Shown piece by piece: positions 1-64,000 of a stretch of 64,000 nucleotides of DNA; position 1 is the first letter of the stretch, and each line of letters begins with the position of its first letter. The stretch covers positions 192,001 to 256,000 of the forward strand of contig CAWKHF010000006.1 of NCBI GenBank assembly GCA_963849325.1, in the 5' to 3' direction. Origin of the DNA: an uncultured Planctomycetota bacterium (lineage in GTDB: Bacteria > Planctomycetota > Planctomycetia > Gemmatales > Gemmataceae). Under the pieces are notes generated by a model. That model did no database searches and was not told the origin of the DNA. It was given only the letters and a program-made list of their open reading frames with translations. A program made the position numbers and the translations under genes.

Positions 1-430
1 CCAGGGCCAGCAGCAGGATGGCCAGTACCGTCAGCCAGGTGGCCTGCGTGGGCGAGAGCACCAGTCCCGCCTGCGACCGCGGCGGCACGCTCGACGGGAG
101 CGAGGGTGAAGGGAGGCGCTCGAATTCCGCGGGCGCCGGCAGACCCGGCGGAGGCGGGTTGCTCTCACGCGGAGGCGGCGCTTCGTTGGCCGGGCCTAGC
201 AAAAACGCCTCGAAGTCGCTGCGCTCGAAGAGCGGGGGGGCCGTCGCGGCGGCGGCTTCCGGGGCCGGAGCGGCCGGCTTGTTCTTCGCGGCGGCTGGTG
301 GTTCGGCCGTATCGGCGTGGGGCACGACGACCTGACCGTGGCAGGTCGGACACTCCACCGTCATCCCCGCCTTGCGGCGCGAGATGCCCATCAACTGGTT
401 GCAGAAACGACAGCGAAATCGGATCGGCAT
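1..430 (-). CDS. Zinc-ribbon N-terminal membrane-associated hypothetical protein (partial, runs off the left end)
   Basis: Manual translation from ATG at 430: MPIRFRCRFCNQLMGISRRKAGMTVECPTCHGQVVVP (two CxxC motifs), then a Pro/Ala-rich linker and PLFERSDF. Confidence 0.75.
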   Translation of the reverse strand, partial: MPIRFRCRFCNQLMGISRRKAGMTVECPTCHGQVVVPHADTAEPPAAAKNKPAAPAPEAAAATAPPLFERSDFEAFLLGPANEAPPPRESNPPPPGLPAPAEFERLPSPSLPSSVPPRSQAGLVLSPTQATWLTVLAILLLAL

Positions 431-463
431 GGGTGCGAATCTCTCGCCCAACCATCATTTCTT

Positions 464-529
464 GTTTAGCCGCGACGCGCAGCGGAGCGCGGGGTTCTCC
501 CCGCGCTCCGCTGCGCGTCGCGGCTAAAC
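464..529. repeat. REP-like palindrome, family A
   Basis: GTTTAGCCGCGACGCGCAGCGGAGCGCGGGG-TTCT-reverse complement; second copy at 40670-40728. Confidence 0.9.
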
Positions 530-677
530 GGGGAACGGGCGATGCAACTGTTACTTGACGGGGCGGCCCCCGACCCGCCAGAATATCTAAGTATATCCGG
601 TCTGGTTCGGAATCGCTCTCTCCAGGCCCGCCCGAGGGACGTTGGTGCCTGTCTCAAGGAAAACTGGAGCGTGCCTC

Positions 678-3101
678 ATGCCAACTGTCTTCCGCGCCTC
701 GTGGTGTCGCCACGTCCTCGGAGCCGCCTTACTGGCGGCGCTCGTGCCGCTGACCGCCGGACCTCGCCCCGCTCACGCCGACATGATCTTCCTCAAGGAC
801 GGCTTCGCCATGGAAGGCCGCGTCAAGAGGGAGATGGAGTTGGAGTTCGACAAGGTCAGCAAGGACATGTACCACATGCCCAAGGGCTTCTTCTTTGTCG
901 ATGACGGCCCGCGACACATCTTTTTCAGTCCCTCGCAGGTGCGGCTGGTTTATCCCAAGGATCCGCCCGTCGAGGAGAAGATTGTCCGCGCCGACACCCA
1001 ACACCATGGCGGCGTGCAGATTAACCCGAAGAAGCTGCCGGAGCTGCTCGAAGTAGTCACGGCACCGCCGTGGGACGAGCATTGGGACCGTCGTTTCCAG
1101 TTCCGCGCTCCCTCCCTCCCCGGAAGGAACGTTAGCCTCATCAATGTGCCGCAGCACATCGGCTTGCTGACGCCGTACTGGGCGCGGGTCGATTCGCCGG
1201 GGAATTATTTCTGGAGCTGCGCCTACCTGACGCGCGAGTTCGGTCCCGAGACGGTGCAGACACTGCTGGCGACGCATCCGGATTTCCAGGAACGCAAGGA
1301 CATGACGGCGGCGAAGCGCGTATCGCGGCGTCTGCGCAAGGCCGACTTCTTCGCCCAGGCCGGCTGGCTCGACCTCGCCGAGCGGGAGTTGGACCGCATC
1401 GTCTCCGACCTGCCCGGCGAGAAGGAGCGCGCCGAGGCCGCTCGCAAAACACTCCTCAAGCTCCGCGGCCGCGACGCCATCGAGGAGATCAAGCGCCGCC
1501 ACCTGGCCGGGCAGCACCAGCGCGTTCGTCAGCGCCTGGCCGACTTCTCGACCAAGGGCGTGTCGGAGAAGATGGTTGTCGAGCTGCAGGAGCTGAAGGC
1601 CGAGTACGAGAACACCGACCGGCTGCTGGCGGAGACGGGCCGGCTGCTGGACCAGGTGCGACGCGAGGCGCAAGGGGCGGACGGCAAGCAGTTGGCCGCG
1701 GCGGCCGCCGTCATTCGCGCCGACCTCGACTTCGAGAACGTCGGCCGGCTCGACGCCTTTCTGGGCCAGGCGCGTCAGGCGGAGCGCCTGCACAAGAAGG
1801 GCAAGCCGGTCGAGGTCGGCGTCGAGCAGTTGTTGAGCCTGGCCGTGTCCGGCTGGCTGCTCGGCAGTGCCTCGGCCGAGACCAGTTCCGAGACGGCCCT
1901 GCGCCTGTGGCGCGGCCGGGAGATGGTGCTAACCTACCTGCGCAGCGACGACGAGGGTCAGCGCCAGGCTCTCGTGCGGGCGCACCTGCGCGGCTCGAAC
2001 CGAGAGTCGGCCTCGCTGGACGAACTGATCCAGATCATCCGCCAGCTGCCGCCGATGGAGCCGGAGCCGAAGCCGGACGACAAGGTGGTCGAGCGCAAGG
2101 CCGACGGCGCGACGTACCTGTTGCAGCTGCCGGCGGAGTATCGGCACAGCCGGCCTTACCCAATACTGATCGTGCTGCACCAGGCCGGCGAATCCGCGCG
2201 CGACATGCTGAACCGTTGGGCCGAGTCGGCCGCGGAGCACGGCTACATCCTGGCCGCGCCGCAGTGGCAGGACAGCGGGCTGGGCGGCAGCTACGGCTAC
2301 AGCGAACGCGAGCACGCCACGGTGCTGGGCACGCTCAAGGATCTGCGCCGCCGTTTCAACGTGGACGACGACCGCGTCTTTCTGTTCGGCCTGGGTGAAG
2401 GCGGGGCGATGGCCTTCAACGTCGGCCTGGGCCATCCGGACCTGTTCGCCGGCGTGATGCCGATGGGGGCCGGGCCGCAGTACCAGGCCGAGATCTGCTG
2501 GCGCAACGGCCAATACCTGCCCTTTTACGTCATGCACGGCAACCGCGGCCCCAACGGCGACAAGATTCGCCGCCAGTTCGAGATCTGGGTGCAGCGCAAC
2601 TTCCCCATGCTGTGGATCGACTACCGAGGACGCGGCGTCGAATGGTTCGGCGGCGAGGTGCCGAACCTGTTCGATTGGATGCACAGCAAGCGCCGCGCTT
2701 TCCCGCTGCGCAAGCTCGGCACCGACGGCGGCGGCGGCAAGTTCGGCAACGAGTTCTACACCATGCGCGCCGGCGACAACCACTTCTACTGGTTCAGTGC
2801 CGACGAGATTGTGAAGCGGCGTTCGCCGGCGTCGCTGTTCGCCGAAATCCACCAGGAGACCAACCACATCCGCGTGACCACCTCCGGCATCCGTCACGCC
2901 ACCCTCTGGCTGGGCCGCAACAGCAAGGGCGAGGACATGATCGACTTCGATAAGCCGGTGACCGTATGGGCCAACTTTGCAGCGGTGTGGGCCAACCGCA
3001 AGGTGACGCCGAGTATCGAAGTGCTGCTGGAGGACCTGTACCAGCGCGGCGACCGCCAGCAACTGTTCTTCGCCAAGATTCCGCTGAAACTGATGCGCTA
3101 A
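678..3101 (+). CDS. Secreted protein with a C-terminal alpha/beta-hydrolase (peptidase/esterase-like) domain
   Basis: Signal peptide ending PAHA-D; LQLPAEY..PYPILIVLH, VDDDRVFLFGLGEGG, HPDLFAGVMPM; the nucleophile elbow reads G-L-G-E-G, with no Ser. Confidence 0.75.
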   Translation: MPTVFRASWCRHVLGAALLAALVPLTAGPRPAHADMIFLKDGFAMEGRVKREMELEFDKVSKDMYHMPKGFFFVDDGPRHIFFSPSQVRLVYPKDPPVEEKIVRADTQHHGGVQINPKKLPELLEVVTAPPWDEHWDRRFQFRAPSLPGRNVSLINVPQHIGLLTPYWARVDSPGNYFWSCAYLTREFGPETVQTLLATHPDFQERKDMTAAKRVSRRLRKADFFAQAGWLDLAERELDRIVSDLPGEKERAEAARKTLLKLRGRDAIEEIKRRHLAGQHQRVRQRLADFSTKGVSEKMVVELQELKAEYENTDRLLAETGRLLDQVRREAQGADGKQLAAAAAVIRADLDFENVGRLDAFLGQARQAERLHKKGKPVEVGVEQLLSLAVSGWLLGSASAETSSETALRLWRGREMVLTYLRSDDEGQRQALVRAHLRGSNRESASLDELIQIIRQLPPMEPEPKPDDKVVERKADGATYLLQLPAEYRHSRPYPILIVLHQAGESARDMLNRWAESAAEHGYILAAPQWQDSGLGGSYGYSEREHATVLGTLKDLRRRFNVDDDRVFLFGLGEGGAMAFNVGLGHPDLFAGVMPMGAGPQYQAEICWRNGQYLPFYVMHGNRGPNGDKIRRQFEIWVQRNFPMLWIDYRGRGVEWFGGEVPNLFDWMHSKRRAFPLRKLGTDGGGGKFGNEFYTMRAGDNHFYWFSADEIVKRRSPASLFAEIHQETNHIRVTTSGIRHATLWLGRNSKGEDMIDFDKPVTVWANFAAVWANRKVTPSIEVLLEDLYQRGDRQQLFFAKIPLKLMR

Positions 3102-3119
3102 CCACGAAGACAAAAACCC

Positions 3120-3320
3120 TTTCACCACGGAAAAGACGGAAAAGACGGAAAAAGACAAAGACAAAATCAAGAGGGCGTGTCCGGGAATAAATGACGATTC
3201 GCGGCGGCTCGCAGGGTCGCGCGGTCCTGCGAGCCGCCGCGAAACGGAAATTATCCCCGGAGGCATTCTTGGTTTTGTCTTTGTTTTTTTCCGTCTTTTC
3301 CGTGTTTTCCGTGGTGAAAA
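3120..3320. repeat. Composite REP-like inverted repeat with a nested hairpin
   Basis: TTCACCACGGAAAAGACGGAAAA... and ...TTTTCCGTGTTTTCCGTGGTGAA arms around TCGCGGCGGCTCGCAGG..CCTGCGAGCCGCCGCGA, between convergent genes. Confidence 0.85.
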
Positions 3321-3336
3321 AGTTTTGTCCGTGGTG

Positions 3337-3825
3337 TCACTCGGCGCGGCGCACCGATACAATCGTGACGTCCTGCACCGGCACGTCGTCGTGCATGCCG
3401 CGCCGCCCCGTCTTGACGCCCTTGATCTTGTCCACCACGTCCATGCCCTTGACGACCTTACCGAAGACGCAGTAGCGCGGCTTGTCCAGGCCGCCCGAGT
3501 TGTCCACCACGTTGATGAAGAACTGGGCCGTGGCGCTGTCGGGGTCATTGGTGCGGGCCATGGCGATGCTGCCACGCACGTTCGACAAGCCGTTGCCCGA
3601 CTCGTTTTTGATGGGCGCCTTCGTCTTCTTCTGCTTGAGGCCCGGCTCGAAGCCGCCGCCCTGGATCATGAAAGTGGGGATGACGCGATGAAAGATCGTG
3701 CCGTCGTAGAACTCGTCCTCGACGTAGGACAGAAAGTTGGTCACGGTGACGGGCGCCTTGTCGCCGTCCAGTTCCAGCTGGATCGTACCGAGTGAGGTCT
3801 CCATGACGACGAACGTGCCGGGCAT
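3337..3825 (-). CDS. ppiB: Cyclophilin-type peptidyl-prolyl cis-trans isomerase (cytoplasmic)
   Basis: [44 protein letters not shown]. Confidence 0.93.
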
Positions 3826-3862
3826 GACAAAGCCCTCCAGTTAGGGGTAGGCGGGGAGATGG

Positions 3863-4504
3863 TTACTTGTCGGCGCGGCGAACCGACTTGATGACAACGT
3901 CCTCCTCGGGCACGTCCTCGAAGACCCCGGGGATGAGTGCCTGGGTCTTGACGTTCTTGATCTTGTCCACCACGTCCATGCCCTCGATGACCTTGCCGAA
4001 GACGCAGTAGCGTGGCCGATCCAGTTTGGAGCTGTTATCGACCACGTTGATGAAGAACTGGGCGGTGGCGCTGTCGAGGTCGCGGGTGCGGGCCATGGCG
4101 ATGCTGCCGCGCACGTTCGACAAGCCGTTGCCCGACTCGTTTTTGATGGGGTCGCGGGTCTTCTTCTCCTTGGCCTTGACCTCCGCGGGGGTGCGGGCCT
4201 TGCCTAGCCCCTCCTCGAAGCCGCCGCCCTGGATCATGAAGTCCGGGATGATGCGATGGAAGATGGTGCCGTCGTAAAACTTGTCATCGACGTAGGCGAG
4301 AAAGTTCTTGACCGTGCCGGGCGCCTTGGCGTCGTCCAGTTCGATCTTGATGGTGCCCATCAACGTCTCCATGACGACGACGGGGTTCTTGGCGTCGGCG
4401 GCGACGGCTTCGCGCCTGTCGGCGGCGATCGTCGTGGTCTTGTCCTCGGCGCAGGAGGCGCCGGCCAGGGCGACACAGGCGGCGAGGAAAAGCAAACGTT
4501 TCAT
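3863..4504 (-). CDS. ppiA: Cyclophilin-type peptidyl-prolyl isomerase with signal or lipoprotein peptide
   Basis: [18 protein letters not shown] followed by the same cyclophilin motifs. Confidence 0.9.
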
Positions 4505-4600
4505 GATCGAAAGTCTCCCGTGGAGTCAAAGGGTCAGCCCGGCGCACGGCGGACCACGCCCGGGAGACTGTTAGCAAACCGCATCCGGCTGGGGAATGCA

Positions 4601-4698
4601 AGGGAATAGGGAATAGGGAATAGGGAATAGGGAATAGGGAAGAGAGAGGAGGATCCTTCTTCCCTATTCCCTATTCCCTATTCCCTATTCCCTTTTTT
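4601..4698. repeat. Inverted heptamer tandem-repeat hairpin
   Basis: (AGGGAAT)x5 ... (ATTCCCT)x4 followed by a T run. Confidence 0.9.
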
Positions 4699-4701
4699 GA
4701 T

Positions 4702-5313
4702 TTAGCGGCGACGTCGGAGGAACAGGCCGAACAACGGCACGCCGATGCCGGCCAGCACGAGACTGGACGGTTCGGGATTGTGGTAGGAGACGTCGAAGTT
4801 GAAGACGACGCCCTGGAACGGGCCGGCGCCCGAGACCAATCGGAAGGAGTCGAACTTCACGTCGAAAGTGGGATCGCTCCCCGGAGCCGCGCTCGAGGTT
4901 AAAAGGGGGATCGTCGGCGTCAGGGTCGAACCGTTCTTCCAGACCTCGCCGTTGAGGGTGCCGGTGTAGACGAAGTCGCTCACCTTGCCGTTGGGGCTGG
5001 TGATTTTCAGATCGAGGGTGTAGGGCATGGCGGAGATGGGCAGCGGATCGCTGACCGGAGCGTTGCTGACGGTATACAGCCGGGTGGAGATGGAAGTCGT
5101 CGTGCCGGGGTTGCTGGTCACCGAGGAGCTGTTGCCGGGCATGGTGATGACGGTCTGATGGTTCGATTTGTCGAAAAAGGTGAAGGGCGGCTGGGCCGAG
5201 AACTGGTAACTCCAGGTGTTGCTCGCGGAGGAGGTGATCAGGCCGGCGCGGGCAGCGGGGCCGGCACACAGAAAGCAGGCGGCCGCCAGGCCAAGGGTTG
5301 CGGCGCGTTTCAT
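4702..5313 (-). CDS. PEP-CTERM-type sorting-domain surface protein
   Basis: N-terminal signal peptide, Ser/Thr-rich body, C-terminus NPEPSSLVLAGIGVPLFGLFLRRRR. Confidence 0.85.
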   Translation of the reverse strand: MKRAATLGLAAACFLCAGPAARAGLITSSASNTWSYQFSAQPPFTFFDKSNHQTVITMPGNSSSVTSNPGTTTSISTRLYTVSNAPVSDPLPISAMPYTLDLKITSPNGKVSDFVYTGTLNGEVWKNGSTLTPTIPLLTSSAAPGSDPTFDVKFDSFRLVSGAGPFQGVVFNFDVSYHNPEPSSLVLAGIGVPLFGLFLRRRR

Positions 5314-5571
5314 CGGAGGCATCCTTTCCTTCCAAGAGGGTTCCTGGCCCGCATTCCATGCGCGGGGGCAGGGAGGTTGAAAGTCGGCTGCGAAGTGACA
5401 GCGATGCTACAAGAAACCGCGTCGCCATGTCAACGCGGACTCGCCAATCGCGCACGCCTCCCCGACTCGCCCGGTGGGGTCTGTCTTGCGAAGAAAGCCG
5501 TTGACAGGTCCGGGACGGCTCTGTCACACTACGATCCACTCCCGACAACCCAGGGCAAGGAGGCCACCCTC

Positions 5572-7287
5572 GTGATCCGACCCTTGAGCGTTCATCTCCT
5601 CCGTGGCGTGCAAGCCGATTCCCTCCTGGAAGACCCGGCATTTCGGGCCGAGTGGCTGGGGCTGTGCCAGCGCTGTCCGTGGGCCACGGCGTACCAGCAG
5701 CCGGACTACGCGGCCGTCTGGTACGCCGTCTATCGCCGCCGCTTCGAGCCGATCCTGGTCCTGTCGCGGGACGGCGACGGCGCGCTCCAGGGTCTGCTGG
5801 CGCTGACCCTGTCCGCGCGGGACGGCGGCCTGATCGTCGCCGGCGGACGGCAGGCCGAATACCAGACGTGGATCAGTCCGCCCGATCTCGGAGGCGCGTT
5901 CGCCGCCCAAGCCGTGCGCGCGCTGCGGCGGAGCTTCCCGCGGGCTGTGCTGACGTTTCAATACCTCCCGCCCGGAGCGCCAACCGATTGGCTCGACGCC
6001 GCCGACATGCGGCGGATGTATCGATTGGCTTCGCATCGCCGGCCGCTGGTGCGCCTCCAGCGCGGCGAGGAGATCGAGTCTGTCCTCAAGAACAAACGGA
6101 CGCGCTATCGGCTCAAGCAACTCGAAAAAGCAGGTCCGCTGGAGTTCAAGCACATCACGGATGCGAGCGAATTCGCGGAGTTATTCGATACGATTATTCA
6201 CTATTACGACTTTCGGCAGGAGGCGATGTACGGTCTATCGCCGTTCCGCCACGACGATCTCAAGAAGGAATACACCCTCGCCCGCATGAGCAGCGGCACG
6301 GCTCGGCCGCACGCCACGGTGCTGACGGTCGGCGATCAGATCGCTTCGGCCCACCTGGGCGCCTGCACCGACAAGGAAGTCCACCTGGGCATTCTGGCGC
6401 ACAACCCGTTTTTGGCGAAGCATTCGCCCGGCAAGTTTCATCTGCTGTTCCTGGCCCGGATGCTGCGCGAGCAAGGGTACGAGCGCCTCGACCTCACGCC
6501 CGGCGACAGCTCCTACAAGGAGAATTTCGCCAATGACTGTGACGAGGTGCAAACCTTGACGCTGTTCCTGTCGCCGGCGCAGCGGACGAAGGCGGTCGTC
6601 CGCGAGCGCGTCGTCGGCGCCGTCGCCGGCGGCCTTCGCACCTGCCGCGTCGAACCGGGACGGGTCCGCGCGCTCGTCCACCATCTCACAGGCGCTCATC
6701 CGGTGCACACTCCCAGCCGCGTCCTGCGCCGTGCCCGGCAGTGGCTCGGGCGACAACAGGAGCTGCGCATCTACTCCCTGGAGACGGCGAGGGTGCCGGA
6801 CGTCCACGAGGCCACGCAGGTCCGGCGCGATGCGGTGGGAGATTTGCTCGACTATCAAGCCGCCGAGCCGCGGCCGTCGCGTCAGCGATTTTTATCCGCC
6901 GCCCTGGCGCGCCTGGAGAACGGCCTGCACGTTTACACGTTCGCGGAGAACGGTCGGCTCCAACATTTCGGCTGGCTCGTCGAGGCGGCGGAGCAATTTG
7001 TGCTCGACGAGGAGATGCAAGATTTTCGCTTTCCGGCCCACAGCGCGTACCTGTTCGACTTCCACACCGCGCCCGAGGCCCGAGGACGCGGCCTGTTCGG
7101 CCAATCTCTGCGGGCCATGCTCCGCGATGCGGCCCACCTACCGGAGACAGAGAAAATCTACATCTCGGTGCCGGCCGACAACGGCCCGGCGCGGCACGTC
7201 ATCGAGAAGGCCGGCTTCCGGCACGAAAGCTCGCTGTTCGAGGAAGTGCAGTTCGGGCGAGCGCGGCGATGGGCCTGTGTGTCCTGA
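5572..7287 (+). CDS. GNAT acetyltransferase, CelD/BcsL-like N-terminal domain plus C-terminal GNAT domain
   Basis: EW..L....PWATAYQ.P, HSPGKFHL..L, RLDLTPGDSSYK; C-terminal TAPEARGRGL and N.PARHVIEKAGF. Confidence 0.8.
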   Translation: MIRPLSVHLLRGVQADSLLEDPAFRAEWLGLCQRCPWATAYQQPDYAAVWYAVYRRRFEPILVLSRDGDGALQGLLALTLSARDGGLIVAGGRQAEYQTWISPPDLGGAFAAQAVRALRRSFPRAVLTFQYLPPGAPTDWLDAADMRRMYRLASHRRPLVRLQRGEEIESVLKNKRTRYRLKQLEKAGPLEFKHITDASEFAELFDTIIHYYDFRQEAMYGLSPFRHDDLKKEYTLARMSSGTARPHATVLTVGDQIASAHLGACTDKEVHLGILAHNPFLAKHSPGKFHLLFLARMLREQGYERLDLTPGDSSYKENFANDCDEVQTLTLFLSPAQRTKAVVRERVVGAVAGGLRTCRVEPGRVRALVHHLTGAHPVHTPSRVLRRARQWLGRQQELRIYSLETARVPDVHEATQVRRDAVGDLLDYQAAEPRPSRQRFLSAALARLENGLHVYTFAENGRLQHFGWLVEAAEQFVLDEEMQDFRFPAHSAYLFDFHTAPEARGRGLFGQSLRAMLRDAAHLPETEKIYISVPADNGPARHVIEKAGFRHESSLFEEVQFGRARRWACVS

Positions 7288-7298
7288 TCGATCGCCCT

Positions 7299-7961
7299 TC
7301 AAGGAGCCGATGGAGGCATCGGCCTCGGGAGCATCTGTTGCCGTACCCATTCGCGGAACTGTCGCGCAATCGTGGTGTCGTCAGTCTGCCCCCACGGAGC
7401 GAGAAAGGGTGGCAGGTCGGCGGAGGCCAGTTGCGGGAATGACAGGCTGTTGGAGCGGACCTGGTACGCGCCCGCATCGAGAGTATGAAACGCGATCCCT
7501 CCAGTGCTTAACCGCCAAACCTCCGGCACACCCAGGGCAGCGTAGATACTCATGCGGTCGATCGAGCTGCTGGTGACATCGACCTCGACGGCAAGGTCCG
7601 GCGGCGGATCGATGCGCAGGTTGAGATGACGTTTGCCCTGGACGCGCGGCATGTTGGCGATCCAGTAGCAGTTGTCGGGTTCCAATCCTCGACGCTTCCG
7701 TCGGCGCCGCAGGGTTACGGATCGACCGGCCATGCAGGGCAGGGCCAACTCGTCCGTCAACACATCGATGAGGCGACCCACCAGGTAAGCCGGTTGTTCG
7801 TGCTCCCGAAGGGGACTCCTGATTTCCAGGCTCCCTCGGTCATACGTGATGCGGAAACGGCGCTGCCCCTGCAAGGCCCGCAGCAGGCGCGTATAGGTGA
7901 GCCAGTCGATACCGTGCAGCACAGCCGGCGGAGGAGCGGCCGGACGAGCTATCGTGGACAT
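7299..7961 (-). CDS. Uma2 (DUF820) family PD-(D/E)xK endonuclease-like protein
   Basis: RITYDRGSLEI.SP..EHE, LEPDNCYW, PPPDLAVEVDVTSSS, YAALGVPEVW. Confidence 0.92.
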   Translation of the reverse strand: MSTIARPAAPPPAVLHGIDWLTYTRLLRALQGQRRFRITYDRGSLEIRSPLREHEQPAYLVGRLIDVLTDELALPCMAGRSVTLRRRRKRRGLEPDNCYWIANMPRVQGKRHLNLRIDPPPDLAVEVDVTSSSIDRMSIYAALGVPEVWRLSTGGIAFHTLDAGAYQVRSNSLSFPQLASADLPPFLAPWGQTDDTTIARQFREWVRQQMLPRPMPPSAP

Positions 7962-8347
7962 GGATTCTCCCTCTCTGTGCTTGGGGGCGGCGGATCGCGG
8001 CCATCGATCCTCTACTCGATCCTACTCTCTCGGCGATGACTCGACCAGTTCAGCGGGCGCCCCTGCTACTTGTTGAACTCGTCAGCGCCCATGGAAAACA
8101 TGGAAAATGGTCCCGCAAAAGAAAAGAGAAAAAAGTGCCATGCTGGGTCATGAAACTTTTAAGGTCTGAAAGGGTTCCTGAAACCTCATTTGGCTTCCCC
8201 AGATCTCCCCCAGACGTTCCCCAGAGCGCCCCTTGATGATTCCAATGCGGTGCCAGACAATTGGCTCGGTCTATCCTAACCGAGTGCTGCATACGCCGGT
8301 ACCCGCCCGGAGCGGTCCCGGTCTCTTTTTCCCGAAGGAGGAACATC

Positions 8348-9809
8348 ATGTTGTCAATGCGAAGGTGGTTGCCAATCATCGCACTCGTCGTGACGGCGAC
8401 CCTCGGTTGGTGGTCTCGGGCCCAGGCAGAGACTCAAGTGATAGTCCGCGTCCGGCCCTCAGCAGGGTTCTCGCTGCTTACCACGGACGGCGGCTTGCCT
8501 ACGACCGCCAAGCTGACACCAGATCTAGCGGCCGTGGTAGGGGCCAAGGAGGGGAAAGCCAAATTCATCGGCCTGACACGAGATAGCCAAGCGGTCGTGG
8601 AACTGGCCGGCCAGATCGAGCCAGAGGAGGCCAGAGCAGCCCTCCTCAGCTCCTCAAGCGGAGTAGCCGTGGAGAACCTCGTCGATCAGCCCTTTGAGCG
8701 GGCCACTCAGTTGATCGCCTTCTACGTGGGCGAGAATGCGCCGAAGGAGACCCTAACCGGGCTAAAGATCATCGATCACCACCCGGAAGGCCACTTCGTC
8801 CTAGTCCAGTCGAAGGACGGCTTCACGGCCGAGCAGATCGAGAAACTGGTCGCCGATAAGCAAGTTCATCTCGTGCAGCCGAATTACCTGTACTACCTGA
8901 CCGCGGAGAAGGCCGAGGCTGCACTCGCCGCGACGAAGGTGCCCAACGACCCATTATACCCGTCCCTCTGGGGGATGCCTCACATTAACGCCCCGACGGC
9001 CTGGAGTAAGGCTCAGTCCTCTACGGTCCCCGTGTGCGTCATCGACTCGGGGATCAACATCGTCCACGAAGATTTGGCGAGCAACATCGTCGCGGGGTTC
9101 AGCAAGGATTTCACCCCGGACAACGACTTCAAGGACGGCATCGGCCACGGCAGCCACTGCACCGGCACCATCGCAGGGGTCGGGAATAACAAGAAGGGAG
9201 TCGCCGGCGTCATGTGGAAAGGCAAAGTATTCGGCGCCAAGAATCTTCAACAAAGCCGGCTCCTACGCTGGCGACAACCAGGTCATCAAGGCCATCGACT
9301 ACGCGATCGGCAAGGGGGCCAAGGTCCTGAGCAACAGCTGGGGGGGCGGGGCCGCATCTCCGGCCCTTCAGGCGGCCATCACCCGGGCCGAGAAGAAAGG
9401 GGTGCTGTTCATCGCCGCCGCGGGGAACCTCGGGAGCGACAACGATGCCCACCCGTTCTACCCGGCTTCCTACCCCAACAAGAACATCATCTCCGTTCTC
9501 GCCGTCGATAAGAACAACATGAAAGCCTCTTTCAGCGACTACGGCAAAAACAGCGTTCACATCGGCGCGCCGGGGGTCAATATCAATAGCACCGTGCCCG
9601 GCAACAGCTACGGCTACAAGAGTGGAACGTCCATGGCGACGCCGCACGTCTCTGGGGCGGTCGCCTTGACTTGGGGTCACCCAAAGTACAACCACTATAC
9701 GGCGACCCAGATCAAGACCTTAATTCTGAAGCACGCCCGCCCGTTGTCCGACCTATCGGGAAAATGCACGACCGGCGGAACCCTGGACATCGGCTTCCTC
9801 GGCCAGTAG
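8348..9809 (+). CDS. Secreted subtilisin-family (S8) serine peptidase, one frameshift near 9242
   Basis: Catalytic triad motifs VIDSG, GHGSHCTG and SGTSMATPHV, plus AAAGN; two ORFs joined by removing one extra A. Confidence 0.9.
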
Positions 9810-10064
9810 CGGCCGGAGGATGCAAATGCTCACGGTCTGAGCCTTGTCCCATCCGCTGCCCGGCGCAGGGCCGTTCAATGCTTGTCGTAACTCTTTTGAT
9901 GTCGGTGGGAGGGTGGCCTTGCCTCCATCAATGGCAGAAGACTTACGGAAACATCGAACGGCCCTGCCGCTCGGAGGGCCAAGTCTTCACTTCGTCGCCA
10001 ACATCGGGTAGAATGCCTACCAGGTATCGCCCCTCGGACGGCGTTGCAAAGGGGAGGATGGACC

Positions 10065-10430
10065 ATGTTCGCGCTGACTGTCGGGCTACTGGGCTGGGTC
10101 GTTCTAGCCGCCGTTCCGGGCGTCGTGGGCGACTCGAAGGGAGGCGAGGCAAAATGCCCCGAGGCGAAAATGATTGAGTACAAAGGGAAGCTACGGCACC
10201 CTGTCTACGCCATCGGCGGCGAGACTACCGGCACCGTGATCGAAACCGCGGCCGCCACCTACGAACTGGATTTAGGTGGGAAGAAAGAATGGCAGAAGCT
10301 GGCTGCCTCCCTCAACGGGAAGCAGGTCGTCGTCACAGGCGTGCTGAAAACTGTTAAAGGAGTTGAAATTCCCGAGCGCCATGTTATTACCGTTAAGGAT
10401 CTGAAAGCAGCGGAGGAAAAGAAAAAGTAG
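10065..10430 (+). CDS. Small secreted hypothetical protein
   Basis: GGAGG RBS, hydrophobic N-terminus, AIGGETTG motif and a Lys-rich tail. Confidence 0.65.
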   Translation: MFALTVGLLGWVVLAAVPGVVGDSKGGEAKCPEAKMIEYKGKLRHPVYAIGGETTGTVIETAAATYELDLGGKKEWQKLAASLNGKQVVVTGVLKTVKGVEIPERHVITVKDLKAAEEKKK

Positions 10431-10547
10431 GCGCACTGAGTGAAAAAATGGTGATGCTCTACGCAACTTTTTTATGTGCTGCACGTTGCGTTGAAACAAT
10501 TGCGAGTGGTCATTCGCTGGGAGAATCTACTCGCCCCGCTCCCGCAT

Positions 10548-11015
10548 TCAACCGCTCACGGGAGGAGTATTCAACTTCGCCTCAACCGCACTCCACGCAT
10601 CATTGACCACCTTCTGCGCCGCCCCACGGATCAGTCCGGCTGGCACCATCTTGAGCAATCCGCCCAGCGTTTGGACCTCCGCCGTCCAGCGGACGCGCGT
10701 GCCGGCCCCCTGCGGAGCGAGAGCGACCGTCGCCTCCACGTCGGCGGAGCTGCCAATGCCCTTGCTGGCGATCAAGTAGCGCGCCGCGCTCGGGGCGACG
10801 GCATCGACCACGCGCAGCTCCACGTCCAGCGTGCCGCGCACGAACGAGAAGCCAGGACGCAGCACCAGCACGGCGCGGTCGGACTGTTGCTCCGTGACCG
10901 ACTCCACATCCGGGATGCACTGCACCAGGAAGCGGGCGTCGGTCAGTTTCGCCCACACCTCGGCCGGCGCCTGCGGAAAATCTTTCTCGCCCTCGAATCG
11001 CACCATGACGGCCAT
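10548..11015 (-). CDS. CoxG/SRPBCC-family protein
   Basis: FEGE......AEVWAKLTD...LVQCIP, WTAEV..LGGLL. Confidence 0.85.
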   Translation of the reverse strand: MAVMVRFEGEKDFPQAPAEVWAKLTDARFLVQCIPDVESVTEQQSDRAVLVLRPGFSFVRGTLDVELRVVDAVAPSAARYLIASKGIGSSADVEATVALAPQGAGTRVRWTAEVQTLGGLLKMVPAGLIRGAAQKVVNDAWSAVEAKLNTPPVSG

Positions 11016-11124
11016 CCTTTCGCAACGGGCCTGTTTCCATTCTACGGACGGTAATTCTTGTTGCGGCGCGGGCCGTTGCCTTTATACTCGCCGGAAACGA
11101 TTCTCGCCCCCCACGGAGATCCTC

Positions 11125-12513
11125 ATGCGTCCTTACACTGCTTTGCTGGGCGTGCTGGCCCTGGCCGGATCCGTCACGCCGCTGACGGCGGCCGAACGGC
11201 CGGCTCGCAACGTCGTCCTGCTCGTCGCCGACGACCTCGGCTTTCAGCTCGGCTGCTACGGCGACAAAAAAATCCGCACGCCGAACATCGACGGCCTGGC
11301 GAAAAACGGCGTGCGCTTCACGCATGGCTTCGCGGCGGTGTCGTCATGCAGTCCCAGCCGTTCGACGCTGTACACCGGGCTGCACACGCACACCAGCGGG
11401 CAGTACGGCTTGGCCCACAACAGCCACAATTTCCACACCCGCGACAACGTCCAGAGCTTGCCTGGCCTGCTCAAGAAGAACGGCTATCGCTCCGGCATCA
11501 TCGGCAAGCTCCACGTCCTGCCGCCGTCGGTCTATCCCTTTGATGTCGAGGTACACAAAGACCTCGGCGGCAATCGCAGTGTGGCCCGCATGGGCGAGGA
11601 GGCCCGGCGGTTCTTCCGCGACTGCGGCGACAAACCGTTCGCCCTCGTCGTCGGTTTCTCCGATCCGCACCGCTCGGCCAAGAACTTCGGCAACGAGAAC
11701 AAGTACCCCGGCGTTAAGGAAGTCCACTACGAACCCGACGACGTGACGGTGCCTTACTTCTTGCCGGATCGTCCCGAGGTACGCCGCGAGCTGACGGATT
11801 ATTACCAATCGATCAGCCGGCTCGATCAGGGCGTCGGCTTCGTCCTCGACGCCCTGCGCGAGAGCAAGCACGCCGGCGATACGCTCGTCATCTTCCTCAG
11901 CGACAACGGCCCGCCGTTCCCCGGTGCCAAGACGACGCTGTACGAACCCGGCGTCCATCTGCCGCTGATTCTCTCGTCGCCGGAGCAGAAGCGGCGCGGC
12001 GTGACGAACAACGCCCTGGTGAGCTGGATCGACATCCTCCCCACCATCCTCGACTGGGCCGGCGTCAAGGCGCCGCCGGCACTGACCGGCCGCTCCGTGC
12101 TGCCCATCCTCGAAGAGGAGGATCCCAAGGGCTGGGACGTGGTTTACGGCTCGCACCAGTGCCATGAGGTGACGATGTATTATCCCATGCGCATGGTCCG
12201 CACGCGGACGCACAAGTATCTTCGCAACCTGGCGTACAAGCTCGATTATCCATTCTCGACGGACCTGTATGGCTCGCTGACCTGGCAGGGCATCCTGCAG
12301 CGCGGCGACAAGAAGCTGGCCGAGCGCGACATCGATAACTATGTCCATCGACCACTGGAGGAGCTGTATGACCTGGAGACGGACCCGCACGAACTGAAGA
12401 ACGTGGCGGCGGACCCGAAGTACGCCGAGGTACTCAAGGACCTGCGCGAGCGCCTCAAAACGTGGCAGGTACGGACGCGCGATCCGTGGCTGGTGAAATA
12501 TCGCTACGAGTGA
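11125..12513 (+). CDS. Secreted sulfatase (N-sulfoglucosamine sulfohydrolase-like)
   Basis: NVVLLVADDLG, formylglycine motif CSPSRSTLYTG, GKLH, SDNG, ELYDLETDPHE. Confidence 0.93.
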   Translation: MRPYTALLGVLALAGSVTPLTAAERPARNVVLLVADDLGFQLGCYGDKKIRTPNIDGLAKNGVRFTHGFAAVSSCSPSRSTLYTGLHTHTSGQYGLAHNSHNFHTRDNVQSLPGLLKKNGYRSGIIGKLHVLPPSVYPFDVEVHKDLGGNRSVARMGEEARRFFRDCGDKPFALVVGFSDPHRSAKNFGNENKYPGVKEVHYEPDDVTVPYFLPDRPEVRRELTDYYQSISRLDQGVGFVLDALRESKHAGDTLVIFLSDNGPPFPGAKTTLYEPGVHLPLILSSPEQKRRGVTNNALVSWIDILPTILDWAGVKAPPALTGRSVLPILEEEDPKGWDVVYGSHQCHEVTMYYPMRMVRTRTHKYLRNLAYKLDYPFSTDLYGSLTWQGILQRGDKKLAERDIDNYVHRPLEELYDLETDPHELKNVAADPKYAEVLKDLRERLKTWQVRTRDPWLVKYRYE

Positions 12514-12514
12514 A

Positions 12515-12628
12515 GAAAACATTTAACCACGGATAACACGGATAACACGGATAAAATACAAAAGACAAGACAACTCTTTTTCTTTTTTTTATCCGTGTTA
12601 TCCGTGTTATCCGTGGTTAAATGTTTTC
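12515..12628. repeat. REP-like inverted repeat (ACCACGGATAACACGGAT family)
   Basis: GAAAACATTTAACCACGGATAACACGGATAACACGGATAAA and its reverse complement between convergent genes. Confidence 0.9.
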
Positions 12629-13829
12629 AAACGTGGCGAGTGCCAGGGCCATGCGGCAGCCCGCCAGGAACAACGGTACGTCCACGTACTCCTCGATGGT
12701 GTGGATGTTGTTCTGGCCGGCGCCGAAGGTGACGGTCGGGATGCCGTGACGCACCAGCCAGTTGGCGTCGAGTCCGCCGTTGCCCACGCGCAGCGACGGT
12801 TGCAGGCCGGCCCGCTCGGCGGCGGCCTTCGCATGACGCACGACCGGGGCGTCGTCCTTGAGACGGAACGGATGATAGTCGAGCCGGGACGTGAACTGGA
12901 CCTTGGCCTTGCGGCCCTTGTCGTCGGTGATCCGCGTCGCGGCGGAAGCGAAGGCGGCGCGGTAGGCGCGGGTGATGGCACGGGCGAAACGGGCGTCGTG
13001 GCTGCGCGATTCGCCGTGAAGGTGGACGTAATCGGTGACGACGTTGGTCGCCTCGCCGGCACACTTGCCGTCCCGGCCGGCGAAGCGGCCGACGTTGGAC
13101 GTGCCGTCGCCGTCGGGCTGATGCACCTTGCCGAACCAGCCGCCGCGCTGGACCTCGGCCAGGGCCAGGGCGGCCACCATCGTCGCCGAGATGCCCTGCT
13201 CGGGATGGACGCCGGCGTGAGCGGCGCGGCCGTGGATCTCCACTTCCCAGCGCTCGGCGCCGACGGCGCCGACGGTCAGCTCCGCCGGCGAACGGCCATC
13301 GACGTTGAAGCCCAGGACGGGACCGCCCAGGTCGGCCGGGTCGAGATGGCGAGCGCCGAACAGGCCGCTCTCCTCGCGCACGGTGAACAGCAGCGTCAAC
13401 GGCGGATGCGGCAGCTTGTTTTGCCGTAGCGTCGCCGCCAGCGTCACCAGGCAGGCGACGCCGGTGCGGTTGTCGCCGCCCAGCGCCGTCGCGCCTTGCG
13501 GCGCGAATGCGGTCCTTCGACGCGCGCACCGGCACGGCGCCGGCGCACAGGGGCACCGTGTCCAGGTGCGTGGCGAACAGCAGGCGCGGCCCCGGCCGCG
13601 TGCCCGGCAGGTCACGAGCAGGTTGCCCGTCTGCGTCGGCAGCGGGATGCGCTCGTGGGCGTCGTCGTGACGGATGGCGCGGCGCGGCACGCCGACGGAC
13701 TCCAATTCGCGGGCCACCTCGCGGGCGATGGCCTTCTCCTGCGCCGGTGATGCCCTCCACGGCCAGGAATCGCATCAGGCGGTCCAGCGCCGCGCCCTCG
13801 TCGAACGTCAGACCGATAGAAGATGACAA
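12617..13829 (-). CDS. M20/M25/M40 metallopeptidase (PepT-like), several frameshifts in the 5' part
   Basis: LLFATHLDTVP, LGGDNRTG, FTVREESGL, GRAAHAGVHPE, GGLDAN, HTIEEY distributed over shifted frames. Confidence 0.88.
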
Positions 13830-13877
13830 AGGAGACCTCCAAAAGCATTGAATCGACCGGTGGGCGGCACGCTTGAC

Positions 13878-13905
13878 TTGCCAAGGCGACGCTTCGGTTT
13901 ATAAT
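13878..13905 (+). promoter_or_regulatory. Sigma70-type promoter for the riboswitch-permease transcript
   Basis: TTGCCA-N16-TATAAT immediately upstream of the riboswitch. Confidence 0.65.
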
Positions 13906-13917
13906 ACGAAGCCATGT

Positions 13918-14050
13918 GTAGCCTAATCCCGCGCCGTCCGTGTGGGAACGGGGGAACCATGGGCCGGCCCGCGCCGGCCTTGGGGCTCAGGTTCGCGCCG
14001 CGAACCGGGGTACTTTCAAGCCCTGCCCGACAGCTAACCTCGTCGGCCGA
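13918..14050 (+). ncRNA. c-di-AMP (ydaO/yuaA) riboswitch
   Basis: Conserved blocks in the expected order: AATCC, CGGGGGAACC, TTGGGG, CCCGACAGCTAACCTCGTCGGC; lies upstream of a YdaO/KimA-like gene. Confidence 0.85.
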
Positions 14051-14151
14051 CCAGCGTCTCCCTGCTGGCCTCATTTGAAAGGGCACACCTGTCCCGGCGG
14101 TCCCGACGAAGAGCCCTCGTTTGTCCCGACCGCTCGCCGAGAACCATCCTC

Positions 14152-16833
14152 ATGACGACTCCTCCCCCCGGCGGTCCTTCGGACGGCCGAGCCGAGCCGC
14201 CCAACGCGGCCGGAACCTTCACGCGCCGTCTGCTGCGGCCAGCTCAGGTCATCATCGTCAGCAGCGTGATGTTCACCTTCATCAGCTACTGGCGCACCGC
14301 CGCCGTCGTCCTCTGCGACCTGGCCAGCACGTCCTACTACATCGGCGGCATCGTCGAGCAGTCCATCGGCTCGGCCGCCCCGTGGTTCATCCTCGGCGTC
14401 ATGTTCTTCAGCTACGCCGTCCGCTCGGTCTACATCGAGAGCTGCACCCTGTTCGTCCGCGGCGGCGTCTACCGCGTCGTCCGCGAAGCGCTGGGCAAGT
14501 TCATGGCCAAGCTCGCCGTGTCCGCCCTCATGTTCGACTACATCCTGACCGGGCCGATCAGCGCCGTCTCCGGCGGGCAGTACATCATCGGCCTGGTCCT
14601 CGAAATCGTGTCGCGCTGGTTCGGCATGACCATCGACCCCGACGCGCGCGACTTCGCCAAGCGGCTCGGCTCGGTCCTCATCGCCACCCTCGCCACCCTC
14701 TACTTCTTCCGCAAGAACATCATCGGCATCCACGAATCCAGCGAAAAAGCGCTGAAAATCATGATCATCACCACCGTCATGGGCGTGGTGATGCTGACGT
14801 GGTGCGGCGTGACGCTGGCCGTGCATGGCGCCGCCCACTCCAAGGACGGCACGCCCAACACCGTCAGCCCGACGCCGGACTTCCACTCCAAGCTCAACCC
14901 GACCACCAAGGAGATGGAAGACCCGACGGGGTTCTTGAAGCACACGAGGGCGGCGCAGGCGCTGCGCGACGTCAGCGGCAAACCCCCGACCGACTGGCTG
15001 GGCCTGATCGGCCTGTTCGGCATCTTCATCGCCTTCGGCCACTCGATCCTGGCCATGAGCGGCGAGGAGACGCTGGCCCAGGTTTACCGCGAAGTCGAGT
15101 CGCCGAAGCTGAAGAACTTCAAGAAGGCCGCCTTCATCGTCTTCCTCTACAGCCTGGTGTTGACCGGCGGCATCAGCTTCCTGGCCGTGCTGCTCATCCC
15201 CGCCGACGTGCGCATGCAGGACTACTCCGACAACCTCATCGGCGGCCTGGCGATGAACGTCATCGGCCCGTTGTGGGCGCAACTGCTGCTCAACGGCTTC
15301 GTGGTCGTGGTCGGCTTCGCTGATCCTGGCCGGCGCCGTCAACACGGCCATCATCGGCTCCAACGGCGTGCTCAACCGCGTCGCCGAGGACGGCGTCATG
15401 CCGGAGTGGTTCCTCAAGCCGCACCCGCGCTACGGCACGACCTACCGCATCCTCTGGCTCATCGTCGGCTTGCAGCTGTTCACCATCTGGGCCAGCTTCG
15501 GCGACGTGCTGCTGCTGGGCGAGGCTTACGCCTTCGGCGTCGTCTGGAGCTTCGTCTTCCAGGCGCTGTCGATGGTGGTGCTGCGCTTCGCCGATCCGAG
15601 GCCGCGCGAGGCCAAGGTGCCGCTCAACGTCCGCGTTGGCCGCTACGAGGTGCCGGTCGGCCTGATCGTCATCCTGATCATTCTCCTGGTGTCGGCGGTG
15701 TGCAACCTGCTGACCAAGGAGGTGGCCACCATCGGCGGCCTGATCTTCACGGCCATTTTCTTCACCCTGTTCCACGTCTCCGAGCGCTATCACGAGAAGC
15801 GCCGCCTCGGCAAACAGCACGAGCACATCGAGCAGTTCAACCAGGAGACGACCGGCGAGGTGACGGCCGGCAGTCTCGGCCTGACCAAGACGTATCGCAA
15901 GCTGGTGTCGATCCGCTCGCCGCACAACCTGTTCATGCTGGAAAAAGCGCTGGCCGAGACCGACCCGGAGACGACCAGCATCGTGGTCATGACGGCCAAG
16001 CTGATGCCGCTGGGCGGCTCCGAGGACGAGCAGCCCGACCTGGACGCCTACGATCAGCAGCTGATGACGGCCGTGGTGCAGCTGGCCGAGAAGGCCGGCA
16101 AGCAGGTCAAGCCGCTCATCGTGCCGACCAACAATCCGCATCCACGCCGTGCTCAAGACCGCCAAGGACTTGCAGGCCCACGAGCTGATCCTCGGCGCCT
16201 CCAACCGTTACACGGCCGACGAGCAGATGGAGCAGATCGCCTTTTACTGGATCAACCTGCACGGCGGCAACCCGGCGCCGCTGACGGTGCGCATCCTCAG
16301 CCGCGAGCGCGACATCTACCTCGACCTGGCCGGCGGCAATCGCATTCCCAAGATCAGCGAGCGCAAGGCGCGGTCGGTGGCCGAGCTGCGCGCCGCCGGC
16401 GTCGGCGTCGATCGCGTGCTGCTCATCCACGACGGCAGCCCGGCCAACAGCGACCTGTTCCAGGGCGTCTTGACCATGCTCGACGCCGCAGGTGGTGCTG
16501 GGCGTCGTGCCGGTGGTGCCGCCCGGCTCGGAGCCGCTCAACGGCCACGGCGTCGTCCATCAGGACGAGGAACGCGCCCGCCAGCTCGGCCGCGAACTGC
16601 AGGTGATCGAGCTGCCGGTGCCCGACGGCCCGGCCATCGTCGAGCGCGCCAGCAAGGACCAGTACGATCTCGTCATCCTGCCGCTGTCCGACGAGGCGCC
16701 GAACAATCCCCTGGGCGCGCTCGACGCCCGCGCCAGCTACATCCTCCGACACGCCCACTGCCGGGTGTTCCTGGCGGCCCACCCGGTCATCCCGCAGGAA
16801 GTCGTCGATAAAACGCCCAGCCGCGCTCCGTAG
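14152..16833 (+). CDS. APC-superfamily transporter (YdaO/KimA-like) with C-terminal USP-like domains, frameshifts near 15320, 16140 and 16488
   Basis: Multi-TM N-terminal region (DLASTSYY, GGVY.V..E.LG, AMSGEETL), then soluble ELILGAS and YDLVILPL..YILRHAHCRVFL USP-like segments. Confidence 0.85.
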
Positions 16834-16920
16834 CGGGCAGCTCGGAAATCGGGTAGGCTGGAGAGGAACCGTGATCGGGCAAATGCCCTCCTTGGAGCGG
16901 CCTCAACGGCCGGGAGAGCG

Positions 16921-17130
16921 ATGAATTCATACACGATCCTCATCGAACGGTGTCCGCGGACGGGATTGTATGTCGGTTCGGTGCCTGGATTTCCTGGCGC
17001 ACACACTCAGGGCGAGACACTGGACGAATTGCAAGAAAACATGCGGGAAGTCCTTGCCATGTTGTTGGAAGACGGCGATCCGGCCTTGGAAACGGAGTTC
17101 GTCGGCGTGCAAACCATTCGGGTGAGTTGA
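16921..17130 (+). CDS. hicB: HicB-family antitoxin
   Basis: YVGSVPGFPGAHTQGETLDELQENMREVL. Confidence 0.92.
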   Translation: MNSYTILIERCPRTGLYVGSVPGFPGAHTQGETLDELQENMREVLAMLLEDGDPALETEFVGVQTIRVS

Positions 17131-17133
17131 GCG

Positions 17134-17352
17134 ATGCCCGTGCCCGTCCTCAAACCCCATGAAGTGGTATCGATTCTCGAACGCCTGGGTTTCGTGGAGG
17201 TCCGCCAGCGGGGCGCACACAAACAGTTCCGTCATACGGACGGACGAGGGACGACGGTGCCTTTTCACAAAGGCCGAGACATCGCCCCGCCGTTGTTGCG
17301 CCAGATCGCTCGGGACATAGGGATGACGGTCGAAGAATTCGTTCGATCGTGA
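17134..17352 (+). CDS. hicA: HicA-family mRNA interferase toxin
   Basis: LERLGFVEVRQRGAHKQFRH.DGR.TTVPFH. Confidence 0.92.
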   Translation: MPVPVLKPHEVVSILERLGFVEVRQRGAHKQFRHTDGRGTTVPFHKGRDIAPPLLRQIARDIGMTVEEFVRS

Positions 17353-17378
17353 GGAACGACCCCAAACGAGGAATTTCC

Positions 17379-19474
17379 ATGCGAATGCGGCGATGGTCCT
17401 TGGTTGTCCTCAGCGCGGCGCTCTTGGGCGTCGCCTCGCTGCGGGCCGCGGAGACGGCGGCGCCGGCGCCGGAGCAAAAGCGACAGGCCGAGGCGCGGAT
17501 GCGCCGCGACCTCACCTTCCTGGCCTCCGACGAATGCGAGGGTCGCGGACCGGGCACCAAGGGCATCGACAAGGCCGCCGACTACATCGCCGCCGAGTTC
17601 AAAAGGGCCGGACTCCAGCCCGGCGGCGAGGACGGCAGCTATTTCCAGCCGTTCACCCTCAACGCCAACGTCCTCGACAAGCCGGCCCACCTCACGCTCA
17701 AGGGGCCACAAGGACAGGAGATCGAACTGCGGCAGGGCGTCCACTTCTGGCCGATGGGCCTGGGCGGAAGCGGCGGCGACCGAGGGCCGGCCGTCTTCGC
17801 CGGCTACGGCATCACCAGCACCAAGGCGAACTACGACGATTACGAAGGGATCGATGTCGCCGACAAAATCGTCGTCCTGCTGCGCGAGCGCCGAGTTCGG
17901 CCGACAAGGACCGGGCCCGCGAGCTGATGAACGGCGCCCCGTTCACTCGCAAGATCGCCAACGCCGAGAAGCATCATGCGGCGGGCGTCCTGATCGTCAA
18001 CGACGCCGACGCCGCCCACGACGGCGACGATCTGCTCGACTTCAACTACACCGCCTTCGGCCGCAGCACGGCCAAGGTCCCGGTTTGCCACGTCCGTCGC
18101 CGTGTGCTGGAGAGGATGCTGCCCGGCGGCGCCGACGCGCTGACGGCCGTGGAGAAGGACATCAACCGCGAACGGAAGCCGCACAGCCGAGAGCTGACCG
18201 GCTGGACGATCGGCGTGGACGTGCGTTTGCATCGCGGCAAGATCGACGTCAAGAACGTGGTCGGCGTCCTCGACGGCTCCGGGCCGCTGGCCGATGAAAC
18301 GATCGTGGTCGGCGCCCATTACGATCATCTCGGCTACGGCGGCGTCAGCAGCCTGGCCGGCCTGAAGAAAATGGCCATCCACCACGGCGCCGACGACAAC
18401 GCCTCCGGCACGACGACGATGCTGGAGCTGGCCCGTCGCTTCGCGGCCCTGCCCAAGCGGCAAGGACGGCGTCTGGTGTTTCTCGCCTTCAGCGGAGAGG
18501 AATTAGGGCTGTTCGGCTCGGCCTATTACTGCAAGCATCCGCTGTATCCGCTCAAGGACACGGCCGCCATGTTCAACCTCGACATGGTTGGCCGGCTGCG
18601 GACGGACAAGGTCAGCGGCAAACCCAAGGTGCTCACCGAGGGCAGCGGCACCGCCAAGCCCTTCCGCGAACTGCTCGACGACCTGGCCCGCAAGTACGAC
18701 TTCAAAATGGTCAACAAGCCGAGCGGCATGGGACCGAGCGATCACGCCTCGTTCTGCGGCCAGGACGTGCCGGTGCTGTTCTTGTGGACCGATTACCACG
18801 ACGATTATCACCGCCCCAGCGATACGGCGGACAAGATCAACATCGCGGGCATGCGGCGCATCGCCGATTTGAGCCAGGATGCCATCGCCACGCTGACGCA
18901 CATGGATCGGCCGGCGTACATCAAGGTCAAGACCGCATCGGCCCGGCCCTCCAATGGACCGCGCCTGGGCATCATGCCCGGCGACGGCGGCGGCAAGGGC
19001 GTCCGCATCGAGGAGGCGGTCGCCGACGAGCCGGCCGCCAAGGCCGGATTGAAGAAGGACGACCTCATCGTCTCCCTCGCCGGCAAGCCGGTGCGCAGCC
19101 TGCAAGACCTGCTGGCCATCCTCAAGAATCAGAAGGCCGGCGACACCATCGAGGTCGGCATCGTCCGCGATGACCGGCCGATGACGGTCTCGGTGAAGCT
19201 GGAAAGCCCCTACGCCAACATGCCGCGCCTGGGCATTCGTCCGAGCTACAGCGACGAGGGCGAGGGCGTGCTGCTGGAGGGCGTGACCGACGATCTGCCG
19301 GCCGCCCGAGCGGGACTGAAGAAGGAGGACCGGATCGTGCGCATCGCCGGCAAGCCGGTCAAGGATCTCGAAGACTACATGGAGATCCTGGGCGGCCAGA
19401 AGAAGGGCAGCACAATCGAGGTCGGTATTATCCGCGATGGGAAGACGATGACGGTGCGGGTGAAGTTGGAATAA
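17379..19474 (+). CDS. Secreted M28 peptidase with PA and two PDZ domains, frameshift near 17890
   Basis: LASDECEGRG, VFAGYGI, GAHYDHLG, GADDNASG, FSGEELGL, NLDMVGR, SDHASF, DYHRPSD, two RLGI PDZ repeats. Confidence 0.92.
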
Positions 19475-19483
19475 ACGGATTCT

Positions 19484-19540
19484 CTTCCGAGCCGGAAGCG
19501 TCAGCGAAGAGTGCTCTTCGCTTACGCTTCCGGCTCGGAA
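19484..19540. repeat. REP-like palindrome, family B
   Basis: TTCCGAGCCGGAAGCGTCAGCGAAGAG..CTCTTCGCTTACGCTTCCGGCTCGGAA; copies at 27633-27704, 44371-44421, 51529-51603 and a variant at 39191-39245. Confidence 0.9.
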
Positions 19541-19563
19541 GGTGCGAACGAAGTTCGTTTTGT

Positions 19564-20444
19564 TTACTTGCCCTGTCCGAACCAGCGTCCCATCAATCCC
19601 TCTTTGCGGGAGGGGATGGCGGGCGTTGGGGCCGGCGCGGCCTGCCCGCCTCCGGGAGCGGCGCCGCGGCGTGTGCTGACGTCTCTGCAGCTTGTCCTTG
19701 AGGTCTGCGAGCCGAACCGAGGAGACGGCGCCATTGTTGCGTTCCAGACGCTCCAGATCGCGGCTGACCTCGTTGCGCAGCCGCTGCAAGTCGTTGCGTT
19801 GCCGGGCCATCTCGGCGCGTTCGCGGGCCATGCTGATCTCCATCTCGCGCATCTGATCCATGACCGCCTGCTCGTCCTCCTGCAGCTGTCGGCGTTCGCG
19901 TTCCAGCTCCTCGCTGAGGGCCAGCAGCTCTTCCTCGCACGGGGCGACGCCCTGGTGCGGCGCGGCGCGGCCGCCTGCGGGCCGGCGGCCTCGGCCTGTT
20001 CGAGAGCGGTCTGCATCTCTTGCAGCTGCGTGATGCAGCTGACGGATCAATTCGTTTTTCTCTTCCAGGACCGCGTTGTATTCGCGGATCTGCTGTTCGA
20101 GGTCGGGCTGAAGCTGCTGGGCGGCCTCCTGCAAGGCCTGCTCCAGTTCGGCACAGAGGGTGGCGCAGCTGGGCATTCTCCAGACGCAGCTCTTGCATGG
20201 GGTCCACCTCCGCCATGCCGTCGGCCCGGTCGCGTCGGGCATCGGCGCGGACGGCGGCGTCCTCGGCCAACCGTTCCGGTTCCTCGAAAGACCCCTGGGC
20301 GTCGTCCCCGGCGGCGTGTAAATGCAACGGGCCGGCCGCGGCTGGTCGGCCGGGGAGACCGCCGTTGGGTCCGCCACGGTGCGGCTCCGGGAGGGGGAGA
20401 GGTCTGACCATGTGCCCTGTTCTCCGCTCGGGTTCGGCTGCCAT
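19564..20444 (-). CDS. Coiled-coil hypothetical protein, multiple frameshifts, start uncertain
   Basis: ELRLENAQLR, ELEQALQE, EEELLALSEELERERRQLQEDE, MARERAEMARQRNDLQRL in alternating frames; ends KEGLMGRWFGQGK. Confidence 0.65.
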
Positions 20445-20585
20445 CGCGGCCGTCCTCGTCCCGGCCGCGTCGGGACCACGGGCGCGGTCCCGCGCAACTA
20501 TAGCTCGCAAATCGCTGCCCGGGCGCCGATTCCTGCGCCGCCACTGCCATCGAACCGTCACTTTGATTACATCTTCGTCAACTTC

Positions 20586-20614
20586 TTGACTCCGCTTTCA
20601 TCTTTCCTCATACT
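20586..20614 (+). promoter_or_regulatory. Promoter of Met/Gly-rich gene 1
   Basis: TTGACT-N17-CATACT. Confidence 0.6.
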
Positions 20615-20888
20615 TACCAATGGTGCCTCGCACCCCGCCCGCGCGTGGCCCCCACGCTACACCAAACCAGCCCCCCGGCGGCCCCCGGGCATCGCCCATC
20701 AGGCCCGTTGTCCAACCGAGAACACGCGGACTCCGCTCCGCTGTCAAGCCCTTGTCACTCCATCCGGCCGCTCCGCGGACGTCGCCAAGCTGCCGGTCGC
20801 TGTTTCGTTCCGCGCCTTGAGCGTTGCGAGCGCGGCCATCGAGGCGCCGCCGCTCGCCAACCCGGTTTCCTCCTTCTCCGAGGGTCGC

Positions 20889-21394
20889 ATGCATTCCACT
20901 CGTTCGTTGAAAGTCGCTTACGTCGTGGCACTGGGGTCTCTGGTCCTCCTGCTGTCGAAGCCCCGTCCCGTCGAGGCCCAGCGCGCGGGTCGCGCCCATG
21001 CTCCAAACCGTCGATCGCATGATGATGCCGTCCATGATGAACGCTGCGCATGATGCTCATGGGAGGCAGCATGGGCGGCATGATGGGCATGATGGGCGGC
21101 ATGATGGGCATGCGTGGCGGCATGATGGGCATGCGTGGCGGCATGATGGGCGGCATGATGGGCGGCATGATGGGCGGCATGATGGGCGGCATGGGCATGC
21201 GCGGCGGCATGATGGGCGGCATGGGCATGCGCGGCGGCATGATGGGCGGCATGGGCATGCGCGGCGGCATGATGGGCATGGGCGGCATGGGCGGCATGAT
21301 GGGTGGCATGATGATGGGCGGCATGGGCATGGGCGGCATGATGGGCTTCGCCGGCAAAGGCATGGGCGGCTTTAACGGTCGCAAAGCTCTCTAA
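20889..21394 (+). CDS. Secreted Met/Gly-rich low-complexity protein 1, frameshifts near 20990 and 21045
   Basis: MHSTRSLKVAYVVALGSLVLLLSKPRPVEA-QR, then MLQTVDRMMMPSMM, an M/G tract and GFAGKGMGGFNGRKAL. Confidence 0.8.
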
Positions 21395-21541
21395 AACGTC
21401 GCGCCATCCTTGAGGATTCTGCTCCTCAAGCCGCTTGCGACTCGGCGGTGCAGCGTCCCACGCGAAGCCGCAAGCGGTCTCCGGGGCGAGGGTGCGCCTC
21501 TCACACTTTCGTTAATAATTCTTAAGGTTGCTGTCTCCTTC

Positions 21542-21570
21542 TTGACAGTGCTTTCCCACTTTTTCATACT
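21542..21570 (+). promoter_or_regulatory. Promoter of Met/Gly-rich gene 2
   Basis: TTGACA-N17-CATACT. Confidence 0.65.
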
Positions 21571-21656
21571 TGCATTGTAGCTTGACTCGTTAACCGCATC
21601 GAGCGGCGACAGGCTGTCGTCTCCATGCTCTCCTTCTTCCTCTTCCGAGGGTCGTC

Positions 21657-22169
21657 ATGTTCTCCTGTACCCGCCTGCTGAAAGTCGTCTACCTCGTGGC
21701 TCTGGGGGCCGTGGTGCTCCTGCTGTCCCAACCCAAGCCCGCGCACGCGCAGCGCTCCCGCGTCGCGCCGATGCAACAGCAGGTCAATCAGATGATGATG
21801 CCCTCCATGATGCAGGCGCGCATGATGCTCCAGATGGGCGGCATGGGCGGCATGGGGATGATGGGCATGGGCGGAATGATGAGCATGGGCGGCGGCATGA
21901 TGGGCATGCGGGGCGGCATGATGGGCATGAGCGGCGGCATGATGGGCATGATGGGTGGCATGATGGGCGGCATGGGCATGCGTGGCGGCATGATGGGCGG
22001 CATGTCCATGATGGGCGGCATGTCCATGGGTCGAGGCGGCATGATGGGCATGGGCGGCATGGGCGGCATGATGGGCGGCATGATGATGGGCGGCATGGGC
22101 ATGGGCGGCGGCATGATGGGCTTCGCCGGCAAGGGCATGGGCGGATTCAACGGCAAGAAGGCCCTCTGA
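21657..22169 (+). CDS. Secreted Met/Gly-rich low-complexity protein 2
   Basis: Intact 170-aa ORF; signal peptide ending PAHA-Q, M/G tract, GFAGKGMGGFNGKKAL. Confidence 0.88.
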   Translation: MFSCTRLLKVVYLVALGAVVLLLSQPKPAHAQRSRVAPMQQQVNQMMMPSMMQARMMLQMGGMGGMGMMGMGGMMSMGGGMMGMRGGMMGMSGGMMGMMGGMMGGMGMRGGMMGGMSMMGGMSMGRGGMMGMGGMGGMMGGMMMGGMGMGGGMMGFAGKGMGGFNGKKAL

Positions 22170-22198
22170 GCGCTCGCCTCTTTTTCGCGAACTCCCAA

Positions 22199-22232
22199 CC
22201 GCGCCGGCGTTCCTCCGCCGGCGCGGTTTTTC
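22199..22232 (+). terminator. Rho-independent terminator
   Basis: CCGCGCCGGCG-TTCCTC-CGCCGGCGCGG followed by a T run. Confidence 0.8.
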
Positions 22233-22300
22233 GTTTGGCTCTCTCTTCGCGTCGCCGGATGGCGCGTCTCCTGCTCGCCCCGTTTCGGCCCACCAAGTCC

Positions 22301-22329
22301 TTGACTAAACCTTTCCTTTTCTTCATACT
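22301..22329 (+). promoter_or_regulatory. Promoter of Met/Gly-rich gene 3
   Basis: TTGACT-N17-CATACT. Confidence 0.65.
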
Positions 22330-22433
22330 GGAGCGAAGGCGTAAGCGCTTCCGCTGGCGCCACGGAGTGTACCTCGAGGATGCCTCCGTGCGGGAGGCGT
22401 CGAAGCTCCCTTCCTCGATTTGTGGAGAGCGCC

Positions 22434-22979
22434 ATGAGTGGCTCCATTCGTTGGTTTCAGGTTGCCTATGTGCTGGGTCTATCCGCCGTCGTCCTGTTGC
22501 TGTCGCAGCCTCGTCCGGCCACGGCGCAGCGATCCATGGTCGCGCCGATGCAACAGCAGGTCAATCAGATGATGATGCCCTCCTTCCAGCAAGCTCAGAT
22601 GATGCTCCAGATGGGCGGCATGGGTGGCATGGGCATGATGGGCATGGGCGGCATGATGAGCATGGGCGGCGGCATGATGGGCATGGGCATGGGCGGCATG
22701 TCCATGATGGGCGGCATGAGCATGGGCGGCGGCATGATGGGCATGCGCGGCGGCATGTCCATGATGGGCGGCATGGGCATGGGCGGCATGTCCATGATGG
22801 GCGGCATGATGATGGGCGGCATGGGCATGGGTGGCGGCATGATGGGCATGCGCGGCATGTCCATGATGGGCGGCATGTCCATGATGGGCATGAGCGGCAT
22901 GGGCATGGGCATGGGCGGCGGCATGATGGGCTTCGCCGGCAAGGGCATGGGCGGATTCAACGGCAAGAAAGCCCTCTGA
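22434..22979 (+). CDS. Secreted Met/Gly-rich low-complexity protein 3
   Basis: MSGSIRWFQVAYVLGLSAVVLLLSQPRPATA-QRSMVAPMQQQVNQ ... GFAGKGMGGFNGKKAL. Confidence 0.88.
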   Translation: MSGSIRWFQVAYVLGLSAVVLLLSQPRPATAQRSMVAPMQQQVNQMMMPSFQQAQMMLQMGGMGGMGMMGMGGMMSMGGGMMGMGMGGMSMMGGMSMGGGMMGMRGGMSMMGGMGMGGMSMMGGMMMGGMGMGGGMMGMRGMSMMGGMSMMGMSGMGMGMGGGMMGFAGKGMGGFNGKKAL

Positions 22980-23008
22980 ATTGTCCGCCATTTCCTCTCG
23001 TTCGCGCA

Positions 23009-23041
23009 CGCGCCGGCCTCTTCGCCGGCGCGATCTCTTTT
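23009..23041 (+). terminator. Probable terminator hairpin
   Basis: CGCGCCGGC-CTCTTC-GCCGGCGCG followed by ATCTCTTTT; a similar hairpin follows gene 4 at 24016-24051. Confidence 0.65.
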
Positions 23042-23108
23042 CCTCCTCGCCGGCTCGCCGTCGTTTTCGCCGCCGTCATAAATTTCCAGAATTACGCGAT
23101 CTTTCTTC

Positions 23109-23136
23109 TTGACGTATCCTTTCTTTTCGTTAAGAT
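23109..23136 (+). promoter_or_regulatory. Promoter of Met/Gly-rich gene 4
   Basis: TTGACG-N16-TAAGAT; context shared with 24120-24147. Confidence 0.6.
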
Positions 23137-23483
23137 TGGTGGAAAGGAGGGAACGGCCTGGCGAGCGTCGGGCCGAACATTCTCTCGGCACCTTGACGAA
23201 AGGACTCACCCCAACCATCATCCCGAAACCTCTTCGTTGTGGTTGCCTCTCGGGTTTCCCGACCCGGCCATCCTGGCCCTTCCGTGACAACTGCCTGTCA
23301 TCCCGCTGGCCGAAAGAAACAAGGCCACGGAAAGTTTGACCTGAAACGGTGTTGCTCCTCGACCACGCCCCGGGCGGATGGTGTTCCTCCGCGGCGCGGC
23401 CATCAACGCGGATGGCGTGCGACGTATCGCGCGGGTCGCCAATGCGTTTGACGTCGAAGGCCCTTTTCTTCCTGGAGATCTTC

Positions 23484-23984
23484 ATGCTTGACTCCGTTCG
23501 TTGTCTGCGTGTTAGCTACGTCCTGATGTTGGCGACGGCCGTCCTTGTGCTGTCGCGGCCGGGAGACTCTCGCGGCCAACGGTCGCAGATCGCGCCCATG
23601 CTGCAAACCGTCAATGGCCAGATGTCGCAGTCCATGTCGCAAACCCGCATGATGCTCATGGCAGGCGGCTCGTCCCTGTCGGCGGGCATGGGCGGCGGCG
23701 GCATGAGCGGCGGCATGGGCATGAGTGGCGGCATGAGCGGCGGCATGGGCATGAGCGGCGGCATGATGGGCGGCATGGGCATGAGCGGCGGCATGATGGG
23801 CATGAGCAGCATGGGCATGGGCGGCATGAGCGGCATGGGCATGGGCGGCATGGGCGGCATGATGGGCATGAGCAGCATGGGCCGAGGCGGCATGGGCATG
23901 GGCGGCGGCATGGGCATGGGCGGCGGCATGATGGGCTTCGCCGGCAAGGGCATGGGCGGTTTCAACGGCCGGAAAGCTCTCTGA
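23484..23984 (+). CDS. Secreted Met/Gly/Ser-rich low-complexity protein 4
   Basis: MLDSVRCLRVSYVLMLATAVLVLSRPGDSRG-QRSQIAPMLQTVN ... GFAGKGMGGFNGRKAL. Confidence 0.88.
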   Translation: MLDSVRCLRVSYVLMLATAVLVLSRPGDSRGQRSQIAPMLQTVNGQMSQSMSQTRMMLMAGGSSLSAGMGGGGMSGGMGMSGGMSGGMGMSGGMMGGMGMSGGMMGMSSMGMGGMSGMGMGGMGGMMGMSSMGRGGMGMGGGMGMGGGMMGFAGKGMGGFNGRKAL

Positions 23985-24119
23985 GCCGGCCCACGATTTC
24001 CGCTTTTTCCTCGGACGCGCCGGCCCTTGTTCGCCGGCGCGATCTCCTTTTCTTCCCCGCTCCCGTCCGGCGCCTTTCGCCGGTCGCCGTCCCTTTCCAG
24101 AATTACGCGATCTTTTTTC

Positions 24120-24147
24120 TTGACATGTCGTTCCCTTCCGGTAACAT
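24120..24147 (+). promoter_or_regulatory. Promoter of Met/Gly-rich gene 5
   Basis: TTGACA-N16-TAACAT. Confidence 0.6.
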
Positions 24148-24437
24148 CAATGCAGACGAGGAACCGGCTTGGCGAGCGTCGCCGAGTCGTTCTCTCGGCA
24201 CCTTGACGAAAGAACGCAACGCGACTGTCATCCCGAGACCTCTCTGTTTGGTTTTCCGGCTGGTTTTCTCGATCTGGCTCCTCTCGCTCCTCCACGACAA
24301 CGACCTGTTTTCCCGCCGAGCGAAATAAGCAGGGCGAACCGCGCGGTCCCTCCCGGTTGGTGCCGCGCGGCGGATCGCGGCGGTCCCGGAATGCGTTCGA
24401 ACGTCGAAACGCCCTTCCTTCTCTTCATGGGGATTTC

Positions 24438-24916
24438 ATGCTTGGTTCCGTCCGTTGTCTGCGCCTTGGCTACACCCTGATGTTGGTGGCGACCGTCCTC
24501 CTGCTGTCGCGGCCGGGAACGTCCCGGGCCAGCGCTCCCGGATCGCGCCCATGCTCCAGCAGGTCACGCAGCAATTCTGGCAACCGCAAGTCATGCAAAC
24601 GCGCATGATGCTCATGAGGGGCGGCATGAGCGGCGGCATGAGCGGCGGCATGAGCGGCGGCATGATGGGCGGCATGATGGGCGGCGGCATGATGGGCCGC
24701 GGCGGCATGATGGGCGGCATGATGGGCGGCGGCATGATGGGCATGAGCAGCATGGGCCGCGGCGGCATGATGGGCGGCATGGGTCGCGGCGGCATGGGCA
24801 TGGGCGGCATGGGCGGCATGATGGGCGGCGGCATGGGTGGCGGCATGGGCATGGGCGGCATGATGGGCTTCGCCGGCAAGGGCATGGGCGGATTCAACGG
24901 CAAGAAAGCCCTCTGA
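24438..24916 (+). CDS. Secreted Met/Gly-rich low-complexity protein 5, frameshift near 24515-24525
   Basis: MLGSVRCLRLGYTLMLVATVLLLSRPG / GQRSRIAPMLQQVTQ ... GFAGKGMGGFNGKKAL. Confidence 0.83.
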
Positions 24917-24925
24917 GCCGCCCGC

Positions 24926-24980
24926 GTAGCCGCTGGCGGCTTAGCGTTCGCCGTTGCCCGCTAAGCCGCCAGCGGTTTTT
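24926..24980. repeat. REP-like palindrome, family F (GTAGCCGC...GCTAAGCCGC)
   Basis: CCGCTGGCGGCTTAGCG..CGCTAAGCCGCCAGCGG; related copies at 55062-55103, 21428-21479 and 27715-27740. Confidence 0.75.
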
Positions 24981-25058
24981 GGCCTCGCCTTGACACTCCG
25001 CGAGCGTTGTGCGACCTTCTTCGGCCGGCCTGTCGTCCGAGCCAAGGAGGGCCATGCC

Positions 25059-27618
25059 ATGGACGGTCGATCCGCTTCGGCGTCTGCCCCGCCTCCGTTT
25101 TCCGCACTCCTCTCCGCTGAATTTTCCTCTTCCTCTTTGCCGGCGCCGAAACGTCGTCGCTGGCATTTGTCGCTGGTCTTGCCGGCCTACAACGAGGAAG
25201 CCGGCATCCGTCAGGCCGTCGCCGAGGCGTGCGACGGCGCTGGCGGAGCTGACCGCCGACTACGAAATCCTGGTCGTGGACGACGGCAGCCGCGACGACA
25301 CCGCCGCCATCGTGGCCGAGATGGCGGCGACGCGGCCGCGCCTGCGGCTGCTGCGTCACGTGTCCAATCGCGGTTACGGCGCCGCCCTGCGTACCGGCTT
25401 CGCCGCGGCGCGCTTCGAGCGCGTGGCCTTCACCGACGCCGACTGTCAGTTTCACCTCGCCGACCTCGGCCGTCTGCTGTCGTTGTCCGAGCGTTTTCCG
25501 CTGGTGGTTGGCTGGCGGCAGGCGCGGCAGGATCCGTGGCGGCGCCGCTTTCTGTCGCGCGGCTACAACCTGCTGACACGGACCTTGCTGGGCACGCGCG
25601 TGCGCGACTGCGACTGCGCCCTGAAGGTGTTTCACCGCGACGTGCTCGCCGCACTGCTGCCGGAGACGAACACGTTTTTCGTCAACGCCGAGATGCTGGC
25701 CAAGGCACGTCAGCTGGGCCTGGACGTGGCCGAGGTCGGCGTGCGTCATCGGCCGCGCCTGCGCGGAGCGAGCAAGGTGTCGTTGGGCGAGGTGCCGCGT
25801 ACGCTGGCGACGCTGGTGCCGTTCTGGTGGTCGCGGGTGCTGTTCGCGGGGGATGAGCGATTTCTCCCCTCTCCCCCGCTTCGGGGGAGAGGGGTAGGGG
25901 GTGAGGGGGCAGCGTCTCCCCCTCACCCCCTACCCCTCTCCCCCGAAGCGGGGGAGAGGGGAGAAAGAAGACGGAGCGGACGCTCGCTGGCACTTCTCGT
26001 GCTCCTCGCCGCGACCCTGTTCTTTCTCCGTCTGCGCGCCCCGCTGCTGGAACCGCAGGAGCCGCGCTACGCCGAGATCCCCCGGCAGATGTTGCAAGAG
26101 GGACGTTTGCTGGTGCCGGTGCTGCACGGCCAGCCGTACCTCGACAAGCCGCCGCTGCTGTACTGGCTGGTGATGGGTAGTTACGGCCTGTTCGGCGTCC
26201 ACGACTGGTCGGCCCGCCTGGTGCCGGGCCTGGCCGGCGTCCTGACGGTGCTGCTGACCTACGGCTGGGGCCGCCGCGCCGTCGGCGAGCGCGCCGGATT
26301 GTGCGGGGCGCTGGTGCTGTGTCTGTCGGCCGGCTTCGTTTATCGCCAGCGCATGCTCAACATGGACAGCCTGCTGTGCCTGTGGGTGACGGCCGCCCTG
26401 GCGTCGGCCCACCGGGCGCTGACGACCGGGCCGCTCCTGCGGCGGCGCTGGGGGCTGACGGCGGCCGTCGCCTGCGGCCTGGGACTGCTGACCAAGGGTC
26501 CGGTGGCCCTCGTCCTGATCGGGACGCCGCTGCTGCTCTATCGGTGTCTGGAGCCGCGTTGCGCCCGCGTGTCCTTCCGCGCCGCGGCCCTGTTCGTGCT
26601 GCTGGCCGTGGCCGTGGCGGCGCCGTGGTACGTCGCCGTTATGGTGCGGGAGCCGGACTTCGCGTATTCCTTCTTCTGGCGACACCACGTCGAACGGTTC
26701 CTGACACCGTTCGACCACGAGAAGCCGGCCTGGTTTTACCTGCCCGGCCTGCTGGCCGGTATGCTGCCGTGGACGCTGCTGTTGCCGGGGTTTGTACGTT
26801 ATCTTGCCCGGCGTTCGCCGCGCGCCGCTCGGCGTCGTCCGGCCGCGCTCGGATTCTTTCTGCTGTCGGCCCTGTGGTGTGTGCTGTTCTTCTCGGCCTC
26901 CGGCTGTAAGCGACCCGCGTACATTCTGCCGGCGATGCCGCCGCTGGCGCTGGCGCTGGGCTGCTACCTGAACGTCCTGGTTCCGCATGGCCGCCGTCTG
27001 TCCGGCGCCGGCTTGCTGCTGTTGTGGCGCTGGCGCTCGGCGGCGGCGTCGGCGGGCGACGATGCTCGTGCTGGTGCTGGCCCTGGGGATCGTCGCCGCT
27101 GGCCGGCCGGCAAGCAGATGTCTGCGTCCTGGCTCTGGCCTTCGTGCTGGAGGTCGCTGGCCGCTTGCGGCTTGGCGCTAGGCTGTACGCGGCGCATCTC
27201 GTGGGGCGTCTGCGCCGCCGTCACCTTCGTCGTGCTCGGTCTGGGGGTCTACCACTTGCAGCCCGCCTACAATCGCCAGTTCGCGCTGCGCGGCCACCTG
27301 CGCGGCGACACCGACCTCGCCGACGGGACGCGCCTGCCGGTCGTTTGCTATCCGCAGCGCTGGGATTCGGTCAGCTTCTACCTGCCCCGCGCCGACGTGC
27401 GCGTGTACACGCTGGAGCAGCGGCGGCAGATGCTGGCGGACCTGCGCTCGCGGCCGCGGACGCTGTTGCTGGTGAAGTCCGGCAAGGTACTCGATGATCT
27501 GCTGCGCGAGTTGTCCGACTCGATCGAGTTCGTGGCGCACGGCCGGCCGGGAGTCGTCACCGCCGGCTGGGTGCGTCCACGCCGCGAACCGTCCGAGGCC
27601 GCCTACGCACGGCGCTGA
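25059..27618 (+). CDS. GT2 (polyprenyl-phosphate glycosyltransferase-like) fused to an ArnT/PMT-family membrane glycosyltransferase, frameshifts near 25230 and probably 27050-27150
   Basis: LSLVLPAYNEE, VVDDGSRD, NRGYGAAL, FTDAD; then EPRYAEIPRQM, YLDKPPLLYW, LLTKGPV, APWY, KRPAYILP. Confidence 0.88.
25865..25962. repeat. REP-like palindrome inserted in frame in the glycosyltransferase linker
   Basis: CCCTCTCCCCCGCTTCGGGGGAGAGGGGTAGGGGGTGAGGGGG..CCCCCTCACCCCCTACCCCTCTCCCCCGAAGCGGGGGAGAGGGG. Confidence 0.88.
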
Positions 27619-27790
27619 CACCGCGTCGCCTTCCGAGCCTGAAGCGTAAGCGAAGAGACGACAACTTTTGCATGCCGATCCCTTCGCTTACGCTTCAGGC
27701 TCGGACAAACCCTACTCGCCAAGTCGCAAGCGGCTTGCGATAATGGCCCTGCCCACGGACATCCCCTCATCCCCACCGGAGATCCGCACC

Positions 27791-28994
27791 ATGACTCTTC
27801 CGCACCGTCGCGCCGTCCTCGCCGGCGGACTGGCCGGCCTAGCTTGCTCCGCACTGTCCGGCGCCGAGCCGCGCGCCGCCAAGGACGCCCTCAAGATCAC
27901 CAAGCTGGAAACCTTCCTCGTCAAACCGCGCTGGCTGTTCCTCAAAATCCACACCAACGCCGGCATCACCGGCCTGGGCGAGCCCATCCTCGAAGGCCGC
28001 GCCCGCACCGTCGCCGAGGCCGTCAAGGAGATCGAGCCGTACCTGATCGGCAAGGATCCGCGCAGGTCGTCCACCACTGGCAGGCTATCTATCGCCACGC
28101 TTTCTATCGCGGCGGGCCCATCCTCACCAGCGCCCTGAGCGGCATCGACATCGCCCTGTGGGACATCAAGGGCAAGGCGCTGGGCGTGCCGGTCTACGAG
28201 TTGCTCGGCGGACCCACCCGGCAGCGCGTGCGCGTTTACGCCCATGCTCGCATCTCCCGAGAAGCTGAAGGAGCTGAAGGACAAGGGCTTCACCGCCTTC
28301 AAGACCGGCCCGGCCAAGCGACGGCCGGCGCGCTACGTCGAGACGCCGGCCGAGGTGCGCCACGTCGCCGAGCGCGTTCGCCGAGCTGCGCAAGGCCGGC
28401 GGCGACGACGTGGACATCGCCATCGACTTCCACGGAGCCATCAGTCCCGCCACGGCCAAGCTGCTCATCAAGGCGCTGGAGCCATATCAACCCATGTTCA
28501 TCGAGGAGCCGTGCCAGGCGCAGAACCACGACATCATGGCCGAGATCGCGCGCGGCACGCACCTGCCCATCGCCACCGGCGAGCGCGTCTTCACCAAATG
28601 GGGCTTCCGCGAAGTGCTGGAGAAGAAGGCGGCGACGATCTTGCAGCCGGACCTGTGCCACGCCGGCGGCATCACGGAATGTCGTCTCATCGCCGGCATG
28701 GCCGAGGCGTATTACGCCGCCATCGCGCCGCACTGTCCGCTCGGTCCCATCGCCCTGGCCGCCGGCGTGCAGCTGGCCGCGTCCATTCCCAACTTCGTCG
28801 CCCAGGAACAGGTCACGCTCGGCGACGGCTATCTCAAACGGCCGTTCGCGCTGCGCCAGGGCTATCTCGATCTGCCGACGGGACCGGGGCTGGGCATCGA
28901 GCTGGACGAGCACGCCCTGGCCGACAAGATCGATCACGATTGGAAGAACCGCGAGGAGTACGACGCCGACGATGGTTCCGTGGTCGATTGGTGA
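27791..28994 (+). CDS. dgoD: Galactonate dehydratase-like enolase-superfamily enzyme with a Tat-type leader, three frameshifts
   Basis: [89 protein letters not shown]. Confidence 0.88.
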
Positions 28995-29014
28995 TCCGCT
29001 GGGAGTGCCTGAGG

Positions 29015-29254
29015 TTATTCGCGTGGCCGATCTGCTGCCGCGACGGGAACCGACTGCCGATCCGCGTTTCTCGCGATGAGCCGCTGTGCCGCGGCCAGGA
29101 GCTGATCGTCCTCGACGTCCCAGATGGCCTCTGCTTCCGGACACCCGGCAGCAGTTGTCAAATTCGCTACCAACTGCCCCAACCGCCATTCCGGGAACAA
29201 CTGACGAAGACGGGCGACGGCTTGGAGCAGAGCATCGGAGGTCGTGTGACTCAT
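29015..29254 (-). CDS. Small hypothetical protein, translationally coupled to the upstream gene
   Basis: 79 aa, [30 protein letters not shown] overlap at 29251-29254. Confidence 0.65.
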
Positions 29255-29553
29255 GGCAACAAGTCTCCCACGGAGGGATACGAGCCAACGGGAATCGACA
29301 GATCATCGATCACTTCGACGCGAACCAATACCCCTGGCAGCAGTTTCGCCACGCGGGTCGCTCGAGTCACGCCGTCACTGATGACCAATTGTCCATCGCT
29401 CCCGCGGCTTACCAGGAGAGGAGGCATTCCGGCGATAGCGTTACCAAACCGGGCGATTTGCCGATGAAGTTTGACCGGATCGGCTCCGGATCGCCGCGTG
29501 CTGGGAAGCCGAAGGGTTTTCGGATCGACATCCAGAAATACCGTCCGATTCAC
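29251..29553 (-). CDS. Small ParB/Srx-like domain protein (tentative)
   Basis: GTG start; VDPKTLRLP, MPPLLV.R..DGQLVISDGVTRATR resembles the ParB N-terminal P.V..IDG.HR pattern. Confidence 0.55.
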   Translation of the reverse strand: MNRTVFLDVDPKTLRLPSTRRSGADPVKLHRQIARFGNAIAGMPPLLVSRGSDGQLVISDGVTRATRVAKLLPGVLVRVEVIDDLSIPVGSYPSVGDLLP

Positions 29554-29769
29554 GACTTCACTGTAGCAGAAAGGGGAGGGATGCGGAAGCGCGGGCCGGG
29601 AGGAAGCCAGCCCCGCTGCCGGACACCCCTGCTCCCCAGCGTGTGGAAAACCGAGCGCGGCCCTTGCGTGGGTCGATGCCTTCGTGGACAATGAGGCGAC
29701 ACTTTCTCCCCCTTGTCTGGATCGAAGAAATCTGGGCGAAGGGACGGCGACCGTAATCAGGAGTGGCCC

Positions 29770-32700
29770 ATGTTTCGCAGCCGGTGCGCGGGTTGGTTCC
29801 GTTCGTGCCTGATTGTGGGGATGGCATGTCTCGTGGTGCAAACGCCCCTATCCCGAATGCTCCGGGCCGAACCGCCGAAACCAGCGCTGACACCGGAACA
29901 GCAGCAGCAATTGGAGAAGGCGAAGCGTCTCCAAGCGGAGGTAGTCGCACTCTCCCGGCAGGGCCGATACCGTGAGGCGGTTGATCGGGCCCGCCAAGTT
30001 GCCGAGATCTGCAAGGAGTTGCTGGGCGAGAAGCATCCTCTCTACGCCACCTGCCTGAACAACCTGGCCCAGCTGTACGACTCCCAGGGCGACTACGCCA
30101 AGGCCGAGCCGTTGTTTCGCCAAGCGCTGCAAATCCGCAAGCAGGCGCTGGGAGAAAAGCACCCCGACTACGCCACCAGCCTGAACAACCTGGCCGGCCT
30201 GTATCAGTCCCAGGGAGACTACGCCAAGGCCGAGCCGCTGTACCGACAGGCCGTGGAGATCCTCAAGCAGGCGCTGGGCGAGAAGCACGTCGCCTACGCT
30301 ACCAGCCTGAACAACCTGGCCGAACTGTACCGCTGCCAGGGCGACTACGCCAAAGCCGAGCCGCTGTGCCAACAGGCTGCGGAGATCCTCAAGCAGGCGC
30401 TGGGCGCAGAAGCACCCCTCCTACGCTACCAGCCTGAACAACCTGGGTCTGCTGTACCAATTCCAGGGCGACTACGCCAAGGCCGAGCCGATGCATCGAC
30501 AGGCGACGGAGATCCTCAAGCAGGCGCTGGGCGCAAAGCACCCCTCCTACGCCAGCAGCCTGAACAACCTGGCCGGGCTGTACCAATTCCAGGGCGACTA
30601 CGCCAAGGCCGAACCTCTGTACCGACAGGCGCGGGAGATCATCAAGCAGGCGCTGGGCGACAAGCACCCCGACTATGCCAGCTGCCTGAACAACCTGGCC
30701 CTGCTGTACAAGTCTCAGGGCGATTACGCCAAGGCCGAGCCGATGTACCGACAGGCGACGGAGATCAAGAAGCAAGTGCTCGGCGCGAAGCACCCCCTCT
30801 ACGCCACCAGCCTGACCGGCCTGGCCCAGCTGTACCAGTCCCAGGGCGACTACGCCAAGGCCGAACCTCTGTACCGACAGGCGCTGCAAATCCGCAAGCA
30901 GGCGCTGGGAGAAAAGCATCCCGACTACGCCACCAGTCTGAATGAACTGGCCTTGCTGCACCACTCCCTGAGGGACTACGCCAAGGCCGAGCCGCTGTAC
31001 CAACAGGCGTTGGCCATCCGCAAGCAGGTGCTGGGCGCGAAGCACCCCGACTACGCCGCCAGCCTGAACAACCTGGCCATGCTGTACTCTTCTCAGGGCG
31101 ACTACGCCAAGGCCGAGCCGCTGTGCCGACAGGCGCTGGCGATCAACAAGCAAGTACTAGGCGAAAAGCATCCTGGCTACGCCACTGACCTGAACAACCT
31201 GGCGGAGTTGTGCCGCTGCCAGGGCGACTATGCCAAGGCCGAGCCGCTGTTTCGCCAGGCGCTGGAGATCCTCAAGCCGGCGCTGGGCGAGCAGCACCCC
31301 TCCTACGCTACCAGCCTGAACAACCTGGCCGGGCTGTACCAATTCCAGGGCGATTACGCCAGGGCCGAATCGCAGTGCCGGAAAGCTCTGACCATCACTC
31401 GCGGCAACCTCGAACTGGCCGCCACCGTGCAGTCCGAGCGGCAGCAACTGGACGTGCTCGAGAAGGTGCGCTACACGCTCGAACGTCTACCTGTCGGCGG
31501 CCATCGCGGCCCGGCAATCCGCCGAGAGGATCTATGAGCCGATCTTGACCTGGAAAGGAGCCGTCAGCCTGCGGCAACAAAACCAGCGGCTGGCGCGGCG
31601 TCATCCCGAACTGGCGGACGACTTCGCTACCCTGGATCGCGTCGCCTCCCGTCTGGCCGCCCTGGCCCTGGCCGTGCCCGTGCCCGACCCCAAACAGCAG
31701 CAAGCACGTCACGAACAAATCCAGAAACTCACCAAGGAGAAGGAAGACCTGGAGAGCCAACTGGCTCGCCGCAGCGCCGACTTCCGTACCGAAAAGGAGC
31801 TGCGGCGGCTGATGCCGGCCCAGCTGCAAGCCGCCCTCCCCGAAGGAACCGCCCTCCTCGACTTCCTCCAATACAGCCATTGCACGCCCTCTACCCAGAA
31901 GAAAGGGCAATGGCAGGTAGAGCGCCGACTGGCGGCCTTCGTGGTCCGCCGCGACGCGCTGGTGCGCGTGGACCTCGGCCCGATCCAGCCCATTCAGGAG
32001 GCGCTGCAAAGCTGGCGGCTGGCCTTGCAGCGACGCTTCCGCACCGAAGGCGACAACGCCCTCGGCGCCGCCGTGCGTCAGCTCATCTGGCAGCCGATGG
32101 AGAAGCACCTGGGCGGGGCCAAGATGGTGCTGGTCTCTCCCGATGGCGAACTGGCTCGCGTCCCCTTCGCCGCCCTGCCCGGCAGCAAGAAGGACTCCTA
32201 TCTGCTGGAAGAACTCGCCCTGGCCGTCGTGCCCGTGCCGCAACTGTTGCCGCAACTGCTGGCGTCGCCTGCCGGCGAGAGTAAGTCCGAGCCGTCGCTG
32301 TTGCTGGTCGGCAACGTCCGCTATGACGCCGCAGCCTCTGGAGAGGCCGTCGCGGACAGCCGCTCCGCTCCGCGCGCTGGCACGCTCTTAAGCTGGAAGC
32401 CGCTGGAGAATACCGGCGACGAGGTGGCGGCCATCAAGGACCGCTTCCAACGTCGCTTCCGCCGCGGCATCGTCACCGACCTGCGCGAAGACGAGGCCAC
32501 CGAGGCCGAGGTACGCCGGCAGATGCCCAAGCATCGCTATCTGCACTTCGCCACGCACGGCTTCTTCGCTCCCAAGGAAGTGCATTCCGCCCTGGCGGCG
32601 GTGTCGCGCGGCAAGGACGGCGACGCCGACAACCTGTTCGGCGGTCGCAAGGGCGTGGTGGGGTTCCATCCGGGTTTGCTGTCGGGGTTGGTGCTGGCGG

Positions 32701-33140
32701 GGGCCAATCGGCCGGCGGAGGTGGGCCGAGACGACGGCATTCTGACGGCGTTGGAAGTGGAGGCGTTGGACCTGGCCGGCGTGGAGTTGGCGGTGCTCTC
32801 GGCGTGCGAGACGGGTCTGGGCGAGCAAGCCGGCGGTGAGGGACTGCTCGGATTGCAACGTGCCTTCCAGGTGGCGGGGGCGCGGAGCGTGGCGGCCGGT
32901 CTGTGGCAGGTGGACGACAAGGCCACGCGCGACCTGATGATGCGCTTCTACGAGAACCTGTGGAAGAAGAAGATGCCGAAGCTGGAGGCGCTGCGCCAGG
33001 CCCAATTGTGGATGCTCAAGGAAGGCATCAGCCGCGGCATGATCGACGTGAAGGTGCCCAAGGAACGGCTGGGCAAAGAAGGCGGCCGCCTACCGCCGTA
33101 CTACTGGGCCGCCTTCGTCCTCTCCGGCGACTGGAGATAG
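29770..33140 (+). CDS. Secreted TPR-repeat CHAT-domain (caspase-like) protein, frameshifts near 30408 and 31485
   Basis: About 11 42-aa repeats LGEKHPDYATSLNNLAxLY; CHAT motifs VSPDGEL..VPFAAL, LHFATHG, VLSACETGLG, PYYWAAFVLSGDW. Confidence 0.93.
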
Positions 33141-33182
33141 CTTCCCGCCGAGGCGGACGGTGCCGTAATTGTTTGAGGTGTT

Positions 33183-33369
33183 TTTCGTTAGCCCAGCCCT
33201 TCAGGGCTGGGGAATGGCCGTGCAGTAGGGAGATTTGGGCCTTTAGGCCCTCCGCCGCACCTGCCCGACACGTCGAAGAGGCTAAAGCCTCGAAGCCGGA
33301 GGGGCTAAAGCCCCGAAGGCGTCTCGCCCTGCCTCCTCTTCCCAGCCCTGAAGGGCTGGGCTAACGAAA
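33183..33369. repeat. MITE/REP-like inverted-repeat element, family E
   Basis: TTTCGTTAGCCCAGCCCTTCAGGGCTGGG...CCCAGCCCTGAAGGGCTGGGCTAACGAAA; second copy at 59255-59419. Confidence 0.9.
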
Positions 33370-33421
33370 CAAACCCCACACTCCCCAAATCGACGCACGC
33401 CCCTCGTCAGGACAGAAGTCC

Positions 33422-33493
33422 TCGTCGATTCTATACAACGTCGACAAGATTCTATAGAATTTCCTTGCCTCCCTTTTCGCCCTCCGCTAAGAT
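33422..33493 (+). promoter_or_regulatory. Putative GntR/FCD operators and promoter
   Basis: Palindromic cores CTATACAA, GTCGACAA and ATTCTATAGAAT upstream of TTGCCT-N17-TAAGAT. Confidence 0.55.
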
Positions 33494-33599
33494 CATTATT
33501 TAGATCAGCCGACGAGTCGAGGGCCGTTTGTTCCTCCTACCCGAAGCGACCGGACTCGTCCGCTCCGCCCGCCCGCCGAAGCTCACCGGAGAGCCGACT

Positions 33600-34346
33600 G
33601 TGCCCGCATCGCATGACTCCCAAACCGCCTCATGCCATCACGGCCTGCGGCGACAGACCATCGTGCAATCGCTGCTGGCCGACGTGTTCCAGGGCCGGTT
33701 GCGCGCCGGCGCGCACCTCGTCACGCAGGAGTTGGCCGAGCGCTTCGGCGTCAGCCATACGCCCATCCGCGAAGCCCTCATCGCCCTGGCCGGCATCGGC
33801 ATCATCGACCTGCTGCCCAACCGCGGGGCCGTCGTCCGCCGCGTCACGCCGCACGAGGTCCGCGAGGTCTGCCAGGTTCGCCGTGCCCTGGAGTGCGAGG
33901 CGGCCCGCTCCGCCTGCGGCCGCATCGACCTGGCCGAGCTGCACGCCCTGGCCGAGCAACTGCGGCGAATGATCGCGGCCAAGGCCCGGCCGAGCACGCG
34001 CTTCATCGAGCAGGCCCGCGCCGTGGACAGCCGACTGCACGACCTCATCGCCGATTCGTGCGGCAACGCCTTCCTGGCCAAGGAGATCGGCCGGCTCAAG
34101 ACGCTCTTCCGCGTCTTCCGCGACGTCGCCTGGCAACACGACGAGGCCCGCAACGACTTCCACCGCCTGGCCGAGGAAGCCCACGAACACCTGGCCATCG
34201 TCGAGGCGCTGCTGGCCGGCGACGCCCGGGCGGCCGGCCGGGCGATGGCCCAGCACATCCGCTCCGGCGTCCGCTACTGGAGCCGGGCCATGCCCGTTCC
34301 GACGAATGGAACTCACCACAAAGACACAAAGAACACAAAGAATTGA
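33600..34346 (+). CDS. GntR-family transcriptional regulator (FCD domain)
   Basis: ELAERFGVSHTPIREAL..L...G, PNRGAVVR, RRALE, HDLIA..CGN, EHLAIVEAL. Confidence 0.93.
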   Translation: MPASHDSQTASCHHGLRRQTIVQSLLADVFQGRLRAGAHLVTQELAERFGVSHTPIREALIALAGIGIIDLLPNRGAVVRRVTPHEVREVCQVRRALECEAARSACGRIDLAELHALAEQLRRMIAAKARPSTRFIEQARAVDSRLHDLIADSCGNAFLAKEIGRLKTLFRVFRDVAWQHDEARNDFHRLAEEAHEHLAIVEALLAGDARAAGRAMAQHIRSGVRYWSRAMPVPTNGTHHKDTKNTKN

Positions 34347-34432
34347 CGAAAGGGAGCAACGATGATGAAAGACCCCATGCGAGCCTCGATGATTTGGAAT
34401 TGTCTTTGTGCTCTCTGTGTCTTGGTGGTGAG
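34313..34432. repeat. REP-like inverted repeat overlapping two coding ends
   Basis: CTCACCACAAAGACACAAAGAACACAAAGA ... TCTTTGTGCTCTCTGTGTCTTGGTGGTGAG. Confidence 0.8.
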
Positions 34433-37400
34433 TTCTTCCGTGCGGGCGGAGAAGATCGAGTACAACCGCGACGTGCGGCCGATCCTGGCCGAGAACTGCT
34501 TCGCCTGCCACGGCCCGGACAGCGCCTCGCGCAAGGCCGACTTGCGCCTCGACCGCCGCGACGAGGCCGTCAAGGCCGAGGCCATCGTCCCCGGCAACCC
34601 GGACAAAAGCGACTCTGGTCGAGCGCATCTTCTCGGACGACAAGGCGCAGGTGATGCCGCCGCCGCAAGACGCACAAGAAGCTGACCGCCGCCCAGAAGG
34701 AGACGCTGAAGCGCTGGATCGCCGCCGGCGCCGAGTATCAGCCGCACTGGTCGTTCATCGCCGCCGAAGCGGCCGCCGCTGCCGGCGGTGAAGAACGCCG
34801 GCTGGGTGCGCAACCCCATCGATCGCTTCATCCTGGCCGAGCTGGAGAAGCGCGGCCTGCAGCCGGCGCCCGAGGCCGACCGCCGCACGCTGGCCCGCCG
34901 GCTGAGCCTCGACCTGACCGGCCTGCCGCCCGACGCCGGCCGAGGTCGAGGCGTTCGTCAACGACCAGCGGCCCGACGCCTACGAGCAGCTACGTCGATA
35001 AGCTGCTGGAGTCGCCGCACTGGGGCGAGCATCGCGGCCGCTACTGGCTCGACGCCGCCCGCTACGCCGACACGCACGGCATCCACTTCGACAACTACCG
35101 CGAGATCTGGGCCTACCGCGACTGGGTCATCAACGCCTTCAACCGCAACCTGCCGCTTCGACCAGTTCACCATCGAGCAGCTGGCCGGCGACCTGCTGCC
35201 GAACCGCACGCTCGATCAGCAGGTCGCGACCGGCTTCAACCGCTGCAACATCACCACCAACGAGGGCGGCGCGATCCCCGAGGAGTACCTGGTCCTCTAC
35301 ACGCGCGACCGCACCGAGACGACGTCGCGCAGGTCTGGCTGGGCCTGACCGCCGGCTGCGCCGTCTGCCACGACCACAAGTTCGATCCGCTCACGCACGA
35401 AAGAGTTCTACTCGATGTCGGCGTTCTTCAACAACACGACGCAGGGGGCGATGGACGGCAACATCAAGGACACGCCGCCGATCATGTTCGTGCCGCAGCC
35501 GGAGGACCGGCCGCGCTGGGACGCACTGGCGAAGGAGTTGGCCGAGGCGCGCAAGCAGGCCGAGGCGCGCAAGCAGGCCGCCCGCGCCGACTTCGACAAG
35601 TGGCTGGCGACGGCCGAAGCGCCGAGCAGATCGGCCAGCTCGATCCCGACCGACGGGCTGCGATCTGCACGCCGCGCTTGAGCGAGGGCAAGGGCAAGAC
35701 GGTCCACCTGACCGTGGACGGCAAGCCGCGGACGCTCGACGCTCGGCGTCGGGCATCGGCCTGGGACGCCGGCCACGTCGCGGCCAAGGCGTTCAAGAGC
35801 CAGCCGGGCGGCGTCCGTCGAGGTGCCGGACGCCGGCGACTTCGAGAAGGACCAGGCGCTTCTCCTACGGCGCCTGGGTGAAGCTGCCGACGAACGCGGC
35901 CCGACCGGCGCCGTCTTCGCCCGCATGGACGACAGGCACGACTTACCGCGGCTGGGACCTGTGGGTCGAGAACGGCCGCGTCGGCACGCACATCATCAAC
36001 AAGTGGCCGGACGACGCCCTCAAGGTCGTCGTGCCAAGACCCCGCTCAAGCCGGACCAGTGGAACCACGTGTTCGTCACCTACGACGGCTCCGGCAAGGC
36101 CGGCCGGCGTCAAGGTCTACGTCAACGGCGCGGCCGCAGCCGATCGACGTCGCAGGCCGACAAGCTGCAAGAGCACCATCCGCACGACGGTGCCGTTCAA
36201 GATCGCGCCAGCGGCACACCGACGTCGCGGCTCGACGGCCTGGTGCTGCAGGACGTGCGCCTCTACGGCCGCACCCTGCCCGGCCCGGAGGTCGAGCGGC
36301 TGGTCAAGGGCACGCGCGGCGCCTGGCTGCGGCGCAAGCCGGCCGGCAAGCGCACCGCCGCCGAGAACGAACGAGCTGTTCGACTGGTGGCTGACGGCCC
36401 TGGACCCGGCGTATCAGGAGCTGGCGAAAAAGCTGAGTGGACTGCAGCAGGAGGAGTCGGCCCTCAAGTCGCGCGGCACCATCGCCCACGTCATGCAGGA
36501 GAACCGGCCGAAGCCGATGGCCTACGTCCTGCATCCGCGGCGACTACGACAAGCGGCGCGACCCGGTGAAGGCGGGCACGCCCGAAGTCGCTGCCGCCGA
36601 TGCCGGCCGAGCTGCCGCGCAACCGGCTCGGCTTCGCGCAGTGGCTGTTGCGGCCGGAACAACCCGCTGACGGCCCGCGTCACGGTCAACCGCTTCTGGC
36701 AGGAAGTCTTCGGCACCGGCATCGTCCGGACCAGCGGCGACTTCGGCGTCACCGGCGAACTGCCCGTCCACCCCGAGCTGCTCGACTGGCTGGCGGTCGA
36801 GTTCCGCGAGACCGGCTGGGACGTCAAGCGGTTCTTCAAGCTGCTGGTGACGTCGGCGACCTATCGCCAGTCGGCGCGTGACGACGCCGAGAAGCTGGAG
36901 AAGGACCCGCACAACCGGCTGCTGTCGCGCGGCCCGCGCTTCCGCATGGACGCCGAGATGATCCGCGACTACGCCCTGGCGGCGAGCGGCCTGCTGGTGC
37001 GCAAGATCGGCGGGCCGAGCGTCAAGCCGTACCAGCCCGAGGGCGTCTGGGAGGCGGTGGCCATGATCGGCAGCAACACGCGCGACTACCGGCGCGACAG
37101 CGGCGAGCAACCTGTATCGCCGCAGCATGTACACGTTCTGGAAGCGGGCCGCCCCGCCGGCGTCGATGGACATCTTCAACGCCCCGAGCCGCGAGATCTG
37201 CACCGTGCGCCGCGAGCGCACCAACACGCCGCTGCAGGCGCTGGTGACGCTCAACGACCCGCAGTTCGTCGAGGCCGCCCGCTACCTGGCGCAGACGGCC
37301 CTGAAGGAAGGCGGCGACAAGGCCGAGGGCCGCATCGACTTCATGGCTCGGCGCCTGCTGTGCCGGCCGCTGCGCGCCGAGGAAGCGAAGGTGGTGCAAG

Positions 37401-37571
37401 CGAGCGCTGGACGACCTGCTGGCGCACTACAAGGCGCACGCCGAGGACGCCAAGAAGCTGATCGCCGTCGGCGAGTCGAAGGCCGATCCGACGCTGGACG
37501 CGGCCACGCTGGCGGCGTGGACGATGCTGGCCAATGAGCTGATGAATCTGGACGAGGTGTTGAACAAGTAA
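34362..37571 (+). CDS. Planctomycete cytochrome c / DUF1549 / LamG-like / DUF1553 protein, many frameshifts
   Basis: [86 protein letters not shown]. Confidence 0.9.
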
Positions 37572-37591
37572 GTACACCGGACAAAAAGAAC

Positions 37592-37682
37592 CTCACGCAA
37601 ACGCAAGAACGCAAAGGAAAACAAAAGCACCAAATCGCTTCTCCTCCTTTCTTCCTGCTTTGCTCCTTCGCCTTTGCGTGAG
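37592..37682. repeat. REP-like inverted repeat
   Basis: CTCACGCAAACGCAAGAACGCAAAG ... CTTTGCTCCTTCGCCTTTGCGTGAG. Confidence 0.75.
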
Positions 37683-37710
37683 TTCTTTTTGAGAATCCAG
37701 GAGTGACCCC

Positions 37711-39171
37711 ATGAATCCCTTCCACGAATACGTCCGCAACATCACGCGCCGCCAGTTCTTCGCCGCCGGCGCCAACGCCGTCGGCTGGGCGGCGCTGGCC
37801 TCGCTGCTGGACGCCGACCGCGCCCACGCCGGCATCACCAGCACGACGCCGGCCGCCCAGACGCACTTTCCCGGCAAGGCCAAGCAGGTCATCTACCTGC
37901 ACATGGTCGGCGGCCCGCCGCAGATGGACCTGTACGACTACAAGCCGAAGATGCAGCGAGTGGTTACGACAAGGACCTGCCCGACTCCGTCCGCATGGGC
38001 CAGCGGCTCACCACCATGACCAGCGGCCAGGCGCGCTTCCCCATCGCGCCGTCGAAGTTCAAGTTCGCCGCAGCACGGCAAGTCGCGGCATGTGGGTGAC
38101 CGAGCTGCTGCCGTGGACGGCCAAGATGGTCGATGACATGTGCTTCATCCGCAGCATGCACACCGAGGCCATCAACCACGAGCCGGCCATCACCTACATG
38201 CAGACCGGCAACCAGGTCACCGGCCGGCCCTGCCTGGGCGCCTGGGCGTCCTACGGCCTCGGCTCGCTCAACCAGAACCTGCCGACCTTCGTCGTGCTGG
38301 TCGCCAAGCCGACCAACACCGAGCAGGTGCAGGCCATCTCCGCCCGGCTGTGGTCGTCGGGCTACCTGTCCGGCGAACACGCCGGCGTCTCCTTCCGCAC
38401 CAGCGGCGATCCGATCCTGTACATCAACAACCCGCCCGGCGTCACCGCCGACGTCCGCCGCAAGACGCTCGACGGCCTGAACGCCGCTCAACGAGATGAA
38501 CTACCGCGCCGTCGGCGACCCGGAGACGCACACGCGCATCCAGCAGTACGAGATGGCCTTCCGCATGCAGGCCAGCGTGCCGGAGCTGACCGACCTGGCC
38601 CGCGAGCCGGAGTCCACCTTCAAGCTGTACGGCGACGAGGCGAAGAAGCCGGGCACGTTCGCCAACACGGTCCTGCTGGCGCGCCGCATGGTCGAGCGCG
38701 GCGTGCGCTTCGTGCAGATCTACCACAACAACTGGGACACGCACGGCAACGTCGCCGGCCGGCTGCCCGACCAGTGCCGCGACGTCGATCAGGCGTGCTA
38801 CGGCCTGATCCAGGACCTGAAGAAGGCGCGGCCTGTTCGACGCGACGCTGGTCATCTGGGGCGGCGAGTTCGGCCGGACGATCTACTCGCAGGGCGGCCT
38901 GACGAAGCAGAACTACGGCCGCGACCATCACCCGCGCTGCTTCACGATGTGGATGGCCGGCGGCGGCTCGCGGCCGGGCACGATCTACGGCGAGACCGAC
39001 GACTTCTCCTACAACATCGTCAAAGACCCGGTCCACATCCACGACTTCCACGCCACCGTGCTGCACCTGCTGGGCTTCGACCACCAGCGCTTCACCTACC
39101 GCTACCAGGGCCTGGACCAGAAGCTGACCGGCGTGGAGCCGGCGCGGGTGGTCAAGGAGTTGCTGGCGTGA
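37711..39171 (+). CDS. DUF1501 domain protein with Tat signal, frameshifted
   Basis: [77 protein letters not shown]. Confidence 0.92.
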
Positions 39172-39267
39172 TGGCGCGTTATCGGTTAACGGAGCCCGCA
39201 GCGTCAGCGAGGGAGCTTCGGCCCTCGCTGACGCTGCGGGCTCCGAGGAGAATGGATCAACCCTCGC

Positions 39268-39702
39268 TCACCCGCGGGCCCCGAGCATCTTCTGAAACCT
39301 CGCCAGCACGGCTTGCAGATACTCTGGCTCCACCGGCTTGAGCAAGTGCATGTCGATCCCCGACTCGGCACAGCGCCGCCGGTCTTCCGCCTGTCCGAAG
39401 CCGGTCACGGCGATGACCAACGGCGTCTTGCGCGGGCGAGGGCCGATCAGCCGTCGGGCCACCTCGTAGCCGCTCATCCCCGGGAGACCGATGTCGAGCA
39501 GCACCACGTCCGGCTCGTGGGTCCGTACGCTCTCCAGAGCGGCCGGGCCATTCGCCACGGTCTCCACGACGTGCCCGTACATGCGGAGCAACATCGCCAG
39601 GCTCAGGGCGCCGTCGGCGTTGTCTTCCACGACGAGGATGTGCAGCCCGGCACCATTGACGGGGGCACTCATGGTTTGAACTCCTGCCGATAGGGTGTCC
39701 AT
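39268..39702 (-). CDS. Stand-alone CheY-like response regulator
   Basis: [37 protein letters not shown]. Confidence 0.92.
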
Positions 39703-39952
39703 CGGAATAGCCTCGCGCACTCTCGATGTCTATCACGGGCAGAATGTTCATCATCACAGAAGTATCGTTTTCGTCTGTCGGAAGTCCGACACAGGAGCGG
39801 ATTTCGTTGGGAACTGCCGTTTGCCCAAAGCCCCGTGCCGTGTAGAGTAATGGAAGACTCGTGGCTGAAATCATCACCCATTAGACGCCGGACTACTCTC
39901 GGGAGTCCTGTCGGTGCCATCGGTGGTCCTTTTCTGGATAACCGAGGCACCC

Positions 39953-40726
39953 ATGCCAACCGCGAAACCACCCCCCGCGCAGCCCACCAACCGTCTTCTG
40001 GCCCTTCTGCCGCCAGCCGAGTACCGGCGCCTTTCCGGCCACCTGCAAACCGTCTCCCTACCCGTGAAGCAAGTCCTTTATAAAGCCCGCTCGCCCATCG
40101 ATTACGTTTATTTCCCCGTCCGAGGCATCGTCTCGGCCATGACGATCATGGCAGACGGCCGGGCCATTGAGGTGGCCACGATCGGCAACGAGGGCATGGC
40201 GGGCCTGACGGCCTTCATCGGCGGCGAATCGTCGGCCAACGAGGTGATGGTGCAAGTGTCGGGCGAGGCCGTGCGGATGAGGGCGGCAACGCTGACCGAG
40301 GAGTGCGGCCGGGACGGCCCGTTACGACGACTCCTCATCCTCTACAACACGGCCTTTGCCACGCAGGTTTCGTACTCGGTGGCCTGCAACGGCCTGCACA
40401 AGGTCGAACAACGCTGCTGCCGTTGGCTGCTGATGACGCAAGACCGCGTAGGCTCCGACGTGCTGCCGCTCACGCATGAGTTTCTGTCGATCATGCTCGG
40501 CGTGCAGCGTTCGAGCGTCACGGAGGTCCTACATCCGCTCCAGGAACGGGGCCTGGTCCGCAACAGCCGGGGCCAGATCACGGTGAGGGACCGCCCCGGC
40601 CTGGAAGCCACTTCCTGCGAGTGTTACCGGGTCGTCAAGGACGAGTTCTCCCGCCTGTTCGGCTCCCAAGTTTCGCCGCGACGCGCAGCGGAGCGCGAGA
40701 CGCGCTCCGCTGCGCGTCGCGGCTAA
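39953..40726 (+). CDS. Crp/Fnr-family transcriptional regulator
   Basis: NRLLALLP, YVYFP..GIVS, IGNEG, ACNGLH..EQR.CRWLL, LTHEFLS.MLGV.RSSVT, SCECY. Confidence 0.93.
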   Translation: MPTAKPPPAQPTNRLLALLPPAEYRRLSGHLQTVSLPVKQVLYKARSPIDYVYFPVRGIVSAMTIMADGRAIEVATIGNEGMAGLTAFIGGESSANEVMVQVSGEAVRMRAATLTEECGRDGPLRRLLILYNTAFATQVSYSVACNGLHKVEQRCCRWLLMTQDRVGSDVLPLTHEFLSIMLGVQRSSVTEVLHPLQERGLVRNSRGQITVRDRPGLEATSCECYRVVKDEFSRLFGSQVSPRRAAERETRSAARRG

Positions 40727-40740
40727 ACGAAGTGGTGCGC

Positions 40741-41139
40741 TCACGAAGCGTTGACAACGTCCGTCCCCCGAGACGGTTTGCGTTTCCGCGGTCGGACGCC
40801 GCCACGTTTACTACCAGGAGGCGGAGGGACGGGACTCGGCGACGGTTCGGAGGGGACTTCGCGCAGCGCGACGATGTTCAGCCAGTGGCGAAACTCCAGC
40901 GTGCGCAGGCAGAGCGGACAGCGCAGGCGCGGCAAGTGCTCGTGGAAGAACGCCTTGACGCGCAGCCGGATCGTACGCACCGGACAGGGCGCGTGCGGGC
41001 ACGTCCACTCGCCCTCGAAACACGCCGGATGATCCGGTTTGTCGGCCGGTACTTCCGTATAAATGCGATCCATCAAGGCGCTGGCCGGCTGCACGCCCTC
41101 CAACGGCGGCACTACGCGGTAACATTTCGTCATTCGCAT
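40741..41139 (-). CDS. Small Cys/His-rich (zinc-finger-like) hypothetical protein
   Basis: GGGGAG RBS; WTCPHAPC ... RCPLC, basic tail; overlaps the stop region of the AlpA-like gene. Confidence 0.55.
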   Translation of the reverse strand: MRMTKCYRVVPPLEGVQPASALMDRIYTEVPADKPDHPACFEGEWTCPHAPCPVRTIRLRVKAFFHEHLPRLRCPLCLRTLEFRHWLNIVALREVPSEPSPSPVPPPPGSKRGGVRPRKRKPSRGTDVVNAS

Positions 41140-41348
41140 TCTCCCCGGTATGGGTAGGCGGACAACTCCTCCAGGTAGCGCTCGATGTCGGCGGCGCACC
41201 AGCGCGTGCTGCGGCGATGCGGATGTACCGGCGCCGGCAGCAGGGCCAACGCCGTCCAGCGCCACACCGTTCGTTCGCTGATCGACAACCGCCGCGCCAC
41301 GTCGCGCACGGTCAGCAAATCCGGTGAGATCGAGGGTGGCGAGGGCAT
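41130..41348 (-). CDS. AlpA/excisionase-like HTH protein
   Basis: LLTVRDVARRLSISERTVWRW....LLPAP......TRW...DIERYL. Confidence 0.85.
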   Translation of the reverse strand: MPSPPSISPDLLTVRDVARRLSISERTVWRWTALALLPAPVHPHRRSTRWCAADIERYLEELSAYPYRGECE

Positions 41349-41414
41349 GAGTGACCTGAAGAAAAAACTCGTTCGCGGACGTTGGCTGGGATCGACGCGC
41401 GGAAAACAATCCCG

Positions 41415-41443
41415 AGGATACTGTACAATTGTTCATGTTGCAA
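41415..41443 (-). promoter_or_regulatory. Promoter of the AlpA-like gene
   Basis: Minus strand TTGCAA-N17-TATCCT; the -35 box lies within the left target duplication. Confidence 0.55.
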
Positions 41444-41540
41444 GGGCTTTGTTGCCAAACTTCCGCTTGTTGCAAAACCGATCCGGTTTGTCGCAAAACC
41501 GTCCGCCTGGAGAACTGGCAACAATTGTTGACAATTCGGC

Positions 41541-41569
41541 TTGACACATATACAGATGTTGGGTAATTT
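41541..41569 (+). promoter_or_regulatory. Internal sigma70 promoter of the transposon
   Basis: TTGACA-N17-TAATTT pointing toward the HTH gene and tRNA. Confidence 0.6.
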
Positions 41570-41904
41570 CTTTCCTGGACAATCCGCAGACTCAGGATGA
41601 GTCCGGCAGATGATTCGCTATAGAGGGTTGTGGTCTTTGCCGAAGGCTCCGAGAGCCGAACTGGCGATTGTCCGTGCCGCAGTAGGCGAAGTGGATTCAT
41701 AAGATTGCCCAGGCGAGCCTGCTGTGAGAACGTGACGAAGTGCCGCATCGGTAGGGCGAATTCTCCCCCCGCCCGCGCTTCTCTTTGAAGCAGTCTATTG
41801 CTGGCGCGAAACCACGAGAGCAAGGGGAATAACAGTACCCTTGACCAGTGGCTTTGCGCCGATTTCTTCTTTGGCCACTGGCAAGGGAAAGCCAGAGGCC
41901 AATC

Positions 41905-42132
41905 ATGTATCGCAAATCTCGTCAAGTAACGGAACTGCTCGGTATCAGCTATTGGAAGCTGGTTTCGATGCTGCGCTCCGGTAAGCTCCCACAGCCACAG
42001 AAAGACGCGAGTGGCGACCTGATATTGTCTAGCCGCGATGTTGCCAATGCGCGTAAGGCGCTGGGGATCGACCGCCGCAAGCGGCCACGGCCTCGGAGTG
42101 CCATCATCACAGGCCCGGAGGATGGTAGATAG
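41905..42132 (+). CDS. Small MerR/excisionase-like HTH protein
   Basis: MYRKSRQVTELLGISYWKLVSMLRSGKLPQPQKDASGDLILS..DV..AR.AL. Confidence 0.7.
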   Translation: MYRKSRQVTELLGISYWKLVSMLRSGKLPQPQKDASGDLILSSRDVANARKALGIDRRKRPRPRSAIITGPEDGR

Positions 42133-42192
42133 GGAAAAGACCCGGCAACGTCGGCCACCAACTGACAGGAAGGAACCGACGCGCCGGGGAGT

Positions 42193-42278
42193 GCGGGCGT
42201 GGCGAAAATGGTAAACGCAGCGGTTTAGCAAACCGCCGTGGTTTTCACCACTTGGGAGTTCGATCCTCCCCGCCCGCA
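42193..42278 (+). tRNA. Class II tRNA with Leu-type body and AGC (Ala) anticodon
   Basis: Acceptor GCGGGCG/CGCCCGC plus A73; D arm GCG-AAAATGGTAAA-CGC; anticodon arm GCGGT-TTAGCAA-ACCGC; variable arm GTGGT-TTTC-ACCAC; T arm GGGAG-TTCGATC-CTCCC; CCA not encoded. Confidence 0.9.
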
Positions 42279-42609
42279 TTTCTTTCTTACGTTCTTTTTC
42301 GGACTTTGAGAAGTTGAAAAGCCTAACGAGCGAACCTTGCGGTTGCTCGCCGCCGGCGTAATCGTAGCGCAATTGAAGGGTATCTGTAGTCCGCTTCTCG
42401 GTCAAAGACGCATGAAAAAAATAGACCCAAACCCATTGCTGCCATTTACTTGCATCGATCTCCTGTATATAATTACAGCAGACAAAAAGAAAGCCTCCGC
42501 CGTTGCTAGTAACAACGCCGGAGGCAGATGCAACCGGCGCGGTAACGCCAGAAGCACCCTCGAAAGCCATTCTAGCGTTCCCGCCCCGGACAGGGGAAGG
42601 GAACAATCC

Positions 42610-43863
42610 GTGGACATCCGCGAACAGAAAGCCGTTGAGCTTGCCGACCGAGGCCGCGTCGTCAAGCGGCCGAACGGTTGGCTCATCTACTCCCTTAACA
42701 GCTCCGAAAAGTATTTCGTCACCGTGTTGCCACTGTCCTGTACTTGCGCGGATTTCGAGCTGCGGCAAGAGCCGTGCAAGCATGTCCTTGCCGTGCAAAT
42801 TACCCTGTCCCGTGAAGCCAGCGGTTCTCTCACCGAGCAGAGCACGGAGACGCCGCCGATCAACTGGCCGCGAAAAACCTACCAACAGGATTGGCCGAAC
42901 TACGACGCCGCGCAGGAAAACGAGAAAAGAGAGTTTCGCTATCTCTTGTCCGACTTGTGCAGTACCATTCCGCAGCCCGAACCCAAGGGCGGGACGAAGG
43001 GCGGCAGACCGGCCGCGCTTCTGTCCGACGTGATTTTCGCCAGCGTCTTCAAGGTCTATTCGGGCCTGTCCGGTCGGCGTTTCAACACCGACCTGGAAGA
43101 AACTCAAGAGCGCGGCTTCGTCTCTGCCGTCGTTCACCACAGCAGGATTGCCCGTTGCCTGGAGGACGAGGAAACAACTCCGCTCCTCGTCCGCCTCATC
43201 GAAGCGAGCGCTCTGCCGTTCCGGGCCATTGAGACGGAATTCGCCGTGGACAGCAGCGGCTTTTCGTCGTGCAAGTTCGACCGCTGGTACAGCGTCAAGT
43301 GGGGCCGCGTCATGTCGAAGCATTCGTGGGTCAAGGTCCACGTTATCTGCGGCAGTACTACCCACGTCGTTACCAGCGTCATCGTCGGGACCAAAGACTC
43401 TTCGGATGCTCCGCAATTCGCTCCCCTCGTAAAGACGACGGCCCGAAACTTCACCATCGGTCAAGCGAGCGCCGACAAGGCGTATGCGTCGGCCGAAAAC
43501 TTTGAAATCGCGGAGGAGTGCGGCGGCACTCCCTACATCGCCTTCAAGAGCAATGCGACGGGAGCGGTCGGCGGCGTTTATGAGCGCATGTACCACCTGT
43601 TTTGCTTGAACAAGGAAGACTACCTCCACCATTACCATCGACGAAGCAACGTGGAGTCCGTCTTCAGCGCCGTCAAGCGCCTGTTCGCCGACGCCGTGCG
43701 GAGCAAGCACGAAACCGCGATGAAGAACGAGGCTCTGTGCAAGCTGCTCGCCTACAACATTACCCTGCTGGTTCACGCGATCTACGAGCTTGGTCTTGAG
43801 CCTCGGTTCGCGGATGAACACGACGAACCCCCTTTCATCTTGCCGATGGTTCGGCCCGGTTAG
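42610..43863 (+). CDS. DDE transposase (IS5/IS4-superfamily-like) with an N-terminal SWIM zinc finger
   Basis: SWIM CTCADF...EPCKH; QDWPNY..AQ; AVDSSGF, WVKVH, SADKAY, YHRRSNVESVFSAVKR. Confidence 0.92.
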   Translation: MDIREQKAVELADRGRVVKRPNGWLIYSLNSSEKYFVTVLPLSCTCADFELRQEPCKHVLAVQITLSREASGSLTEQSTETPPINWPRKTYQQDWPNYDAAQENEKREFRYLLSDLCSTIPQPEPKGGTKGGRPAALLSDVIFASVFKVYSGLSGRRFNTDLEETQERGFVSAVVHHSRIARCLEDEETTPLLVRLIEASALPFRAIETEFAVDSSGFSSCKFDRWYSVKWGRVMSKHSWVKVHVICGSTTHVVTSVIVGTKDSSDAPQFAPLVKTTARNFTIGQASADKAYASAENFEIAEECGGTPYIAFKSNATGAVGGVYERMYHLFCLNKEDYLHHYHRRSNVESVFSAVKRLFADAVRSKHETAMKNEALCKLLAYNITLLVHAIYELGLEPRFADEHDEPPFILPMVRPG

Positions 43864-44091
43864 CGGCTCCGGGGTTTTGCAACAGAATACCGGCCTGTTG
43901 CTAAACTGCTGATCCTGTTGCAAAACCTCTGTTGCTAAACTGGTTTGGCAACAAAGCCATGTTGCAAGAGAAAAAAATTGACTGCGGACGGATGGCGCGA
44001 GGTGGCACGAAATGGCGGCAAATGACAGGAAGGGCGGGGACCGGACTTCGTTTTGCCCGAGGGGACGGCTACCATGAGCGGGGAGGTGAGT

Positions 44092-44385
44092 ATGAATGAA
44101 TTACCCGCTCCGCCGGATGCGGCCGGCGATCCCGAGTCCGTGGAACTGCTGCGGGCCTGGGTCGTGCGCGAGACGCTGCAATGCTCGCTGCAAGCCGATG
44201 TCTTCCCCGACCCCGGCACCTGGGGCGCCGTCCTGGCCGACGTGGTTCGCTACGTCGCCAGCGCCGTCGAGCAGCAGGACGGCACCCCCGCCGCCCAGAC
44301 GGCTCGGCGCATCCTCGATGTGTTCGCCGAGGAGATGCGCTCCTCTCCCGATGAAGGAGCGACCCCCACAGAGCCTGAAGCGTAA
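44092..44385 (+). CDS. DUF5076-like small protein
   Basis: ELP.PPDA..D.ESVELLRAW, P.TWG..LAD..R.VA; the stop codon is supplied by a family-B REP. Confidence 0.75.
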   Translation: MNELPAPPDAAGDPESVELLRAWVVRETLQCSLQADVFPDPGTWGAVLADVVRYVASAVEQQDGTPAAQTARRILDVFAEEMRSSPDEGATPTEPEA

Positions 44386-44414
44386 GCGAAGAGTATCCCT
44401 TCTTCGCTTACGCT

Positions 44415-47400
44415 TCAGGCTGTTAGCGCATCCCGGACGCCGGCCGCTCCGACGCCTTGCGCAGGCGCTGGTCGGGGCCGTTGTTTCCACGCCTTGACGT
44501 CCTCTTGCAGCACCTGGACCGCCTTCGTCAACTGCACGTCCACGCCGCGCGGCATCTGGCCCGGCTCGGGCCAAACGATGGGATCGGGCACGGCGCCGTT
44601 CAACTCCATGTCCTCGCCGTCGTTGACGAGGAACCAGCCGCGGTACGGTACGCGGATCAGGCCGACGTCCATGATGAGTGCCGCTCCGGTGCTGACGACG
44701 CCGCCGGCGGTGGGCACGCCGACGAGCCGGCCGCGCTTCAGCGTTTTGATGGCGTGACTGAAAATCTCGGCGTTGCTGAAGCTGTTCTGGTTGCACAGCA
44801 CGACGATGGGCTTGTTCCAGGTGGCGTAGATCTTGCGGTCGTGCGGGTAGCCGGGTCCGCCGCCGCGCGGCACGGTGACGGCGTGGACCGGCTGCGTCAG
44901 GGCCGTCAGCAGGTGGTCCGCCGTGTTGCCGCCGCCGTTCTCGCGCACGTCGATGACCAGGCCGTCCTTGCCGGCGCCGACGGCGTACAACTGTTCCTCG
45001 AACTTGCTGAAGCTGACCGGGTCCATGGCGCTGATGTGCAGGTAGCCCAGCGTCCCCCGCACGGCGCGAGCCACCTCTCGGCGATTGTGTTCCAGCCAGG
45101 CCTGGTAAAGCAGCGGCGGCACCAGCTTGTACGAGATCGGACGCAGGACCACGTCGCGCTCCTCGCCCTCGGTCCCGCGCACGCGCAGGTACACGTCGCG
45201 CGGCAGCGGGCCGTTCAGCACGCGCGTTAAATCCATGTCCGGCTCGACGGCCGTATCCTCGATCTTGAGGATGACTTCGCCCGCGCGCAGACGGCCCTTC
45301 TTCTGGTCGGCCGGCCCGCGCGGCAGCACGTCGCGCACCTTCAGTCCCGGACCCGGATAGTCCGGCTGGAAACGCACGCCCAGGTGCGCGGTCGTCTCGG
45401 ACCATTTGGCGGAGGGCGCCTCCGCCGCCGGCGGATGGAAGCGGACGAAGCCTGGACTGCCGGGCGGATAAAAGCCCAGGTGCGAGCCGTTCAATTCGCC
45501 GAGCATCAGCTGAACGACGGTGGTGAACGCCTCGCTGTCGGGGGCCTCGGCGGCCCTATCGAGATACTTGCGGCGGATGGCCGGCCAATCGCGGTTGCCG
45601 AGGCGCTCGTCGTACCAGCGATCGCGGCATGGTGCGCCAGCACAGATCGAAGGCGGCGCGGTTGCGCTGGGCCAGATCCACGCGCTGCAAGGCCTGGAAG
45701 CGATAACCTCCCGGGACCGATTCGCCGGCCGCAGTGGACGCCGGGCCGCGCCGCGCCGGCTCGGCCGGCTCGGTTGTCGCCGACTTCGCCGCGCCCGGCG
45801 TGAAGCTCGCCGGCAGGCCGTTCGACAACCACACCACCTGATTGCCCTGTTTTAGCCAGCGCGGCCGGCTGCCCGTCTGCGCCGTCAGGAATTTCGGTTT
45901 GAGATCGTCGGGGACCTCGATGGTGTACGTCCCTCGTTTGCCCTCGATGACGGCCGTGAAGGCCAGCTTCTTCGAGTCCGGCGACCAGAACAGGCCACTC
46001 TCCGTCGCATGGGGGATCGAGACGCGATGAAGGCGCGCGTGAATGTTGTCGAAGTCGATGACCACCTCCGGCGCCCGCGCCGGTCCCGCGGCGCGGTTGT
46101 CCTCGGCGACGCCTTTCTTTTTGCGCACTTTGTTGATCTTTTCCAGCGCTTTATCGAGGCTGCGTCCGCGTCCGCCTTTCTCATCGTCCTCGGCGCGGAG
46201 CCAGACGTAATGGATGTCCACCTCGGTCAGTCCGCGCCGTCCGGTGAAGGCGAGGAGGCGACCGTCCGGCGACCACACCGGGTTGCCGTCGTTGTAGGGA
46301 TGGCGCGACAGGTTGAACGGCTTGCGCGAAGCGTCGGCAGGCACGATCCAGACATCGCGGTTGAAATCGCTGTCGCTGTGGGCGTAGACCAGCCATTTGC
46401 CGTCGGGCGACCAGTCGTATTCCAGCTCGTCCCACGATGGCACCAACCGCCGGGCGTTGCGGCCGTCGGCGTCGGCGATCCACAGATCGCCCCGGCCGCG
46501 CAGGTAGGCGAGGCGCGAACCATCGGGGCTGAAGGTCAGGTTCGACTTGACCTCGCCGTCGTCGCTCAAGCGTTCGAGCCGGAAGCGGCTGTTTTGCCAC
46601 CACGGTTTATTGGGGTCGGCGCGGACGGCGCGCCAGATGTCCGAGCGCGCTTCGCGGTCGGCCACGAACAGGAGCGTCTGTCCGTCCGGCGCGAAGACGG
46701 GACGCTTTTCCTCCTCGGCGGTGGCCGTCACCTGTCGCGGCTCGCGCAGCTCGGTATCCATGACCCACAGGTCACCGCCGGCGATGAAGGCGACCTCCAG
46801 GCCGTCCGCCGTGAACGCCGCCTCGCTCGCCTGCCGCAGGACACGGTTCTCGATGCGGTCCTTCACTGGGTCGCTGTCGTGGCGGACTTCGATCTTCCAC
46901 GGTTTTTTGTCTCGGCCGGGGTGCAGACCATAGAGGTCGAACAGGTGGCGGAAGACGAGCGTGGAGCCGTCGCGGGAGACGCACGGAAAGACAACCGAGT
47001 CGTCGCGGAAGTGCGTCAACTGTTCGCCCGAGCCGGAGGCGAGGTCATGGACCCAGAGGTTGAACGAACCGCCGTGCGCGCCGACGTAGTAAAAGCCCTT
47101 ACCATCCGGCTTCCACAGCGGCCAACGGCAGCCGGTGTCCTCGTCGAGCAAGCGACGGAACGTCCGGGCTTGGAGATCGTAGAGCCAGATCTGGCTGGCC
47201 TGCGAGCCGCGATAGCCCTTGCGCCACCAGGCCGGACCCTCGCGCGTGAACAGCAAGCGCTTGCCGTCGGGCGACAGGCAGCCGTTCTGCCCATAGTCGT
47301 CGAACAGCAGCCGCTCGACCTGGCGCACCTCCGCACCGATGGAGAAGAAGCGTTCGGCGTGGCGCCAGAAGTGATCGCGGACAGCGTTGATCAGGAGGCG

Positions 47401-47769
47401 CCGCCCATCGGGATACCAGTCCTGGAGCGAGCAGCCGGCCGTATGGTAGGTGAGCTGCCCTGGCGTGCCGCCGGCGGTGGGCATGACGTGGACCTGCGCC
47501 GCGCCGCTGCGCTCGCTGATGAAAGCGAGGCGCTGGCCGTCGGGCGAAAAGTGCGGCTGGCGGTCGCGGGCCGGATGCTGGGTCAAGCGCCGGGCGACTC
47601 CGCCGGCGGTGGGTACGGTCCAGACGTCGCCGTCCCAGTCGAAGGCGAGGAGGGCGCCGTCGGGCGACAGGGCAGGATGGTTGGCCAGGCGGATGACTTC
47701 GTCGGCGCGGCCGGGACCGGCCACGAACACCAGGACCGCCGCGATCAGCGAAAGAGCAGCGTGCTTCAC
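44415..47769 (-). CDS. Tricorn-like S41 peptidase (PD40 propellers, PDZ, S41), frameshift near 45630 and probably near the 3' end
   Basis: PALSPDG/WSPDG repeats, MLGELNGSH, GYLHI, VIDVRENGGG, SFSNAEIF, GVPTAGGV, GAVPD. Confidence 0.92.
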
Positions 47770-47937
47770 GGTGAATCCTCCGATACGCGGAAGGGGATGC
47801 GCGTCCGAGAGCGGGACGACAGGCATTGTGTCCATCCGTCGCCGACCTGGCAAGCGACTTCCGCGTTGGCGACGGTGTCTCTTGCGAGCCGCGCCCTCGG
47901 CGCGTATTCTGAGAGGGTGATCCGACCGACGGATCCT

Positions 47938-48032
47938 GGGAGCGTTTGCACCTCTGGTGGGGGCCCTGGTCTTCAAAACCAGTGGCGGGTTTGAACAAAG
48001 CTCGCTGTGGGTTCGATTCCCATACGCTCTCG
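47938..48032 (+). tRNA. selC: tRNA-Sec (UCA)
   Basis: 8-bp acceptor GGGAGCGT/ACGCTCTC plus G73; TGGT D loop; CTGGT-CTTCAAA-ACCAG with TCA at 47973-47975; long variable arm; GTGGG-TTCGATT-CCCAT. Confidence 0.92.
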
Positions 48033-48132
48033 ATAAATGGTTTCGGAACCTTTGCCCAACCCTCCAGCGCAAGCTATCTGTTGCAAGGAGTCCATCTCGT
48101 TCAGGATCGCTGGCTGGTGCTCGCCGAACCGT

Positions 48133-48621
48133 TCATCCTCCCGGCCCGTTCGCCGGCTGTCCAGTCTCGTGGGCGTTGATCCGGGCGATGAGCGAATGGA
48201 TCAACGCTCGAACGGTCTGAGATTGGAGGACTTCCTGAACCAACCGGATGAATTCATCGTCCGTCACCGCCTGCCGCTGGAGCAGCGACGGGTCTATCGC
48301 GTGTGCGAAGGAGGCTGTGACCGCCTGCAACGGAGTGCGTGGCTTGGGGGCGAACGCCAGGGCGGTGACCGTCACGGGGTAGAGCCTGTCTATCGCATGA
48401 GTGGCCGACAGTAGCCGCTCTCGGTAGAAGTTGAGGCCGGGAGCGATGAGGTCCAACTGATGCTGAACCAATTGGTCTGTCTCCGTAGTCGTGAGCTTGG
48501 CCTGGAGCATCCCTTGCGTCTTCTGGGACAACCGCCCCTCTTGAGCCCGGAGGATCGCAATCGGCGGCAAGACATTTACCTTGATGTCGTCTGACCAGAG
48601 GTCGGGGATAGTCGTGGCCAT
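48133..48621 (-). CDS. Hypothetical protein co-transcribed with the EEP gene
   Basis: GGGAGAG RBS; MATTIPDLW...P.AILR.Q...L..KT.G.L, APGLNFYR.RLL. Confidence 0.75.
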   Translation of the reverse strand: MATTIPDLWSDDIKVNVLPPIAILRAQEGRLSQKTQGMLQAKLTTTETDQLVQHQLDLIAPGLNFYRERLLSATHAIDRLYPVTVTALAFAPKPRTPLQAVTASFAHAIDPSLLQRQAVTDDEFIRLVQEVLQSQTVRALIHSLIARINAHETGQPANGPGG

Positions 48622-48638
48622 GATGTCTCTCCCTACGT

Positions 48639-49484
48639 TTACAGGTTGAGCCGGAACAATACGGGGAGATGGTCCGACGCTTCGGACGATCGGGGCCGTC
48701 TCCTGTCCGTCAGAAGGGATTGCTGTCCATCGTCTTCCAGGATACGCAACTCCGCCAGTGCATCCATCAAAGCGGGCCGCAGCAACACCTGGTCGAACAG
48801 GTGCCAGTAGTAGCCGCGGGGGCTGGAGGCCGAGTAAAAGTAGGTTCCCGCTGGCCCCGGCGTCCGGTCCCCGAAGCAGCCCCATATCGGGTTATAGAAG
48901 AAGCGGTAAGGCCGTCCCGCCACTGTCCGCTCCTCACCCCTGGCGAGATCACGGGTCATGACGGCGTTGAGAGCTTGCGCACCGACCATGCCCAGGTCGA
49001 ACGGATTCATGTTCAGGTCGCCAACCAGCACCGTTCGCTGGTGCCCCACTACATCCTCGGTATCCGTGATGTTCCGCTGCAAGACGGTCGCCTGCAGAGC
49101 CTGATCGTTGACATCCCACCCCATCTGGCTCTGGAAGTGCAAGCCTGCGAGCAGTATGTCCGCCGTGGGCGAGATCATCAGGCGGCGGATCGTCAGGCGG
49201 CCATCGGACGAGTCGTTGAATTGATCGATTACCGCCGCTTGCGGGAAACGGGTGAAGAGTTGGATGCGCTGGCTGTTGCTGGGTGGGTAGCAAAAGGTGG
49301 CTGACCCGCCGCCGTTGAGCGCTCCGAGGACTTCAAACGGGTCGAAGGCGGACTCAGCCAGCAGAAGCACCTCAACGCCGAAGTGAGAGACGATCTGGGC
49401 GATGTGGGTACGCAGGACCGGCACCCGTGCGGTCCAAGTCGTTGTCTGGTTGCCCATCAGGTTCCAAAACAGAAACGTAATCAT
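48639..49484 (-). CDS. Endonuclease/exonuclease/phosphatase (EEP) family protein
   Basis: FLFWN, LLLAE, H, LVGDLNMNPFD, FDQVL, SDHLPV. Confidence 0.9.
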   Translation of the reverse strand: MITFLFWNLMGNQTTTWTARVPVLRTHIAQIVSHFGVEVLLLAESAFDPFEVLGALNGGGSATFCYPPSNSQRIQLFTRFPQAAVIDQFNDSSDGRLTIRRLMISPTADILLAGLHFQSQMGWDVNDQALQATVLQRNITDTEDVVGHQRTVLVGDLNMNPFDLGMVGAQALNAVMTRDLARGEERTVAGRPYRFFYNPIWGCFGDRTPGPAGTYFYSASSPRGYYWHLFDQVLLRPALMDALAELRILEDDGQQSLLTDRRRPRSSEASDHLPVLFRLNL

Positions 49485-49672
49485 TGGCCTCGCTTCTCCC
49501 GCTGTCCCTAGTCTACCAGGTCATACCGCCCTTCTCGATTGGGGAAGCGACGACCATCGCCTTTCCGCGGCACCCGACGAACCCCTCCCCTGTCTCGGAT
49601 TCCGACGCATCGGGGCGGCGAACCGGGCAGGTGGCGTTCGCCGACCTGAGCAAAAAAAGTACCGATTTTTTC

Positions 49673-49945
49673 TTGCGTCTAACGCCTCTTCTTTGTATAA
49701 ATTCGTCTAACGAAGAGTTGGAGCACGACGTTCCGGACCTTCCTCACCAAGGACTTTGCTCACATGGACGTGTCCATCCTACCTCGTCCGCCCTTCCCGT
49801 TTTTCGTTTACTTCCACACGGACCTCACGAGGCTCCTCGAAGGGAACGAGGCGTTGAAGACGCCCGTGCCGGATCGATTGACAAGGAGATCGAGGCGCGA
49901 AGCTTTTCCGGACCTTTTGCCCCTGGCTCATGGAGGATGCCTGCC
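49673..49945 (+). promoter_or_regulatory. csrA promoter and GGA-rich 5' leader
   Basis: TTGCGT-N17-TATAAA, followed by about 11 GGA motifs, some in hairpin loops and one in the RBS. Confidence 0.55.
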
Positions 49946-50413
49946 ATGTTGGTGCTGGCTCGCCAGTTGAACGAACGCATCATCATCCCTGTGGTGCGGG
50001 CGACGATCGAGGTCGTCGCCCTCAAGCCCAACGCCGTTCGGCTGGGGATCGACGCCCCGCCGGAGGTCGCCATCCTCCGCGAGGAGGTCTTCCGCCGCGC
50101 CGGTGGAACGTCGGCCGACCTGTCCCGGCCGGCCGACCCGGACGCGGAAGTGCGTCTGTCGCGCATCAAGCACGTCCTGCGCAACCGCCTGCATAGCGTC
50201 GCGCTGGGGATGGATCTGCTGTCCCAGCCGCTGCGCGAGAACCCCGTGCCTGGCCTGGAGACGATGCTCCAGCGCATGGCGGAGGAGGTTCGCACGCTCG
50301 ATGAGCAGCTGCGCGCCTTGCTGGCGGAGCCGCTCGACCGAGTGGTCGTACACGACGCCATCGGACGGCCGGCCCCCTCCCGGGAAACAGCGGAAGGCGG
50401 TCTCGCCAGCTGA
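49946..50413 (+). CDS. csrA: CsrA-family translational regulator with C-terminal helical extension
   Basis: MLVLARQLNERIII...IEVV......VRLGIDAPPEVAILREEV. Confidence 0.88.
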   Translation: MLVLARQLNERIIIPVVRATIEVVALKPNAVRLGIDAPPEVAILREEVFRRAGGTSADLSRPADPDAEVRLSRIKHVLRNRLHSVALGMDLLSQPLRENPVPGLETMLQRMAEEVRTLDEQLRALLAEPLDRVVVHDAIGRPAPSRETAEGGLAS

Positions 50414-50549
50414 GGAGGGTTGCCCGGCGATCAGTTACCGGACGAGCCGTTCGGCTCGTCCGGCGGGACGGCGCCATCCGATCCGGATAGGATAATCTTC
50501 CGCCGGATCGCGGCGTCCGCGATCGCGCCACTCCGCCAGGGCCGTTGCC

Positions 50550-51527
50550 ATGCCGTCCTCCCTCGCGCTCGTCATCTCGCCGCTGGCCCTCGTCCCGCAC
50601 GAATGGCTCGACAACGGCATCGAAAGTTTCACCCGCGTGGCTCCTTCCGGCCACTTTTTCCACTACAGCTACAACATCCGCGCTCTGCTGGCCCTGGTCC
50701 TGGTCAGCGTCTGCTGCGGCGCCATCGGCTCGCTGGTCGTCGGCGGCCGATTGGCCTTCTTCAGCGATGCGCTGGCGCACTGTTCCTTCGCCGGCATCAG
50801 CATCGGCTTTCTCGTCTTCACCGGCCTGCTGGCCGGCATTCGACCGGCCCGCGAGTTCTGGGACTGGGCCACCGTGGTCATGGTCCTGTTCGGCATCGTG
50901 GCCGGCTGCGGCATCGTCTGGGTGCGAACCCTCACCGGCCTGAGCAGCGACACCGTGATCGGCGTTTTCTTCGCCGGCGCCGTCGGCCTGGCCGCCGCCC
51001 TGCGCGACCTGATCCACAACCGCGCCCTGTTCAACCTCGAAGACTTCCTCTTCGGCAATCCCATGCTGGTGTTCAGCTCGCACCTCGTCGTCCTGGCGTG
51101 CCTGGCCGTCTTCACCGCCGGGCTTCTGGCCCGCATCTACAACCACCTGCTGCTCACCAGCTTCAACAGCAGCCTGGCCCTGTCGCGCCGCGTGCCGGTG
51201 CAGGCGGTCAATTACCTGTTCATCATTCTGCTGGCCCTGATTGTCAACCTGTGCCTGCGCTTTGTCGGCGCCCTGCTCATCAACGCCCTGCTCATCATCC
51301 CGGCGGCGACGGCCATCAACCTCAGCCGCAACATGCGGCAGCTGTTCTGGCTGACCATCGTCCTCAGCGTGGCCCTCAGCGTCGGCGGACAATGGCTGAA
51401 TTGGGAGATGCTGCAAGGCGCCAAAATCCCTCTCGGCATCTCCGGCACGATTGTTCTGCTCAGCGTGATGGCCTTCGTGTTGTCGATGATCGTCGGCCCG
51501 TGGCTGCGCGGCCGACGCACGGTTTGA
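50550..51527 (+). CDS. Metal (Mn/Zn) ABC transporter permease
   Basis: LAFFSDALAH..FAG, DT.IGVFF, FLFGN, VGALLINALLIIPAATA. Confidence 0.92.
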   Translation: MPSSLALVISPLALVPHEWLDNGIESFTRVAPSGHFFHYSYNIRALLALVLVSVCCGAIGSLVVGGRLAFFSDALAHCSFAGISIGFLVFTGLLAGIRPAREFWDWATVVMVLFGIVAGCGIVWVRTLTGLSSDTVIGVFFAGAVGLAAALRDLIHNRALFNLEDFLFGNPMLVFSSHLVVLACLAVFTAGLLARIYNHLLLTSFNSSLALSRRVPVQAVNYLFIILLALIVNLCLRFVGALLINALLIIPAATAINLSRNMRQLFWLTIVLSVALSVGGQWLNWEMLQGAKIPLGISGTIVLLSVMAFVLSMIVGPWLRGRRTV

Positions 51528-51732
51528 CTCCGAGCCTGAAGCGTAAGCGAAGAGGACGGCAACCGAAGGTTGCCGTCCTCTTCGCTTACGCTTCAGGCTC
51601 GGTGAATACGATAATACCTCGTTTGCAAAAAAATCGCTTGACGCGCGCTCACATTCTGGATAAACTTATCCATATATCCTCCGTCCCGCTCCTCGATCCC
51701 ACCCGGCGGGACACCGACGAAGGAGTCGAGCC

Positions 51733-53016
51733 GTGAAGCAAGCTACCCTTCTCCTCTTGCTGTTGACGCTGGCGGCGCCGGCTGGTGCCATGGACCTGGA
51801 GCGCGAGCCGATCAACTACACCAGCGCCGACCCTCACAACGCGGTCGAACGACTGCAAGAGCGCCTGGACGATGGCCGGGTGAAACTGGTTTACGAGGAG
51901 GGACTGGGCTACCTGCGCTCGCTGCTGCGCGAGCTGAACGTGCCGACGTCATCGCAGATGCTGGTCTTCTCCAAGACGAGCTTGCAGCGGCAGCGCATCA
52001 ATCCGCGGACGCCGCGGGCCATCTACTTCAGCGACGACGTTTACGTCGGTTATTGCCAGAAGGGCGACCTGGTGGAAGTGACGGCCAGCGATCCGCAGCT
52101 CGGCTCCGTTTATTACTCGCTCCAACAGAAGAAGACCGAGCGGCCGCGCTTGCAGCGGCAGACGGACAACTGCCTGATCTGTCACGCTTCCTCGTTCAAC
52201 CAGGGCATGCCGGGACACCTGATCCGCTCGGTGTTCGCCGACGGACTCGGTCTGCCGGTGCTGACTTCGGGCGGCTATCGCACCGACCACAGCAGTCCAC
52301 TCAAGCAGCGCTGGGGCGGCTGGTACGTCACGGGCACCAGCGGCAAGCAGACACACATGGGCAACATGATCGTGCGCGGCAACCCTCGGCCGGACGACAT
52401 CGACAACTCCGCCAATATCAATGTGACCAGCCTGGAGCGCTACGTCAAAACGTCGCCGTACTTGACGCCGCACAGCGACATCGTGGCCCTGATGGTGCTG
52501 GAACATCAGGCGGAGATGCACAATCGTCTGACGAGGGCCAATTTCCTGACGCGCCTCGCCCTGCGCGACGAGGCGGAGTTCAACAAGGCGCTGGGCCGGC
52601 CGGCGAACTATCGTTCGGAGAGCACACTCAGCCGCATCAAGAACGCCGGCGAGCCGGTCGTCAAATACCTGCTGATGTGTGACGAGGCGCAACTGACCGA
52701 TCCGGTGAAAGGCACGTCGGGGTTTGCCGAGGAGTTTGTCCAGCGCGGGCCGCGCGATCGTCACGGCCGTTCGCTGCGCGACCTCGATCTGAAGCGTCGG
52801 TTGTTCGTCTATCCGTGCAGTTACCTCATCTATTCCGAGGCGTTTGACGCGCTGCCGCCGCCGGTCAAGGACTATGTGCTGCGGCGACTGTGGGATGTGC
52901 TCAACGGCCAGGACACGAGCAAGGAGTTCGCTCATCTGTCCACGGAGGACCGGCAGGCCATCCGCGACATCCTGTGCGCGACGAAGACGAACTTGCCGGA
53001 TTACTGGAAGCGCTAG
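51733..53016 (+). CDS. Secreted hypothetical protein with one CxxCH heme-binding motif
   Basis: Signal peptide; SQMLVFSKTSLQ, CLICH, RWGGWYVTG, SLRDLDL..RLF.YPCSYLIYS. Confidence 0.8.
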   Translation: MKQATLLLLLLTLAAPAGAMDLEREPINYTSADPHNAVERLQERLDDGRVKLVYEEGLGYLRSLLRELNVPTSSQMLVFSKTSLQRQRINPRTPRAIYFSDDVYVGYCQKGDLVEVTASDPQLGSVYYSLQQKKTERPRLQRQTDNCLICHASSFNQGMPGHLIRSVFADGLGLPVLTSGGYRTDHSSPLKQRWGGWYVTGTSGKQTHMGNMIVRGNPRPDDIDNSANINVTSLERYVKTSPYLTPHSDIVALMVLEHQAEMHNRLTRANFLTRLALRDEAEFNKALGRPANYRSESTLSRIKNAGEPVVKYLLMCDEAQLTDPVKGTSGFAEEFVQRGPRDRHGRSLRDLDLKRRLFVYPCSYLIYSEAFDALPPPVKDYVLRRLWDVLNGQDTSKEFAHLSTEDRQAIRDILCATKTNLPDYWKR

Positions 53017-53020
53017 TCGG

Positions 53021-53662
53021 TTAGAGCTTGTGCAAGTCCTGCGTGCGCGGCAGATCGTCGAGACTGCGCATCTGGAAGAGCGACAGGAAGCGCGGCGTGG
53101 TGCTGTAAGCCACCTCGCGCTGATCGGCCTCGCCGCGGCGCACGGCGATCAGTCCGAGGCGCACCAGCTGGCGCAGAGGACCGCTCGACTCGGCGCCGCG
53201 CAGACCCTCGACTTCCTGACGAGTGATGGGTTGGCGATAGGCGACCAGGGCCAGCACGTCGAGGGCGGCCGGCGACAGGCGGGCCTGGCGCGTCGAGCCG
53301 TACAGGCGATCGAGTACGCCGCGAAAGCGCGGCTGCAAGACCAGCTCGCCGCCATGCTCGCCCATCTGAATGCGGTAAGGCCGGCCCTGCTGACGGTAAT
53401 CGCGATTGAGTCCGTCGAGGATGTCGCGGAACTGCTCGGCGGTCAGGCCGCGCACCGCCTCGGCGGCGCGGGCGGCTGTCAGCGGCGCGCCGCCGACGAA
53501 CAGCATCGCCTCGACAATCCGCCGCAGCGGAAGTGCCGACGACTCTTCGGCCGGCGCTTCGGTTCGCTCCGGCGTCCTCTCGGCCCCCACAGCGGACACC
53601 TCTCCCTCGTGTGGATCGAGGAGCCGTTCGTAACTCCGAGCCAGGTCGCGGGCATCCGTCAT
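53021..53662 (-). CDS. scpB: SMC-Scp complex subunit ScpB
   Basis: IVEAMLFVGG.PL, LSPAALDVLALVAYRQPITRQEVE.LRG, YSTT.RFL.LF...SLDDLP. Confidence 0.9.
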   Translation of the reverse strand: MTDARDLARSYERLLDPHEGEVSAVGAERTPERTEAPAEESSALPLRRIVEAMLFVGGAPLTAARAAEAVRGLTAEQFRDILDGLNRDYRQQGRPYRIQMGEHGGELVLQPRFRGVLDRLYGSTRQARLSPAALDVLALVAYRQPITRQEVEGLRGAESSGPLRQLVRLGLIAVRRGEADQREVAYSTTPRFLSLFQMRSLDDLPRTQDLHKL

Positions 53663-53688
53663 CGCGGCTCGTCTCCGTCCCCCTCCGA

Positions 53689-54099
53689 CTACAAGAAGAA
53701 AATCCCCGTGATGAACGTCCCCGTCCACAACACGGCGAAGCACACGCCCAGCGACAGGTGGGCGCGGACGTGGCCCTTCAGTCCCGTGTACAACATCGCC
53801 GGCAGGACGAACGTGGACGGCACGGAGAACCACAGGTGTCGGTTGAGCGCCTGCCGCAGCGCACTGTCGCGGTTGAAGTACACGAACACGTCCGGCGCGA
53901 TCACGCGGACCACCAACTCCAGGCCGAGCACCGCCATCAGCGTCAGCGTGAAGAAGATCAAGTTAAGTCGGCCATGCAGCCGGTAGTTGCCGCGCAGCAC
54001 GGCGATCAGCGCGGCAATGAACAAGACGGTGACGGCGGCGACGGCGATTTTCAGAGCCAGAATGACGTTCGGCCCGGTCAACACGGATAGTCCTTTCAC
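53689..54099 (-). CDS. DUF420-like membrane protein
   Basis: Four hydrophobic segments with His in RGNYRLH, HLWFS and VRAH. Confidence 0.7.
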   Translation of the reverse strand: MKGLSVLTGPNVILALKIAVAAVTVLFIAALIAVLRGNYRLHGRLNLIFFTLTLMAVLGLELVVRVIAPDVFVYFNRDSALRQALNRHLWFSVPSTFVLPAMLYTGLKGHVRAHLSLGVCFAVLWTGTFITGIFFL

Positions 54100-55037
54100 G
54101 CCGCCTGTTTGTTTTTCGCCTTGCTCTTGGGTTGATGTTTCCAGCGGCGGTGCAGCCAGAAATACTGCTCGGGATGGCGAGCGATCATGCGTTCCAGGGC
54201 CGACGTGAAGCGCTGCGTGATGGCGCGCACGGCGTCGGGTTGGCCCTGGTAGTCCGCCGGGTCAATCACGTCGCCGCTCCAGATGTCGTGTCCCCAGGCG
54301 GCGCCGGCGGAGGCGGGGCGGCGCGTGCAGGTCATCACCAACATGGGCACATTGTATTCCAGGGCCAAGAGAGCGATGGCCTTGTGCGTCGAGGCCGGCC
54401 GGTTGAAGAAGTCCACGAACAGGCCGCGCTGCCCGGCGTCCTGGTCGCCCAGCGTCAGCATGATGCCCTTGGCGGCCAGCACCTTCTGCATCTGATCGAA
54501 GTCGCCGTGCTTGGCGAGCAGCTTCTGTCCGGTGTTCTCGCGGAAGCGGCGAAAATACGCATCGACGTAGGGATTGTCCAGCGGCCGAGCGATGGCGTGC
54601 GTGCGAAAACCGAACAGGGCCAGGGCGTAGCCGCCCAGCTCCCAGTTGCCGAAGTGGCCGCTGACGATCAGCACCGGACGGTCCCCCAGCAGCATCCCGA
54701 CCAGCGGCCGGCAACCCGGCAGTCCGAAGTGTTGCTTCCAGTTCTGCGGATGCAGCATGCGCGGCACGTGGATGATCTCCATGAGCATCGTGCAGAAATG
54801 TCGATAAACGGCGCGCACCAGCCGATCGCGCTCCGCTTCGTCGCCCTGCCCGAAGGCGTGCCGCAGGTTGTCCAGCGCCACCAGACGATGACGGCGATCG
54901 ATCTTGTAAATCAGCCATGCCAGGACGTTCGCCGCCTTGCAAGCGGCGCGGAACGATAGCGCCTGCAAGATGCACACGACCACGCGAACCGCGATGTACA
55001 CGGCGAAATCCGCTGCCTGGGATCGGGTTTTGGACAT
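54096..55037 (-). CDS. Lipid A late acyltransferase family (LpxL/HtrB-like)
   Basis: ALDNL..AF, SGHFGNWE, RPLDNP, DQDAG..G.FVDFF, HPEQYFWLHRRWK. Confidence 0.9.
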   Translation of the reverse strand: MSKTRSQAADFAVYIAVRVVVCILQALSFRAACKAANVLAWLIYKIDRRHRLVALDNLRHAFGQGDEAERDRLVRAVYRHFCTMLMEIIHVPRMLHPQNWKQHFGLPGCRPLVGMLLGDRPVLIVSGHFGNWELGGYALALFGFRTHAIARPLDNPYVDAYFRRFRENTGQKLLAKHGDFDQMQKVLAAKGIMLTLGDQDAGQRGLFVDFFNRPASTHKAIALLALEYNVPMLVMTCTRRPASAGAAWGHDIWSGDVIDPADYQGQPDAVRAITQRFTSALERMIARHPEQYFWLHRRWKHQPKSKAKNKQAA

Positions 55038-55098
55038 GGGCCACTCCTTTGGCAATTCGTCCGTAGCCGCTTGCGGCATAGCGCTAAGCCGCAAGCGG

Positions 55099-56172
55099 CT
55101 ACGGATTCTTATCGAGGGCGACGGTCTTTCCCGCCGCCGCGGACTGATAAATCGCCTCGATCACCGCGACGGCCTTGCGTCCTTCGCATCCATCGACCAG
55201 CGGCGCGGACCCTGTGCGGATGGCCCGCACGAAGTCGGCCAGCTGGCGGGCGTGGCCGACGTGCGAGATGGCCGCCGGGTTGCTCGATCCGCCGGAGGCG
55301 CCGGTCTTCTGAGCGAAACGCTCCTTGACGGCCTTATCTTCGGGCGTTTCGGGCGTCAGCTCCCAGCGCAGCACGTCGTCCTGCTCGATGATGACGGTGC
55401 CGCGATCGCCATGCACGGCGATGGTTTTCGGCAGTCCCGGATGCACGCTGGTCGTGGCCTGGATGACGCCGAGCGCGCCGTTGGCGAAGCGCAGGCAAGC
55501 CACGGCGGTGTCCTCGACCTCGATGCGCTCATGGGCCAGCGTGGCCGTGAAACCGTTGATGTGCGTCACCGGCCCCATCATCCACAATAAAAGATCGACA
55601 TTGTGGATGGCCTGGTTCATCAGCGCTCCGCCGCCGTCGAGCGACTGGGTGCCCTTCCAGCCGCCTTCGTCGTAATAGGACTGCGGCCGCCACCACTTGC
55701 ACGTCGTCTCGCCCAGCGTCAGCCGGCCAAAGCGGCCGGACTCGACGGCGTCCTTCAGCGCTCGGTTGGCGTCGCCGAAGCGCGACGGGAAGATGGTACA
55801 CAGCTGAACGCCGTGGCGGTGGCAGGCGCGGATGATCTCGTCGCAGCGCTGGGTGGTGATTTCCAGCGGCTTCTCGACGACGACGTGTTTGCCGGCCGAC
55901 GCGGCGGCGACGGCCGGCTCCCGATGCGCTCCGCTCGGCGTCGTGATGATGACCGCCTGCACGTCCGGCCGGGCCAGCACGGCGCCGAGGTCGGTCGAGA
56001 CGACGCAGTCGAGTCCAAGCTGTTCGGCCATGGCGCGAGCGTTGGCCTCGCGGCGGCTGACCAGCGCCACCAGTCGCGCGTCCGGCACCTCGGCCAGGGC
56101 GCGAGCGTGAAAGCGCGCGATCATGCCGCAGCCAATCAGGGCAAAGCCGATCTGCTGGGGGGCGGGAGACAT
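55099..56172 (-). CDS. Gfo/Idh/MocA-family oxidoreductase
   Basis: IGCGMIA, TPSGAH, GKHVVVEKP, DGGGALMNQAIH. Confidence 0.93.
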   Translation of the reverse strand: MSPAPQQIGFALIGCGMIARFHARALAEVPDARLVALVSRREANARAMAEQLGLDCVVSTDLGAVLARPDVQAVIITTPSGAHREPAVAAASAGKHVVVEKPLEITTQRCDEIIRACHRHGVQLCTIFPSRFGDANRALKDAVESGRFGRLTLGETTCKWWRPQSYYDEGGWKGTQSLDGGGALMNQAIHNVDLLLWMMGPVTHINGFTATLAHERIEVEDTAVACLRFANGALGVIQATTSVHPGLPKTIAVHGDRGTVIIEQDDVLRWELTPETPEDKAVKERFAQKTGASGGSSNPAAISHVGHARQLADFVRAIRTGSAPLVDGCEGRKAVAVIEAIYQSAAAGKTVALDKNP

Positions 56173-56182
56173 CTCGGATCTC

Positions 56183-56245
56183 CGGCGAGCGGGGGGCGTC
56201 AGCCCCCTGTTGGAGCCAACAGGGGGCTGACGCCCCCCGCTCGCC
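56183..56245. repeat. REP-like palindrome, family D
   Basis: GGCGAGCGGGGGGCGTCAGCCCCCTGTTGG..CCAACAGGGGGCTGACGCCCCCCGCTCGCC; copy at 62611-62670. Confidence 0.9.
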
Positions 56246-56836
56246 CTACGCATTGAGAAGCATGACGGCTTTCCATACGTACTGCAAGCCGCTCAGCAAG
56301 GTCACGATCACCATTGTCCACACGAGGACGTTGCGCACCCCATCGAAAAACAGGTTCCACGAGCCGGAGCCTTCGGGCACCATCAGCGCCACGAACACGG
56401 CGATGACGGCGGCGCACTGCAAGCCCATCTTGAACTTGCCCAGCCAATCGGCGCCGAAGCGTGCCCCATGCGACTCCATCCAACTGCGCAGTCCGGTGAT
56501 GACCAGCTCCCGCGCCACCACGACCGTCACCATCCACGGCCACAACCAGCCTTGCCGGGCGCCCAGCGGCAATAAACTGACATAAACACCGCACAAAAGC
56601 ACTTTATCGACCAACGGATCGAGGAGGCGTCCCAGGGTGCTCGTCAGGTTCTGCTTGCGGGCCAGGTAGCCGTCGAGCCAGTCGGTGAAGGCGGCGACGA
56701 TGAAGACAATCAGGCACCCCAGCCATTGTTCGTAGGCGATCAGTGCGAACAGCGCCAGGGCCAGGACGAAGCGCGAGGCGGTCAGCTGATTGGGCAGGTT
56801 CCAGACCCGCGGCCGGGTCGGAGTGGTCGTGGCCAT
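56246..56836 (-). CDS. pgsA: CDP-diacylglycerol--glycerol-3-phosphate 3-phosphatidyltransferase
   Basis: NLPNQLT.SR, TDWLDGYLARK...TS.LG..LDPLVDK, RELVITGLR, GKFK. Confidence 0.93.
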   Translation of the reverse strand: MATTTPTRPRVWNLPNQLTASRFVLALALFALIAYEQWLGCLIVFIVAAFTDWLDGYLARKQNLTSTLGRLLDPLVDKVLLCGVYVSLLPLGARQGWLWPWMVTVVVARELVITGLRSWMESHGARFGADWLGKFKMGLQCAAVIAVFVALMVPEGSGSWNLFFDGVRNVLVWTMVIVTLLSGLQYVWKAVMLLNA

Positions 56837-56855
56837 CGCTGTCGCCTCCCGTGCC

Positions 56856-58208
56856 TCAGCGGACCCGTAGGGCGCGGGCGGCCAGGTCGTAGCCATCAGC
56901 GCCGGTGACGCGGGCGCGGACCAGGTCGCCGGCGTGCAGCCCCTTGCCCTTCAGACGCACGACGCCGTCGATGTCCGGGGCGTCCGCCTGACTGCGGGCC
57001 AGCACGTGGCCGGGCACCTCGGGGTCCGGCCCATCGACGATCACCTCCAGCTCCTCGCCGATACGCTGGCGCGTCCAGGCGAAGGCCAGCTCCTGCTGGA
57101 TCTCCATGAGCCGATCGCGCCGCTGCTGCTTGACCTCCTCGGGAACGTGGTCCGGCAGACGAGCGGCCGGCGTGCCCGGCTCCAACGAGTACGGAAAGAC
57201 GCCGACGCGCTCGAAGCGCAACGTCCGCACGAATTCGCATAACTCCTCGAATTCGGCCTCGGTCTCGCCGGGGAAGCCGGTGATGAAGGTCGTGCGCAGT
57301 GCCAGGCCGGGGACCGCCGCCCGTAGCCGGGCCAGCAGATCCTCGGTCTCGGCCCGGTTGACGCGCCGCTGCATGCGCCGCAGTACACGGTCGTTGATGT
57401 GCTGCAAGGGCATGTCCAGGTACGGCAGCACCTTCGGCGTCTCGGCCAGCGTCTCGATCAGCTCGTCGGTGAAGTGGATGGGATAGGCATACAGGATGCG
57501 AATCCACTCCAGCCCCTCGACCGCGTTCAGCTGGCGCAGCAGCTCGGCGAGGCGGACGCGGCCATACAGGTCGAGACCATAATAAGTCGTGTCCTGGGCG
57601 ACGACGATCAACTCGCGCACACCGTCGGCGGCCAGCTCGCGGGCCTCGGCCAGCACCTGCTCCATCGGCTTGGTCACGTGTTTGCCGCGCATGCCGGGGA
57701 TGGCGCAGAAGGTACACAGACGATCGCAGCCTTCGGAGATTTTCAGGTAGGCGTAATGTCGCGGCGTGATGCGCAGGCGAGCCGTGTCTTCCAGGGCGCG
57801 CACGGGGGCAGGCCGAAATAGGCTGCGCTGTTCGTCCCGGCGCTGCTGGTACAGGGTGCGGTCGAGGACTTGCGCGATCTCCTCGCGGCCGAAGACGCCG
57901 ACGATGTGATCGACGCCGGGCACTTCGTTCAGCAGGTCGTCTTTCTTGCGCTCGGCCAGGCAGCCGGCGACGACCACGGCGCCGACGCGGCCCTGCTCCT
58001 TGAGGGTCAGCATCTCGCGGATGACGCCGAGCGATTCCTGGCGGGCCGGCTCGATGAAGCCACAAGTGTTGATGACCACGACGTCGGCGCCGTCGGCGTC
58101 GGGCGTCAGAGTGTAGCCGTCCTGGGCCAGCTTGCCGAGCATGCGCTCGGAATCGACGAGGTTCTTTGGGCAGCCGAGGCTGACAAACGCGAAGGTCTTC
58201 GACGCCAT
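56856..58208 (-). CDS. rimO: Ribosomal protein S12 methylthiotransferase
   Basis: SLGCPKNLVDSE, NTCGFI, YLKISEGCDRLCTFCAIP, DAPDIDG, TRAM domain. Confidence 0.96.
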   Translation of the reverse strand: MASKTFAFVSLGCPKNLVDSERMLGKLAQDGYTLTPDADGADVVVINTCGFIEPARQESLGVIREMLTLKEQGRVGAVVVAGCLAERKKDDLLNEVPGVDHIVGVFGREEIAQVLDRTLYQQRRDEQRSLFRPAPVRALEDTARLRITPRHYAYLKISEGCDRLCTFCAIPGMRGKHVTKPMEQVLAEARELAADGVRELIVVAQDTTYYGLDLYGRVRLAELLRQLNAVEGLEWIRILYAYPIHFTDELIETLAETPKVLPYLDMPLQHINDRVLRRMQRRVNRAETEDLLARLRAAVPGLALRTTFITGFPGETEAEFEELCEFVRTLRFERVGVFPYSLEPGTPAARLPDHVPEEVKQQRRDRLMEIQQELAFAWTRQRIGEELEVIVDGPDPEVPGHVLARSQADAPDIDGVVRLKGKGLHAGDLVRARVTGADGYDLAARALRVR

Positions 58209-58692
58209 GAATGATTCGATCCTTGTTGTCCTGGATGCGGCTGCGCGACCTCCGCTCCCTCGCCTGCACGGTAATTCGTTCAGTGTAGCGAGGCCGGCGA
58301 TTGAAGGGAAGGCGAGCGGCGCGGCAAAAAAACCAGGCCGGCCCAACCTCGAGGACGCTGCCAACCTCGCGGTTAGAACCGGCCCGGTCAACACCATGAC
58401 GTGCCAGGCGCACGTCCACGCCGTTTCCGGCGCTGGTCCCTCGGGAACCATCGAGAGACCGTAGTCCCTCTTTACCCCCCACGGTAGGCTCCGCGAACGA
58501 GGACCACCAGGAGCGCTCGCCTCGCACACACAGAGACGATGCGCGAGTGGCGGGAAAAATTGTGAAAAATTCTCATCAATGAAGAAAAGTGCTGGAAGCG
58601 ACGCCCGATCCGGGACAGGATGGAGAACGGGATTAAATCGCCTGGCATCCGTTCCATCGACGCGCCGCTCAGGGGAAGGAGGGGTACGAAGC

Positions 58693-59193
58693 ATGTTTCT
58701 CCGTAAATGGAAGCTCGCCGTCATCGCCCTGCTGCTTCTTGGTCTTGTCGATTCCGGGTCCGGGTTCGTCGCCCGTCGCACCGGCGCGGAGCCGCCGGCA
58801 CCCAAACCGAAAGCGGACAAGCCGGCGAAAACGCCAGAGGAGATGACAGCCCTTCTCCAAGCTCGTGCCGCGGTGGCGGAGAAGGTCTATCGGGCAGCTT
58901 TTGAGGGGCTTACCCACACGCGCAGGATTCAAAATGTCCTCGTGCAGGTCACTCAGAACTCGGAGGATGTCTACATCTGGTCGGTTCGCTGGCTCCAGGC
59001 CCAACGCGATCGGAGTCCGAAGCACGAAGACCAGGTCGCCGCCCTGGAAGCCCACCTCCAGCGCATGACGGAAATGAAAAAGGTTATCAAAGAACTCTCC
59101 CGAGACCTTATGCCGCTCATCAAAGTAGACGAGGCCGAGTGGTATCGGCTGGAGGCCGAGTTGTGGCTGGTGCGGGCGAAAGCCGCGAAATGA
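58693..59193 (+). CDS. Secreted or membrane-anchored helical protein resembling the C-terminal extension of planctomycete ECF sigma factors
   Basis: MFLRKWKLAVIALLLLGLVDSGSGFVA parallels MFLNKVKFVVIVLLALGLVGSGAGFVA in the adjacent ECF; WSVRWLQAQ, ALEAHL.RM, EAELWL. Confidence 0.75.
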   Translation: MFLRKWKLAVIALLLLGLVDSGSGFVARRTGAEPPAPKPKADKPAKTPEEMTALLQARAAVAEKVYRAAFEGLTHTRRIQNVLVQVTQNSEDVYIWSVRWLQAQRDRSPKHEDQVAALEAHLQRMTEMKKVIKELSRDLMPLIKVDEAEWYRLEAELWLVRAKAAK

Positions 59194-59605
59194 AGCGCGT
59201 TTGATGCGACCAGCCCGGAGGGGTGCGTGTGTCGATTCGGGGCGTGTGGGTTTTGTTTCGTTAGCCCAGCCCTTCAGGGCTGGGAAGAGGGGCGGGACGA
59301 AACGGCTTCGGGGCTTTAGCCCCTCCGGCTTGTTGGGCAGACGCAACGGAGGGCCTAAAGGCCCAATCTTCCCGCGCTCGTCGCTCTCCCCAGCCCTGAA
59401 GGGCTGGGCTAACGAAAAATACCATCCCCGAATCCATGCACGCACTCACCCAGAGCATCCGCGACGGATTCGTCCTGGCGCGGACGCTCCGGGCTGGTCC
59501 ATTTCTGGTGAAATATCCCCGGAATCGAGAAAAAAGGTGGAAGCGACGGCCCGATCCGGGGCAGTATGGAGAGTGGGATTGAACCTGTCGGCGAGGGTCC
59601 GAGAC

Positions 59606-61297
59606 GTGGCGACCCCTTCGTTGCATCCGCTGCTGCACTACCTTCGCCGTCTCGGCCAACCCCCCGGCGGCGACCGGGACGACGCGCAATTGCTGCGTCG
59701 CTTCCTGGCCGACCGCGACGAATCGGCCTTCACGATGATCGTGCAGCGTTATGGAGCGATGGTCTGGGGTCTGTGCGTGCGCCGCCTGGGCGAGACGCCG
59801 GAAGCCGAAGACGCCTTTCAGGCGACCTTCCTCGTCCTGGTCCGCAAGGCGTCCTCGCTGCGCGGTCCCGAATTGCTTGGACCCTGGCTCTACGGCGTCG
59901 CCTACCGCACCGCCCTCAAAGTCCGTGGGCAACGAGCGCGGCGGGCGGCGCGCGAAACGCCTTTACCGGAGCAGCTCGCTGAGAAGCCGTCGGAGCACCT
60001 TTGGCGCGACCTGCGGCCGGTGATTGATGAGGAAGTGAATCGGCTGCCGGAGAAATATCGTCAGCCGGTGTTGCTGTGTTACCTGCAAGGGCTGAGCAGC
60101 GAGGAAGCGGCGCGTCGGCTGGGTTGTGCCAAGGGCACTATCTTCTCGCGGCTATCGCGGGCGCGCGATCTGCTGCGCCGGCGCCTGGCCCGGCGTGGAG
60201 TGAGCGTGTCGGCCGGAGCGCTGGCGGCGGTGCTGACCGAGAAGGCCGTCGTTCGAGCGGCGCCTGTGGCGTTGTGTGAAACCACCATCCGTATGAGTCT
60301 GGCGCTGGTGACGGGGCAAACTCTGTCCGTCCCGCTTGCCGCGCTGGTTGAAGGAGTGTTGCGAAGCATGTTCCTCAACAAAGTGAAGTTCGTTGTTATC
60401 GTCCTGCTGGCTCTCGGCCTCGTCGGTTCGGGGGCGGGGTTCGTGGCGCATCAAACGGCCGCGGGTCCACCGACGCCCAAACGTGCCGCCACGCCGAATT
60501 TACGGGCTGGCGTGGCGGACCAGCCGAAAGAGAAGACTTCTCCGTCCAAACGGAAAGCCGATCGGCCCAAAATCGAGGCGGCGAATGACCCCTCCGCGCT
60601 CGTCGCCCCATCGCTGGCCCCCATCCGTCTGAAAGAGTGGCGGGACAAACTGATCCAGCCCTTTCACTTCGATCCGAACGTGGATCCCGATTTGACGTTG
60701 GAAGAATTCCTCGACAGACTCTCCAAGCGTCTCGGTATAAACTTTGAATTCAATTGGAGGGCATTTCAGGAGGAGGAAGCCGATGTGAAGCTGGATACAC
60801 CTGTTAGAATCAAGGCGATCCTGGCGATGAAAAACGACACCAGCTTGGCCACGGTGTTGCGGATCGTCTTGGCGGGCCTGCCCTGTGAGTCCGGCGCGGT
60901 ATACGTCTTGCGGACGGACAGCGTGGAAATCACCACGCGGGAGGCCCTGCGCACCGAACTACGGATTCCGGAAACCCGTCCGCTGCTGCCGCTGGTGTGG
61001 GACGTGTTGGAGGACACGCCCATTAGCAAGGCCCTGGCAAAAGTGACGGAGACGACGAGCTTCAACGTGATTGTGGATCCGCACGTCAAGGATCATGTGC
61101 AGGACCAAGTGAGCGTGCAATTCAACAACGTGCCGGTCGATACCGCCGTGCGGCTCTTGGCGAACATGGCCGGTCTGAGCGTGGTCTGGCTGGATAATGT
61201 GTTTTTCGTGACTTCGGCGGATAACGCCAAACGTCTGCGCGAGGAACAGGCGCGGGCCAACATGGATGTGCCGTCCGGCACGAAACTCGCGAAATGA
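59606..61297 (+). CDS. ECF sigma factor with transmembrane helix and periplasmic C-terminal extension
   Basis: DAQLLRRF..RDESAF..IVQRYG.MV, AEDAFQATFLVL, WLYGVA, LPEKYR.PVLLCYL.G, GT..SRLSRAR; TM helix; secretin-N/STN-like repeats. Confidence 0.92.
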   Translation: MATPSLHPLLHYLRRLGQPPGGDRDDAQLLRRFLADRDESAFTMIVQRYGAMVWGLCVRRLGETPEAEDAFQATFLVLVRKASSLRGPELLGPWLYGVAYRTALKVRGQRARRAARETPLPEQLAEKPSEHLWRDLRPVIDEEVNRLPEKYRQPVLLCYLQGLSSEEAARRLGCAKGTIFSRLSRARDLLRRRLARRGVSVSAGALAAVLTEKAVVRAAPVALCETTIRMSLALVTGQTLSVPLAALVEGVLRSMFLNKVKFVVIVLLALGLVGSGAGFVAHQTAAGPPTPKRAATPNLRAGVADQPKEKTSPSKRKADRPKIEAANDPSALVAPSLAPIRLKEWRDKLIQPFHFDPNVDPDLTLEEFLDRLSKRLGINFEFNWRAFQEEEADVKLDTPVRIKAILAMKNDTSLATVLRIVLAGLPCESGAVYVLRTDSVEITTREALRTELRIPETRPLLPLVWDVLEDTPISKALAKVTETTSFNVIVDPHVKDHVQDQVSVQFNNVPVDTAVRLLANMAGLSVVWLDNVFFVTSADNAKRLREEQARANMDVPSGTKLAK

Positions 61298-61317
61298 CGT
61301 GCGGAGGAGTCAACACA

Positions 61318-61368
61318 AGCCCGGAGCGTCCGCGACGGATTCGCCCTGTCGTGGACGCTCCGGGCTGG
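61318..61368. repeat. REP-like palindrome
   Basis: AGCCCGGAGCGTCCGCGACGG..CTGTCGTGGACGCTCCGGGCT; similar copy at 59449-59498. Confidence 0.8.
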
Positions 61369-61408
61369 TCGATTGATGGGGAAATATCCCCCTGCGACGA
61401 AAGGCTAC

Positions 61409-62415
61409 TCAGGGCGTGGTTCGCCGAGGTTCCTGCGACGCCACCGGCTTACCCTCGGGCGGCGGCTTGAGGCGAGTCAGCAGACTACGGCTCAGCGCCA
61501 GCAGATCGCCGACCGCGCCTGGTTTGAGCACCTGGAGGCTGGGCGGATCGTCGCCCAGGGGCGGCATGCACACGACGACGTTGGCGTTGCCGACCACCGT
61601 GAAGGAGTGGCCGTGCACCACCACGGCCGTCTGCTCGTCGATGCCCAGGCCCAGGCAGCGCGGATGCTGCGACAGTACGCCCAGCAAACGCTGCTGACGC
61701 TTGCGGTTCTCGAAGTGCTGATCGATCACCACGTCCGGCAGCAGGCCGAAGCCGGTGCCGACGCGCGCCTGCGGATTGCCGCCGGTAATCATGACGGCAC
61801 TCATGACGGAAGCGCCGGCGGAGGTGCCGCCGACGACGCCGCCGCGCTCCAGCAGCCGTCGTAGCTCGCGCTCGACGGCCGTGCCGCGGTAGGCGCCCGC
61901 CAGGCGCGACTGATCGCCGCCGCCCAGCCACGCCGCCGTCGCCTCGGTCAACGGCTTGACGAACGCCGGGTCGTTGGCCTGCTTCGGATCGAGCGTGTGC
62001 AGCATGTCCACCGACTCCAGACCCTGCCGCTTCCAGTAAGCGTAACTCCGGTACGTGCGGGTTTGGTCGGCCCATTCGCTGGCCGTGGGAATGACGACCA
62101 GCTTGCCCTTCTTGCCGCCCGCCAAATCCAGGAAGCGATCGCGGATGGTGTCGGGCATGTCGCCGCCGCCGACGATGACCAGGGCGCCGGCGGTTTGGCG
62201 TTGGCCAGACGCGGCGGCGTGTCACCCTTCGGTTCGCCGAACGCTGTCGTCGGCAGCAGGCCCAGCAGGATGCCGGCCAGCGATGCCGCCAGCGGTCGCC
62301 GGCCGACAGGGGCAAGTTTGAGAAAACGAGACGAGAGGACGACTCTGTTTCCGTCGAAATTCGGTCGCAGCACAGCAACCTCCGCAACTCTGGGGAGGAC
62401 GAACGTCCGTGTCAA
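61409..62415 (-). CDS. Cyanophycinase-like S51 peptidase with signal peptide, frameshift near 62190, start uncertain
   Basis: LVIVGGG, VIPTAS, GGGDQSRL, GGTSAGA, IDQHF..R.R..RL, GIDEQTA. Confidence 0.88.
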
Positions 62416-62711
62416 ATCCGCGGGGGAGAGCCCCGCACAGGTTGGGAGAGAGAGCGACGCTCTCGGGGGGCCTCCTGGCCCTCATAGTCAAACCTTACCA
62501 TATTTTGTTTCTCCCGGGCTACCCGGATTGCCCAGAAGGGGACGCGGTAACGACCATTCCTCCTTGCGATCCTCCTCCCGTCCGATACAATCGCGCCTGG
62601 AAGTCGATTGGCGAGCGGGGGCGTCAGCCCCCTGTTGCGTCCAACAGGGGGCTGACGCCCCCCGCTCGCCAGATACCGTCGTGCTCCTAACATCCAAGTC
62701 GGAGGGACATT

Positions 62712-64000
62712 GTGACCATTCGTCGCTGCGCTGCTTCTGCCCGGTTCGCTGCTGCTGCTCGTCGCCGTGTCCGCTCCCGGCGAATCGCCCACGTCCCGGC
62801 AGCCGCGCTTCTGGCGCGGCATCGACGTGGCCGGCATGGACCCGGCCCGCAAACCCTGGGAGGACTTCTACCAGTACGCCAACGGCAAGTGGATCGCCGA
62901 AACCGACATCCCCTCGGATCGTCCTTCCGTCTACGTCTTCACGCTGCTGGCCAAGCGCAACCGCGAGGTGCTGCGCAAGATCCTCGACGAGGCCGCCGAC
63001 GATCGCAACGCCCCCAAGGACAGCATCCGACACAAGGTCGGCGCCTTCTATCGCAGCGGCATGGACGAGAAGATGATCGAGGAGCAGGGCGTCAAGCCGC
63101 TGCGCGCCGAGTTCGAGCGCCTCGCCGCGATCAAGAACGTCGGCCGACGTCCTGCCGGCGCTGGCGCGGCTGCATACGCGCCGCGCCTTCGCCGCCTTCG
63201 ATTTCGCTTCGACGCCCGACTTGAAGGACAGTCGCCGCGTCATCGCCGAGTTCTCGCAGGGCGGACTGAGCCTGCCCGACCGCGATTATTACCTCAAGGA
63301 CGACGACAAGCTGAAAGCCATCCGCGCCGAGTACCAGAAGCACGTGACGAAGATGTTCGTCCTGCTGGGCGACAAGGAGGAGGACGCCGCCCGCGCGGCC
63401 AAGACGGTGCTCGCCTTCGAGACGCGCCTGGCGAAAGCCTCGCGGGCGCGGGCCGAGCTGCGCGATCCGCAGCGCAACTATCACCTGATGAGCGTCGCCG
63501 ACATGGCGAAGGAGACGCCCGGCGTCTCGTGGCAGCCGTACTTCGACGGGCTGGGGTTGAAGGACCTGAAGGAGTTGACCGTCGCTCAGCCGGCGTTTCT
63601 GCAGGAGATCGGTAAGCTCCTCGCCTCGGCCTCGGTGGACGACTGGAAGACGTATCTCCGCTGGAAGCTGCTGCACGCTTACGCCGACAAGCTCAGCTCG
63701 CCCTTCGTCCAGGAGGATTTTCACTTCAAGGGCACCGTCCTGACCGGCACACCGCGAAACCTGCCGCGCTGGGAGCGCGTGGTGCAGTCCACCGACCACC
63801 TGCTCGGCGAGGCGCTGGGTCGGCTCTACGTCGAGAAGGCGTTTCCGCCGGAGGCCAAGAACAAGGCCGAGGCGCTGGTGGCCAACGTCAAGGACACGCT
63901 GCGCGAACGGCTGGCGGCGCTGGACTGGATGCAGCCGAAGACGCGCGAAGAGGCGCTGCACAAGCTGGACGCCATGGCCGTGAAGATCGGCTATCCGGCC
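62712..64000 (+). CDS. M13 (neprilysin/PepO-like) metallopeptidase, partial, frameshifted
   Basis: EDFYQYANGKW, QGGLSLPDRDYY, GEALGRLYVEKAFPPEAK, LDWM...T...AL.KL....KIGYP. Confidence 0.9.

What the first reader, a model, noticed from the sequence alone, without database searches (positions are those of the whole stretch)
20889..24916. Array of five secreted Met/Gly-rich proteins with an invariant C-terminal motif
Seen: five tandem paralogs of about 160-180 aa share one layout. A Sec-type signal peptide with predicted cleavage before Q is followed by a conserved QRxx(V/I)APM(Q/L)Q(Q/T)V segment and a long tract of almost only Met and Gly (some Arg/Ser, essentially no acidic residues). All end in MMGFAGKGMGGFNG(K/R)KAL. 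The tracts differ in repeat grammar while the tail is fixed, which argues for selection on the tail as a sorting, processing or assembly signal. I do not recognise the family. Inference: an extracytoplasmic Met-based ROS sink or Cu(I)/Ag(I) chelator, a sulfur store, a coacervate or fibre/adhesive protein, or modified-peptide precursors. The adjacent GT2-ArnT fusion and the nearby PDZ-bearing M28 peptidase are candidate partners, unproven.
Basis: partly seen in the sequence, partly recalled or inferred. Interest (0 to 1): 0.8.

Follow-up and report, generated by a model that had tools for sequence, protein, structure and literature searches.

The report
Secreted glycine/methionine floppy proteins of Gemmataceae
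Five neighbouring genes encode small exported proteins that are about three-quarters glycine and methionine; they belong to an undescribed, almost genus-specific family of soil planctomycetes whose constant features are glycine plus a greasy residue and fixed ends, so it looks more like a sticky, flexible cell-envelope material than a methionine-specific metal or oxidant trap.

Summary
The array is real. Five same-strand paralogs lie at 20889-24916. Each has a Sec-type signal peptide, a QRxx(V/I)APM block, a Gly/Met tract (mature copies 2-4: Met 27-38%, Gly 35-38%, no Asp/Glu/His/Cys) and an identical tail.

As assembled, copies 1 and 5 are frame-broken by three small indels. The GT2-PMT gene next door is broken too, where four relatives have it whole, so assembly error is the likelier cause.

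No Pfam, NCBIfam, PDB or Rfam match was found. A profile search of 1.84 billion representatives gave 65 hits. The family was found in 10 of 10 other genomes of the genus, 3 of 240 other Gemmataceae genomes, and 0 of 16 outside the family.

Across members Gly stays at 21-40% while Met runs from 3.7% to 39%. Met-poor relatives carry Phe/Leu/Ala instead, so Met chemistry is not family-defining. AlphaFold2 leaves tract and tail unstructured (pLDDT 44-52).

In 7 genus genomes a copy or array sits directly upstream of an ArnC/ArnT-like GT2-PMT fusion. That fusion occurs in 242 of 251 Gemmataceae genomes, so it does not depend on the family. The M28-PDZ neighbour is not conserved.

Best reading (about 0.4): an exported, cationic, disordered "sticker-spacer" envelope protein, oxidation-sensitive in this genus.

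The scan had earlier noted Gly/Met tracts in other planctomycete envelope proteins, but not this family.

The parts
20586..20614 (+). sigma-70-like promoter match upstream of copy 1 (TTGACT-17-CATACT)
   Evidence: 7 promoter-like sites in 20400-25300 against 1.0 +/- 1.0 in shuffles; 6 of the 7 lie on the + strand
20889..21397 (+). copy 1. Signal peptide in frame 20889, QR-VAPMLQTV block in frame 20890, Gly/Met tract and tail in frame 20891. Two frame breaks (about 20985-20988 and 21043-21049).
21542..21570 (+). promoter-like site upstream of copy 2 (TTGACA-17-CATACT)
21657..22169 (+). copy 2, intact, 170 aa. Signal peptide residues 1-31, N-block 32-62, Gly/Met tract, tail.
22197..22228 (+). 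terminator-like hairpin (13 pairs) with T run after copy 2
22434..22979 (+). copy 3, intact, 181 aa from the likely start MSGSIRW. The open frame starts at 22380. A promoter-like site lies at 22301-22329.
23009..23032 (+). terminator-like hairpin after copy 3
23484..23984 (+). copy 4, intact, 166 aa, Ser-richer tract (GMSGG). Promoter-like sites lie at 23109-23136 and 23193-23221.
24016..24041 (+). terminator-like hairpin after copy 4
24438..24916 (+). copy 5. The signal peptide (MLGSVRCLRLGY...) is in one frame, the QRSRIAPM block, tract and tail in another. One base is missing at about 24525-24530. A promoter-like site lies at 24120-24147.
25056..27618 (+). GT2 (ArnC/DPM1-like) fused to PMT_2 (ArnT/PMT-like GT-C). 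It is frame-broken at about 25225 in this assembly and carries a 106-nt perfect palindrome in the linker (25861-25966).
   Evidence: The orthologous fusion lies directly downstream of family copies in 7 genus genomes.

Best explanation
Each gene is its own transcription unit and encodes a small exported protein (about 8-17 kDa mature). After signal-peptidase cleavage before Gln, it consists of three parts: a weakly helical Gln/Met-rich N-block, a long intrinsically disordered tract of glycine 'spacers' and hydrophobic 'stickers', and a fixed Lys-bearing tail, GGFAGKG(M/F)GGFNGKK(A/P)L. The stickers are Met in this genus and Phe/Leu/Ala/Ile in other members.

I propose that the family works by weak, multivalent hydrophobic contacts of a flexible cationic chain in the cell envelope. 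These contacts could be with itself (a gel, coat or adhesive layer) or with hydrophobic or anionic envelope components (non-native proteins, LPS). The conserved N-block and tail would serve as docking or assembly ends. Paralogs would differ in tract length and grammar.

In this genus the Met stickers would make the material oxidation-sensitive, and incidentally oxidant-consuming.

Shown: the export signal, composition, predicted disorder, purifying selection on the tail, distribution and gene neighbourhoods. Inferred: localisation, self- or partner-association, and any redox switching.
For: AlphaFold2 with a 24-row alignment gives a helix only for the signal peptide (residues 4-24, pLDDT 83-95) and a weak one for the N-block (39-62, pLDDT about 50-57); the tract and tail have no secondary structure at pLDDT 44-52. 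The ESM Atlas model of homolog P0011 has pLDDT 0.37.

Gly is constant and the sticker is interchangeable. Among 29 members Met ranges 3.7-39.1% and Gly 20.7-40%. Some members have F/G, L/G or A/G tracts but keep the same signal peptide, N-block and tail. There are 0-2 acidic residues per mature protein and net charge is positive.

The tail is kept through synonymous codon change in 35 copies. Each copy has its own promoter-like site, and 4 of 5 have a terminator-like hairpin. The family is multi-copy: 8 tail-bearing copies in this genome and up to 11-12 matches in relatives.

Other exported proteins of this genome also carry Gly/Met tracts, at C12:316152-319370 and C1:404470-405207. Neighbours are envelope functions: the ArnC/ArnT-like GT2-PMT fusion in 7 genomes, a second PMT_2 gene in 2, a DrrA-like ABC ATPase in 4, and an HAE1 RND pair in 2.

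Published analogies, read as passages. The flexible hydrophobic (GGM)4M tails of GroEL are proposed there to bind partly folded clients (PMC11978752). Sis1 has adjacent G/F and G/M regions (PMC5754090). The Met-rich low-complexity domain of Pbp1 phase-separates; its droplets melt on Met oxidation, and Met-to-Tyr variants resist H2O2 (PMC8394241).
Against: There is no experimental or expression evidence of any kind. Disorder predictions say nothing about assembly. The tool that could test self-association was not available.

The GT2-PMT adjacency may be inherited synteny within one genus: the fusion occurs in 242 of 251 Gemmataceae genomes, most of them without the family, and in the three other-genus holders it lies on another contig. 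The ABC and RND neighbours would fit a self-protection reading as well.

A 30-39% Met content is metabolically costly. It may have been selected for Met chemistry in this genus even if the wider family does not need it.
Confidence: 0.4

Rival explanations
1. Sacrificial periplasmic methionine sink. The Met residues scavenge HOCl or ROS and are re-reduced by a periplasmic methionine sulfoxide reductase, as for MrpX with YedYZ/MsrPQ.
For: The proteins are exported and Met-dense. MrpX is a precedent (PMC4436054, passages). The genome has 6 Oxidored_molyb (PF00174) genes and one MsrA. Thioredoxin-fold (AhpC/TSA, ResA-like) genes lie near copies in 2 loci, L013 and L026.
Against: Met is not conserved in the family (3.7-39%). 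No msrP/Q, msrA/B or sigma/anti-sigma pair lies next to any of the annotated neighbourhoods: the window plus 15 Pfam-annotated loci. The PF00174 and MsrA genes lie on other contigs. MrpX is 20% Met and 44% charged residues; these proteins have no acidic residues and are about 36% Gly. A sink would not need an invariant tail.
Confidence: 0.15
2. Secreted cationic glycine-rich antimicrobial or competition proteins. The neighbouring envelope modifiers and pumps (ArnT-like lipid glycosylation, ABC, RND) would provide self-protection.
For: The proteins are small, secreted, cationic (+4 to +9) and Gly-rich. Signal and ends are conserved and the middle is variable. They occur as tandem, lineage-specific expansions. 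Neighbours are an ArnC/ArnT-like fusion, a DrrA-like ABC ATPase and HAE1 RND pumps.
Against: No immunity-like small gene, no C39-peptidase exporter and no double-glycine leader were seen. The ABC genes are convergent rather than co-oriented, and no permease was seen beside them. The GT2-PMT fusion is near-universal in the family Gemmataceae. All neighbour classes are common genes.
Confidence: 0.12
3. Acceptor substrates of the neighbouring GT2-PMT module, which makes a polyprenyl-phosphate sugar and transfers it in the periplasm. The proteins would then be glycoproteins whose tail or N-block is the recognition site. This is compatible with the best explanation.
For: The fusion sits directly downstream on the same strand in 7 genus genomes while the other flank varies. 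A second, PMT_2-only paralog sits divergently about 210 nt from other arrays in 2 genomes. PMT-family enzymes act on exported disordered Ser/Thr-bearing segments (established knowledge of protein O-mannosyltransferases).
Against: No Ser or Thr is invariant in the mature part; the invariant columns are Q, G, M, F, A, K, N and L. The best NCBIfam similarity of the PMT part is to lipid-A ArnT, below cutoff. The fusion exists without the family in most Gemmataceae. Terminator-like hairpins separate the genes.
Confidence: 0.15
4. Periplasmic Cu(I)/Ag(I) sponge built from Met thioethers, like PcoE/SilE/CusF or Met-rich loops of copper oxidases.
For: Dense MxM and MxxM spacing. One locus class lies downstream of RND pumps.
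Against: There is no His or Cys. Met is not conserved in the family. The RND pumps score as multidrug HAE1 (NF000282 above cutoff), while CusA/CzcA stays below cutoff. No copA, cueO, cusF or pco gene appears in any annotated neighbourhood.
Confidence: 0.05
5. Decaying or artefactual repeats: non-functional low-complexity ORFs or an assembly artefact.
For: 2 of 5 window copies, and 2 of 3 copies on contig C1, are frame-broken as assembled. The repeats are slippage-prone.
Against: Intact homologs exist in many independent assemblies. The tail shows synonymous-only variation. The GT2-PMT gene of the window is broken in the same way although relatives have it whole, and other window genes match only part of their Pfam profile, so the breaks point to assembly quality and not to decay.
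Confidence: 0.03

Closest known systems
MrpX, periplasmic methionine-rich peptide of Azospira suillum (PMC4436054)
   Same: A small protein with a Sec signal, exported, unusually Met-rich.
   Different: MrpX is 20% Met and 44% charged residues and sits in a yedYZ operon under SigF/NrsF. The proteins here are 27-38% Met, about 36% Gly, have no acidic residues, carry a fixed tail, have no msr neighbour, and include Met-poor family members. Sequence homology to MrpX was not tested.
Gly/Met tails and regions of chaperones: GroEL (GGM)4M C-terminus (PMC11978752); Sis1 G/F and G/M regions (PMC5754090)
   Same: The same GGM-type grammar. Both are flexible and hydrophobic, with G/F and G/M as interchangeable variants. 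This gives a plausible mode of action through weak contacts with hydrophobic clients.
   Different: Those are short cytosolic appendages of folded chaperones. Here the tract is the whole exported protein (100 or more residues), cationic, with its own conserved ends and no folded domain.
Methionine-rich low-complexity domain of yeast Pbp1/ataxin-2 (review PMC8394241)
   Same: Met acts as the cohesive sticker of a disordered domain, and Met and aromatic residues are interchangeable as stickers. This suggests oxidation-reversible cohesion.
   Different: Pbp1 is eukaryotic and cytosolic, part of a large RNA-binding protein, and has far lower Met and Gly density. Self-association of the present family is untested.
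Gly-rich tracts of large planctomycete envelope proteins (vWA, secretin-N0/STN family; earlier scan notes e1-2367124 and e1-5021437)
   Same: Exported proteins of the same phylum with 100-140-residue Gly-plus-hydrophobic tracts whose sticker varies by lineage (Met, or Ala/Leu/Phe). A homolog in this genome (C12, about 1223280-1227459) and one in G097 (L074) have GGALGG- or GGFAG-type tracts.
   Different: Those are inserts in proteins of about 1,500 aa with folded domains. The present family is a stand-alone small protein with its own N-block and tail, and no sequence homology outside the low-complexity part was shown.

Membership tests
MrpX-type periplasmic Met-rich scavenger | Small exported protein with a signal peptide | tested here: met
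MrpX-type periplasmic Met-rich scavenger | Composition of about 20% Met with about 44% charged residues | tested here: not met
   (Met 27-38%, Gly 35-38%, D+E 0)
MrpX-type periplasmic Met-rich scavenger | Operon with yedYZ/msrPQ and a SigF/NrsF-type regulator | tested here: not met
   Searches found no such neighbour in the window or in 15 annotated loci. Searches place the PF00174 and MsrA genes on other contigs.
MrpX-type periplasmic Met-rich scavenger | Sequence homology to MrpX | not tested
Periplasmic Cu(I)/Ag(I) Met/His binders (CusF, PcoE/SilE, CopM) | Met with His (or Trp) ligand motifs, and a cop/cus/pco gene context | tested here: not met
   His 0, Trp 0; no copper genes; the RND pumps are of HAE1 type
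C-terminal sorting signals (PEP-CTERM, GlyGly-CTERM, LPXTG) | A motif followed by a hydrophobic helix and a basic cluster at the C-terminus (features recalled, not from a call) | tested here: not met
   The tail GFAGKGMGGFNGKKAL has no hydrophobic helix, and no NCBIfam sorting-domain model hit.
Gly-rich bacteriocins / class II microcins | Double-glycine leader, C39-peptidase ABC exporter and an adjacent immunity gene (features recalled) | tested here: not met
   The leader is a Sec-type signal peptide. The neighbouring ABC proteins are DrrA-like ATPases only.
Chaperone Gly/Met tails (GroEL (GGM)4M, JDP G/M region) | A GGM-type tract appended to a folded chaperone domain in the cytosol | tested here: not met
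   The composition is shared, but there is no folded domain or Pfam hit and a signal peptide is present.
Substrates of PMT-family protein O-glycosyltransferases | Exported disordered segment with conserved Ser/Thr acceptors, and a cognate PMT | tested here: inconclusive
   A PMT_2 neighbour is conserved, but no Ser or Thr is invariant.
Self-associating Met-rich low-complexity domains (Pbp1-like) | Homotypic phase separation or gelation, melted by Met oxidation | not testable with these tools
   Only composition and predicted disorder could be shown.

The most novel reading that the evidence does not exclude
Planctomycetes of this genus export a family of stand-alone 'sticker-spacer' proteins that condense into a redox-tunable hydrogel or coat in the enlarged periplasm or on the cell surface. 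This would be a bacterial, extracytoplasmic counterpart of FG-type and Met-rich cohesive low-complexity phases. The natural Met versus Phe versions would act as oxidation-sensitive and oxidation-resistant variants, with the fixed N-block and Lys-bearing tail as the assembly or anchoring ends.
Probability: 0.15. Interest if true: 0.85.

Novelty: categorically new. Interest (0 to 1): 0.6.

Why it matters
The proteins sit near the extreme of natural composition: about 37% Met plus 37% Gly, with no acidic residues. They are multi-copy and belong to a family with no curated model and no description in the papers searched.

If the proteins act as a cohesive or client-binding disordered material outside the cytoplasm, that would extend low-complexity, condensate-type physics to the bacterial envelope. 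It would also give a natural Met-versus-Phe sticker series for testing oxidation-switchable protein materials.

The family would also bear on the unusual envelope of Gemmataceae and on the sulfur budget of these soil bacteria. For annotation, the practical point is that the Met richness is a lineage trait and not the family's defining feature.

Tried and rejected
**Database searches with no result**
- Pfam and NCBIfam on the five proteins: 0 hits at E up to 1.
- PDB profile search: 0 hits at E up to 1.
- Rfam E-value scan of 20300-25300: 0 hits.
- ESM Atlas does not hold the window protein. Homolog P0011 gave no usable feature hit, and its structure rows were all TM 0.36 or lower.
- The search for related loci in genome contigs: 103 pattern matches, of which only 8 were confirmed and returned.
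- The search of earlier findings by place and by words: nothing.
- Paper searches found no description of such a family. Only open-access text and bioRxiv were searched.

**Reads**
- No RNA holder was listed. All 11 listed runs held small shares, 0.05-0.06.
- Four runs were laid. They gave only short contigs on the Gly/Met tracts, and no piece spans the stretch.
- Two short contigs of run X8 cover the 5' parts of copies 1 and 5, but their gaps were not itemised. The frameshifts therefore stay unverified, and nothing can be said on expression or habitat.

**Copper and methionine-repair links**
- The RND neighbours are multidrug HAE1 type, not CusA.
- No msr gene lies nearby.

**Candidate partners**
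- M28-PDZ as partner: not conserved.
- Phyletic coupling of the family with the GT2-PMT fusion: rejected, because the fusion is near-universal in Gemmataceae.
- Search for a diverged Gly-rich small gene upstream of the fusion in other genera: none seen in 16 loci. L079 is only 983 nt. L074 has a large vWA-type protein there, which was not repeated elsewhere.

**Tree of N-terminal regions**
- 32 rows were used, and one of them (G000abc_8679) is a false pattern match that I did not remove.
- Only 62 columns were kept and many forks are open.
- It supports only three things: within-genome clustering of G006's five copies, and a distinct 'GQFR...PPPP...DSTG' subtype.

Full report
**Observation.** The region 20889-24916 holds five + strand paralogs. 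Each has four parts:
- an N-terminal signal peptide of about 30 residues (basic n-region, hydrophobic core, A/G at -1, then Gln);
- a QRxx(V/I)APM(Q/L)Q(Q/T)V block;
- a tract of almost only Gly and Met with a few Arg and Ser;
- the identical ending MMGFAGKGMGGFNG(K/R)KAL.

Mature copies 2-4 are 27.4-38.0% Met and 35.3-37.8% Gly. They have no Asp, Glu, His, Cys, Trp or Tyr and carry net charge +6 to +9. The Pro/Met/Ile-rich ORFs on the - strand are mirror images of the repeats.

**Frame breaks.** Copy 1 is read in three frames: 2 bases are missing after CAGCG at about 20985-20988, and 1 base is extra at about 21043-21049. Copy 5 lacks one base in CCCGGGCC at about 24525-24530. So 3 of 5 copies are open as assembled.

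The neighbouring GT2-PMT gene is broken in the same way at about 25225, whereas four relatives read MDGRS...LSLV.PAYNE...ALAELT in one frame. Several other window genes match only part of their Pfam profile: Peptidase_S8, AA_permease_2, MR_MLE_C and PSCyt2. The genome is 14 contigs at 84.7% completeness. I therefore take the breaks to be indel errors of the assembly. This is an inference: the public runs found held only short tract-like contigs and could not settle it.

**Is it a gene family?** Yes.
- In 35 tails from this genome and 18 loci of relatives, nearly every codon varies synonymously while the residue is kept. The pattern used to collect them fixes most residues, so only the synonymous spread is informative.
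- All 43 tandem-repeat rows have periods divisible by 3.
- Each copy has a sigma-70-like promoter match on the + strand (7 sites against 1.0 +/- 1.0 in shuffles, 6 of them on +). GC-rich hairpins with T runs follow copies 2, 3 and 4, and a weak one follows copy 5. The genes therefore look monocistronic.
- This genome has eight tail-bearing copies: five here and three on contig C1, two of which are again frame-broken.

**Family and distribution.**
- There is no Pfam, NCBIfam, PDB or Rfam match.
- A word-indexed search gave 34 proteins. None carries more than a 'hypothetical protein' label, and the named ones are from Gemmataceae.
- A profile of 24 members against 1.84 billion representatives gave only 65 hits at E up to 1e-3, 31 of them at up to 1e-10.
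- In whole genomes the profile hits 10 of 10 other genomes of the window's genus and 3 of 240 other Gemmataceae genomes, that is 4 of 90 genera.
- A single-protein search hit 0 of 16 genomes outside the family.

Members share the signal peptide (M.S..R.LKVGY.L.L...AQR), an N-block ending in ..QAQ.ML..AG.P, a Gly-rich tract and the tail GGFAGKG(M/F/L)GGFNGKK(A/P)L.

The key result is that the tract's hydrophobic residue is not fixed. Among 29 members Met is 3.7-39.1% of the mature protein while Gly is 20.7-40%. Met-poor members have GGF, GGL or GGA grammars (for example P0029, P0041, P0052, P0040, P0044). The other-genus members include a GGFAGGLQ repeat protein, a GGFNMGG protein and a Gly/Met tract of more than 330 residues. 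Met richness is thus a lineage trait. The family invariant is glycine plus a hydrophobic sticker, positive charge and conserved ends.

**Structure.** AlphaFold2 with the 24-row alignment gives mean pLDDT 54 and pTM 0.19. There is a confident helix for the signal peptide (4-24) and low-confidence helices for the N-block (39-46 and 48-62). Tract and tail have no secondary structure at pLDDT 44-52. The ESM Atlas model of homolog P0011 has pLDDT 0.37. The complex predictor was unavailable.

**Neighbourhood.** In the window, an M28 peptidase with two PDZ domains (17393-19474) and a - strand coiled-coil-like ORF lie upstream, and a GT2-PMT fusion lies downstream.

*GT2-PMT fusion.* It scores best, below cutoff, to ArnT and ArnC models. 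The orthologous fusion (67-77% identity) lies directly downstream, on the same strand, of one to five family copies in 7 genus genomes: G000, G009, G006, G004, G003, and G008, G001. The opposite flank differs between them. For the other four genus genomes the junction could not be seen: a contig ends there in G005, and only partial hits were found in G002, G007 and G010.

*Other recurrent neighbours.*
- A second, PMT_2-only gene sits divergently about 210 nt from other arrays in G008 and G004.
- A convergent DrrA-like ABC ATPase occurs in 4 genomes, including this genome's C1 locus and another genus.
- An HAE1-type RND pair lies upstream in 2 genomes.

*Limits.* The M28-PDZ gene is not found next to any related locus. 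The fusion is found in 242 of 251 Gemmataceae genomes at E up to 1e-40, with many full-length matches in genera without the family. In the three other-genus holders it lies on another contig. Sixteen upstream regions of the fusion in other genera show no comparable small Gly-rich gene. The adjacency is therefore a conserved trait of this genus, but the enzyme does not need these proteins. No msr or copper gene lies in any neighbourhood, and the genome's six PF00174 genes and its MsrA lie on other contigs.

**Interpretation.** The combination points to a flexible, weakly sticky, cationic polymer acting in the envelope: an export signal, a disordered Gly-spacer and hydrophobic-sticker tract with an interchangeable sticker, no acidic residues, conserved ends, many paralogs with different tract grammar, and envelope-type neighbours. 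It could stick to itself (gel, coat or adhesive) or to hydrophobic or anionic partners.

Published systems give the physics (all read as passages):
- GroEL's flexible hydrophobic (GGM)4M tails, proposed there to bind partly folded clients (PMC11978752).
- The adjacent G/F and G/M regions of Sis1 (PMC5754090).
- The Met-rich low-complexity domain of Pbp1. Its droplets melt on Met oxidation and re-form with Msr enzymes, and Met-to-Tyr variants resist H2O2 (PMC8394241).

By analogy, the Met versions of this genus would be oxidation-sensitive and the Phe versions of other lineages would not. This is inference, and I put it at about 0.4.

The MrpX-type scavenger model (PMC4436054) fits the export and the Met density. 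It does not fit the composition, the gene context, the tail or the Met-poor relatives. The copper-sponge model fits least. A cationic antimicrobial reading and a role as glycosylation substrate remain open.

**Link to earlier scan notes.** A sequence look-up brought up notes on Gly/Met tracts inside large planctomycete envelope proteins (e1-2367124, e1-5021437). I found a homolog of that kind in this genome (C12, fragmented over several frames) with a GGL/GGFAG-type tract. I found another upstream of the fusion in G097 with a GGALGG tract. Two further exported proteins of this genome carry Gly/Met tracts. This agrees with Gly-plus-hydrophobic tracts being a recurrent envelope 'material' in this phylum. 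It does not show homology with the present family.

**Verdict.** The family is undescribed and nearly genus-specific. The Met-centred readings are weakened. The GT2-PMT neighbour is conserved within the genus but not dependent on the family, and the PDZ peptidase is not a partner by synteny.

Noticed in passing
window 25861-25966: A perfect 49-nt inverted repeat with an 8-nt loop (a 106-nt palindrome) lies in frame inside the linker of the GT2-PMT fusion, so both strands encode SPPLRGRGVGGEG / PLPLSPEAGERGE-type peptides. Related sequence occurs at about 92 places in this genome, which suggests a REP-like element family.
   Followed up: partly
window 25056-27618 (break at about 25225): The GT2-PMT gene is frame-broken in this assembly although four relatives have it whole. 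Other window genes match only part of their Pfam profile (S8 peptidase 9402-9809, permease 15368-16606, MR_MLE 28410-28994, PSCyt2/PSD1 34788-37461). Together these point to an indel-rich assembly.
   Followed up: partly
G000 C12:316152-319370 (-) and C1:404470-405207 (-): Two other exported proteins of this genome carry Gly/Met tracts. One has the tract after its signal peptide, ahead of a large domain. The other is lipoprotein-like with a C-terminal GGMGGGMGGG run.
   Followed up: no
G000 C12 about 1223280-1227459 (-); L074 (G097:C7): Homologs of a large (about 1,450 aa) vWA-type planctomycete envelope protein carry a Gly-rich insert: GGALGG in G097, and GGLGG/GGFAG/GGFQG in this genome. In G097 the gene lies just upstream of the GT2-PMT fusion, which was not repeated in 15 other loci.
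   Followed up: partly
G000 C2:967742 onward (+), 350-aa frame: A Met/Cys-rich ORF (MGMPGMG repeats followed by a CxxC-dense tail) resembles the 45%-Met family of earlier scan note e1-4245670.
   Followed up: no
window 30491-33140: A TPR (TPR_12/TPR_10) protein is followed by a CHAT-domain protein, a pairing typical of caspase-like signalling or defence modules.
   Followed up: no
L057 (G097:C2 about 350000-351500, -): A family-like signal peptide and N-block is followed by a Gly/Met tract of more than 330 residues that runs beyond the part inspected. This would be a giant member in another genus.
   Followed up: no

Follow-up and report, generated by a model that had tools for sequence, protein, structure and literature searches.

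Insertion sequences (IS) in which one transposase and one pair of terminal inverted repeats (TIRs) surround genes without a part in transposition are termed "transporter IS" (tIS) in the ISfinder literature. The passengers known to us are protein genes, for example regulators, methyltransferases and resistance genes. tRNA genes also move with mobile DNA, in phages, integrative elements and tRNA arrays, but there they are mostly canonical and belong to large elements with integrase or phage machinery. Of natural tRNAs that misread the genetic code only a few cases are known to us, namely allo-tRNAs, tRNA-ProX and the yeast CUG decoders. A small transposable element with a fixed place for a tRNA, as described here, may bear on their origin and spread.

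On the side of the tRNAs, two reports come closest. Mukai et al. (2017; PMC5389517), in their passages on irregular tRNAs, described soil-metagenome tRNAs with a body identity (Ser, His) that does not match the anticodon, which are suspected suppressors of the missense or nonsense type. They saw one pseudogene that overlapped a "transposon-related protein" and proposed a connection with transposable elements; some irregular tRNAs were charged, yet unused in E. coli translation; and irregular and allo-tRNA genes lay near toxin-antitoxin systems. A defined IS that combines TIRs and target duplications with a slot for a tRNA is not described in the same passages. Schuntermann et al. (2023; PMC10404621) reported tRNA-ProX of Streptomyces, in which one body carries the non-cognate anticodons of Ala, Asn and Thr, and demonstrated mistranslation. 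tRNA-ProX is accompanied by a synthetase gene (ProRSx), whereas the element described below contains none, and the paper, in which no word begins with "transpos" or "mobile", does not report tRNA-ProX on insertion sequences. The literature search found no description of an IS-borne tRNA slot, which agrees with an earlier note on this DNA that knew of no such architecture, although Mukai et al. had suspected the link between irregular tRNAs and transposable elements; the supplements of PMC5389517, which lay outside the search, may show relevant loci.

The present locus lies in a window of 64,000 nucleotides, the whole stretch of DNA that was analysed, from an uncultured Planctomycetota bacterium. 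It differs from phage and integrative-element tRNAs in being a 2.5-kb DDE insertion sequence with one non-canonical tRNA (Table 1), and from known tIS in that the recurrent passenger of its family is a tRNA; the place of this tRNA is fixed, its flanks are conserved, and relatives exchange it.

Table 1. The insertion sequence and its parts, with positions counted from the first letter of the window
Feature	Position	Strand	Basis or remark
Target-site duplication, left copy, ATGTTGCAAG	41435..41444	.	Sequence; empty sites with one copy
Insertion sequence, 2,514 bp	41445-43958		Perfect 16-bp TIRs and 10-bp target duplication
TIR, left, GGCTTTGTTGCCAAAC	41445..41460	+	16/16 complementary to 43943-43958
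Subterminal repeats TGTTGC(C/A)AAAC, three copies	41449..41501	+	Direct-repeat family; presumed transposase-binding sites
75-aa ORF, weak helix-turn-helix likeness	41905..42132	+	ORF private to the element
Leader hairpin immediately 5' of the tRNA slot	42141..42191	+	Conserved; 88% identical to the leader of relative L020
Passenger tRNA, class II, tRNA-Leu-type body, anticodon AGC, A73, G3:C70, no encoded CCA	42193..42278	+	Rfam, ARAGORN, covariation
T-rich tRNA trailer	42279..42330	+	Common to the sister element on contig C5 (alignment); putative terminator
Promoter-like site TTTACT-17-TATAAT	42445..42473	+	10/12 consensus matches; kept in L014 and L024
First hairpin of the structured transposase 5' UTR	42493..42525	+	Inverted repeat; compensatory changes among 5 elements
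Mini-ORF MQPAR*	42528-42545	+	Follows the first 5' UTR hairpin
Transposase gene, 417 aa, SWIM zinc finger and DDE_Tnp_1	42610..43863	+	Pfam
Right subterminal repeats, three direct and one inverted copy of TGTTGCNAAAC	43873..43942	+	Repeat families, inverted pairs
TIR, right	43943..43958	-	Inverted-repeat pair with the left TIR
Target-site duplication, right copy, ATGTTGCAAG	43959..43968	.	Sequence; empty sites

The TIRs and the 10-bp flanking direct repeat, both already seen in the earlier note, are borne out. In the whole 8.16-Mb genome, exact copies of the TIR 16-mer occur only at the two ends of the element, and the one copy with a single mismatch (C5:61572) is a solo left end. In two genomes of the same genus (G177:C3 and G107:C264) the flanks are contiguous around a single ATGTTACAAG. 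These empty sites with one 10-mer identify a true insertion with a 10-bp duplication and settle a one-base ambiguity of the boundary. The target site is intergenic. The proposal that the element was recently active finds no support: it is present in one copy, and the flanks in the empty-site genomes are only 75-79% identical to its own. A composite transposon was rejected on the grounds of one transposase gene, one TIR pair and no second IS copy in 41445-43958. Of the subterminal repeat TGTTGCNAAAC there are three copies at the left end, and three direct and two inverted ones at the right end. A pairing of the anticodon arm of the tRNA with the right subterminal repeats (81% over 21 nt) was dismissed as chance, there being no similar match by eye in the relatives L020 and L014.

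The transposase gene proved uninterrupted, as claimed, from a GTG start at 42610 to a stop at 43861-43863. Its product matches the Pfam families DDE_Tnp_1 (75.8 bits) and SWIM (33.1 bits), and D214, D289 and E349 are invariant among 26 homologues together with Y342, R345 and K356; IS4/IS5-type DDE transposases have a Y-2-R-3-E-6-K signature in addition to the catalytic D, D and E. The best NCBIfam model, NF033579 (IS5_2), scores 103.4 bits, below its cut-off of 140, and identity to annotated plasmid IS5-family transposases is only 21-30%. The earlier comparison with IS903 agrees with the relevant part of PMC10569121, in which the ends of IS903B begin GGCTTTGTTGAATAAATC and the target repeat is 9 bp. 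The present element has the IS4/IS5-type DDE domain in common with IS903/IS903B (IS5 family), and its ends begin GGCTTTGTTG as those of IS903B do (PMC10569121, same part). Nearly all resolved ends of its relatives begin GGCTTTG, and their target duplications are mostly 9 bp (10 bp in L050, L055, L061, L112 and L020). Unlike IS903, however, the element has an IS5_2 score below the cut-off, an N-terminal SWIM zinc finger, subterminal repeat arrays and a tRNA slot. Its own duplication is 10 bp instead of the 9 bp given for IS903B in that part of PMC10569121, and elements of its family are 2.5-3.8 kb long, with 0.7-2 kb from the left end to the transposase gene and often with downstream cargo. We place the element, which is intact, in a large IS5-family branch that has no name of its own; its ends are IS903-like.

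Many close transposase homologues are annotated at 483-485 aa, and a 483-aa reading starting from ATG 42412 was considered and rejected: substitutions in 42412-42609 show no third-position excess, unlike those in the transposase control. In this upstream open frame, amino-acid changes spare the TATAAT and the hairpin nucleotides, the TATAAT letters surviving such changes within over-extended gene calls, and in one homologue the hairpin is read in a different frame. Since there is no coding signature and nucleotides rather than amino acids are kept, we take 42412-42609 as promoter and 5' UTR. The promoter-like site is the only one that the scan found; shuffled sequence also gives one. Downstream of the first hairpin, further pairing covers the ribosome-binding site of the transposase. 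A T-box-like pairing between the hairpin loop and the anticodon was discarded, since the loop contains GCU here, but no matching codon is found in L014, L024 or L020 (alignment by eye).

As for passengers, the tRNA and the 75-aa ORF lie between the single TIR pair together with the one transposase. The earlier note had listed a promoter, a long leader, a helix-turn-helix gene and a tRNA as cargo between the left end and the transposase, and of these the promoter and the helix-turn-helix gene are the weaker points. All domain matches of the 75-aa ORF are sub-threshold (E 0.02-0.06; HTH_17 at E 0.061, PHROG MerR-like and excisionase at E 0.03), so that its HTH identity is not accepted, and it has no homologue in related elements. 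No promoter-like site was found at the left end, the only one being that at 42445-42473 just upstream of the transposase. The leader hairpin resembles that of L020 despite the different tRNA there, and is kept also in L014 and L024. The sister element on contig C5 carries an additional pyrE-like gene (TIGR00336, 128.7 bits).

The tRNA precedes the transposase gene on the same strand, at a distance of about 330 bp. It scores 53.3 bits with the Rfam tRNA model (gathering score 29), and ARAGORN draws a cloverleaf that it labels tRNA-Ala(AGC). Alanine identity, which by rule depends on G3:U70 and a class I body, is rejected for a class II tRNA with G3:C70 and a variable arm of 17 nt. A34, as in this anticodon, is unusual in bacteria. 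The features of tRNA-Leu are instead present, namely the long variable arm, A73, a 3-bp D stem and an 11-nt D loop, all except a leucine anticodon; a 3-bp GCG/CGC D stem, an 11-nt D loop and A73 are likewise found in the tRNA-Leu genes of the host. Five homologous Leu-type tRNAs occur at the same place in related elements. When a covariance model made from the six was run on 150 other Gemmataceae genomes and the source genome, its best matches outside IS were tRNA-Leu(UAA) in 27 of the 27 such loci returned, and so was a further high-scoring match that was fetched separately. One candidate (G046:C101) for another Leu-type IS tRNA was dropped, being a canonical tRNA-Leu(UAA) with no transposase nearby. 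The comparisons indicate that the slot tRNA descends from tRNA-Leu(UAA) though it has the alanine anticodon AGC, which sharpens the earlier description of a "non-canonical tRNA". Its acceptor/T arrangement is 7/5 in the Rfam alignment (ARAGORN draws an optional eighth U:A pair), and with this and its tRNA-Leu body it is not an allo-tRNA, a class with a 12-bp acceptor branch split 8/4 or 9/3 according to the passages of PMC5389517 on these tRNAs.

The same data bear on whether the tRNA could be ordinary supplementary cargo, charged with alanine as its anticodon dictates and aiding the reading of rare GCU codons, as phage tRNAs supposedly do. The ARAGORN label and the status of GCU as a minor alanine codon in the genome (11.5%) would fit. 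We nevertheless consider this very improbable, given the lack of the G3:U70 pair, the class II body derived from tRNA-Leu, the tRNA-Ala genes that the genome already has (GGC, UGC and CGC) and a transposase gene without GCU enrichment (GCU at 4 of its 36 alanine codons; mean share in the family, 0.10).

Across the six Leu-type tRNAs, standard pairs are found in all 148 scorable cells of the 25 stem pairs, and 15 of these pairs have changed on both sides in a compensatory manner, which none of 500 shuffles matched. U33, A37, A38 and A73 are invariant, and the T-loop and D-loop signatures are kept. The anticodons, which the earlier note had proposed to tabulate across homologous elements, are AGC here and UUC, CCC, UUA, UUU and UCC in the other five: one tRNA-Leu body in six elements with six anticodons. 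This pattern of substitutions points to purifying selection on the tRNA fold while the anticodon loop varies. If the tRNA were a functionless remnant of a single capture, now in decay, this would accord with an element that is single-copy in the genome and with a mismatch of anticodon and body such as a mutated gene might have, but such a relic is hardly credible when 25 of 25 stem pairs are intact in six homologues, 15 of them compensated, when the loop signatures are kept and when the slot is filled in many independent elements. A conserved fold with a variable anticodon loop would also suit a decoy or antidote, a surplus tRNA-like molecule, changed in its anticodon loop, that titrates or evades tRNA-directed toxins or defence nucleases, to the benefit of the host and hence of the IS, and the toxin-antitoxin neighbourhoods noted in the passages of PMC5389517 lend it some colour. 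We regard this as improbable: the suggestion is one by analogy, the element holds no toxin, antitoxin or nuclease gene, and the immediate neighbours scanned, an HTH_17 gene and a DUF5076 gene, are neither toxin nor nuclease.

The earlier note had allowed for a capture without counterpart in homologous elements. Homologous elements do carry a tRNA, however, in the same place and on the same strand, in the source genome, in other Gemmataceae and in metagenomes. In the source genome, four of the eight transposase loci have a same-strand tRNA upstream. ARAGORN or Rfam finds a tRNA in 9 of 91 copies from other Gemmataceae genomes and the source genome, and ARAGORN in 9 of the 54 metagenome loci that extend far enough upstream. 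With a more tolerant finder the count is 21 of 149 copies; two more are detected by ARAGORN only, and one was recognised by eye. At least 23 of the 149 family copies examined carry a tRNA. The metagenome relatives are 38-51% identical, a single-protein search of genome contigs gave two loci, and the survey covers relatives beyond the nearest transposase homologues (67-83% identity, P0002-P0030). Standard finders overlooked several slot tRNAs with very long variable arms or odd D arms.

All 12 tRNAs found in 140 scanned loci are on the strand of the transposase, 141-419 bp upstream of its start. Among other loci, the tRNA-Ser of L028 lies downstream of the transposase, at about 200 bp, and L033 has a tRNA on the opposite strand. 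L018 has an unrelated tRNA-Gly in its flank and, about 1 kb upstream, a second tRNA; in L017 a tRNA-Met stands beside a degraded copy. Eleven further TIR-bounded elements with a 9-10-bp target duplication have the tRNA inside; in L129, with clear TIRs, the duplication was read by eye, and in L065, whose contig begins and ends with the TIRs, it is out of view. Quite different tRNA bodies are swapped precisely at the tRNA ends while the flanks are conserved (L055 versus L061 and L073). The family has a fixed tRNA slot between a conserved leader hairpin and a T-rich trailer. Carriers are a minority and are scattered on the transposase tree, with 17 changes for 19 carriers, from which we conclude that the tRNA is dispensable for transposition. 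In two degraded copies of the source genome, the transposase gene has decayed and the tRNA is intact.

As an alternative, the tRNA may be no decoder but a cis-acting RNA device. Cleavage by RNase P and RNase Z, or termination with the help of the T-rich trailer, would cut transcripts that read in from cargo or host before they reach the transposase, which would then be made from its own promoter only. Any tRNA body would serve, hence the very different tRNAs in the slot. Besides the invariant strand, the narrow spacing and the exchanges of unlike bodies at the exact tRNA ends, the trailer with a separate promoter-like site downstream of the tRNA and a transposase 5' UTR built for tight control speak for such a device, as does the charging of some irregular tRNAs without use in translation noted in the passages of PMC5389517. 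It offers no reason, however, why the anticodon alone should vary with U33, A37 and A38 invariant, and leaves unexplained the excess of Leu- and Ser-type bodies, those of anticodon-blind synthetases, with foreign anticodons. Moreover, most family members lack a detectable tRNA, and in the two degraded copies the tRNA has outlasted the transposase. We consider the device unlikely, if less so than the other alternatives.

The reading that we favour, with moderate confidence, is that the IS with its dedicated tRNA slot is a vehicle that spreads tRNAs with a mismatch between anticodon and identity, that is, missense and nonsense suppressors. According to PMC11028032, the anticodon is not among the features that the aminoacyl-tRNA synthetases for Ala, Leu and Ser recognise. 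As leucyl-tRNA synthetase is blind to it, the slot tRNA is probably charged with leucine. It would then read the alanine codon GCU as leucine, at some low level, and the targets of its homologues in sister elements would be Glu, Gly or Lys codons or the UAA stop. Separate transcription of the tRNA and the transposase is most likely; the transposase gene is preceded by a promoter-like site of its own, and its 5' UTR is folded such that the ribosome-binding site is concealed. The "irregular" tRNAs of soil metagenomes and metatranscriptomes, the genomic home of which has so far been unclear, may be explained by such a vehicle.

Efficient misreading is argued against by the transposases of tRNA-bearing elements, in which cognate codons stand with their standard meaning at invariant positions. 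For example, the element with anticodon UUC encodes invariant Glu by GAA/GAG, and the one with UUU encodes invariant Lys by AAG. If missense decoding were efficient, it would thus damage the enzyme of the very element that carries the tRNA. The unusual A34, the minority of carriers and the irregular tRNAs charged yet unused in E. coli weigh against a role in decoding as well. Likewise, with GCU at about 11.5% of alanine codons in the source genome (a rough ORF-based count), strong misreading of Ala to Leu would be costly to the host. "Self-recoding", in which the transposase would need its own tRNA for Leu at cognate codons, was rejected, since invariant positions keep the standard amino acid and GCU is at variable positions only. 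Translational control through rare cognate codons finds no support here, since in 16 elements their share in the own transposase is about the family mean or lower, and codon usage in the transposases of tRNA-bearing elements shows no significant shift.

Beyond the Leu-type tRNAs, the family slot holds Ser-type bodies (G73, long arm) with Cys or Tyr anticodons and a tRNA-Sec-like body (Rfam tRNA-Sec, 54.5 bits) with anticodon UAG. The relative L129 has a 9/3 tRNA with anticodon GCA, which fits the allo-tRNA definition in the passages of PMC5389517. A copy in the source genome has a histidine-like tRNA with G-1:C73 and anticodon GGU; its GUG at 35-37 is as in the HisRS-chargeable type of the same passages. 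A bolder and more doubtful proposal, which we put forward tentatively, is that the IS family forms a mobile kit for altering the genetic code, characterized by exchange of whole tRNAs, a preference for anticodon-blind bodies (Leu, Ser, Sec-like, His with G-1), foreign anticodons including stop readers, and 6-nt anticodon loops. If so, regulated suppression of the missense, nonsense and perhaps frameshift kinds would spread among soil Planctomycetes and other bacteria by way of transposition and horizontal transfer, and mistranslation would be a transferable trait and raw material for codon reassignment.

ARAGORN names the slot tRNAs by anticodon alone, and "tRNA-Ala" and "tRNA-Stop" are examples of the resulting labels.

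The segment at window 41445-43958 is, with near certainty, an insertion sequence (IS) that contains an internal tRNA gene. Re-reading of window 41200-44200 and a repeat search bore out the terminal inverted repeats (TIRs), the flanking repeat and the layout that an earlier note on this DNA had proposed for 41435..43968. The repeat search also found arrays of the subterminal motif TGTTGCNAAAC inside the ends: the left array has three copies and the right one five, of which three are direct and two inverted. A search for the element ends across all 14 contigs of the assembly (8.16 Mb), a check that the earlier note had suggested, found the exact TIR 16-mer confined to the two ends of the element, and the whole element occurs as one copy in the genome. 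When the left and right flanks were queried separately against ten genomes of the same genus, two of them (G177:C3 and G107:C264) contained an empty site, in which the flanks are contiguous and their matches overlap by exactly 10 bp (...atactgtacaa..gt.. ATGTTACAAG agaaaaaaag...). This shows that the element truly inserted here and duplicated 10 bp of target DNA (target-site duplication, TSD); the one-base ambiguity that the earlier note had left at the boundary of its 10-bp direct repeat is settled by the two empty sites.

The lone one-mismatch copy of the TIR in the assembly lies at C5:61572 of the window's own genome (G000). A lone left end from a close relative occupies positions 61572-61640 of that contig; it has 15/16 TIR positions, two subterminal repeats and no transposase, and a tRNA-Ser(GGA) gene is found 400 bp away. 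Short interspersed repeats flank the insertion region on both sides (window 40670-40733, about 60 nt, and 44371-44421, about 50 nt). Both are palindromic and REP- or MITE-like, and each has dozens of matches (85-98% identity) in G000 and congeners, frequently in both orientations.

Features of the window element and of related tRNA-bearing elements (G, genomes; C, contigs; L, loci around family transposase copies)
Feature	Location	Strand	Properties
Left TIR GGCTTTGTTGCCAAAC	window 41445-41460	+	pairs 16/16 with reverse complement at 43943-43958
TSD ATGTTGCAAG	window 41435-41444 and 43959-43968		abuts both element ends
tRNA of window element	window 42193-42278		Leu-type, anticodon AGC; Rfam tRNA 53.3 bits
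Promoter-like site TTTACT-17-TATAAT	window 42445-42473		
First 5' UTR hairpin	window 42493-42525		compensatory changes among five elements
Second intact family element	G000 C5:716350-719637 (L014:1850-5137)		48% transposase identity; class I tRNA, serine anticodon GCU
tRNA of degraded copy (C6:447-448 kb)	G000 C6:448564-448636 (L015:9065-9137)	-	intact, G-1:C73, loop UUGGUGG
Slot sequence of degraded copy	G000 C2 (L018)		weak, tRNA-Sec-like; Rfam 28.6 bits
Second tRNA at L018	1 kb upstream		72 nt, ochre-reading anticodon UUA
Homologous slot tRNA	G177		anticodon UUC
Homologous slot tRNA	G084		anticodon CCC
Homologous slot tRNA	G046:C9		anticodon UUA
Homologous slot tRNA	G046:C13		anticodon UCC
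Homologous slot tRNA	metagenome locus L088		anticodon UUU

The earlier claim that the tRNA is internal to the element holds, and extends to 11 further elements with resolved ends and 9-10-bp TSDs, every one with its tRNA inside (the C5 element, L020, G177, G046:C13, L027, L055, L061, L066, L088, L112 and L129). Their TIRs begin with GGCTTTG in ten cases, the exception being the C5 element. The G177 and G046:C13 elements measure 3,819 and 3,505 bp; the TSD of L020 is GGAGACACCT and that of L129 was read by eye. At L065 the TSD cannot be seen, because the contig starts and finishes at the TIRs. The C5 element has a 10-bp repeat (ATTATTAGAC) and subterminal repeats TGCACAAAAAC; a pyrE-like gene for orotate phosphoribosyltransferase (TIGR00336, 128.7 bits) lies downstream of its transposase.

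The window transposase belongs to a large family: among the candidates scored, 3,113 proteins reach E <= 1e-20, and matches occur in 66 of 201 Gemmataceae genomes, in 40 of 90 genera. By tblastn, G000 has eight family loci, two intact and six degraded, and four of the eight have a same-strand tRNA upstream. ARAGORN combined with Rfam identified 6 carriers among the first 30 loci of Gemmataceae genomes, the window included, and ARAGORN identified 3 among 61 further copies. For metagenome loci, at 38-51% identity, the ARAGORN count is 9/54, the denominator being those of 80 loci with more than 600 bp upstream. Our own finder, with stricter stems and longer arms, detected 21 carriers among all 149 copies with at least 500 nt upstream. 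It recovered five tRNAs that ARAGORN missed (L061, L069, L072, L073 and L112), while two were found by ARAGORN alone (L063, L115) and one by alignment alone (L060); since each finder misses some slot tRNAs, all these counts are lower bounds. In the 140 loci of the two ARAGORN scans (further Gemmataceae copies and metagenome loci), each of the 12 tRNAs found has the same orientation as the transposase gene and is 141-419 bp upstream of it. The refuting case named in the earlier note, a one-off capture with homologues that never carry a tRNA, is contradicted by these same-strand upstream tRNAs in G000, other Gemmataceae and metagenome loci, and we are highly confident that a family-wide tRNA slot exists.

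The slot tRNAs missed by ARAGORN (L061:1026-1133, L073:2603-2710, the L060 slot upstream of 3001, L112, L069 and L072) have variable regions of 30-40 nt, a D-arm insertion or an aberrant D arm; L112, the one among them that was put to Rfam, was missed there as well. tRNAs off the slot were seen at L028 (tRNA-Ser downstream of the transposase), L033 (opposite strand), L018 (its second tRNA, with UUA, and a flanking tRNA-Gly that is unrelated) and L017 (tRNA-Met beside a degraded copy). The tRNA-like genes of L018 are at G000 C2:189640-189711 and 190309-190399.

The window tRNA very probably has tRNA-Leu ancestry. ARAGORN labels it tRNA-Ala(AGC) from the anticodon alone. It has a 7-bp acceptor stem with G3:C70 as pair 3:70. 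After U8 and G9 comes the D arm (3-bp stem GCG/CGC, 11-nt loop); the anticodon loop reads UUAGCAA, the variable arm is 17 nt long and includes a 5-bp stem, and the T arm is normal. The discriminator is A73, and CCA is not encoded. G3:C70 is not the alanine identity pair, and together with the 3-bp D stem and the 17-nt variable arm it speaks against alanine identity. The same D arm and A73 occur in the host's own tRNA-Leu genes; the host tRNA-Ser genes have G73. In an alignment of the window tRNA with five homologous slot tRNAs, U33, A37, A38 and A73 are invariant around six different anticodons. All 148 of 148 stem cells are standard pairs, and 15 of 25 pairs have changed on both sides; none of 500 shuffles reached this pairing, and slid controls dropped to 42-62% paired. 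A covariance model built from the six was run on G000 and 150 other Gemmataceae genomes. Beyond the IS-borne copies, the best matches listed were host tRNA-Leu(UAA) genes at 27 of 27 loci, and one extra high-scoring match, fetched apart, was tRNA-Leu(UAA) also. These best host matches and the conserved fold indicate that the IS tRNAs descend from tRNA-Leu(UAA) and have been maintained as folded tRNAs, with only the anticodon changed. The earlier description of the tRNA as non-canonical is thus apt, as a Leu-type body bears the alanine anticodon AGC.

Across 21 nt, the anticodon arm of the window tRNA (42218-42238) and the right subterminal repeat (43891-43911) show 81% complementarity; within this pairing, GTTTAGCAA, 9 nt long, and TTGCTAAAC are reverse complements. 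By eye, no such complementarity was seen in L020 or L014, and it may be chance or a mimic of a transposase-binding site.

Leu-type bodies are part of a very diverse set of slot occupants. Ser-type tRNAs (G73, long arm, encoded CCA) have anticodon GCA or GUA. The closest relative of the window element (69% transposase identity, near-identical TIR) contains a tRNA-Sec-like body in 8/5 arrangement (Rfam tRNA-Sec 54.5 bits) with UAG, and a 9/3 tRNA with GCA and class I bodies also occur. Two slot tRNAs (L063:1219-1293 and L151:1111-1182) have 6-nt anticodon loops, for which ARAGORN gives a two-base "anticodon" cg; loops of this size are able to cause frameshifting. The flanks of L055 (class I, GUU) and of L061 and L073 (106-nt Ser-type) match until a few bases short of the tRNA 5' end, and the match resumes at the base right after CCA; the window element and L020 share a 50-nt leader hairpin (88% identical) beside unrelated tRNAs. 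These breaks and the shared leader point to an exchange of slot content between elements, exact in close relatives. On a FastTree tree of 142 transposases (duplicates of the window copy and of L020 excluded, and likewise copies that have stops or whose ends are incomplete), carriage is scattered, with 17 changes for 19 carriers and clustering no greater than for shuffled labels, several "non-carriers" merely having no upstream sequence. The sole uniform clade is the window's own (3/3 carriers). The slot itself is old, and gains, losses or swaps of its content are frequent.

According to PMC11028032, the anticodon is not recognised by the Leu, Ser and Ala synthetases. As the Leu synthetase is blind to it, a tRNA-Leu body with AGC should be charged with leucine and, once leucylated, would read GCU as Leu; the homologous Leu-type tRNAs would read Glu, Gly or Lys codons or UAA. 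That the window tRNA decodes GCU as Leu in vivo is a possibility that we put forward tentatively. The slot tRNA could instead be a cis-acting RNA-processing or terminator signal that protects the transposase gene, which we consider unlikely: this alternative is kept alive by G-1 GGU tRNAs that, in the work of Mukai et al., are charged by HisRS yet insert no His in E. coli (PMC5389517), but it sits poorly with foreign anticodons on anticodon-blind bodies. A decoding role fits better, because Leu-, Ser- and Sec-like bodies with foreign anticodons are in excess and U33, A37 and A38 are invariant around a variable triplet. Other observations count against such decoding. Transposases of tRNA-bearing elements have cognate codons, in their normal meaning, at invariant positions, so that efficient misreading would harm the element itself. 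In 16 elements the transposase gene shows no enrichment of the codon cognate to the tRNA beside it, so a private translational control by such codons is not supported. In long ORFs of G000, about 11.5% of alanine codons are GCU (rough count); any misreading must therefore be weak or regulated.

The transposase ORF is unbroken and matches a SWIM zinc finger (33.1 bits) and DDE_Tnp_1 (75.8 bits) in Pfam. Across an alignment of 26 homologues, D214, D289 and E349 are invariant, as is the spacing Y342-R345-E349-K356, which we take to be the Y-2-R-3-E-6-K signature. The transposase most probably starts at GTG 42610. Annotated lengths of 483-485 aa are common among close homologues, because the open frame reaches upstream to a codon equivalent to ATG 42412. 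A protein of that length from ATG 42412 was rejected, since substitutions in 42412-42609 are even across codon positions (21/16/14, 14/13/16, 30/34/27 and 25/22/14 in four relatives); the third position dominates in the transposase gene (e.g., 23/18/40 and 22/15/42). Amino-acid changes in the supposed extension preserve the TATAAT nucleotides, and one homologue reads the hairpin in another frame. The region is thus better explained as a structured 5' UTR preceded by a promoter-like site, and pairing further downstream masks the ribosome-binding site GGGAAGGG. The 3' arm of the first hairpin contains a GGAGG, and 5 nt beyond it begins a mini-ORF (window 42528-42545) that encodes MQPAR*, or MQPAG* in the C5 element; it may serve to control translation of the transposase. 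Cargo in the left 700 bp is private to the window copy. The "HTH gene" of the earlier note stands as a 75-aa ORF (41905-42132), but its helix-turn-helix matches are all sub-threshold, and no homologue was found in related elements.

The published IS903B ends (GGCTTTGTTGAATAAATC..., with a 9-bp direct repeat; PMC10569121) agree with what the earlier note had said of IS903 (IS5 family). The window element resembles this family in enzyme and ends, and its nearest annotated plasmid genes are IS5-family transposases (21-30% identity). However, it falls outside the curated IS5 models (best NCBIfam model IS5_2, 103 bits, under the curated cut-off of 140) and has the SWIM finger in addition. Its architecture is that of a passenger-carrying IS, and the passenger is an exchangeable, anticodon-shifted tRNA. 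Natural mistranslating tRNAs are already described, as allo-tRNAs or irregular tRNAs (PMC5389517; review PMC7609411) and tRNA-ProX (PMC10404621). The C6 tRNA of G000, with anticodon GGU and GUG at positions 35-37, is of the same type as the "G-1 tRNA1" chargeable by HisRS in Mukai et al. (2017), where one allo-tRNA pseudogene overlaps a "transposon-related protein" and a link to transposable elements is guessed (PMC5389517). A literature search found no published account of a defined IS with a tRNA slot, and a 2024 review on tRNAs in mistranslation contains no word beginning with "transpos".

A bona fide tRNA-Sec gene with anticodon UCA (window 47938-48031, + strand) is located 4 kb downstream of the element. 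It scores 72 bits with Rfam tRNA-Sec, for which the gathering score is 47, and is probably the host selC, unrelated to the IS. Elsewhere, G000 has three dense tRNA arrays of 7-14 genes each (C4:433741-435175, C12:838476-839555 and C1:515629-516193), which include 74-nt "Leu" tRNAs without a long arm, and several ARAGORN calls of 90-96 nt that look like false or aberrant tRNAs.

Follow-up and report, generated by a model that had tools for sequence, protein, structure and literature searches.

Transfer RNAs whose body and anticodon point to different amino acids are known from three settings, namely, the serine-type allo-tRNAs, the proline-type tRNAProX, and the leucine-type nev-tRNAs of nematodes. 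In the work of Mukai et al. (2017, PMC5389517), the allo-tRNAs of Acidobacteria and soil metagenomes have an 8/4 or 9/3 arrangement of acceptor and T stems, and most are of serine identity. As stated in parts of the same report, some of them lie near toxin-antitoxin genes or overlap a transposon-related open reading frame (ORF), and its authors suggest that some are unused in translation (PMC5389517). The tRNAProX of Streptomyces and Kitasatospora are presented in a 2024 review as having proline identity, A33, and a co-encoded dedicated synthetase, ProRSx; the review's passages on them give A34 in all, with AGC among the anticodons, and mistranslation when they are expressed in E. coli (PMC11415595). 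Nev-tRNAs, in the account of Hamashima et al. (2012, PMC3333845), belong to class II, descend from tRNA-Leu, and have anticodons for other amino acids (Gly, Ile), and the in vitro results given there include charging with leucine only and decoding of GGG as leucine. The list of bacterial mismatched tRNAs in the 2024 review, in the part of the text that sets it out, names no leucine type (PMC11415595), and a search of openly accessible papers found no description of bacterial leucine-type mismatched tRNAs or of tRNA genes borne on insertion sequence (IS) elements.

The gene analyzed here, which we call tRNA(AGC), lies in a 64,000-nucleotide (nt) stretch of DNA (the window) from an uncultured Planctomycetota bacterium of the family Gemmataceae, and it represents a leucine-bodied family that is not a member of the allo-tRNAs, tRNAProX, or nev-tRNAs and would work like them in principle. 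With the allo-tRNAs, as far as these are characterized in PMC5389517, the family shares soil bacteria as hosts, a long variable arm, an identity set by the body, and anticodons spread over many codons and stops (15 among the 26 members collected); it differs from them in its 7/5 shape, where allo-tRNAs are 8/4 or 9/3, and in its A73, its leucine body, and its location inside defined IS elements. The likeness to tRNAProX, on the description in PMC11415595, lies in GC-rich soil bacteria as hosts, a mismatch between body and anticodon, the same AGC, and the otherwise rare A34, whereas the present case has a leucine body, U33, one leucyl-tRNA synthetase (LeuRS) locus, no synthetase in the element, and a transposon as its carrier. 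A leucine-derived body with a non-leucine anticodon is also what defines the resemblance to nev-tRNAs, whose charging was measured in the work reported in PMC3333845 and is here predicted from sequence; nev-tRNAs are eukaryotic, nuclear, and nematode specific, with no transposon link reported in the relevant parts of that paper, in contrast to the bacterial hosts and mobile genes of this family. Among IS elements with passenger genes (IS4/IS5-like and IS1595), finally, a DDE transposase, inverted repeats, a target duplication, and extra genes are shared features, and the difference is that the passenger here is a tRNA gene with a mismatched anticodon.

In the 64-kb window, ARAGORN reported a tRNA with anticodon agc at 42192-42279, and positions 42193-42278 of the + strand matched the Rfam tRNA model from end to end with 53.3 bits (gathering score, 29; E = 1.2e-08). 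The acceptor, D, anticodon, and T stems have 7, 3, 5, and 5 bp, respectively, all of them Watson-Crick, in a 7/5 acceptor/T-stem arrangement, and the 17-nt variable region has an arm with a 5-bp Watson-Crick stem and a 4-nt loop. The anticodon loop reads TT-AGC-AA, with AGC at 42227-42229; the core positions are T8, A14, A15, G18G19, and a T loop of TTCGATC; the discriminator base, at 42278, is A73; and the 3:70 pair is G:C. An earlier interpretation made from the letters of the DNA, the sequence-only reading, had described a 7/5 cloverleaf with all stems Watson-Crick, a long variable arm, AGC, A73, and G3:C70, and all of its statements on the structure were correct by ARAGORN, Rfam, and direct reading. 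The gene is intact and of class II, and it combines a leucine-type body with a non-leucine anticodon, a classification reached from ARAGORN, Rfam, a leucine profile, and covariation across the family. Minimum-free-energy folding did not recover the cloverleaf, a result to which we gave no weight. The window contains a second tRNA gene, for tRNA-Sec, at 47940-48031 (ARAGORN).

The gene occurs once in the 8.16-Mb, 65% G+C host genome (G000). Elsewhere, this genome carries two tRNA-Ala genes for each of the anticodons TGC, GGC, and CGC, and tRNA(AGC) is supernumerary to this full alanine set. The alanine codon GCU, which had been thought uncommon in this host, is indeed so: in 1,328 long ORFs of G000, it occurs 8.3 times per 1,000 codons and accounts for 7.6% of the alanine codons.

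The body of the tRNA is of the leucine type. Canonical class II tRNAs of G000 and its phylum (36 Leu, 13 Ser, and 6 Tyr), with the anticodons masked, served to train nhmmer profiles, and tRNA(AGC) scored 38.8 bits with the Leu profile and 19.8 bits with the Ser profile, with no match to the Tyr profile; because the training sets are unequal in size, the margin carries more weight than the absolute bit scores. The Leu profile ranked first for each of the 26 odd tRNAs collected, that is, those with non-leucine anticodons. We also derived a search pattern from the D arm and the 5' strand of the acceptor stem of tRNA(AGC); with at most 2 mismatches allowed, it had matches in 135 of 401 genomes of the phylum, and the 30 loci examined from these matches were all canonical tRNA-Leu genes (anticodon taa, tag, cag, or gag). 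The profile scores and the pattern loci both uphold the leucine-type body proposed in the sequence-only reading. For bacterial LeuRS, Yao et al. (PMC2377443) name A73 and a tertiary core of U8-A14, G18-U55, and G19-C56 as critical and the anticodon arm as dispensable for aminoacylation. With U8, A14, G18G19, and T55C56, tRNA(AGC) would form the same three core pairings, and T8, A14, G18G19, and the T loop TTCGATC are invariant in the family alignment. Set against canonical tRNA-Leu, the gene agrees in its A73, its tertiary core, its 3-bp D stem together with a long variable arm, and its best match to the Leu profile, and it departs in the anticodon, which is AGC and not NAG or YAA. Alanyl-tRNA synthetase (AlaRS) needs G3:U70. 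This identity pair is absent from tRNA(AGC), as had been noted before, and from all 25 family members compared, none of which has G:U at 3:70; the short variable loop of a class I tRNA-Ala is absent from tRNA(AGC) as well. G000 has one LeuRS locus (C6:455532-458237), and we found no second LeuRS or other dedicated synthetase gene in this genome and none within the element that carries the tRNA.

The same body occurs elsewhere with other anticodons. A BLAST search of 252 Gemmataceae genomes with the 86-nt gene gave full-length matches in five, including G000 itself (AGC); the other four carry TTC (G002, 86% identity to the target), CCC (G464, 82%), TTA (G587, 76%), and TGG (G011, 76%). Searches of four soil sequencing runs for the locus recovered contigs of relatives only. 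A 300-nt soil-metagenome contig (X2 record 7) aligns to 42135-42291 with 91% identity over 157 nt and 14 differences, one of which, G to C at 42228, changes the anticodon to ACC, and in another metagenome contig (L250), the conserved leader of the gene is followed by two tandem tRNAs, ACC and TTC. The close homologues in other Gemmataceae share the body and have TTC, CCC, TTA, TGG, or ACC as their anticodon, which strengthens the anatomical case made in the sequence-only reading. We also scanned one genome per species with a D-arm pattern, which returned at least 118 stretches; 80 loci were examined, and a tRNA lay over the pattern in 59. Among the matches listed, 35 of these 59 tRNAs have leucine anticodons and 24 have non-leucine anticodons (TGG, CAC, TTA, CTA, TTC, CCC, ACC, AGA, AGG, TGA, TGC, CGC, and TTG), and the odd ones among the matches listed come from Planctomycetota, Acidobacteriota, Gemmatimonadota, Actinomycetota, Verrucomicrobiota, and Pseudomonadota. 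We considered phages as the main home of the family and rejected this idea, since 76 pattern matches in viral contigs comprised 71 tRNAs, of which 59 have leucine anticodons; the folds of the remaining 12 are irregular (eight "tat" tRNAs of 78 nt, three "gtt," and one without an assigned anticodon).

In the 26 members collected, positions 34 to 36 hold 15 different non-leucine triplets, and the positions around them are canonical: 25 of 26 members have T at 33, every member has a purine at 37, and 24 have a pyrimidine at 32. A73 is present in 26 of 26, though all seven acceptor pairs vary. A34 is recurrent (AGC, ACC, AGA, and AGG), and G34 is found in none of the 26. The absence of G34 might suggest avoidance of abundant codons; we did not find it decisive, since an origin of the family in leucine isoacceptors with U34 or C34 accounts for most of it. 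When 25 members were aligned, 96.3% of the cells were in standard pairs, versus 72.2% in shuffled alignments, and 19 of the 25 pairs had changed on both sides; neither value was reached in 500 shuffles, and pairing fell to about 40% when the partners were slid along the alignment. Among the closest relatives, the tRNAs are 76 to 86% identical, and the linked transposases are 41 to 64% identical in protein. That the tRNAs have kept this identity and compensated stems while the transposases diverged argues against a decaying pseudogene, a conclusion that the earlier interpretation had drawn from the perfect stems and that the compensatory changes in 19 of 25 pairs now extend to the family. This pattern of substitution indicates that the tRNA fold is under selection across the family. 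From the alignments and gene linkage, we conclude that tRNA(AGC) is one of a family of leucine-bodied tRNAs in which the cloverleaf is conserved, the anticodon varies from copy to copy, and many members travel with transposases.

The carrier of tRNA(AGC) is an IS4/IS5-like transposon of 2,514 bp at 41445-43958. Its 16-bp terminal inverted repeats are GGCTTTGTTGCCAAAC on the + strand at 41445-41460 and, on the - strand, its perfect reverse complement at 43943-43958, which reads GTTTGGCAACAAAGCC in + strand letters. A 10-bp target-site duplication flanks the element, with the left copy, ATGTTGCAAG, at 41435-41444 and the same 10-mer at 43959-43968. By motif count, three copies of TGTTGCWAAAC form the left subterminal repeats (41450-41499, + strand) and five, on both strands, form the right subterminal repeats (43874-43953); these are the only matches to the motif in 64 kb, 8 versus 0.8 expected, and all 8 are at the element ends. 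The congener G002 has the empty site (locus L249), in which the flanks 40836-41444 and 43959-44338 are contiguous with a single ATGTTACAAG between them; homology to this site stops at 41444 and resumes at 43959. The tRNA therefore arrived with the element, which inserted here after the lineage split from the congener.

Within the element, a small passenger ORF of 75 amino acids at 41905-42132 on the + strand possibly encodes a helix-turn-helix protein (a weak HTH_17 match, E = 0.061, below cut-off), and it had no NCBIfam match. The tRNA is preceded on the same strand by a leader at 42135-42192 with a hairpin (CGTCGG at 42149-42154 and CCGACG at 42176-42181), which is conserved in a paralogous element of the same genome (on C5), in G002, in soil contig X2 record 7, and in L250 (83% over 142 nt), and it is followed directly on its 3' side by a T-rich trailer at 42279-42302 (+ strand) that is also present in the C5 paralogue, G002, and G464. 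Between the tRNA and the transposase gene is a promoter-like TTTACT-17-TATAAT (42445-42473, + strand) with 10 of 12 consensus matches, and both hexamers are kept in the C5 paralogue and G002. The leader of the transposase contains a hairpin at 42493-42525 (+ strand), an inverted repeat with 16-nt arms that change on both sides in the C5 paralogue. The transposase gene itself, assigned to 42337-43863 on the + strand with a core conserved among homologues from 42610, encodes a SWIM zinc finger (Pfam, 3.8e-08) and a DDE_Tnp_1 domain (PF01609, 5.2e-21, 75.8 bits versus a cut-off of 23); its best NCBIfam match, IS5_2, scored 103.4 bits, below the cut-off of 140, and the SWIM finger lies outside that model. 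Promoter scans found no sigma-70-like site upstream of tRNA(AGC), and the promoters of this phylum may differ from that consensus. The element has the marks of an insertion sequence, namely, a DDE_Tnp_1 transposase, inverted repeats at its ends, a duplicated target, and an empty site in a relative, and its content is the small ORF, the tRNA, and the transposase, with no toxin-antitoxin or defense gene. It had been suggested that the tRNA serves its host as a stress-diversification, toxin/addiction, or anti-phage device. As a passenger inside the transposon, tRNA(AGC) is a feature of a mobile element and not a host device, and a toxin/addiction or anti-phage role is unsupported by the gene content of the element.

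Related elements show how the tRNA slot can vary. The TTC copy of G002 lies elsewhere in that genome, with nonsyntenic flanks. The C5 paralogous element of G000 encodes a transposase that is 48% identical and shares the leader, trailer, promoter, and hairpin, and its slot holds a tRNA with nearly the same acceptor stem but a class I inner body and the anticodon GCT. Further remnants of this SWIM-DDE transposase family in G000 adjoin extra tRNAs with anticodons TTA (C2), GGT (C6), and CAT (C4). The transposase is present in 30 of 131 Gemmataceae genomes; after 5 of 30 loci were excluded as too short upstream, a same-strand tRNA was found 300 to 451 nt upstream of the conserved core at 4 of 25, showing that the tRNA is optional for the element. 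A second transposase family, IS1595, adjoins 7 odd tRNAs from other phyla and that of G011. In two Vicinamibacterales genomes, the L088 and L095 units (CTA and TTA) begin to be homologous at the first base of the tRNA and remain so until the IS1595 transposase gene ends, and their flanks upstream of the tRNA are unrelated; a simple search found no terminal inverted repeats enclosing the IS1595 units. Among the matches listed, 9 of 24 odd tRNAs have an IS1595 or SWIM-DDE transposase within 2 kb, versus 0 of 35 canonical tRNA-Leu genes. Other odd members adjoin phage integrases (2) or a phage terminase (1), lie between cas3 and cas5d (1), or lie among ordinary chromosomal genes.

Three further ideas about how the anticodon might serve the element were tried and rejected. 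A private code for the transposase would place the codons cognate to each tRNA at leucine positions of the homologues, but ordinary residues stand opposite GCT/GCC/GCG in G000, GAA/GAG in G002, and GGG in G464, and the G587 gene has no in-frame TAA, so decoding of the transposase is independent of the tRNA. A specifier-like pairing found no support in the leaders of three elements, where no anticodon-complementary triplet co-varies (one position agrees in 2 of 3, which is within chance). The anticodon loop of tRNA(AGC) shares 9 nt with an opposite-strand subterminal repeat, which could make it a transposase binding site; the repeats of G002, G464, G587, and the C5 paralogue have no match to their own anticodons, and we take the similarity to be chance.

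We find the reading of tRNA(AGC) as a leucine missense suppressor evenly poised between right and wrong. Its RNA would be transcribed, cut out by RNase P and RNase Z, and given CCA, and it would then be charged by the single LeuRS of the host, an enzyme that recognizes A73 and the tertiary core and for which the anticodon is dispensable. Because of the G:C pair at 3:70, the tRNA should not be recognized by AlaRS. During translation, pairing of A34 with U would insert leucine at the rare alanine codon GCU, and the result would be a low-level missense suppressor borne on a transposon; relatives would act likewise at GAA, GGG, GGU, CCA, or the UAA stop. Because sustained replacement of alanine by leucine would be harmful, expression would have to be low or conditional and would be hard to detect. 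Speaking for charging and decoding are the invariant A73, the canonical loop positions around a hypervariable triplet, and the recurrent A34. Weighing against them are the lack of a sigma-70-like promoter upstream of tRNA(AGC), the presence of the tRNA at only 4 of 25 transposase loci, the class I GCT tRNA in the slot of the C5 paralogue, and the possibility that U33, R37, and A73 were inherited from a tRNA-Leu ancestor without current selection.

A different role for the tRNA, which we consider unlikely but the most serious of the alternatives, is that of a structural module that does not decode. As a cutting site for RNase P and RNase Z, or, with the T-rich trailer, a transcription stop, it would insulate the transposase gene from outside transcripts; the anticodon would be irrelevant and would drift. 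The arrangement of the element suits this role, with the tRNA upstream of the transposase's conserved promoter-like site and the T-rich tract after it kept in three relatives, as does the finding that the transposase is decoded independently of the tRNA. The conserved IS1595 units begin with the very first bases of the tRNA, and the slot can take an unrelated class I tRNA with a common acceptor stem. No known identity rule gives an amino acid for this C5 tRNA, which therefore fits a structural role better than decoding. A cutting signal offers no reason, however, for variation to be concentrated in the three anticodon letters while positions 32, 33, 37, and 38 stay tRNA-like, or for A73 to be invariant in 26 of 26 members when all seven acceptor pairs vary. 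In addition, most copies of the transposase family have no tRNA at all, and many members of the tRNA family are far from any transposase.

It is improbable that the tRNA is a neutral hitch-hiker, a captured tRNA-Leu duplicate whose anticodon has mutated and which is now silent or decaying. A single-copy, supernumerary gene that is optional for its element and has no promoter found upstream could be of this kind, and many family anticodons are one substitution from a leucine anticodon (e.g., TTA, TGA, and CAC). AGC, in contrast, is at least 2 substitutions from any leucine anticodon, and decay is at odds with the perfect stems of tRNA(AGC), with the compensatory changes in 19 of 25 pairs, and with tRNAs that are 76 to 86% identical beside transposases at 41 to 64%.

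We give equally little credence to a use of the tRNA that is neither leucine insertion nor structural, such as charging by another synthetase, nonribosomal aminoacyl transfer, or service as a regulatory RNA or a source of fragments. Prolyl- and valyl-tRNA synthetases (ProRS and ValRS) read TGG-, AGG-, and CAC-type anticodons, and in the 13 of 26 members with TGG, AGG, or CAC, A73 is paired with an anticodon of one of these enzymes; one family member lies between cas3 and cas5d. Against such uses, tRNA(AGC) lacks the G3:U70 that AlaRS would need, no second LeuRS or dedicated synthetase gene was found in G000 or in the element, and the leaders contain no anticodon-complementary triplet that co-varies as a regulatory pairing would. 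An assembly or base-calling error hiding a leucine anticodon is hardly credible, even with some G000 genes split over reading frames (DUF1501 and LeuRS) and with no public run found to contain the locus (best share of words, 0.07), because the visible assembly errors are indel-like and the tRNA has no indel, because AGC lies so far from every leucine anticodon, and because independent assemblies of relatives have TTC, CCC, TTA, TGG, and ACC, all non-leucine, on the same body.

Returning to leucine missense suppression, the interpretation that the sequence-only reading gave to tRNA(AGC) is plausible, and it is incomplete because the gene is the passenger of a transposon. A broader proposal, which we put forward tentatively and think somewhat more apt to fail than to hold, is that leucine-bodied tRNAs with interchangeable anticodons may be mobile recoding cassettes that travel across many phyla with two or more unrelated kinds of transposase (IS1595, and an IS5-like one with a SWIM finger), each copy bringing leucine to its own sense or stop codon, in most cases a rare one. 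If true, soil bacteria would harbor a natural family of missense and nonsense suppressors that spreads horizontally.

What appears to be new here is a bacterial, canonically shaped, leucine-type member of the tRNAs with mismatched body and anticodon, borne on IS elements and with an anticodon that differs from copy to copy. Since LeuRS ignores the anticodon, the family is easy to test, and the changes of anticodon on a conserved body amount to a natural series of candidate suppressors. The tie to transposons with defined ends raises the question of why a jumping gene should carry a tRNA that would misread the code. If these tRNAs are active, annotation from the anticodon alone ("tRNA-Ala") would be wrong for this leucine-bodied mismatched class, and the meaning of codons in soil bacteria could be blurred, locally and transferably.

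In the genome that carries the window, a second transposon, on contig C5, is paralogous to the one that holds the leucine-bodied AGC tRNA. Its transposase is 48% identical, it has subterminal repeats of its own (TGCACAAAAAC), and in the slot between the conserved leader and the transposase gene, where the AGC tRNA lies in the window's transposon, it carries a tRNA with anticodon GCT (G000:C5:716836-716909, or 3837-3910 of the fetched locus L208). Compared with the AGC tRNA, this GCT tRNA has a nearly identical acceptor stem and conserved flanks, and its body is class I. Three extra tRNAs in the same genome also adjoin degenerate copies of this transposase family, with anticodons TTA (ochre-type, 72 nt; G000:C2:189639-189710), GGT (G000:C6:448563-448637), and CAT (G000:C4:212020-212093). 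At three further places in the genome, tRNA genes form arrays with 7 to 13 members each (G000:C1:515629-516193, G000:C4:433741-435175, and G000:C12:838476-839555), and these include 74-nt tRNAs that have the leucine anticodons caa and taa and lack a long variable arm.

A tRNA-Sec gene with anticodon TCA lies on the forward strand of the window at 47938-48031 (Rfam, 72 bits), 5.7 kb downstream of the AGC tRNA. Since the genome also has selA and selB (G000:C12:1294158-1297495), this gene looks genuine. Both selA and selB are broken across frames, as is the sole LeuRS gene (G000:C6:455532-458237, several frames), and a DUF1501 gene on the forward strand of the window (38090-39341) is split across two. 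The assembly probably contains indel errors, which may also account for its completeness estimate of 84.7%. Elsewhere in the window, a c-di-AMP riboswitch of the ydaO/yuaA type was found at 13910-14063 on the forward strand (48.1 bits; gathering score, 38), and the stretch at 44371-44421 is a palindromic repeat roughly 50 nt long. The latter has matches on both strands, at more than 50 places in this genome and at a few in the congeneric genome G002, and could represent a REP- or MITE-like element.

In two Vicinamibacterales loci, L088 and L095, the spacer between the tRNA and the IS1595 transposase gene holds a second hairpin that resembles a T arm and, after it, an acceptor-like strand with CCA or CTA at its end; this may be a further tRNA-like piece that ARAGORN did not call. 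A leucine-bodied TGC tRNA in a Chthoniobacterales record (L132, about 1946-2029) is flanked by cas3 on one side and cas5d/csd1 on the other, within a type I-C CRISPR-Cas locus. Tandem pairs of odd leucine-bodied tRNAs occur in a soil metagenome contig (L250; ACC and TTC, 274-363 and 368-456) and in a Gemmatimonadota locus (L111; CGC and CAC, 1994-2079 and 2501-2586, oriented). The leucine-bodied CAC tRNA is common to at least four Gemmatimonadota genera (records L094, L109, L114, L144, and L111), and three of four anticodon loops end in AC (CTCACAC once and ATCACAC twice). These loci have chromosomal contexts without synteny, and the CAC tRNA may be a stable feature of the lineage rather than a mobile one.
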